A stretch of DNA of 64,000 bases from the human T2T-CHM13v2.0 reference genome, Homo sapiens: NCBI GenBank assembly GCA_009914755.4, contig CP068257.2, forward strand, positions 31,328,001 to 31,392,000, given 5' to 3'. How positions within the stretch are numbered: position 1 is the stretch's first letter; every line of letters starts with the position of its first letter. The translations under genes were made by a program, and so were the position numbers. The notes below the pieces were generated by a model, which saw only the letters and a list, made by a program, of their open reading frames with translations, was not told the origin of the DNA and did not search any database. Positions 1 to 64,000 of this stretch are shown here, piece by piece.

Positions 1-1664
1 ACCCAGACCAGCCAACTGTCCTACCAGTGGGCATAGAATCCTTAGGCTGCAAGACAACCTAGATGCCAGCTCATCTAAGCCTCTTATTTCACCAGAAGAA
101 GGAATGGGAGGAGAGAGAGACAACAATGACCCTAAATCATCCTGTTCTTTTCCTTCTCTGGTGGCGGTGGGAGGGGAGGGGTTCCTCCCACCTTCCCTCT
201 ATTTTCTGATCTAAGCTGAGGAAATCCAAATGGTATTCTTTTATCCCAATATTAACTGGGACTCAGAGACTCCCCAAGCCACTTACTTAATTTGTGGTGT
301 AAAATATTTTTGTTATAGAATTGTTCCGCCTCTTAAAGGAGATCCGTGGGGAAAGACCTGGCTGGACAGCCTTTTACATAGCCCCAGTGAAAACAATGCA
401 GGAATCTGAAAAGGTCATTAGGAAAATAAAAACTTAAAGTCCTGAAAAGCTTTCTGACAATTGTCCAAGGCCATGCAGTCCTGAGGACACAGAGGACACC
501 AGCCATCCCTCAGCCACGACCCACGAGCCAACCCAATCAGACCACATCTTGTCTTTCAGGAAAATGCACTGAATTTTGTACCATGCCCCCAAAAGCCTGG
601 ATCAAATTAAGAGTTTTAATACTCAAAGTCATTTATATTGTGTCTCTAAAGCATATACAATAAATGTACGCATCACTCAGGATATATTAAAATGTTTTGC
701 CATACATTTCTAAAATCTTAACAAATATCATGAACACTTTAAAATACTACTTTTATTTTGATCAAAATGCATTCCATCATTTGAAAATCAAGTAGTAATT
801 GGATAGATTCTAATAAATAAACACAGTTCTCTGCTCAGCTTCTTCTGACATCTTTCATACCCTTGAAACAACACATTTCAACTCTGTAATTTAATTTTTT
901 TTCTGGAATTTCCTTTCATATTTCTAGATGATATGTTTCTAGATTTCCTGAATTGTATTTTCCAATACCATTATTAAAAGTGTTTTTTAAATTAAGCTAT
1001 TCTATTTTAATTTTCAATAATTTTGGTTCTCTGATCCATTTTGATATCCTCCTCTTCTTGTTTCATGAGCTAATCTCTTGCTATTTTTGAAAAGGCCATA
1101 GTTTTTAAAAATACGTTTGCTTGTTGAAACGTTTACTGAGTTGTCTCTGTCTCTTCTGGGTTCATTTTTGTTTGGTTGGTTTTGTCTTTATCTTTCTTCT
1201 TGGAGCTTACTTCAAATGTGATTTTGGCAGTCAGTTCATAAGAGGGAGGTACTGGGTAGCTAATTCTATCTGGGCATGGAGCTTCACTCTAGAGAGATCA
1301 ATGGGAAAGCAGTGGTGAAAGCTTACCAGCAGAGTATCACAACCTGATACAGCTACATAATTATTATTTTACTGTGTGTCTCCTCCTGGTCTTGTATGTG
1401 TAAGTTCCATTAATGCAAAGTTTGTTCATTTTGTTCACTGCTCCAGTCTCAGTGACTAGAACAGTGTCTGGCACATAATAAATGCTTAAAAAACACTTAG
1501 ATGAACAAAGAACTGTGGGAGAAAAATGCTATACAGAGCACAAAGTGAGTGGGAGACTAAGAGTAAGGAAAGTTAATTTTGCCTTGGAGCAATGGGGAAG
1601 TTTTTTTTCACTGCATTGACTAGGAGCATTCCTATAATGCCAAGACACTGCCTAGGAGTCTTCC

Positions 1665-1925
1665 GTGCATTCTTTCATTCATGCAGCCAACAACATCCAT
1701 TGAGCACCTACGGTGTGCTGTGAAGCAGTGTAGCATGGTGGTGAAGGACATGGGAATTGATTAAGGAACCTGAAGTCTAGCCCTGGCTGTGTGTCTTTGG
1801 GCAAGTTATTTACCTCTCTGAGCCTCAGTTCCCTTAATTCTATATGAATAATTATCAGAGTGTCTGCTTATAGGGTTGCCTTAAGGATTAAATGAATTGC
1901 TGTATGTAAAGAGTTCAAATATTAT
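1665..1925 (+). mobile_element. MIR SINE fragment
   Basis: MIR core/3' motif 'ctttgggcaagttatttacctctctgagcctcagttccc...tagggttgccttaaggattaaatga'; 5' part diverged. Confidence 0.6.
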
Positions 1926-1998
1926 GCTAGGCTATGTTAGGCTATGGAGACACCTGTGTTAGGCTATGGAGACACCTGTGTTAGGCTATGGAGACACT
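1926..1998. repeat. 22-bp tandem repeat x ~3.3 (unit gttaggctatggagacacctgt)
   Basis: three near-identical head-to-tail copies read directly in sequence. Confidence 0.85.
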
Positions 1999-2116
1999 GA
2001 GATGGCTAGAAATGATCTTTTCCATCCCCCAACAAGAAGACTTCATAGTCGAGTAGGCTGCCTTTCTCGTTCTTGTACACTATCCCTCGAAATTTTTTAA
2101 AAAATCAGAAAGTGCA

Positions 2117-2414
<298 letters not shown>

Positions 2415-3178
2415 GAAAGTGCAAAGTATGTCCATAGGCAATCAAAATGATGCTTGAATTTGGGGTGGGGGAAGGGGCAAGATCTCATGTCAAACTGGAT
2501 TACTATCACCTCGACAGGCACAGGACTGGCAGAGTTAAAGGAAAATAACAAGTCAACAGCCTCTTCCCCAGGGGCTCAGTAATGTCCCCAGCCTTTGGCT
2601 CTGGTGTGCTTTGTGCAAAGGGCTAAAAATAGCAGAGGCGTGCTCAGGATTAAGATGGCCTTTCAATCACAAGTCAGGGAAGTAGTGATTTTCCTTAGAC
2701 AAACCCTGTTGCTACTGGTGGGGGTGGGGATGGAGGTCGGGAGACATACGACTTTCTCATACATTTGATTAAAACTTTGGCAAAGTTAAGAATCTTCATA
2801 GTCTCTAAATCTCCATTTGCACCCACCCTGACCTTTCTTAAGTATAGTTTCATTGATTTTTTAAGGCTATCTTTGAAGCTAGAATGCTGAATAACTCTAA
2901 AACTTAACAAAAAGTCCACTCTTTTGGTTGCCTGTTTGTGTGATAATACATCCTCTTAAAAAACACAGCCCATTTTAATTTGCATCCATCCACCCTTCAC
3001 CTCACCATCTATAGCACCATAAATACATTCATCAAAGAAGGCAGCATAAAAAGTAGTAAGCGTGGAGAATGGTGAAGTGTCAGTTACAATTAATAGCTTT
3101 GGAAATAAAAGGGATAATATTGTGTCTCATTTACAAGTTTTGAATTTAATTTCACAACTTACCATTTGAAATAAATTA

Positions 3179-3418
<240 letters not shown>

Positions 3419-3787
3419 TTATGTCAGTGTCGTAAATACAGAAACCAAATCCTTAAGATGCCCTAGAAGTGGAGGTTGGGTGGGAGGGAATATCCTCCCC
3501 AAACTTCAAATCACATCCATGCTCTGAGAGCTCCATTGGGTTGCCAAGCTCCATTCAGTCTCATTTTCCTCTTAACAATGCACGTGCGCAAAGGCTTCCT
3601 GCCTGGGAAGGCACCAGGCATCTTTTTAAAGAAGTGCAAGGATTTTAGATGAGGTCAGGAGTTGGGCATGGGAGCGAGGTGAAGGGTGAAAAAAGTTAAG
3701 CTACTCTGGTGTAAACCACCACAAACTCCCTGTTCCTGCTTTTATTCCTTCCCTAAAACGTTTTCACTTTGGGAGAAGAAAATTTTA

Positions 3788-4113
<326 letters not shown>

Positions 4114-4119
4114 GGAGGA

Positions 4120-4720
4120 AAATGGCAGGGTGGGAGGGGGTGGGGAGGGGGTGAAATCACCCATAACGTCAGAGGCAGGTGAACCAGAGCAACTCCATCT
4201 TGAATAGGAGCTGGGTAAAATAAGGCTGAGACCTACTGGGCTGCATTCCCAGATGGTTAGGCATTCTAACTTACAGGATGAGATAGGAGGTCAGCACAAG
4301 ATACAGGTCATAAAGATCTTGCTGATAAGACAGTTTGCAGTAAAGAAGCCGGCTAAAACCCACCAAAACCAAGATGGTGACAAGAGTGATCTCTAATTGT
4401 CCTCACTGCTACACTCCCACCAGGGCCATGACAGTTTACAAATGCCATGGCAATGTCAGGAAGTTACGCTATATGGTCTAAAAGGAGAGGCATGAATAAT
4501 CCACCCCTTGTTTATCATATCATCAAGAAATAACCATAAAATGGGCAACAGCAGCCCTCCGGGCTGCTCTGTCTATGGAGTAGCCATTCTTTTATTCCTT
4601 CACTTTCCTAATAAACTTGCTTTCACTTTAGTCCATGGACTCACCCCAAATTCTTTGTTTCAAGAGATCCAAGGGCCCTCTCTTGGGGTCTGGATCGGGA
4701 CCCCTTTCCTGTAACAATAA
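4120..4720 (+). mobile_element. solo ERV LTR, family not assigned
   Basis: ~600 bp LTR-like architecture immediately after the Alu poly-A, with AATAAA (4610-4615) followed by 'cttgctttcactttag' and a terminal 'ggatcgggacccctttcctgtaaca'-type end; classification uncertain. Confidence 0.45.
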
Positions 4721-4859
4721 TGGCACAACCCAAATACAACTACTTTAATGTTTCAGTCATCTCTTTCCATTATGTCTCTAACTGCATTTATATTTACAGT
4801 TATAATGTGCATAAAAGTTTGTGATCTACTTTTCTCCTAAACATTGCCCTAGGTTATTA

Positions 4860-5000
4860 GAGAGTCTTTCAACTAATTATTTTAATGGGTGCATAATATT
4901 TCATTGAGTGGGTGGATCATCATTTAACCATTTCCCTATTGATGAACAGTGGAGATTACTTCCACTTTTTCTCTTATAAATAAATATACTGATAATCATC
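4860..5000 (+). mobile_element. ancient L1 (L1M) ORF2 3'-region fragment
   Basis: 'gtgcataatatttcattgagtgggtggatcatcatttaaccatttccctattgatgaacagtggagatta' parallels the L1 'tccattgtatggatataccacattttgtttatccattcatctgttgatggacatttgg' segment. Confidence 0.35.
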
Positions 5001-5250
5001 AGTATCTTCCATATCTGCAGTTTGGTATCTTTATTCAACTTTTTCCCTTATAAATAAAAGTTGAACAAAGATTTCAAATTGCAGATACCACAATCAGCTG
5101 ATGCTCAAGTCTCCCATAGAAGATGACATAGTACTTGCATTTAGCCTATATACATCCTCCTGTATACTTTAAATCATCTCTAGATTACTTATAATACCTA
5201 ATACAATGCCTACACTTCACTTTATTCACATACATATATTCTCATTTACA

Positions 5251-5273
5251 CACACACACACACACACATACAC
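5251..5273. repeat. (CA)n microsatellite
   Basis: cacacacacacacacacata run. Confidence 0.9.
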
Positions 5274-7488
5274 AGTGCTAATGCATATGCCCGCCCTGAA
5301 TTTTCTCCTCATGACTGGTTGTGGCACAACTTTAAACCCAGCAGAGCATGGGGAGGAAGCTGGAGTTTGTATTTTCAGTTTTGTTCAACTCTGTGAATTA
5401 GGAGTACCGTTTTCCCATCCTAGTCACGAAGTAGTCCTGAATTGTCCTTGAGTAGAAGGGAGAGATTTATGGACTGAATCCTGGTCCAAGTCAGAGAGAA
5501 AAGTATTCTTTAGAAAGACATCGTCTGATGATTATTTTGAGAGACTCTCTGGTAATCCCTAGCAAATCTGCATGTTAATAGGAATCATTTACTCAAAGCA
5601 GGGGCCCAGGAAAATAGCTTTACATAATAACAGTAGCTTGATTTGATTACTTCAATTTGGTCCTAGCTATTGAATTAAAGGTAGAGCCAAGCTTTTGGAA
5701 GTTTTACAGAATGATAAACAAAATGGGAATAGTAAATTAAGACTGACTCTGGATTCCACCTGTACATCTTTATTACTTCTAATGAGCAGGGAGATGTAAA
5801 CAGGATCGAGGAGTAAAAACCATTGATAATCTTCTTAGCATTCTGGATAATTTATTGGTTTCTTTCTCACATTGAGAGCTCTAAGCCTGCCTAATATTTG
5901 TTAAGACTTCTTGGCAGCTCTTTCCTAAAAGAAGCAATTTCTTTTCTTACAGTGCACTGTAGTTTTGCTCACTTGCTCCCCAAAATACTGATGGACATTT
6001 TCAGCTGCACTCAGCCATTTTGAATCACAGCAGCACTTTAAAAAATCCTAGTAATTTTATACTTACAGAGGAGTCGCAACAGTAGGACAGAGTACTTGGT
6101 TACCCCTCAACCAGCCCTCTGTCTGTTAACATCTTATATACCATACATGAAAATTAAGAAATTATACTAAGCATGAGACTATTAGCTAAAGTGCAGAACT
6201 TACTCACATCACCAGTTTTTCCACTAATGTCCTTTTTCTATTCCAAGACCCAATCCAGGACTCCATGTTGCATTTAGTTTTCACATCTTCTTAGCCTCCT
6301 TCAATCTATCACAGCTCCTCAGTCTTTCTTTGATTTCAGGGCCTTGCCACTTTTGAAGAGTAATGATCAGTCATTTTGTAGAATGTCCCTCCATGTGGGC
6401 TTGTTTGGTGCGTTCTCACGGTTAGACTAGCGTTATGCATTATTGGAAAGGAAACCACAAAGTGATTGACGTGTCCGTCTCAGTGCACCATGCCATCCTC
6501 ACCATCCTCACCACTTGGCTAAGGTGATACCCACCGAGATTCTCCACTGTAAACTTTCCGTTTTCCCCTTTGTAATTATTAAATATTTTAGAGGGGGAGA
6601 TACTTTGAGACAATGCAAATAAATATCCTGTTTCTGCTTAAACATTCACAGCCGTACTTTTTGTCCTCCAAAGCAATAGTTTAACCTCAGCTAAATGTCA
6701 ACAAGCTATCAATGGGGACTTTTGGAGTTGGTGATGGGCACAGGAGCCTCAAAGCCATTCACTTCTTCCCGGAAGCCCAGCATTCCGGGAAAGGACTGGC
6801 AGACCTCCTGACTTCCTCCACCAGCTGTCTGACCACCGCACACTGTGGTTGTGACTTGGGATTTCAGAGCCAGGAGCAGGACCCCACTCCTGATCATAGC
6901 ATGACTTAGCTTCTCCCCAGAATCACAGTCATCTTCCATATGACTTAGGAATAGCATGATTGCTGGAAGACAGAAAGATGTGGGCCTAAGTAACAAAATA
7001 AACTGTGTTCTGTTAAAGAAAAAAGTATTTGTGACACTTATGAAAGCGTGGCAAGGCAGACTTCATTTAGGGGGATTATCACAATAGGTCTAGGGACTAT
7101 TACAATGGGGTTTTATAGTAGGGCAGAGAGATTGGGCTCAACTCTGTATCCGACAAGGAAAAGTGGGAATTTATAGCCAAGGAGTGAGAGGGGTGCCAGT
7201 GGATGGTAAATTACCAAGAAGAAACATGAGGGGTAAGCGGGGATTCTGGCTAACTGTCCTAATGGGTTTCTTGCTGAACACAGGCCAGGGTGATCAGACA
7301 GCACCTGCAGGATGGTGGAGGATGAGCAACTTCCCCAGATCTGGAAGGTGATCAGATACAGTTAGAGTAAGTAGCTAGGTAGACATGAGCAGGCCAGGAG
7401 GGGGTCCCCCTCCCCACTGGGATGTCAGGTGACCATCAGGTACTGGCCAGGCAGTTGTTGTTGTTAAACTGTCTCTCTAAAATAATAA

Positions 7489-7862
<374 letters not shown>

Positions 7863-8301
7863 ACGATCATCGGCTTTTTGATAAGATCTCAGGAGTTTGG
7901 CAAATGTGCTCAAGCATGAGCACTAAGAAGCAAAATGGTGGAGTTTAACCAGTATATGACCTTCCTCTAGGAACGCTCAACTGGTAAGGGTAAAATGCCT
8001 CAAATGAGCATGCGCACAACTTCAGTAAACTCACTGTGCGTATGGCCCCTCCCAAGTGCTGGCAGCCCACCAAAGCATTTGGATGAAGTGACGTTGTTCA
8101 TCTGAGGTAATACCCAAGGTTCATTGTCTCACGCCAAGGAAATCAAGGACACAAACACACAAGAAGTGAGGTTAAGAACAGAGGTTTAGTAAGCGAAAGA
8201 AAGAGAAGAGCTCTCTCTGCTGCAGAGAGAGGGGTCCCAAATGGGTTTTCTGCTTCCGTGGTGAAATGCAGTGGGGTTTTATAGATGAGCTTGAGGAGGC
8301 G

Positions 8302-8421
8302 GTGTCTGATTTACATAGGGCACGAAAGATTTGTCGGACCACGTGTGTCATTTGCATAAGGCATGAAAAACTGGTTAGGGCTAGGTGTGCCATTTGCATA
8401 AGACACAAAAAACTGGCCACC
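8302..8421. repeat. ~40-bp tandem repeat x3 (gtgtg[tc]catttgcataag[ga]ca[ct]gaaaaactgg...)
   Basis: three diverged head-to-tail copies; the minus-strand ORF 8172-8420 shows the repeated peptide 'CLMQM.H'. Confidence 0.7.
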
Positions 8422-8872
8422 CCACCCTAATCCTTTGTTATGCAGATGGGTTCTCTACCTGGCCGTGCCACATTGCCTGTTTCTTTACTGTACACGTGGT
8501 GATAAAGGAAAGGGAAGATGGGGCCTCCATGTTGAACATACCTGGCCCCCAGGTAGCCCTTTTCTATTGGCACAGCTGCCGGCATTCACCTGTGCAAGCT
8601 TCCAGCTTGCTTATCTATGTCTGCAGCTTGATTTTTCAGGCTGTTCTTTGTTTGAAAGACAATGATTTGGGGGCTGCTTTTTGTTAAAAGGGAAATTCTG
8701 CCGAGGGCTCTGTTGCCCTTACTATCTGCCTGAATAATTTCTTTCTACCTCCTGTATCATGGACAGCCTGCTCCAAGGAAGAATCAGGGGAGAAGAAACA
8801 CAAATCCTGGAATCATGCCAATGCATGAAACCCCAAGTCAAGGGTTGGACAGAGCACTTGGCACTTGGATCT

Positions 8873-9102
8873 TTTTTTTTTTTTGAGACGAAGTCTCGCT
8901 CTGTCGCCCAGGCTGGAGCGCAGTGGCGCAATCTCAGCTCACTGCAAGCTACAGGTGCCCACCACCATGCCCAGCTAATTTTTTGTATTTTTAGTAGAGA
9001 CAGGGTTTCACTGTCTTAGCCAGGATGGTCTCTATCTCCTGACCTCATGATCCGCCTGCCTCAGCCTCCCAAAGTGCTGGGATTACAGCACCGTGCCCGG
9101 CC
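8873..9102 (-). mobile_element. Alu SINE with ~55-bp internal deletion, flanked by TSD
   Basis: poly-T + 'gagacgaagtctcgctctgtcgcccaggctggagcgcagtggcgcaatctcagctcactgcaagct|acaggtgcccaccaccatgcccagctaatttt...'; direct repeat 'ggatcttt' on both flanks. Confidence 0.9.
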
Positions 9103-10944
9103 GGATCTTTTAAGTTGCCCACTTGGCCCTCTTCCAAGTGTACTTTCTTCATTTTGTTCCTGCTCTAAAACTTTTAAATAAACTCTCACACCTGCTCTAA
9201 AACTTGCCTTGGTCTCTTATTCTGCCTTATGTCACTTGGCTGAATTCTCTCCTCCAAGGAGGCAAGAATCGAGTTGCTGTAGGCCCATAGGGATTCACTG
9301 CTGGTAACAATACCAGGAGTGAAGGATTCTAGCTAAAATGACTTAGCAGGATTGTTGCTAAGACTTGGACAATGCAGAGATGAACACAGAACCCCAAAAG
9401 TCAGGGCTCAGTTGAGAAGAGAGTTCAGAGGAGCCTGACTAGAATTTGGTCGAGGAGATAGTCTGTCAGTTCAGAAGACGATGAGGGTCTGCTGTTCTCA
9501 GGCCATCACAGACATCATCTGCAGATGCCCTTTACAGCACTGTGTCTGTTTCCAGGAATTTATGTTGTAAAATGGAACTGAAACTCAGAAAAATAATGGT
9601 TGGAGATTTTCACCACCAAATTTTTCTCCTCTTGTTTGTTGTTCTTTAAAAAATAAGTATATTTTCAGTTCATTAGACTTGAAATGATGGATGAGGAAAA
9701 TTAAACCAAATGTGAAAAATGGGGGACTCAGTCCCCAAAGGGATGTCCAGCTGGTGGCCAGTCCTGGGAAGCTCCTTGTGTCTGAGAGCTATATAAAGAG
9801 AGAAGGAAATAAGGAAAAATGACTCCCCTGCATCCAACTTCATTTTTGTTTCTATTTTGTGACAATAAAATTATCTTTCTGAGGATTCTACAAAAGGAGA
9901 GTATAGTATCCTTGTTTAACCTCAGAAGCGATTCCCTCGGGTCTATTTACACAAACATAGCCTTATTTATTAGGTGTACCCAGCTAACATCTGATGACAA
10001 GCTAGAGGAGGAAGAAATGGATGGATCCAATCTAGAGATATTAACAGATATTTGTATAGAAGGTGGCAATTTATTGATCATTTATACATCATCTTTCTAA
10101 AGCCTCTTTACTCACTCTTTCTCTCTGATATCTGCTTTTCATTTGTACTAGACCACCGATACCACATATCATGTGTCAATTTCTTTACTCAGAAAGAAAA
10201 CATGCATAACAGAAGGTGGGTCAGGCTGGTGGTACAGAATAAGTTTTGCTTGGTGATTTTCATGGCCTGCAAAGATCTGAGTTATGTGGTCCAGTCAGGA
10301 CCCCCAACCAATGCATCCATGGGGATTTAAGTGAATATTAAACTTAAGTGTGTTCTGTTCATGCTGCAATCTCACAGTTTACCTAAGGCCTTGATTTATG
10401 GCACAATAAATGTTGCCGAATTTGAGTAAATAAAGGTATAGTTTGTCTTCTGAAAACACAAGAAGGTAGGCCTGGTACCACAAGAAGGGATAGTTGATAA
10501 TGAGAGACAGGAGTGTAAAATCGAGAAAAAGAAAACTATTCCATAAAACAAAAGTTGGGGATATTCACATAAGAGCAAATATGTTTAGAATTCTAATGAA
10601 AAGTCACCAGGAAAAGTTGAACTTGTGTTTATAAGACTCTGATTAAGAAAGCAGGGACATGTATAAACTTTAAAAAGTATTCTTTACCTAAAATTGTTCA
10701 TTTTAAAACAAACTTTGGTACCATATGAAATAAACGTATTTAGAAATGTAATCAAATACTAAAACGTATTTAGACCCTTTTGCTTTATTACACCAGATAA
10801 TAGTATTCTTTTGGGATTCCTGAAAAGTCCATGTAAATATTCACCCTGACCAAACGGGAGTGGGCTGCCCTATTTAGTGGAACACATTTTTGTAAGTTTT
10901 CTTCTGTAGATAGGCTAGTTGGGAGTGCACTGTTAGAAGCTCCC

Positions 10945-11245
<301 letters not shown>

Positions 11246-11265
11246 AAATAGCTCCCAGTAGCATC

Positions 11266-11318
11266 TTCCCGCCTCCCCCTCTCCCCCCCGCCCCCCACCC
11301 CCACCCCCGCATATATCT
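11266..11318. repeat. C-rich low-complexity tract (G-rich on minus strand)
   Basis: 'cctccccctctcccccccgccccccacccccacccccg' directly after the Alu tail. Confidence 0.85.
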
Positions 11319-12394
11319 GGGCCCCGACTTTGAGGGCATTCACACAAACAGCTCCATAGCAGCTGGTGGGCTGGGCCCAATTAGCCAGTGTGGGGCAAAC
11401 GGAATGCACGATTGATGCAGAACCCTTGGAGAACGGGCCCTGAATCCAGGAGCCAAATGGTTCCTTGCACAGAGCGGAAAGGATTAGGGTGGGCGACCAG
11501 TTTGGGAGCAAGAAGCAGTATCCCACCAACATGCAAAGCCTTTTCTTTCTCTACACAACCCCACCATTGTCTATGACATAATGCTGTTCAGTGGCCTCCA
11601 CTGCAACATTCAAGGCCCAGTCCTGTCTTCTGGGAACAACTCAGATATTAATTTTGAAAGCAGTGGGTGTCCTTCACACGCAGACTCTAAACAGATTCTC
11701 CATTCTACATGTAGAGGAAGAAATCGAGAATAATATTTTGCTTTTAAAAAAAAAATTTGGTGGCTGGTTCTTCTTGCTCTCCAAGAAAGCTTGTTTGGGA
11801 ATATTAAAAAAACGAAGATGTACAGCTCCTCTCCTGGGTGAAAAGCACACAGTCCAAAGAGTCGTATTTGTCAGGCTCACAGGATGGGCGGGAGAGGAGG
11901 TGGGACTGGTGGGCGGTGGCTTTTCACCCTCTGTACCTAGGTTTATGGCCTTTCAGTATTTAGGGGAGCTATTTTTACATGTAGCTTGCTCCTATTTTTT
12001 TCTGATTGGAGTCTCTTTATTAAAAGAATTGTTTAATTTGAAATGAGTAACCCAAGTTACTCGGCAAGATATAAAGATTAAGAAAAGATAACAAGAGATG
12101 AATAAATGAGGTAGTGGAATTGCTTGATAACTGGAGTAGTGCCTTAGAAGCTCTCTCCCAAGTTAGAACTATTCTTTGTTGTTAAATGAAAGTTAAAATA
12201 TGCCATTTTCAATGTAAATACATTTTTTCCCAGATTCATACTATCCTATATTACAATTGTTTTCATTTCTTCATCATAAGAAATCATCACTTTGGAGTTT
12301 TATTTATGTATGTCCTGTTTTCACATCATTTTGACAGTCCTGTAGATATGCTATGTTTTTCCTCACAGCCCTAATTATATATCATCTTTATCAT

Positions 12395-12790
12395 TTTTAG
12401 TAAATAGATAATATCCCATTACACCAATGTTCCATAATTTGTTATCTGTTGCCCTTTGCTAAGACTTTGGTTATTTTCAGCTTTTCACTCCCACAAATAA
12501 CACTGCTATAAATATATCAATGCATACACCATTTCTCCTTTTAAATTGCTTTCTTGAAATAAATTCCAAAGAATGAGATTACAGGGTCAAAGAGTACTAA
12601 CATTTTTATGACCTTTGACCCGCATTGATTGCCAAATGCCCTCAAAAGGCATTGTACCAGTTTTCAAAGAATGATATATCTGCTTTCCCCACAGGCTCAT
12701 CAGGCATTGAGTTATAGGGTTTTCCTGTATTTTTATTTCTTCAGTCTCAATGGGTTGAGATTAAACTATATGCCCATTGGAGAATTATTA
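12395..12790 (+). mobile_element. ancient L1 (L1M/L1MB-like) ORF2 C-terminal fragment
   Basis: 'atatcccattacaccaatgttccataatttgttatctgttgccctttgctaagactttggttattttcagcttttcactcccacaaataacactgctataaatatatcaatgcatacacc' is colinear with the L1 segment 'tccattgtatgg..atccattcatctgttgatggacatttgggttgtttccactttttggctattatgaataatgctgctatgaacattcgtgtacaag'. Confidence 0.6.
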
Positions 12791-13945
12791 TAAGTAGCTA
12801 TACAATTCATTGATTACTTAATAATGCTTAGGATACAACAGAAAGGAAAATAAAGCAGAAAAAAAACAAGCCAAATTAAATTCTTTCTCAGTTGTGTTAA
12901 ATGCCTTTGTATATTGAATATCTGTGAGCATGCTAAGCTTCAACACTGAGAACAAAGAAATCAGTTCTGAAACAACTAGAATAACATCAGCACACCAGAG
13001 TCAGATAACTTAGTTTTCATTTCATAAATACATTCACACACTCACAAAGCTCTAAACTTTGTTAGAAGAGTGAGCCTAAGAGAAACAAATGCTTACTTGT
13101 GTTATCAATGCCTAAAGCACTGATTTTGAGCAGCAAAGATTTGACTCTCTCTGACCTCTTGCAAAGATGTCCAATTATTTCACAGTTGTTCTTCTGCTTT
13201 TCCTCTCTGTCTCAAGCTATCTTGAATAGGGAAAGAGTGAAAAAAGGAGTAAAAGTAAAATAACAGGGGCAAGAGTCTCTCGTTCCTTTTGTGAATTTTG
13301 CCTTCGGCTTGGTTCTGTTTTCTGGAAAATACTATGCAAACATGGAAATGGGTAAGTTGTCTGTCAATGCACTTTGCAGATGGCATGGATAAATGAAGAA
13401 AGCCCTGAATATCTAATTCTTTGTGACCAGCTCTGTTCAAATACAGTTCCTTCAACATTTCATATAAGTGATGCCTTAGGATTTCTGTAACACACGGTTT
13501 GCACAGCGTAGACATACTATGAGAGTCTATGGGATGGATGTTTGAGTCAAATGTGGCACGTTCATAGACCACTTGGAGTATACAATCAAAGATCCAAAGA
13601 AAACTATTGGTGTCATGGAAACCTTGCTCTTTGGGAAGTAAATCCACTCCAACTGAATGGGCATCCCTTCCTTTCTCAGCCCCACCATATCAGGAAGAGT
13701 GTACTTGGTGTTTATAGCTATGAGTGCCTGAAAAACAAGAACAGGTAGATTTGTATGTTAAGGCCCCATATTGATATTGGAAAAATACAAACCAGGAAGT
13801 GCAAATGTTAGCTTGGATCTGCTCTTACCTCCCATCACCACCACCCACAAAGAAGAGAAGAAAAAGAGCCAGAAAATGCACCCAGAGCCATCAGAAAAGT
13901 AAGGGAGGGATATTTTTATTTAGTACCAAACCCGAAGAGAGGGCA

Positions 13946-14256
13946 GCAGGTGCGGTGGCTCATACCTGTAATCTCAGCACTTTGAGAGGCTGAAGAGGGT
14001 GGATTGCTTGAGCCCATGGGGTTCAAGATGAGCCTGGGCAACAAAGTGAGACTCTGTTTCTCTAAAAAATAAAAATAAAAAATTAGCCAGGCATGCTGGT
14101 GTATGCCTGTAGTCCCAGCTCCTCAGGAGGCTGGGAGGTGGGAGAATCACTTGAGCCCGGGAAGTCAAGGCTGCAGTAAGCCATAGTCTCGCCACTGCAC
14201 TCCCACCTGGGTAACAGAGTGAGACTCTGTCTCAAAAAACAAAGCAAAACAAAAAC
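13946..14256 (+). mobile_element. Alu SINE, full length
   Basis: 'gcaggtgcggtggctcatacctgtaatctcagcactttgagaggctgaag...' with an A-rich tail (aaaaaacaaagcaaaacaaaaac). Confidence 0.95.
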
Positions 14257-15392
14257 CACCCGGAAGCAGGTATCCTTTGAGTTCCTGTGACTGAACCAGT
14301 TCATTGCTGACTTGTTTGTGGCTGTGAGTCGCCTCAGTCTTGCTTGCTGCTGGACTGTGCCATTGATGGTGACCCCCATGGGGGCAGGCTGGGGTCAGGC
14401 TGGAGTCCTTCAGCCCTTCTGGGGAGCTGCTGCTTTCTAGCCAAACCAGGGGGTTAGTGGAAGGGTGGAAAGGTCAAGTAACTAAGAAGGGTGAACTAGA
14501 GAAAGACGTGGCAATTTGCCAGAGTGGTCCCTTCATTTAGAGTAAGGAATTGTGTGAGTGAGGGGCCTGCAGGCTGGTAAACAGCTTGTCCATCTCCAGA
14601 GAGGACCCACCAGTGTCAATGGCCGATTGAGAACAGGGCACCTCGCTGATAGTCACAGAGACGACCAAGACTGGAATTTCAAGTGGAATTTCTCCAAACC
14701 ATGTTGGAACACTCATGAATCTGACTTGCACATCAGGCTGGGAAGTCATCTAGCCCCAAAGCTATGTCCTTGGGGAAGGGGAAGGCTGAAGGCTGAAAGA
14801 GAGAAACTTCCCACTCATCACCATATCCCCAATATCCAGTCTCTTCCTATCTCCCTCTCCAGCAAAATCAGCTGCTCCTTCCCCTAGCCTTGAAGAGCAC
14901 CCTGTACATACTTCTCTGGCGCACTCAGCCCATTGTATACTAACGTGTTTCCATGCTATCTTCCCAGCTGGGGCATGAGTTCATCAGTGTATTCCAGCAC
15001 ATCTGGGTTCACATTCCAACTCCTGTCTCCTAATAGCTATGTGACTTGAACAAGCCACTTCTCTGAGACCTTTGTTTCCTTGTCCATCATGTGCTAATAA
15101 AAGAGTCTACCTGATTGGATAGCTGGGTGGATCATATGAGCTTCTACAAAATGCTCAGGTTTATCCTCATCATCCACTGGGCAATTTCTAGCCCAGAGCA
15201 CAGCACCCTAATAGATATGCTCGGTAAAGGACATTCCAGCTAACGAATGGTTCTCGGGCACTGTGGGTAAGCATGGGGTTATGGCTGGACAGTGTCACTG
15301 GGCACTTGGTAGATTAGGAATTTCTTTTCTGGACCTTGGAAAGCACCACTGAAACCATTTTGGTTATAGCAGGTTATTTCTGTCGGTACTGA

Positions 15393-15845
<453 letters not shown>

Positions 15846-27519: not shown

Positions 27520-27885
27520 TGTATTAGTTCATTATCGTTCTGCTATAAAGGACTGCTTGAGACTGGAAAATTTATAAAGGAAAGAGGTTTAATTGACTCA
27601 CAGTTCTGCATGGCTGGGAGACCTCAGGAAACTTACAATTATGGCGGAAGGGGAAGCAAACGTGTCCTTCACATGATGGCAGGAAGGAGAAGTGCTGAGC
27701 AAAAGGGGGAAAAGCCCCTTATAAAACCATCAGATCTCATCAGAACTCACTATTATGAGAACAGGATGAGGGTAACCACCCAGTGATTCAATTAATTCCC
27801 ACCGGGTCTGTCTCATAACACGTGGGGATTAAGGGAAGTACAATTCAAGATGATATTTGGGTGGGGACACAGCTAAACCATATCA
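27520..27885 (-). mobile_element. THE1-type ERVL-MaLR solo LTR, minus orientation
   Basis: 'tgtattagttcattatcgttctgctataaaggactgcttgagactggaaaatttataaaggaaagaggtttaattgactcacagttctgcatggctgggagacctcaggaaacttacaattatggcggaagg...cagtgattcaattaattcccaccgggtctgtctcataacacgtggggattaagggaagtacaattcaagatgatatttgggtggggacacagctaaaccatatca' = reverse complement of the THE1 LTR consensus end-to-end. Confidence 0.9.
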
Positions 27886-28049
27886 CTGGGTTTCTAAACG
27901 AGCCGCCAAATGTAATTCTCAGAGTCTTCACTTCAAAGACAAGGTCATTAAGACATGTGCTTTTGGCACCTCGTTCCTGCCTCTGGTGCATGACACACAA
28001 TTGGTTTTTTGCTCTTTTTACTCATTTCTCCTCATCGAATCCTCCCTAT

Positions 28050-28400
28050 CTTAGCTCAGGCTGCTATAACAAAGTATCATGACTGATGACTTATAAACAA
28101 GAGATATTTATTTCTCACAGTTCTGGAGGCTGGTAGCCTGACATCAGGGTGCCAGCATGATCGAGTTATGGGGAGGACCCTCTTCCGAGTTGCAGACTTA
28201 ACTTCTTGCTGTATCCTCACATAGTGGAAAGTGAGTGAGAGAGCTCCTGGGGTCCCTTTTAAAAGGGCACTAATCCCATTCACGAGGGCTCCACCCTCAC
28301 GACCTCATCACCTCCTAAAGGCCCCACCTCCTAATATCATCCCACTGGGCATTAGATTTCAACATATGGATTTTCGGGGTACATAAGCATTCAGTCTATA
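28050..28400 (-). mobile_element. MLT1-like (older ERVL-MaLR) solo LTR, minus orientation
   Basis: 'ggctgctataacaaagtatcatgactgatgacttataaacaagagatatttatttctcacagttctggaggctggtagcc..tataa..gggcactaatcccattcacgagggctccaccctcacgacctcatcacctcctaaaggccccacctcctaatatcatcccactgggcattagatttcaacatatggattttcgggg' = rc of the MLT1/MST-type LTR pattern ('ccccaaaattcatatgttgaa...ctccagaactgtgagaaataaat...gttatagcagcc'). Confidence 0.7.
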
Positions 28401-28559
28401 TCACTCCTCCCATTTTTAATAATAATATTGGAGATATTGATTCACTGTCTCTTGACATCCATTCCTGCAAATGTGACATCTGTTCTCAGTTTAAGTTTTA
28501 TTTATATTTGTCTTCTTTCTAAAATCTCATAAGACTGTTCTATCTTTGCATTTCATTAC

Positions 28560-28850
28560 ATCATGACTAAGTGAAGGTTCGTTTGTCGTGGTGCAGCATT
28601 GATTGTATACACAGTAGCAGGGAACTTACTTTAATTCTGTGTCTTTCTTTAATTCTAAAAGTTCTCACCTGAGTTTTCCACGTATCTCCATCTGAAACAC
28701 TTATGAGGTGTGTGTTGGAGCCTCTCAACCAGTTTTCTAAGTCGCTTAACTGTTCTTGCATATTTTTTATTCTCTTTATCTTTCTGAGATGCATTCTGGG
28801 TGAATTCTTGAGCATCGTTAACTAATTCCCTTCTCAGCTGCATCAAGTAT
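28560..28850 (-). mobile_element. possible ancient LINE ORF1-like remnant (low confidence)
   Basis: overlapping minus ORFs (28567-28815, 28655-28846) encode K/R/E-rich coiled-coil-like peptides ('LRRELVNDAQEFTQNASQKDKENKKYARTVKRLRKLVERLQ') reminiscent of L1 ORF1p; no exact family match recalled. Confidence 0.25.
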
Positions 28851-29862
28851 GGAGCTTGATTTTATGTCTTCAGTCTTGTATTTCAATAACCATATTTTTC
28901 ATTCCAAGGATTTTTTATTTTGTTCATGTTCACCTGTACTTCTTCCATTTCTGCCACTGTTTGTTTCCTAATTTCTCATCCTTCATTTCTGGGAGGACCT
29001 AAACCACATTTATTAGAAAGTCATTTTCCTATTTTGCTGTTGTTTTCATTTCTCTGGGAATTCATTCTCCAGGTGATTGATTTTTTTCAAACTTGCTGTT
29101 CTTTCTTAACATTTGCTTCCTTCATTCCTTTTGAAATCTTAGTTTGCAGAGTCATCTTAAAGGGGAGTCCCCTTTCCTTGCTTTCTGTGATACCCCCTGC
29201 TGCCATCACACACACCTCCTCATGTTCCCCAGACCAGAACCGGAGGTTACATGGCAGCTGGGGCTATGAGGATATGGAGGTTCCTGCTGGTAGCTTGGCT
29301 TAGGGCACAGCTATGAGGCCCCTCTGCCTCCTCCCACCTCCCCGGGTGCACAGTTACCTAGCGGCTATAGTCCCAGATGGTGTTGGTAGCATTCTTCAGT
29401 CTCCAGCATTCTAAAGTCTCAGTCTTTAGTTTCAAGCCTGTCCTTGGTCACCTGCCACACCTGGGACACCTATAGTCCTTCTTATCCCACAGGAGCTGAG
29501 GTTGTAACTGCCTTTCCTGTATCCAGACCCAGAGGCCAGCACACCTGTGGATTCAGCCCCACCTCCATGTTGAGTTTCTCTTGTTTCTTGCCCAAGGACA
29601 TGCTACTTACCCAATTTTGATATCAACTATGCATTTTAAGTACCATTCCTTAAGTTTTTTTCCTGTCCTATCACTTCTATATATCAGAATGAAATGGAGT
29701 TGAAGGGCCCTCAGTGCATGAAATTACAATGCTATAATCCTGGGACTTGCCATTCACTTTCACCTTGAATTTCTTTATCTCTAACTTTAATTGTCTTGTA
29801 CTTGCTGTATTGTTTCAAACCATCTTAAATCCTTCCAATAACTAGGAATGGGATACATACTG

Positions 29863-30050
29863 TGTTAGTCCCCTATGGCTGCAATAATGAAGTACCAGAA
29901 ACTAGGTGGCTTAGAACAACAGAAATCTTATCCCACAGTTCTGGAGGCCAGAGTCTGAGATTGAGGTGTCAGCAGGGCCACACTTCCTCTGAAACTGGCA
30001 GGGGAAAATGTTTCCAGGTGGACTGGTTAATCATCTCTGCTTAAGGAAAA
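29863..30050 (-). mobile_element. MLT1-like MaLR LTR fragment
   Basis: 'gctgcaataatgaagtaccagaaactaggtggcttagaacaacagaaatcttatcccacagttctggaggccagagtctgagattgaggtgtcagcagggcc' (same family motif as 28050-28400); truncated. Confidence 0.5.
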
Positions 30051-30170
30051 GGAGACAGAAGCCCCCAGGGGTGTGATCTTCCTAAGGTGACATAGCAGGT
30101 CATTTGCAAAATGGGGATGGGGTAACATTAAGTGAAAAGAGTAAAATTATCAAGTGAAAAAAAGTATACT

Positions 30171-30544
<374 letters not shown>

Positions 30545-31539
30545 TTAATTACTTAAGGCAACCCATCTATGTATCTATATCTATAAACATACAGGTAGAA
30601 GTTTCATGCATATGATATCGTATGATATATGTCTATATCCAGCTACCTATCTGTATATATATTTAGCTAGACAGTATGACAAATGTCAAACCTAAGATGA
30701 ATCCACAGCTATTCAAAACAGCAGCCTTGTTTAAAATATGGGAGAAATAAAACCACCCACAAAGTTTAATTAGTGAATTTCCTTACCAGTCCGGCTTCTC
30801 TAGCAAGCAGTAAGTTCAAAATCCCTAACTATTTCCCTGCAATCCTTCATTGCTCACCCAGTGGGGCAGAAGGCAGATCTTGTCCAAGACAGCCATGAAC
30901 ACATTACACGATTCACCGGGAGACTCCTCCAGCACCTTGACCTGCAAATTTCCAAAGGAGCTGCTCCGCTGTCAGCTCTCACCTAGAGGATGCCCCAGGG
31001 GGCAGGGCACAGCACCACATCTTTGCTCTCTGGGGTTCACTTGTCCAGGGCTTGGAGCCTGCAGGGAAAGAGGCTGCGTATCCGGCAAACCCATCTCTCC
31101 CAAACTAGCATTTCAATCCCCCAGCCCTGCATGTCTGCCTCATGACAAAGCTATTCTATGAGCTTATATCTCTCAGGGCACGACTTGGATTTTCAGTTTT
31201 AGAGCCCTGAGTGATGGGTTGTCTCAGTTGGTCCTCAAATCTCTTTCCTTTGTGTGTTTTTTGTTGTTGTGGTGGTTGTTATTTTTTGTTTGTTTATTTT
31301 TGTTTTTGTAGCTCTAGGAAACCTCTATGATTCTACTCTGTCAAAAAGAATCTACAAAGCCCCCTCTCTTCCGTTGGGTAAAATCCAAGGACCCATTGGT
31401 ACCTGATCCATTTTGAGAAACACAAGCCCTGGGGAGATATTTGCCCAGCTGTGGGGAGCCACTCTTTGGAGCAGTTCACTGTTTGTAGGATGGTGAGGAG
31501 AGAGGAAGGGGACAGGGTGAAGTCTTAACTCATGCTCAC

Positions 31540-31880
31540 ATCCAGACAGACTTTTTTAATCGCAAGTAGCATCCATTCAGTTTCTCTAATCAGCTTCAAA
31601 GACCTCGTAAGGCTCCCATTACCATTGTGTGGCTGGTAATTCTGTGTCACAACTAATTACTGCCTAATAGCTGTCACAGATGCAGAGTCTCCAGTTTAAA
31701 AGCCAAGTCGATTTCTTCCTGCATTCAGACCTCGTCTGCCCCTGAGTGGTGCAGATTACATGAGGTAATACGGCAGTTATTTCTACCTGCTGCAGTTCAT
31801 CAGCTCCATCTCCAGCTGAGGTAGCCGCCCGTCCCCCTTGGACAAAGATTATTTGTCATTAAAATGCTCAGGCTCGCTCA
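31540..31880. promoter_or_regulatory. repeat-free block dense in homeodomain (TAAT) and TALE (TGACAG) motifs, CpGs retained: candidate developmental enhancer
   Basis: 'ggctggtaattctgtgtcacaactaattactgcctaatagctgtcacagatgc' (two TAAT cores plus ctgtca/tgtcac MEIS/PBX-like sites); ~8 CpG in 340 bp at ~47% GC (obs/exp ~0.4, by eye, above the ~0.2 genome background). Confidence 0.35.
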
Positions 31881-32184
31881 CACTCTCTTTTTTCAATCTG
31901 GATGTTGCCTACACTTTGAGAAAGGTTTTTGAAGAAAGATTAGCAGGATTAGGAAAGGTTCACATATGTTCAGCCTCACTCTTGGTATTCAAGACATCAC
32001 AACCCTGCACCACCCAGGAAGCACAAGAAAATGGAGCACAGGCAGAGGCCCGGGAGGGGCTGGGGGGTGAGGGGGAAGCTGTGTGGCTCCCCCACCAATA
32101 ATACAAAGCTGGAGTCAAATGCAAATCTGGGGGTGTTTTACGCTGGGGAATTCCCAGGCAGTTTCCTAGAATTTTTTAAATTAA

Positions 32185-33365
32185 TTTTTCTATTTCCATA
32201 GGTTATTGGGGAACAGGTGGTGTTTGGTTACATGAGTAAGTTCTTTAGCGGTGATTTGTGAGATTTTGGTGCACCTGTCACCCGAGCAGTGTACACTGTA
32301 CCCAATTTGTGATATTTTATCCCTCACCCCCTTCCCACCCTTTCCCCTTGAGTCCCCAAAGTCCATTGTGTCATTCTTATGCCTTTGCATCCTCACAGCT
32401 TAGTTCCCACTTATGAGTGAGAACATATGATGTTTGGTTTTTCCATTCCTGAGTTATTTTACTTAGAATAAGAGTCTCCAATCGCATCCAGGTCGCTGCG
32501 AAGGCCATTAATTCATTTCTTTTTATGCCTAACTAGTTTTCCATCATATATGTCACAGTTTCTTTATCCAGTCATTGATTGGTGGGCATTTGGGTTGGTT
32601 CCATGATTTTGCAATTGTGAATTGTGCAGCCATAAACATGCGTGTGCAAGTATCTTTTTTTGTATAATGACTTCTTTTTCTCTGGGTAGATATCCAGTAG
32701 TGGGCTTACTGGGTCAAATGGTAGATCTACTTTTAGTTCTTTAAGAAAACTCCACACTGTTTTCCATAGTGGTTGTACTAGTTTACATTCCCACCAGCAG
32801 TGTAGAAGTGTTCCCTTTTCACCGCATCCACGCCAACATCTATTATTTTTTGTTTTTTTGATTATGGCCATTCTTGCAGGAGTAAGGTAGTGTTGCCTTG
32901 TGGTTTTGATTTGCATTTCCCTGATCCTTACTGATGTTGAGCATTTTTTCATATGTTTGTTGGCCATTTGTATATCTTCTAAGAATTGTCTATTCATGTC
33001 TTTAGCCCACTTTTTGATGGGATTATTTGTTTGTTTGTTTCTTGCTAACATGTTTGAGTTGGTTGTAGATTCTGGATATTAGTCCTTTGTCAGACGTATA
33101 GATTATGAAGATTTTCTCCCACTCTGTGGGTTGTCTGTTTACTCTGCTGACTGTTTTGCTGTGCAAAAGCTCTGTAGTTTAATTAAATCCCAGCTATTTA
33201 TTTTTGTTTTATTGCATTTTCTTTGGGGTTCTTGGTCATGAAATCCTTGCCTAAGCCAATGTCTAGAAGAGTTTTTCCAATGTTATCTTCCAGAATTTTT
33301 AGTTTCAGGTCTTAGATCCATCTTGAGTTGATTTTTGTATAAGGTGAGAGAGGGAACTTTTGTTT
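32185..33365 (-). mobile_element. L1 (primate L1P, e.g. L1PB/older L1PA-like) 3' portion: ORF2 C-terminus + 3' UTR, 5'-truncated, minus orientation
   Basis: colinear with the rc of L1 ('ggttattggggaacaggtggtgtttggttacatgagtaagttctttag.ggtgatttgtgagattttggtgcacc..tcacccgagcagt.tacactg.acccaatttgt'); encodes the ORF2p C-terminal peptide. Confidence 0.95.
32572..33051 (-). pseudogene. L1 ORF2p C-terminal fragment (159 aa open, retroelement-derived, not a host gene)
   Basis: translation '[84 protein letters not shown]...PFDP..PLL.IYP' matches the human L1 ORF2p C-terminus. Confidence 0.9.
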
Positions 33366-33676
33366 TTAGCGCTGTTTTCTTTTCTCTTCCTGTGTGATTA
33401 TTTGTCTCCTTTTGAGAGCCTGACCAGCAAAGGAGAAGGGAGGTGTCAGAGGCAGGACTCAACAACTTGGCCTTGAGGCAGGTTCTAAGAGCCATGCCCC
33501 ACCCAACAGCTGACCCTTGGCAGTCCTTCTGTCTACTTTTTCTTGCCTTAGCTACCTTCTCAAGGGCACCAAATGAAGGAAGGGTCATGGCTCCCAGGTC
33601 CTGTGAGAAAAACCTGTTCCCAAGTTGGAATATTTCATTGAGTTAAACTTCTAACCAATCTGCACTGATCACTGGG

Positions 33677-34027
33677 TGTCTTAGTCCATTCGGGCTGCTC
33701 TAACAAAATATCTTAGACTAGGTAATTTATAAATAATAGAAATTTATGTCTCACAGTTCTGGAGGCTGGAAAGTTTAAGATCAAGGTGCCAGCAGATTTT
33801 GTGTCTGGTGAAGCCTCCATCTCTGCTCCACAGAGGGCACCTTTTCCTGTGTCCTCAGACAGTAGAAGGGCAAAAAGGAACTAACAGACTCCCTCAAACC
33901 CTTTTATAAGAACACTAATCCCATCCATGAAGGTGGAGCCCTCATGACATAAACCACCTCTTAAAGGCCCCATCGCCTAATACTATGGCAGTGGGGATTA
34001 GGTTTCAACATGAATTTAAGGAGGGAG
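33677..34027 (-). mobile_element. MLT1-like ERVL-MaLR solo LTR, minus orientation
   Basis: 'tgtcttagtccattcgggctgctctaacaaaatatcttagactaggtaatttataaataatagaaatttatgtctcacagttctggaggctggaaagtttaagatcaaggtgccagcag...tataagaacactaatcccatccatgaaggtggagccctcatgacataaaccacctcttaaaggccccatcgcctaatactatggcagtggggattaggtttcaacatgaatttaagg'. Confidence 0.75.
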
Positions 34028-34049
34028 GCAAACACTCAAACTGTAGCAC

Positions 34050-35570
34050 TGAGTACCAAGAAGAATTAAAAAGGGGAAAAGAAATGGCTAGGTAGTCTTA
34101 GAATCTTCCCAAATCTCCCTGTAAAATAGAAAGAGCAACTAGAATAGCAAAGCGAAAAGAGCCATGGACAGTATCCACAACAGAGCTGGTAGTGAGGTAA
34201 TCCTCCCAGACACCAAATACTAACAGGTCTGGGCAAAGCATTTACAGTTCAAGAACTGTGTGGTGGCAGCATTAGTGCCGGAAGAAGACACGTGATAAAA
34301 ACTGTGGTTCTGAAGATACTGAGAGCTTGAGAATCACACAATCACCTGCAGGTATTCACCAGAGGGCACAGCAAGACCATCTGAGTACAGCAACCAAAAC
34401 CAGGAGAGCTATCTGAAAACCCAATGCATGGCTAAGTGCAAGAGGACTGTGATACAATAAGGTCTGATGGTGTCGGGGTGATTTGAGCTCCATATGCCCT
34501 CAAAGTGAACAGAGTCTCTTCCAATACAAAGCCTTGCACTGATGAGTATCTGGGCAGATCAATACAGGCAAGGAAAAAAGATCCAGATAAATGGGATGGG
34601 GGTGGGCAGAGCAGAAGAGGCAGCTCTCAAAACCTTTGGAGATTTTTGTTTTATTTCCTTGCGAAAGGAACAGGAGAGGGAGCTCTAGAGCCTTTGAACT
34701 GGAAAGGTTGCCCCAGCATACCCTTCACTCCTAAAAGTATAGGAAAATTCATTTCATTTAGAAAATAAACAACAGAAAAGCATTGTGGTAAAAACTTATA
34801 AAAAGTTAAGAAGGAAAAAATGAAAAGAAAGAGCAGAAAAAATTCCTACAAAACGATGAAAGCGTGTCCAAAAGGAATGCCCACAAAACATTTCAAATAT
34901 TATGAAACAAGTTAAAGAAAATTAAGAAAATGATAGAAGCTATGAAAGAATAACATACCTCAGAATTAGAAAAAAAGCTCAGAAATAAGGTGACTGGAGA
35001 AAAAAAATGCTTGAAAAGAGGGATGGCACAGTTTAGAAAATAACTAGAAATATAAAAAGAAAGGTCTGGAGAAAGACACTGATGTAAGAAATCATAGAAA
35101 TACAAAGGACAGAAGAGCATGTTAAATGACACTGTGGGACGCAATGAATTCCGGACTGTGGAAAATTCTAAGTCAAATGGCTCCGTTTTTTCAACAACAA
35201 AAATGGAGGGGTTAAAAAGAAAGAAAGAAGAGGAAATGTATAAAGAAAAGAGATTTATAAGTCATTTCAAGCAAATGCAAAGTAGGAATCTTATTTCAGT
35301 TCTGGTTCAAACAATCAATTTTTTAAAATATAAAGCAACCAGGAAAATATAAACATGACAATATTTAATAATATTAAGGGATTAATATTTTTAAGTATAA
35401 TAAAAATATTGTGATTTTTTAAAAATAATGATTATCTATTAGAGATGCATACTGAAACGTTTATAAATAACAGTACTTAATGTCTGGGCTCACTACAAAT
35501 TATCCAGGAACAGTGGGAACAGAGGCAGATATAGAAGAACAAGATTATCCTGTATTGATATATATCAAAG
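34050..35570 (+). mobile_element. A/G-rich ancient LINE-like (L1M 5'/ORF1-region-like) sequence, low confidence
   Basis: long AAG/GAA-rich stretch with L1-ORF1-like phrases ('aaatacaaaggacagaagagcatgttaaatgacactgtgggacgcaatgaattccggactgtggaaaattctaagtc'); no intact ORF. Confidence 0.35.
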
Positions 35571-36455
35571 CTGATTGATGAGTACTTGATTGTTCTTTGT
35601 ATTATACTCTCTACTTTTGACTGTCTGAATATTACTGTAATTCAAAGCTTAATGAACAAACAAATAATAAGGGAAGTCTTAGAGCTTGGCATCCACCAGG
35701 AAGGAATACCTTTTGCTTCTTTCCTGAGAGGGCTGTGCTACCTGGAGAGGGTTTCAATAGATGCAGACATACATTGTAACCCATCCCCTTCAGCCCTTCT
35801 TCCCATTCAAGTGTTCCAGTATATTTGTCCCTAAACTGAACTAGATGTGTTACTCTGTCACTTGCTAGAATATAAGATCTATGAAGGCAAGAATTTGTCA
35901 ATTGTGTTACCATTGTATCCCCAGGACCCAGAATAGTGCCTGGCACGTAATAGGCCTTCTGTAAATATTTGCTGTTTAATTGAGTGAATCGTCATGACTG
36001 ATCCCAGGACATAATCCCAGGCTGTAACTACCACTGTGTGTTTTTTCTTGGAGAGAAGAGGGAGAATTCTTTACTTTGTAGACCTAAGCTTGGGTTACCT
36101 GCAGAAGTGGCCTCTAAAATGTGAGATAAACAATGTCTGACCTTGTAGCAATGGAGAACTTCAGGCAGCTGCTGAGCTGCTGAAGGTCCACAGAGTGTGA
36201 AAGGACTGAGCAATGTGACTAATGATTGCTTCCCTTTGCAAAGTATCCAGTATCCAGTATTCAGCCAATAAGCCTTACATTAGATGTAGTGTTAAATATG
36301 TTGGTAATTGATGGGAATAAATAAATGTAAATTTTATATATTATTTGTTTACATACGTGATATTACAAAATATATATTTGGCCTTCCTCCCTGTTTCCTG
36401 GCATACAACACTTAACGTCAACATCCTTGGACTCTTCAAAGTGGTGTGTCTTATT

Positions 36456-37443
36456 TGTAGGGAAAAGAAAGAGAAATCAGACTGTTACTGTGTCTATGCA
36501 GAAAAGGAAGACATAAGAAATTCCATCTTGATCTGTGCCAAGAAAATTGTTTTGCTGTTAATCTGTAACTTTAGCCCCAACCCTGTGCTCACAGAAACAT
36601 GTGCTGTATGGAATCAAGGTTTAAGGGATCTAGGGCCGTGCAGGATGTGCCTTGTTAACAATATGTTTACAGGCAGTATGCTTGGTAAAAGTCATCGCCA
36701 TTCTCCATTCTCGATTAACCAGGGGCACAATGCACTGCGGAAAGCCACAGGGACCTCTGCCCAAGAAAGCTTGGGTATTCTCCAAGGTTTCCCCCCATTG
36801 AGACAGCCTGAGATACGGCCTCGTGGGAAGGGAAAGACCTGACCGTCTCCCAGCCCGACACCCGTAAAGGGTCTGTGCTGAGGAGGATTAGTAAAAGAGG
36901 AAGGCCTCTTGCAGTTGAGTTAAGAGGAAGGCCTCCATCTCCTGCATGTCGCTGGGAATGGAATGTCTCGGTGTAAAACCCAATCATACATTCGTTCTAT
37001 TCTGAGATAGAAGAAAACTGCCCTGTGGCTGAAGGCGAGATATGCTGGCGGCAATGCTGCTCTGTTACGCTTTGCTACACTGAGATGTTTGGGTGGAGAG
37101 AAGCATAAATCTGGCCTACGTGCACATCCAGGCATAGTGCCTTCCCTTGAACTTATTTATGACACAGATTCTTTTGCTCACAAGTTTTCCTGCTGACCTT
37201 CTCCCCATTATCACCCTGTTCTCCTGCCGCATTCCTCTTGCCGAGATAGTGAAAACAGTAATCAATAAGTACTGAGGGAACTCAGAGACCGGTGCCGGTG
37301 TGGGTCCTCCATATGCTGAGCGCTGGTTCCCTGGGCCCACTGTTTTTTCTCTATACTTTGTCTCTGTGTCTTATTTCTTTTCTCAGTCTCTTGTCCCACC
37401 TGATGAGAAATACCCACAGGTGTGGAGGGGCTGGCCCCCTTCA
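36456..37443 (+). mobile_element. HERV-K (HML-2) solo LTR, LTR5A/LTR5B-like (diverged from LTR5_Hs)
   Basis: starts 'tgtagggaaaagaaagagaaatcagactgttactgtgtctatgcagaaaag' and ends '...cacaggtgtggaggggctggccccct'. Internal blocks 'gtgcaggatgtgc..ttgttaa', 'aactgcggaa.gcc.cagggacctctgcc', 'ggcctcgtgggaagggaaagacctgaccgtc.cccagcccgacacccgtaaagggtctgtgctgaggaggattagtaaaagaggaagg', 'aatggaatgtctcggt.taaaaccc', 'ctccatatgctga.cgctggttcc' are colinear with the LTR5 consensus. No downstream Lys-tRNA PBS, so solo LTR. Confidence 0.85.
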
Positions 37444-37765
37444 TTGTTGAAGCTAATGAGTTGACTGGTAGCTGGGGGCCTATAGGTAGCTTCAGGAAGG
37501 TGGCTGCTCACTAAAAAGATCAATTCAGGATTAGAGTTGGGACTTTCAGCCCAAGCTCCAACCCCTGAGGAAGAGAGAGGGGTTGAAGGTTAAGTTGATT
37601 GCCAATGACCAGTGATTTATCCAATCATGCCTACACACTGAATCTTCCATAAAAACCTCCAAAGGAATGAGTTTGGAGAGCTTCCCAATAGCTGAACAGG
37701 TTGCAGTTCCTCGAGGGTGGAGCACCCGGGGAGGGCATGAAAGTACCATGTCCCTTCACCCATAC

Positions 37766-38176
37766 TGTCATGGTTTGGCTGTGTCCCCACCCAAATCTCA
37801 TCTCGTATCAAGGCCTAATCCTTCAATAAGAGAAATCACTGGTTGATTGTCTCCCACAATTCCCACCTGTCATGGGAGGGACCCAGTGGGAGGTAATTGA
37901 ATCATGGGGGTGAATCTTTCCTATGTTGTTGTCGTGATAGGGAGTAAGTCTCATGAGATCTGATGATTTTATAAAAAGGAGTTCCCCTGCACAAGTTCTC
38001 TTTCATTGACTGCTGCCATCCACATAAGCTGTGACTTGCTCCTTCTTGCCTTCTGCCATGATTGTGAGGCCTTCCCAGCCATGTGGAACTGTGAGTCCAT
38101 TAAATCTCTTTCCTTTATAAATTACCCAGCCTTGGATATGTCTTTATTAGCAATGTGAGAACAGACTAATACACAT
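37766..38176 (+). mobile_element. THE1/MST-type ERVL-MaLR solo LTR, plus orientation, with ~50-bp variant segment near the 5' end
   Basis: 'tgtcatggtttggctgtgtccccacccaaatctcatct[cgtatcaaggcctaatccttcaataagagaaatcactggttgattgtct]cccacaattcccacctgtcatgggagggacccagtgggaggtaattgaatcatggggg...ccatgattgtgaggccttcccagccatgtggaactgtgagtccattaaatctctttcctttataaattacccagccttggatatgtctttattagcaatgtgagaacagactaatacac'. Confidence 0.85.
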
Positions 38177-38889
38177 GCCTTGTCCTGTGCCTCTCTTCAT
38201 CTATATCCTTTGTAATTCTTTTGTAATGTCCTTTAGAATAAACCAGTAAAGTAAGTGTTTCCCTGAGTTCTGTGAGCCACTCTAGCAAATTAATCAAATT
38301 CAAGGAAGGGTTTTGGGAACCCCCAATTTACAGCCAATTGTCAGAGGCACAAGTAAACAACTTGAGGCTTGGAATTGTCATTGGAAGTGGGGAGCAGTCA
38401 TGTGGGGCTGAATGCTCAATCTGTAGGATCTGATACTATTTCCAGGCAGATAGTATCAGAATTGAACTGAGTTCCAGGATGACACTCAGCTGATATCTGC
38501 AACAGAATTGATTGCTTGCTTCATGTGTGGGGAGATACTCCCACATATTTGGTTACAGAGAGACCAGAAGAAAAAGTTTATTTTTCTCTACAGAACGTCA
38601 TTATTTGGTTGGTTGGTTTGCTTCATCAATGAGGATGCTTAAAAACTAAGTGTAGCCCTTGCACCATTTTAGTTGAGAAAGAGTATGTTACAACGGAAAA
38701 TGTAAAATTTTTCAAAATAGACAGACTTTAGTTCAAATCCTGGCCCTGAAAGTTAGCTGTTAATGTTGTAGAATGTTTATTAATCATTTTGTGCTCCAAT
38801 TTTCTTAATAATAAAATAGGACTGTTAATATTCTCTACAGACTAATATCCCTCCTGAATATAGACATAAAAATTTAAATTCAATAATAT

Positions 38890-51860: not shown

Positions 51861-52287
51861 GGTGATATGGTTTGTATATTTGCTCCCACCAAACCTCATG
51901 TTGCAATTTGATCCTCAGTGTTGGAGGTGGAGCCTGGTGGGAGGTGTTCAGATCATGGGTCATGGGGGCAGATCCCTCATTGAATGTCTTGGTACCATCT
52001 TCTCGGTAATGAATGAGTTCTCACTCTATTGGTTCCTATGATAACCAATTGTTAAAAAAGAGCTTGGACCTCTCTCCTCCTCTCTCTTCTTCCTTCCTCT
52101 CTGGCTGTGTGATGCCTGCTCTCCTTCACCTTTTGCCGTGATTGGAAGCTTCCTGAGGCCCTCACCAGAAGCAGATGCTGGCACCACACTTCTTGTACAG
52201 CCTGCAGAACCATGAGCCAAATAAACCTCTTTCCTTCATAAATGACCCAGCCTCAGGTGTTTCTTTATAGCAACACAAACTAAGACA
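51861..52287 (+). mobile_element. MST-like ERVL-MaLR solo LTR, plus orientation
   Basis: starts 'gtgatatggtttgtatatttgctcccaccaaacctcatgttgcaatttgatcctcagtgttggaggtggagcctggtgggaggtgt..gatcatgggggcagatccctcattgaatg' and ends '...cttcaccttttgccgtgattggaagcttcctgaggccctcaccagaagcagatgctggcaccacacttcttgtacagcctgcagaaccatgagccaaataaacctctttccttcataaatgacccagcctcaggtgtttctttatagcaacacaaactaagaca'. Confidence 0.8.
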
Positions 52288-53269
52288 TCAGGGAAGAGTG
52301 AGAACTATTTTGAAATTGAAACATGGATGTATGTTCTTCAATGCACATTGTGGGTTTCATGGAATTTTATTCTAATTCTGCAACTTGGAACACTTTTGTC
52401 CACACCCCGTTCTGGGGAGGTAATGGGGCCATGGAACCCTTTCTGTGTCCATCCATATTTCAGCCCTCCAGGAGGCTTTGCCAGGCAAGTTATACCTCAC
52501 TCTGGATGAGCCTCTGGACATCAAGAGACATCAATGGTGCCAAAGCACCATACTAGATTTCAACAGAGGCAGCATGCATGGCCCTTCAGAGAATGAAGGC
52601 TGGATCCTGGTCCCTGACATAGAGACCCTAAAGCACTCTCTCATCTCACCGTTCAGAATATGTGGATCACCCCCTTGGAGAGTTCTGGCCCTCAGGAAAC
52701 TTACACCTACCATCTAAAGTTCTACACTTCTACCCTGACTCCCACACTCCATAAAACCAGGGAGATGGAGCCCCAGCTGCACTGTCTCAGTCAGGGTCCC
52801 AGCAGGAAATAGCATACCCAAGTTAGGATACTTGGAAAGGGGCTAATTGACAAAGGGACTCATTACCACAATGGAGCCAGCATGTAGAGAAGCCACAAGA
52901 GATAGTACAGGGGTCAGAAGCTAGCAGAGCCAGAGCTGTCCCCAAAGAACAATGGGAGGGAGAATTTTCCAGAACCCAGAGGAAAGAGTTGTGCAGAAAA
53001 GGCTGCCTTGGAAGTAACCATGACCTAGTACTGGGGACATAGCTAAGCTGCAGTAGACATGACAGGGAGGAAGCCAAGGAGACAAATGCCTCAGTCTCCT
53101 CCCCGCACCAGGTTGACTGAGCCCAACTGGAGGAATCCAGGAGCAGAGCGTGGGGTGGAGGCAGAGGAGAGTGAACCCACCAGAGAGGTGAGGCTGAAGG
53201 CACTCGCCTCTCCATCATCACTGAGTCTGCTGCGCTGTCTCGCCTCCAACTGGTGGCTGAGTCTTTACT

Positions 53270-53640
53270 CTGGAGGCGCTTCCTAGCATTGCCATAACAA
53301 ACTGCTACCAACTTCATAGTTTAATACATGGATATTTATTGTCTCATAGCTCTGGAGGCCAGAAGTTCAAAAGCAAGGTGTTGGCCGGAGCGCATTTCCT
53401 CTGAAGGCTTTAATGGAGAATCCTTCCTCGCTTCTTCCAGACTCTGGTGGCCTCAGGCATTCCTCGGCCTGCTGCTGCATCACCTCCATCTCTGCCCCCA
53501 TCTGGCCTTCTCCTCCTGGCTGCATCTTCTCATCTTCTGTCTGTCTCAAATCTCCCTCTGCCTTTCTCTTATAAAGACACTTGTCATTGGATTTAGGGCC
53601 TGCCTGGTAATCCAGGATGATCTCATCTCAAGATCCTTAA
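53270..53640 (-). mobile_element. MLT1-like ERVL-MaLR LTR, minus orientation (upstream 52740-53270 may be the associated internal sequence)
   Basis: 'gccataacaaactgctaccaacttcatagtttaatacatggatatttattgtctcatagctctggaggccagaagttcaaaagcaaggtgttggcc...ctctgcctttctcttataaagacacttgtcattggatttagggcctgcctggtaatccaggatgatctcatctcaagatccttaacttaat'. Confidence 0.65.
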
Positions 53641-55699
53641 CTTAATGACATCTGCAAAGACCCGTTGTCCAAACAAGGGCACATTCACAAGTTCTGGGGA
53701 TCTGCACATATTTTTTTTAGGGGGGTGCACCATTCAACCCAGGACAAGGGGCAAGTCTCTTAATCCTTGGAAAACAGTCCTGGAAGGAAGCCCCACACTA
53801 TCAGAAGACCTGCTGACTCCTGCTCAAATCCATGCCCTGGACCTCCAAGGGCTCTGCACCGCCCCCAACGCCCCCCCAATCCCCGCAAAAGGAGACTCAG
53901 GTGGCAGGTCCTGCCTGAATCATTGTCAGTATAAGGGGCCTAGGGCAGTTTATGGGCCATGTCAGCTCCTAGGAGAAGATCTGTCCAGTGCTGAAAGTAG
54001 GGTGTTAAAGTCTCCAGCAATTGTTGTACTGGGGTATAGACCCCAGTACATCTGACTGGGGTCTATCTCTCTCTATATATAGAGAGAAATCTCTCTCTAT
54101 CTCTAATAATATTTACTTTATATCCCTGGTTGCTCCAGTGTTGGGTGCATATATATTTACAATTGTTATATCCTCTTGCTGAACTGACCCCTTTACGTTA
54201 TGCTACCTGCCAACCCATGCCACCCACTTCACATCAGCTGTCTGCTAGGAGCTCTGCCTACGCTGTCCCTCGCTGAGACATGTTAACCTCAGCTGCCAGC
54301 CCTAGGCCCAAGACCCAATAACTATGCTGGAGGTGACGATGACCTCCCAGATCTTTTCCAGAAACATCCCCCACTGCTTCAGGGCATTCACAGCTAAAGG
54401 TATACTTGGTCAGAGCAGCTAAAGGTATACTTCCAAAGTGAATCAATAGCAGTAGGAAAACGTAGTTCCTAGCATTTAAGATAGTGGTTCCTCAGTGTGA
54501 CAGAGATTGCTGGGTTTTTACCCCAATATTCATTCTCCTCTATTTTTACCATTCTATTTCCTAATGGGCTCCAATTGGTGGCACCTGGCCATGCATCTAA
54601 AGACTACACTTCCCAGCCTTACTTGGCTTTAGGTGTCGCCATGTGACTAAGCACTGGCCAATGGGATGTGAGTAGAAGTGATACACGCAGCCTCTGGGCC
54701 CTACCTTAAGAGAAGGTGGTGTGCCCTCTACTTCCCCCTCTTCCCACTGTTGACTGGAATGCATACATGATGGTGGGAGTCACAGCAGCCATCAGCACAA
54801 GAGAGGAAAGGCAACACAGGATGGATGCCAATGCAACAAGATAAAAAGACACTGTGGAGCCACTGTCTGGGCTGAGGGATGCTCCATACAGGCTGTTACA
54901 TGACAGAGAAATGTTGGCACAGCTGTTAAGCTGACATGAGGGTTCGTGGCTAAGTGATCTATCAATAAAAATACTTCCAGTGGAGGCTGCTAAGGGAGTT
55001 GGCGGGTGTGGGGGGAAACTAAGCCAGAGAGGAAGCCAAGAAAGACTGAAATCTCAGGCAAAAGTCCTGCTAAAGAGACTGGGCTTCTGACTGAACCCAC
55101 AAGGGATCTCTAGAGTAAAAATTATGCCTTGGCCCAGAGCTACAAAACCTTGCACCATCATTGCATTCAGCTCTCTCCATAGTCAGCAAAGTATCCCCAG
55201 GAGTCCACGCACAGCCCTGTGAAGATGAGTTGAAAATGTTGGCCATTGAGAGAGAAAGCACACCAAAGCCTAAAGGCATGCATGGAAAGGGTTAAAAGGG
55301 ACTGAAGCAGATGTGTCTGGACAGATGTCTTTGTTACGCTCAAAAGCATAAAACGAAAAGAAAGAGTGAAGAGGCAACCAGGACCTACAACATCTGCTAC
55401 GTAAGTTGGCCTAGGGTGAATCCTGATCACCACACCCACTTCCTGCCTGGCTTCACGAGTGACCAGAACATGCCCACTCACCCTTCCCTTACAGCATCCT
55501 CTAAAGTGAGGGATAGCCTCCTAATATTGCAATATTGTGTGAACCTGGAGTTTTGTTATGATTCTGCCCAGAGTAGCATTCAGGATTCAAACTCAGTTGA
55601 TATAACAAAGACATCTGCAGCAGACAGTTACCCCTCCAGACATCCAAAAGTCCCCACTCAGAGTTCAAAAGTCTGTTACCTTTGGTTAGTATTTGGTTT

Positions 55700-55965
55700 C
55701 AGTGCATTATAAAAACCAACATGATGGCTTTAACAAAGCAGAAGGGTTTGTTCTCTCATCTAAGAGACCAAAGCATTGGTCCCCAGCAGGTCTGGCACCC
55801 ATAGTATCAGCGACCCAGGTTCCTTCTCTTTTCATGCTCTTTTATATGTGGCCCCACAGCCAACTTATGATCCTCAATGACTCCTCCAGCCTCCACCATC
55901 ACGGAGGTTGGGGTTCTGCCTAGCTGGGAGATGAGAATGGAATGAGAAGAACATGCTGTCTCTGG
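55700..55965. repeat. copy A of a ~200-bp inverted/partly palindromic duplicated segment (partner at 56928-57110)
   Basis: 'ttaacaaagcagaagggtttgttctctcatctaagagaccaaagcattggtccccagcaggtctggcacccatagtatcagcgacccaggttccttctc' is the reverse complement of 57000-57100 ('gaaggaccctgggtccctgacactatgggtgccagacctgctgggaacaaatgctctggtctcttagatgagagaacaaacccttctgctttgttaaacc'). The sub-block 'ctagctgggagatgagaatggaatgaga.g.acatgct.tctct' occurs in the same orientation at 55921-55965 and 56928-56972. Peptides 'FNKAEGFVLSSKRP.H..PAGLAPIVS.TQ.PSLF' recur in the two ORFs. Confidence 0.7.
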
Positions 55966-56754
55966 AAGGATAGCTCTGGAAGTTGCCCATGCCACTTCTG
56001 TTTACTTCCTACTGGCCAGAACTTGGTCACAAAAGAGGCTGGGAAATGTAAGGAGTCTGGGATATGTAGTTTTAATTCCAGGTGGCCACATGCCAAACCA
56101 AAAAGCCTATTTCTACATAGAAAGTGGAACAGATTTGGAGGAACAATCAGCGATGTTTGCCATGCCGCCATATGACCAGGAAACCCTTGTGTTAATCACA
56201 TGCACTCTAACCACCTCTCAGGGCTGTGGAGGGAATCAAAGAAATTGTAATAATTGTGATCACAATTACTTCGAGCATAAAGTTTGAGAGCAGAGATGCT
56301 GCAGGACCTCAGCACCTATGACAGTTCATGGCACAGGAAAGGAGCTCAATAAACATCGATTGAATTATTTACTTAAAACATAAATATTCCTCAGCAGATA
56401 TAATGCATTGACGCACCTGGGCTGCTTTGCTCAACTCCTTGGAAAAGTCGCTGGTAAATCTTTGGAAGGATTGGAAATGGTTCCAGATGTTGAAATCATT
56501 TGTAATTTGTAGCATTGATGTTTTGAGGAGGGAAGTGACACTTTATTATTCTCCCCTGTAGCGCCACCGTGGTCAGTCTCGTCACCTATTCTGACATCCA
56601 AATTAGAAATCATCTTTTCCCTGGACTCAGGAAAATAAAAGTTGAGCATTTAAATTAGCCATCAGGCAGTCTCTCTTATACACTGCAACATAAATGGGGA
56701 CAACAACGGTTAAGTGACAATTTGGTAACATCTACCAAAATTACAATGCACAGA

Positions 56755-56895
56755 TTATGTGGCCCAGTAATGCTAATTCCAGGGATTTATCCTTATGATA
56801 TACTACATATTTACACCTGTGCAAATGAAAATTTGCCAGGTATTTCATGGGAGCATTGTTTGTAATACTAAAAAGCTGGACAGGCCACTAGCTGT
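56755..56895 (+). mobile_element. L1 (L1M) 3'-region fragment
   Basis: 'cccagtaatgctaattccagggatttatccttatgatatactacatatttacacctgtgcaaatgaaaatttgccaggtatttcatgggagcattgtttgtaatactaaaaagctggacaggccac' parallels L1 'cccagcaattccactcctaggtatatacccaagagaaatgaaaacatatgtccacacaaagacttgtacacgaatgttcatagcagcattattcacaatagccaaaaggtggaaacaaccc'. Confidence 0.5.
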
Positions 56896-56927
56896 CAATT
56901 AAACCTATAATGTGTTGGGATTCCAGC

Positions 56928-57110
56928 TAGCTGGGAGATGAGAATGGAATGAGAGGGACATGCTCTCTCTCTTGAAGGATGCCAAGAATGAAGAGAGAAG
57001 GACCCTGGGTCCCTGACACTATGGGTGCCAGACCTGCTGGGAACAAATGCTCTGGTCTCTTAGATGAGAGAACAAACCCTTCTGCTTTGTTAAACCTATG
57101 TTTATTATTG
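56928..57110. repeat. copy B of the inverted duplicated segment (partner 55700-55965)
   Basis: see copy A; ~85-90% identity over ~45 bp direct + ~100 bp inverted. Confidence 0.7.
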
Positions 57111-57891
57111 ACAGCAAGTGGCCCATCGAAAGACATTATGGCATGCCCATATTACAAAAGGATGGAAATATTTTTAAGGAAGAAACTTTTAACAGACAGC
57201 TACAAAGCCATCTCCAAGACACTAACTGGATAAAAGCAAGATGGAGAACAGTGTGCATAGTATGTTACCATTTGTATAAAAAGGGGAACAGAGTGTATAT
57301 GTTTACATTTGCTTCTATTTGCATAGAATACCTCTGGAAGGACAGACAAAAGAGTAACTGAGCAAGAGAACTGGGTGGCTGGGGGAACAAGTGTAGTAAA
57401 CAAACTTTGCATTATATGTTTTTGAATTTTGAACTATGTAAATATATCACATATTCAAAAATAATCAAACAAAAAATAATAGCTCATTAGCTTCATCTAG
57501 TGGTCTTATATATATTCTTTAAAATATGTCTGTCTAGATCCCTCTGATTGATTGCCCTACAAATAGGAGAGAAGAAATACTACTGTTTTTGCAATTACAG
57601 TAGGAAAAAGTGGACCCATCTGTACATTTCAGGCAGTGCCTAAAAGTACTGGGGCCAGCTTAGAGAAGTTTATTCAGTGCAGGAAGCACCCTGATCTCCC
57701 ATCATCTGGGGCACAGACTGTCCTAGCTTCTCTGTGACTGAGGCAAGAAAAAAAAAAAAGCACCATAAAGAGCCAGGTAGCTTTTTTTGAGGTTGGGGGG
57801 GTGGGGCAGTGGGAAGGTCCTAGTTTTGATTGGGCAAATAATTTTTCCTGCACCTGTGACCAATCTGGTGAGGATGTTTGAGAAACAATTC

Positions 57892-58180
57892 TTTTTTTTG
57901 GAGACAGTCTCACTCTGTCACCCAGGCTAGAGTGAAGTGACATGACCTCGGCTCATTGCAACCTCTGCCTCTTGGGTTCAAGCGATTCTCCTGCTCCAGC
58001 CTCCTGGGTAGCTGAGATTATAGGCTCCCACCACCACGCCCGGCTAATTTTTGTATTTTTAGTAGAGACAGGGTTTCACCATGTTGGCCAGGCTGGTCTT
58101 GAACTCCTGACCTCAGGTGATTCGCCTGCCTCGGCCTCCCAAAGTGCTGGGATTACAGGCGTGAGCCACCGCACCCTGCC
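57892..58180 (-). mobile_element. Alu SINE, full length, minus orientation
   Basis: 'ttttttttggagacagtctcactctgtcacccaggctagagtgaagtgacatgacctcggctcattgcaacctctgcctcttgggttcaagcgattctcctgc...ggattacaggcgtgagccaccgcaccctgcc'. Confidence 0.95.
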
Positions 58181-58574
58181 CTGAGGAAAAAATGTATTCT
58201 ATGTATTCTAAATATGGGCTGCAGGTATGTGTGTGTGTGTTTGTAGGTTTAGAAAGAGAGCATTCTCTATTCAGTGGAGAGAGCAAGGTACAGAAACAAC
58301 AGTGGACAGAGCATGCCACCATTTGTGTGAAAAAAGAAGAGAAAGAGAGATCTTTAAATATACTTTGTACTTGTGAAGAATATTTATAGAATACACAAGA
58401 AACTGTAACAGTAGTTGCCTCTGGGGGTCTGGGGGAAGGAGATCAGTTGTACCAGGGAGACTTACTTTTAATCAAATAACCTGTCTACTATTGGAGTTTT
58501 ACTTCAGGTACGTGCTGCACAGCAGCTATTCAAGACATGTTTTAAAGAGAAGGGAATTTCAGTTTATATGATGT

Positions 58575-58675
58575 CCTTCCATCCCCTCCTTCTTTCCTTC
58601 CTCCCTTCCTTTCCTTCCTTCCTTCCTGCCTTCCTTCCTTCCTTCCACTCTCCCTCCGTCCCTCAACCCCCCTTT
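58575..58675 (-). repeat. (TTCC)n microsatellite (GGAA on the minus strand)
   Basis: 'ccttccatcccctccttctttccttcctcccttcctttccttccttccttcctgccttccttccttccttccactctccctccgtccc'. Confidence 0.9.
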
Positions 58676-59799
58676 CTTTTTTATTTCTTTCTTAGTGCAA
58701 ACTGTAAACACCGCCTAAACAGAATGGCCTCTTTGCTTAGACAAATGCCTTCGATTCAACCTAGAAGCAGATGACCTTTTGTTGTTGTTGTTGTTGGAAG
58801 TGGGGAAAGAAAAAAGGAATCAATGTCTAAAACTCCCACACTTTGCAAAGTCACAGAACCCAAGTTCTGCCTGGTCACAACTGCAGTCAAGGAATGTCTT
58901 GCTCCCACCTTAAAGTCATTCTTCCTGGAGCCAACGAAGTCACTTAAAGACCAGTGGGCTCAGCTTTCCACACACACCTGCCTCTTCTTTGGGCAAAGTG
59001 GGAACCAATTCTTCCCTCTGTATCTGCAGGGAAAGACTCTGCAAAGGAGAGCGAGCTCTGGGCGCAGAGCGCCAAAGGGCCCAGGAGGAGAGCACGCCTT
59101 CCGTTCTTGTCAGGAGGGGGCCCTGACCCCAGGGTCTTCCCAGCACAACCATCCACACAGTGGAAACAGATTTCAGGGGGTCCAGCTCTGGCCAGTTTTT
59201 CAGGGCTGAACGAGCCCTGGGCAAAGGAGAGGAAGAGGCAAAGGAGAGGAAGGTCTAAAAGGGATTGAATGGTGCAGCCCTACACTGTTAAAGGGGATTG
59301 GGTGGATCTTGTTTTTATATGGGAAGACATCTAAGAGGTGCTGAGAAATGAAATAAAGCAGGTTACAAAGTTTGTATACAACCAGGCTGGAAGGGCATTC
59401 ATCAAAATCTTGACAGTGGTTTGCTGGGAGGGGCAGAGGTGTTGAAATGGTAATGGTGACGTTTGCTTTCTGTATCATTTCAAAGTTTTGGTTTGTTTTT
59501 GTTTATAATGCACATGCATGTTTTTAACAGCATGCTTACTGAATGTTATTTCACAGGTGGTCAAGGGGTTTGAAGGCACGACTATTCATATGATTTGGGA
59601 GAGGTTGCTGAATCTCCAGGAGATACCCTTGTGAGCTTCAGACTGGGGTCTGTGTCTGGGACTGGAAGACCCCAGGACATTGGAGAGAGGAGCAAAGCCT
59701 AGAGCATGAGCCCCAGAAGACGCCACTGTGCCGGTGCACCACCTGGGGACTTTGGCTTATGTGGATTCTGTTTCAGTAGATCTGGGTGGGATCGAGATC

Positions 59800-60650
59800 T
59801 TTTATTTCCAACCAACACCCACGTCCCAGGACCTCACTGGAAAGAGGCGGGCGGGCGCGGGGAGCCTTCCTGAGGTTCCTGGTTCTCAAGAGCCGGGTGT
59901 AAGGAAGGAAAATCAAAGATTGAATTTAGATGTATGTATTGGAGGGGAATATTGGAGGAAGGGGGAGCAGGGGAGCACGCCCAGCCTCCTCTCCTGTCTT
60001 TCCCGCCCCCTTGTCTAAACTCAAAACCGAGTCCGGGCGCGCCTTGCAGGGCGCCCGAGCTCTGCAGCGGCGTTGCGGGCTGAACCCATCCGGCACAAAC
60101 TGCGGGCCACTGGCCCCTCACACCTGGGAGTTTGCGGCGCTGGCCTGCAGCCCGGGGCCCACGTGGCGGAAGCTTTCCCGGGCGCGCGCTGCGCAGCCCC
60201 GCGGGGCCGGGGAGACACCGCTCGGGAGTCCTCCGCTCGGCTGCAGAATCTTTATCAGCTGCACTTTACCGCAGCCCTGGCTAGGACGCTAGGCGGTGGA
60301 GCGCCCTATCCAGGTGCGCCGCCGCACCATGGATCACCGCGCCCGGTCCCGCAGTCCCGCCATGGCCTGGGGAGGCCCGAAGCCCGGGGACAGTGGCCGG
60401 CCCATCTCCGGCTCCGCGGACCCCCGGCTCAGGCGGGAGGGCAGGCGGGTCCCTGCAGGCCCCCAGGGAGCCCGGGAGCCTCTCTCTGGCGTCATTCAGT
60501 CCCGGGGCAACCTGAAGCGCGGTAGATATTGGAGAGGGGGCGTCTGTTGGGGGGACCTGGCGTCATTACTGATGGCTAGCAGGGAGGAGGGAACGGGTTG
60601 TCACCTCGGCCTCATAAGGCCGTGAGTGAGTAGTCCAGGGCCTCTTCAGG
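59800..60650 (+). promoter_or_regulatory. CpG island 1: candidate promoter/first exon (gene not identified)
   Basis: abrupt rise to ~70% GC with dense CpG ('gggcgcgccttgcagggcgcccgagctctgcagcggcgttgcgggc', 'cccgggcgcgcgctgcgcagccccgcggggccgggg'); ATG in strong Kozak context 'gccgcaccATGg' at 60329; ORF terminates in 'aaggcc|GTGAGTgagtag' (GT at 60622-60623), a consensus-like 5' splice site. Confidence 0.6.
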
Positions 60651-61679
60651 CATTTTTGAAACTGGATTAACTAGGGGGGAAATTGTAGCACTGAAGCCAC
60701 CGTGACTGTCTTTTGCGCTGTGTGGAAACTCCGGTAAAACTCTTTGGGCAACAGTCTTATCACCAGCTCTTCAACGTGTGCAGCCCTTCTGGTCCTGTCC
60801 CTGTTCTGGGCCCCAGGAATGCAAAGCAGGTCCAGGCACTGTGAAGACCCTGGCGGTGGAGGAAGAGGCTTCCCGGCTGTGGAGGAAGCCAGACCCTTAC
60901 AACACAAGACGAGAACCAGACCTGCGTGGGGGAGCTCTGGATGCTACAGGGGCTCAAGGAGGGGTGGAGGGGCCTTCCCAGGCCAACCCCTGAACGGCTT
61001 GGACAAGATGCTCAGATGGACGGGAGGAACGGCGTGTGGGATGGGGGAGCTGGAGGCGGGTGGGTGGGGGGGGGAGGATGGGGAAAGCGCTGGCCCACCC
61101 AGTGTGGGAGGGGTAGAGGAAAAGCCCGCAGGGGCCAGGTTGGGACCCCGTAGGCCGGGTTAGAGGGCTTGGACTTGATCCTGACAGGCGACAGGGAGAC
61201 ATATTGCTACTTATTATGTGCACAGTGGCCAGATCTCTAAAGAAAACACCATCCCCCACCCCCACCCCCCATATAGTAAACCAGGTGGTCCGCCCAGTGC
61301 TCCCAGGGAGGTGATGGGAAATCCCACTCCATACCCTGCGGTGAGGGGTTCCATGCCCTCCACGTGTGCAACTACTCCGGGCCCAGGGAAACACTGGGCC
61401 CCATCCGGTAACCCCCGGCCCAGTCGGGTTTCCCAGTTCACATTATAACCAAACGGTCTTGCCAGCTAGACAGACAGACACCCCTGACCTGTTTACCCTG
61501 ATCCTCTGCTCTCAGGATTAATCACAACTTGTCGAAGGGGGTGGCTTCCAGTGGGGTGGACCGCTCTGTCAATGCCAGCGTGTGTCTAGCATCTCCTGGG
61601 GTGGGGGTGTGGGGAAGGGAGGTGTAGGATGAAGCCCTAGAAGCCTCAGGCAATTGTGATCCGGTGGGCTGGATACTGA

Positions 61680-61830
61680 AGCCCACCCCTGCCTTGACCT
61701 CAATTTTCAGTATCTTCATCTGTAAAATGGGAACAACCTGCCTTCCTCCTAGCCCTAAAGGGGCTGCTGTCAAGATTGGCTGAGATAGCTGTTTGCAAGC
61801 TGAGCTCAATGAAAGTTCATTGTGTCCCCC
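61680..61830 (+). mobile_element. MIR core fragment
   Basis: 'cttgacctcaattttcagtatcttcatctgtaaaatgggaacaacctgccttcctcctagccctaaaggggctgctgtcaagattggctgagatagctgtttgcaagctgagctcaatgaaagttcattg' (MIR 'cctcagtttcctcatctgtaaaatgggg...' core). Confidence 0.45.
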
Positions 61831-62739
61831 TCAGTCCTATCCCAATATCGTCTCACTGCAAAGGTGGGGGGCAGCTTAACTTCAAGGGCACTTCAAGGAT
61901 AGCCAGGTGGCTGTCAGCCCAGCTTTCCAGGATGGGAGCAGGATCTTGACAGAAGGGTTGACTGGGAGGGGCAGTTGCTGGTTTGGGCTTCGTTAGGTTG
62001 CATTTTTGTTTGTTGTCCTTTCATTTCCCTGGGGCAGCACCCCTTCCTGCAAGCTCCAGGCCTTCCTCTGGAATGCTCCTAGAGCCCAACCTCTGCTGGT
62101 GCCTGAGCTTAAGCCAGGCCAGCTAAGGGGATCCTGGATTCACACGGCCTCACAGTCACTCAGATTGTTAGCAGAAGACAAAAATTACAAGGGGAGGGCG
62201 TCATGTGATTCTTACACACCCTCCAAATCCAGCAGACACCTTGGAAGCCACAGGTAGCTTCAAGAAACCCATTTTACGGATGAGAACCTGAGATGGAGAA
62301 AGGACAACTGGAGATCTCTGAGTCTCTGAGCCCACACTCCCTACCTCCCTGCACCTCCAGGCACTCTGCTGGCAGGATCTTGGGCAAATGCCCACAGCTC
62401 TCTGAGAGTCAGTTTTCCTGTCTGTAAAATGGGAGTCATACCTTCCTCCTATGGCCGGTGAGAGACTAAATTAAACTATGTCTGTCAAGACACCTGAAAC
62501 TCCTGGCACAATTTAGGTTGCCTTCAAGTGGTCACAGTTGTCATTAGGTGGAAGTCAACACCCCAATCATTGTAAAGGTGCCCATATACCCCAAGATCCA
62601 GATTACAGCTCTCACAGTTTATTATATACAGCGAAAAAACACATAACACACCTTTGCCCACATTTACATGTATTTTACGGACCATGTTTCACATCAGTCC
62701 GCATGCACATCTGCACGTGTGTGCATTCGGCAGTATTTA

Positions 62740-64000
62740 CCAAGCACCTGCCAAGTGCCAGGGCCTGTCCTCCGCACCCGGCGTGAACTGTCCTGGACCA
62801 GTCCCGGGAGCCGCGGTTCTGACCAGCCGTGCTGACCCTGGACGACTCCATGAGCTGTTTTGTGAGAAAGACACGCCATTTGTTTGCAGAGTTCTGACTT
62901 CTGAGGGGTCATGTAGCACATGTTTGGTAGCCAAACGCTGTCATTCACGACCAGGAGCGATGGCTGCAATGCCTTTTTCTTTGCTTTGCTTTCCGGTGCC
63001 GGGAGCCTTGCCTCCCGCCGCCACCCCTGGTCAGCTCTGCGCAAGAACGTCGTTCTGTTTGGCAGCCAGGCCGAGACGCAGCCTGAATGTGAGCAGGAAC
63101 TCGGAGAAGGGAAGGGAGAGAATCAGAAAGAAGGCCCGGGAGGGACCCGGGAAGCAGTGGGAGGTCTGCGCCCTGGAGCCCCGCGAGAGCCCGCCGGTTT
63201 GGCACGGGCTCCTCCCGGGCCGCCCGGCGGTCCAACAAAGGCCGGCCCCGACACGCACCCGGTCTTTTGTGGGAGAGAAACACAAAGAAGAGGGAAAAAC
63301 ACGGAGGAGGCCAACAGCACCAGGACGCGGGGGCCAACCAGGAACTCCCGGAGCCGGGGCCCATTAGCCTCTGCAAATGAGCACTCCATTCCCCAGGAAG
63401 GGGCCCCAGCTGCGCGCGCTGGTGGGAACCGCAGTGCCTGGGACCCGCCCAGGTCGCCCACCCCGGGCGCCGGGCGCAGGACCCGGACAAGTCCTGGGGA
63501 CGCCTCCAGGACGCACCAGGGCAAGCTTGGGCACCGGGATCTAATTTCTAGTTATTCCTGGGACGGGGTGGGGAGGCATAGGAGACACACCGAGAGGTAC
63601 TCAGCATCCGATTGGCACCAGGGCCAAGGGAGCCCAGGGGCGACACAGACCTCCCCGACCTCCCAAGCTACTCCGGCGACGGGAGGATGTTGAGGGAAGC
63701 CTGCCAGGTGAAGAAGGGGCCAGCAGCAGCACAGAGCTTCCGACTTTGCCTTCCAGGCTCTAGACTCGCGCCATGCCAAGACGGGCCCCTCGACTTTCAC
63801 CCCTGACTCCCAACTCCAGCCACTGGACCGAGCGCGCAAAGAACCTGAGACCGCTTGCTCTCACCGCCGCAAGTCGGTCGCAGGACAGACACCAGTGGGC
63901 AGCAACAAAAAAAGAAACCGGGTTCCGGGACACGTGCCGGCGGCTGGACTAACCTCAGCGGCTGCAACCAAGGAGCGCGCACGTTGCGCCTGCTGGTGTT
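62740..64000. promoter_or_regulatory. CpG island 2 (runs off the window edge): probable promoter/5' UTR region of an unidentified gene
   Basis: >70% GC, CpG every few bp ('ccgggagccgcggttctgaccagccgtgctgaccctggacgactcc', 'gcgcgcgctggtgggaaccgcagtgcctgggacccgcccaggtcgcccaccccgggcgccgggcgcaggacccgg', 'ctagactcgcgccatgccaagacgggcccctcgac...ccggcggctggactaacctcagcggctgcaaccaaggagcgcgcacgttgcgcctgc'); stop-poor in all frames, giving artefactual 130-260-aa ORFs on both strands. Confidence 0.7.

What the first reader, a model, noticed from the sequence alone, without database searches (positions are those of the whole stretch)
31500..31900. Second repeat-free element packed with homeodomain/TALE-type motifs: candidate developmental enhancer
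Between an Alu/simple-repeat region and an L1 lies ~350 bp of unique sequence containing 'ggtaattctgtgtcacaactaattactgcctaatagctgtcacagatgc'. That is two TAAT homeodomain cores interleaved with TGACA(G)/TGTCAC sites typical of MEIS/PBX/PKNOX TALE factors, plus 'cattaccattgtgtgg'. CpGs are preserved (atcgcaag, cctcgtaagg, agtcgattt, cctcgtctgcc, aatacggcag, gccgcccgtcc). This motif grammar resembles HOX-PBX-MEIS-responsive enhancers near developmental regulator genes. Together with the large terminal CpG islands it hints that the unidentified gene is a developmentally regulated locus.
Basis: partly seen in the sequence, partly recalled or inferred. Interest (0 to 1): 0.5.

Follow-up and report, generated by a model that had tools for sequence, protein, structure and literature searches.

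The report
Known OLIG2 upstream enhancer, human copy
The flagged stretch is a real, strongly conserved non-coding element about 35 kb upstream of the human OLIG2 gene, and by position it matches an enhancer already studied in mouse, so the finding is correct in outline but not new.

Summary
All quoted strings are present. The window is the 64 kb directly upstream of OLIG2: a tarsier OLIG2 locus aligns colinearly with window 56.5-64 kb.

The flagged box lies inside a conserved non-coding element (CNE) at about 31555-32030. I recovered orthologous contigs from a ruminant, two other mammals and one more distant species. Identity to human is 83-91% in the CNE, against about 70% in alignable flanks. 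In the distant species only the CNE aligns.

It ends in an invariant GLI-like site, CACCACCCA.

Position (about -34 to -35 kb) and rank as the best-conserved block match the mouse Olig2 -33 kb enhancer (OLE / O2e33 / GBS2 / EC2). That enhancer binds Gli, Sox2, Nkx2.2 and Sox10. Deleting it lowers Olig2 and blurs the neural tube progenitor-domain (p3/pMN) boundary.

"Developmental enhancer at a developmental locus" is therefore supported. The HOX-PBX-MEIS grammar is not:
- The TGACAG site and the CAGATG E-box exist only in the human sequence, created by six clustered substitutions.
- No TGATNNAT site exists.

I could not obtain mouse sequence, so orthology rests on synteny and distance. Novelty: already known.

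The parts
31555..32030 (.). Conserved non-coding element (CNE), the core of the finding
   Evidence: 83-91% identity between human and each of four non-primate lineages. It is the only part of the region that aligns in the most distant species, L006/L007. Conservation ends sharply at 32030.
31297..32183 (.). Wider orthologous block shared with eutherian mammals
   Evidence: 79% identity over about 926 aligned columns with ruminant L001 and with L004. It is the best block in about 20 kb of colinear synteny, where the rest is about 66-77%.
31905..32029 (.).
   Evidence: 72-92% of columns are identical in all five species per 25-bp bin. There is a 107-bp perfect run between human and L004 starting at 31894.
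31635..31670 (.).
   Evidence: TAAT at 31637, TAATTA at 31654 and TAAT at 31665 are each kept in 3 of 4 other species; the TAAT core at 31654 is kept in all four. There is a 30-bp perfect run with L006 starting at 31631.
31672..31685 (.). Human-lineage substitution patch that creates CTGTCA (MEIS-type) and CAGATG (E-box)
   Evidence: Six of the 12 strictly human-specific substitutions in the CNE fall in these 14 bp. All six are transitions and two are CpG decays. Post hoc clustering P is about 0.003, computed on the looser set of 21 changes. Neither motif is present in any other species.
31595..31628 (.). Two SOX-type sites (TTCAAAG at 31595-31601, CATTGT at 31623-31628)
   Evidence: Kept in 3 of 4 other species.
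31842..31856 (.). Inverted SOX half-sites ACAAAG-ATTA-TTTGT (SoxE-dimer-like)
   Evidence: Invariant in all six aligned sequences. Reading it as a SoxE dimer site is my inference.
31937..31951 (-). Pair of TAATCY (K50 homeodomain-type) sites
   Evidence: Both are invariant in all species. No bound factor is known.
31957..31968 (.). GGTTCA half-site followed by a CATATG E-box
   Evidence: Invariant in all species. CATATG is a bHLH-type site. The assignment is an inference.
32008..32016 (+). GLI-like site CACCACCCA (8 of 9 matches to GACCACCCA)
   Evidence: Invariant in all species, at the 3' edge of the CNE. The matching mouse element is a Gli1/Gli3 ChIP site. By my arithmetic such a 9-mer with one mismatch is expected about 14 times in 64 kb by chance, so the motif alone proves nothing.
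32184..33354 (-). L1 fragment inserted on the human lineage, splitting the orthologous conserved interval
   Evidence: Absent from L001, L004 and L005, whose alignments jump from about 32180 to about 33354. The L1 identity is recognised by eye and from memory, not tested against a repeat library.
31240..31310 (.). T/G-rich simple sequence bounding the block on the left
   Evidence: Read directly from the sequence. It falls below the Tandem Repeats Finder threshold.
56547..64000 (+). OLIG2 proximal upstream region with two CpG islands. It anchors the locus.
   Evidence: Colinear with tarsier L008 1-7058. The tarsier OLIG2 exon-1 match is at L008 9068-9152 and the coding sequence starts at 10001.

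Best explanation
The element is the human copy of the distal Olig2 enhancer that lies about 33 kb upstream of mouse Olig2. That enhancer has been published under the names OLE, O2e33, GBS2 and EC2, and as region 8 of Chen et al. 2008.

It is a cis-regulatory module that does not encode anything. It works by collecting transcription factors on a block of about 480 bp, within a conserved interval of about 2.7 kb.
- Activators: Gli activators downstream of Sonic hedgehog, SoxB1 (Sox2) and later SoxE (Sox10).
- Repressors: homeodomain and paired-type factors of neighbouring progenitor domains (Nkx2.2, Pax6) and the Gli3 repressor. These bind the same module and shut it off.

The net output sets the level and timing of OLIG2 transcription. 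This happens in ventral neural tube (pMN) progenitors, in cortical progenitors at the switch from making neurons to making glia, and in part of the oligodendrocyte lineage.

**Shown here:** the locus, the distance from the gene, strong constraint, non-coding character, and conserved GLI-like, SOX-like and TAAT-type motifs.

**Taken from the mouse literature:** factor occupancy and deletion phenotypes.

**Inferred:** that the human block is the orthologue, and that the conserved motifs are the sites actually used.
For: **Locus.** OLIG2 protein recalled from memory hits proteins named OLIG2. The upstream flank of the tarsier OLIG2 locus aligns colinearly with window 56547-64000. The tarsier match to OLIG2 exon 1 lies about 2.0 kb beyond the point corresponding to the window end. 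That puts the CNE at about -34 to -35 kb.

**Constraint.** Orthologous contigs were recovered through spurious ORFs in public protein sets and by an exact-pattern scan.
- Human versus ruminant is 89.5% identical and human versus L004 is 90.9% in the CNE, against about 70% in the flanks.
- In the most distant species only 31558-32031 aligns.

**Non-coding character.**
- No ORF.
- No 3-base periodicity of substitutions, P = 0.41, with 1-2-nt indels.
- No Rfam family.
- No compensatory base-pair changes.

**Motifs.** The GLI-like site, the SOX sites and the TAATTA/TAAT sites are conserved.

**Literature.**
- Chen 2008 (PMC2596485) lists a region at -33 kb with the highest multi-species identity in the 150 kb upstream of Olig2.
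- Fan 2022 equates it with EC2, the element of Oosterveen and of Weider.
- Weider 2015 describes a 2.7-kb OLE at -33 kb that is Sox10-bound, conserved in human, dog and chicken, and active in pMN and oligodendrocytes.
- Exelby 2021 reports that O2e33 binds Gli, Sox2 and Nkx2.2. Its deletion reduces Olig2 and blurs the p3/pMN boundary.
- Liang 2024 maps GBS2 to chr16:91191215-91194007. It is a Gli3 site needed for cortical gliogenesis, and its human homologue contacts OLIG promoters.

**Scaling check.** Enhancer 5F7 lies at -17 kb in mouse and -16 to -18 kb in human. Mouse -33 kb therefore predicts human -35 to -37 kb. The CNE is the only strongly conserved block in the 21-43 kb of the window covered by orthologues.
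Against: - No mouse sequence could be obtained, so orthology to the mouse element rests on synteny, distance and conservation rank, not on an alignment.
- Mouse guide RNAs and primers, which lie in the non-conserved edges, match none of my loci.
- I cannot say whether the CNE corresponds to sub-fragment OLEa or OLEb. My coordinate arithmetic puts it near their boundary.
- No human chromatin or binding data are available here.
- In an oligodendrocyte cell line, CRISPRi of the mouse element did not change Olig2, and human oligodendrocyte Hi-C showed no contact with OLIG2. Activity is therefore context-limited.
- The GLI-like 9-mer is not statistically remarkable on its own.
Confidence: 0.85

Rival explanations
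1. A HOX-PBX-MEIS (TALE) responsive enhancer. HOX and PBX would bind the TAAT cores, MEIS/PKNOX would bind TGACAG, and the three would act cooperatively.
For: TAAT cores are enriched and partly conserved. Conserved TGTCA half-sites lie at 31645 and 31854.
Against: - The only full MEIS site (31671-31676) is found in the human sequence alone and arose by CpG decay.
- There is no TGATNNAT PBX-HOX site in the box.
- Published binders of the matching mouse element are Gli, Sox2, Sox10, Nkx2.2 and Pax6.
Confidence: 0.05
2. Mainly a silencer or Polycomb-associated repressive element that keeps OLIG2 off outside its expression domain, rather than an activating enhancer.
For: - Chen 2008 suspected a repressive element here and noted differential methylation between ES cells and neural precursors.
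- Liang 2024 found H3K27me3 at GBS2 that falls when Shh signalling rises, plus Gli3 binding at GBS2; Pax6 repressor binding was reported at other sites in the same locus.
- Nkx2.2 repressor binds the mouse element.
Against: - Deleting the mouse element lowers Olig2 rather than raising it.
- OLE drives reporter expression in pMN and oligodendrocytes.
- The two roles are not exclusive. Repressor input is part of the best explanation.
Confidence: 0.12
3. An exon, promoter or structured domain of an unannotated non-coding RNA upstream of OLIG2.
For: The conserved block has sharp boundaries. A conserved TTTAAAAG and an AG-ended pyrimidine tract (..CACCACCCAG|G) can be read as a TATA-like or an acceptor-like signal, from the sequence alone.
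Against: - No Rfam family reaches threshold in the whole window.
- No compensatory pair changes occur, and the few substitutions break the predicted pairs.
- The candidate GT donor at 31820 is not conserved.
- Conservation lies on the wrong side of the acceptor-like site.
Confidence: 0.04
4. A chance cluster of short motifs in neutrally evolving unique DNA, or an old decayed transposon.
For: Short motifs such as TAAT are common, and the motif statistic is post hoc.
Against: - 83-91% identity across mammals, against about 70% in flanks, and the sole alignable piece in the most distant species.
- No second copy in the window or in any fetched locus.
Confidence: 0.01

Closest known systems
Mouse Olig2 -33 kb enhancer (OLE of Weider 2015; O2e33 of Exelby 2021; GBS2 of Liang 2024; EC2 of Fan 2022; region 8 of Chen 2008; CRM of Oosterveen 2012 and Peterson 2012)
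   Same: - Same gene, same side and same orientation.
- Nearly the same distance: -33 kb in mouse, about -34 to -35 kb in human.
- The best conserved block of its neighbourhood.
- Conserved GLI-like, SOX and homeodomain-type motifs that fit the published binders.
   Different: - The human interval is split by an L1 insertion at 32184-33354.
- It carries a human-lineage patch of six substitutions at 31672-31685.
- Sequence-level orthology to mouse was not tested here.
Enhancer 5F7 of Friedli 2010 (mouse -17 kb; human hg18 chr21:33,301,930-33,304,097)
   Same: A conserved CNS enhancer upstream of OLIG2, in the same window, active in the neural tube.
   Different: It is a different element. By coordinate arithmetic it should fall at about window 47.8-50.9 kb, some 17 kb closer to the gene.
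Shh/Gli-responsive neural tube cis-regulatory modules (Gli + SoxB1 + homeodomain repressor sites)
   Same: The motif make-up of the CNE fits this class. The mouse counterpart is cited as a member.
   Different: Membership is a functional definition resting on ChIP and reporter assays. Only motifs could be checked here.
HOX-PBX-MEIS composite enhancers (for example the Hoxb1/Hoxb2 autoregulatory elements; recalled from memory)
   Same: TAAT-rich, with TGACA-type half-sites nearby.
   Different: No bipartite PBX-HOX site is present, and the full MEIS site is not conserved.

Membership tests
Orthologue of the mouse Olig2 -33 kb enhancer (OLE/O2e33/GBS2) | Lies upstream of OLIG2, in synteny, at a distance comparable to mouse -33 kb | tested here: met
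   Tarsier OLIG2 flank is colinear with window 56547-64000. The TSS lies about 2.0 kb beyond the window end on the tarsier scale, so the CNE is at about -34 to -35 kb. The 5F7 enhancer gives a mouse:human distance ratio of about 1.05-1.1.
Orthologue of the mouse Olig2 -33 kb enhancer (OLE/O2e33/GBS2) | Is the most conserved non-coding block of its neighbourhood | tested here: met
   It is the best block in about 20 kb of synteny and the only block alignable in the most distant species. Chen 2008 reports the highest identity in the 150 kb upstream of Olig2 for the mouse region.
Orthologue of the mouse Olig2 -33 kb enhancer (OLE/O2e33/GBS2) | Direct sequence alignment to mm10 chr16:91,191,215-91,194,570 | not testable with these tools
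   No mouse genomic sequence was reachable. Published mouse guides and primers lie in non-conserved edges and match nothing. The third protein search failed. Sequence strings from the CNE were not found in any held paper.
Orthologue of the mouse Olig2 -33 kb enhancer (OLE/O2e33/GBS2) | Occupancy by Gli, Sox2/Sox10 and Nkx2.2; reporter activity in pMN or oligodendrocyte lineage; loss of Olig2 on deletion | not testable with these tools
   Known for mouse only. Liang 2024 reports that the human homologue of GBS2 contacts OLIG promoters in fetal cortex.
Shh/Gli + SoxB1 + homeodomain neural tube CRM | Conserved Gli-type, Sox-type and homeodomain-type motifs within one module | tested here: met
   CACCACCCA at 32008-32016 is invariant. 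The SOX sites at 31595 and 31623 are kept in 3 of 4 other species and the one at 31842 is invariant. TAATTA at 31654 and the TAAT sites at 31587, 31637 and 31665 are each kept in 3 of 4. This is motif-level evidence only.
HOX-PBX-MEIS composite enhancer | Bipartite PBX-HOX site TGATNNAT | tested here: not met
   Zero matches on either strand in 31500-31900 or in the 49-mer. None in the aligned CNE.
HOX-PBX-MEIS composite enhancer | Conserved MEIS/PKNOX site TGACAG near the HOX site | tested here: not met
   The single TGACAG (31671-31676, minus strand) is absent from all four other lineages.
Ultraconserved element in the strict sense (at least 200 bp identical in human, mouse and rat) | A perfect run of 200 bp or more | tested here: not met
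   The longest perfect run is 107 bp (human-L004) or 56 bp (human-ruminant). Reading the list of invariant columns, the longest run identical in all five species is about 22 bp. Chen 2008 reports a 45-bp human-mouse-rat run in the mouse region.
Protein-coding exon | Open frame and 3-base periodicity of substitutions | tested here: not met
   No ORF spans the element. Variable columns by codon phase are 62/51/56, P = 0.41, and indels of 1-2 nt occur.
Structured RNA family | Rfam match or compensatory base-pair changes | tested here: not met
   0 Rfam hits at the gathering threshold in the window. 0 of 35 predicted pairs show compensatory change.

The most novel reading that the evidence does not exclude
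The deeply conserved enhancer carries a patch specific to the human lineage (whether human-only or shared by all primates is unknown). Six transitions within 14 bp (31672-31685) turned an ancestral GCCGTCGTGGGTGCAAAG into GCTGTCACAGATGCAGAG. This destroyed two CpGs and created a MEIS/TGIF-type TGACAG site next to a CAGATG E-box, directly beside the conserved TAATTA/TAAT sites. If these new sites are bound, for example by a bHLH factor or a TALE factor, the human OLIG2 -35 kb enhancer would have gained an input that other mammals lack. That could alter OLIG2 timing or level in human neural or glial progenitors.
Probability: 0.07. Interest if true: 0.55.

Novelty: already known. Interest (0 to 1): 0.22.

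Why it matters
OLIG2 is a master regulator of motor neuron and oligodendrocyte fate. It lies on chromosome 21 and is relevant to Down syndrome, glioma and myelin disease (the Down syndrome and glioma links are from general knowledge).

The -33 kb enhancer is one of the best understood inputs to OLIG2. In mouse it converts the Sonic hedgehog gradient and cross-repressing homeodomain factors into a sharp OLIG2 domain. Its loss reduces Olig2, motor neuron output and cortical gliogenesis.

Recognising the human copy in raw sequence shows that the first-stage reader can pick out a real developmental enhancer. It adds no new biology, however.

The only point that is new here is the human-lineage substitution patch inside the enhancer. 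It would need primate alignments and functional tests before any claim could be made.

Tried and rejected
- **Exact scans with the human 23-mer.** Scans of metagenome and viral contigs with a 23-mer spanning the TAATTA...CTGTCA core found nothing. In hindsight that string contains the human-only patch.
- **Scans with conserved strings.** Two conserved strings scanned against prokaryotic genome contigs and viral contigs found nothing.
- **Third protein search.** A 999-residue concatenation of all six frames returned nothing and did not even recover the three earlier hits. The candidate list was probably swamped. This search was wasted.
- **Mouse oligos.** Guide RNAs, a repair oligo and primers from Exelby 2021 and Liang 2024 were compared with every locus to find a mouse contig or a sequence link. 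There was no meaningful match.
- **Literature by sequence.** A full-text search for six strings from the CNE gave no paper. Peterson 2012 is not held. No supplement is held for Fan 2022.
- **L006 as mouse.** I tested this by comparing its perfect-run lengths with Table 1 of Chen 2008. They do not match, so I rejected it.
- **Enhancer 5F7.** I considered that the element might be Friedli's 5F7. Its human coordinates place it about 17 kb closer to OLIG2, so I rejected this.
- **Olig2-E1.** I considered Olig2-E1 of Fan 2022. By my recalled position of mouse Olig2 it lies about 80 kb downstream of the gene, so I rejected it.
- **Other readings.** Coding exon, structured RNA and repeat copy were all tested and rejected.
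- **First recall.** My first free recall of the neighbouring gene was LMX1A. I discarded it. The OLIG2 lead was accepted only after the tarsier locus alignment.
Full report
**1. Observation**

The 49-mer is at 31635-31683, cattaccattgtgtgg is at 31617, and the six CpG contexts lie between 31559 and 31834.

The surroundings are roughly as described.
- An Alu lies at 30175-30459.
- A T/G-rich simple stretch lies at about 31240-31310.
- Sequence I recognise as L1 (by eye, from memory) starts near 32184. The 32184-33354 stretch is missing from all non-primate orthologues.

CpG observed/expected is 0.39 in the box, against 0.20 for the window outside its CpG islands. That is the top 9% or so of 400-bp windows.

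The 49-mer is the only place in 64 kb with four TAAT hits and two TGACA hits in 49 bp. There is no TGATNNAT site. These statistics are post hoc and modest on their own.

**2. What the sequence is not**

- No ORF spans the element.
- No Rfam family reaches threshold anywhere in the window.
- There is no tandem repeat.
- There is no second copy in the window.

**3. Finding orthologues**

The available collections are mostly prokaryotic, so direct exact-match scans with a human 23-mer found nothing.

I then concatenated stop-free translations of the region and searched the large protein collection. Three spurious ORFs turned up, called on host DNA in metagenome or sequencing-run assemblies. Their contigs are colinear with the window over up to 20 kb.
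- One set (L001-L003) is from a ruminant, judged from many hits to a Bov-tA SINE consensus that I wrote from memory.
- L004 and L005 are two other non-primate mammals.

An exact scan of metagenome contigs with an invariant 25-mer added L006/L007. These are one more distant species, in which only window 31558-32031 aligns, at 82% over 488 bp, and the flanks do not.

**4. Conservation**

Window 31297-32183 is the best block in the syntenic region, at 79% against about 66-77% elsewhere.

Within it, a sharply bounded element at 31555-32030 shows these identities to human:

| Species | Identity to human |
|---|---|
| L004 | 90.9% |
| Ruminant (L001) | 89.5% |
| L005 | 83.0% |
| L006 | 82.8% |

The most conserved part is 31905-32029, where 72-92% of columns are identical in all five species. 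It contains a 107-bp perfect run between human and L004.

Substitutions show no 3-base periodicity (P = 0.41) and indels of 1-2 nt occur. A consensus fold of the core has no compensatory pair among 35 predicted pairs. The element is therefore a constrained, non-coding, non-structured DNA element, that is, a cis-regulatory element.

**5. Locus**

Reading the terminal CpG island, I recalled that the sequence might continue into OLIG2. I treated this as a lead only.
- The recalled OLIG2 protein hits proteins named OLIG2 across vertebrates.
- The tarsier OLIG2 locus (L008) aligns colinearly, same strand, from its position 1-7058 to window 56547-64000.
- In L008 the recalled OLIG2 exon 1 matches at 9068-9152 and the coding sequence starts at 10001.

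The window is therefore the 64 kb directly upstream of OLIG2 and ends about 2 kb before the transcription start on the tarsier scale. The element sits at about -34 to -35 kb.

**6. Comparison with what is known**

The mouse literature describes one element under several names.
- **Chen 2008** lists, among ten candidate regions in the 150 kb upstream of Olig2, one at mm8 chr16:91,080,626-91,082,625. That is -33 kb. It has the highest multi-species identity (83.7%) and a 45-bp run identical in human, mouse and rat.
- **Fan 2022** states that this region overlaps their EC2, the element of Oosterveen 2012 and Weider 2015.
- **Weider 2015** describes it as a 2.7-kb conserved region (OLE) at about -33 kb. 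It is bound and activated by Sox10, aligned with human, dog and chicken, and active in the pMN domain and in oligodendrocytes.
- **Exelby 2021** calls it O2e33. It binds Gli proteins, Sox2 and Nkx2.2. Its deletion (chr16:91192464-91193458 or 91191295-94570) lowers and delays Olig2, reduces motor neurons and blurs the p3/pMN boundary.
- **Liang 2024** calls it GBS2 (chr16:91191215-91194007). It is a Gli3-bound site required for Olig2 in cortical progenitors and for gliogenesis, and its human homologue contacts the OLIG promoters in fetal cortex.

A second enhancer calibrates the scale. Friedli's 5F7 lies at -17 kb in mouse and at -16 to -18 kb in human. Mouse -33 kb therefore predicts human -35 to -37 kb.

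The element at -34 to -35 kb is the only strongly conserved block in the 21-43 kb of the window covered by my orthologues. I conclude that it is the core of the human orthologue of this enhancer.

This conclusion rests on synteny, distance and conservation rank. I could not obtain mouse sequence. Published mouse guides and primers lie in non-conserved edges and match nothing.

**7. Motifs and mechanism**

I scored each motif for retention in the alignment.

| Status | Motif and position |
|---|---|
| Conserved | TAATTA at 31654 |
| Conserved | TAAT at 31587, 31637, 31665 |
| Conserved | SOX-type sites at 31595 and 31623 |
| Conserved, invariant | Inverted SOX pair ACAAAG-ATTA-TTTGT at 31842-31856 |
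| Conserved | Two TAATCY sites at 31937-31951 |
| Conserved | GGTTCA followed by CATATG at 31957-31968 |
| Conserved, invariant | GLI-like CACCACCCA at 32008-32016, at the edge of the element |
| Not conserved | The only full MEIS site, CTGTCA at 31671 |
| Not conserved | The CAGATG E-box at 31677 |

The conserved set fits the published inputs: Gli, SoxB1/SoxE and homeodomain repressors. It does not fit a HOX-PBX-MEIS grammar.

The most likely mechanism is integration of an activator and a repressor input.
- Sonic hedgehog-dependent Gli activators cooperate with Sox2, and later Sox10, to switch the module on.
- Nkx2.2, Pax6-type factors and the Gli3 repressor switch it off in neighbouring domains.

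The GLI-like 9-mer would occur about 14 times by chance in 64 kb by my arithmetic. The motif assignments are therefore inferences that fit the mouse ChIP data, not proof.

**8. A small new observation**

Of the 12 substitutions strictly specific to the human sequence in the element, six fall within 14 bp at 31672-31685. The post hoc clustering P is about 0.003, computed on the looser set of 21 human-derived changes. All six are transitions and two are CpG decays.

I have no other primate sequence, so I cannot say whether the patch is human-only.

**9. Verdict**

- Right: a developmental enhancer at a developmental locus.
- Wrong: the factor grammar.
- Missed: the box excludes the most conserved core.

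The element is already known and functionally dissected in mouse, and its human homologue has been noted in the literature. Interest is therefore low. The one open point is the human-lineage patch.

Noticed in passing
window 56547-64000 (CpG islands at about 60000-61200 and 62700-64000): These are the CpG islands of the OLIG2 proximal upstream region. They align colinearly with the tarsier OLIG2 flank, and the window ends about 2 kb before the OLIG2 transcription start on the tarsier scale.
   Followed up: yes
window about 47800-50900: By coordinate arithmetic from Friedli 2010 (human 5F7, hg18 chr21:33,301,930-33,304,097), the known neural tube and diencephalon enhancer 5F7 should lie here. 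Window 48700-49500 is unique sequence rich in homeodomain- and SOX-like motifs, and a MIR lies at 49802-50024. No orthologue covered this part, so this is unverified.
   Followed up: partly
window 31672-31685: A cluster of six transitions specific to the human sequence lies inside the conserved enhancer. It destroys two ancestral CpGs and creates a TGACAG site and a CAGATG E-box (post hoc P about 0.003). Whether the patch is human-only or primate-wide is unknown.
   Followed up: partly
window 32184-33354: An L1 fragment is absent from ruminant, L004 and L005. It splits the orthologous conserved interval. Alignment resumes at 33354-33670 at about 70-73%.
   Followed up: partly
window 19260-19355; L006 7-102: A 96-bp stretch aligns at 78% with the most distant species, about 12 kb upstream of the element. 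It is the only other piece of the window that aligns in that species, so it may be another small conserved element.
   Followed up: no
window 34266-36352 and 38613-39256: These are long stretches alignable with ruminant (2.1 kb at 70%) and with L004 (0.65 kb at 75%), downstream of the element. They are more continuous than the neighbouring sequence. Their significance is unknown.
   Followed up: no
P0001-P0003; loci L001-L005: Public protein collections contain spurious 'proteins' called on mammalian host DNA in metagenome and sequencing-run assemblies. Two of the three do not translate with the standard code: TGA appears to be read as W. They are useful as handles for fetching vertebrate orthologues, but they are annotation artefacts.
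   Followed up: partly
window about 6500-11500: By distance scaling, the human counterpart of mouse e14415 (Chen region 7, mouse -52 kb, a Pax6-bound enhancer in Liang 2024) might fall in this part of the window. Not examined.
   Followed up: no
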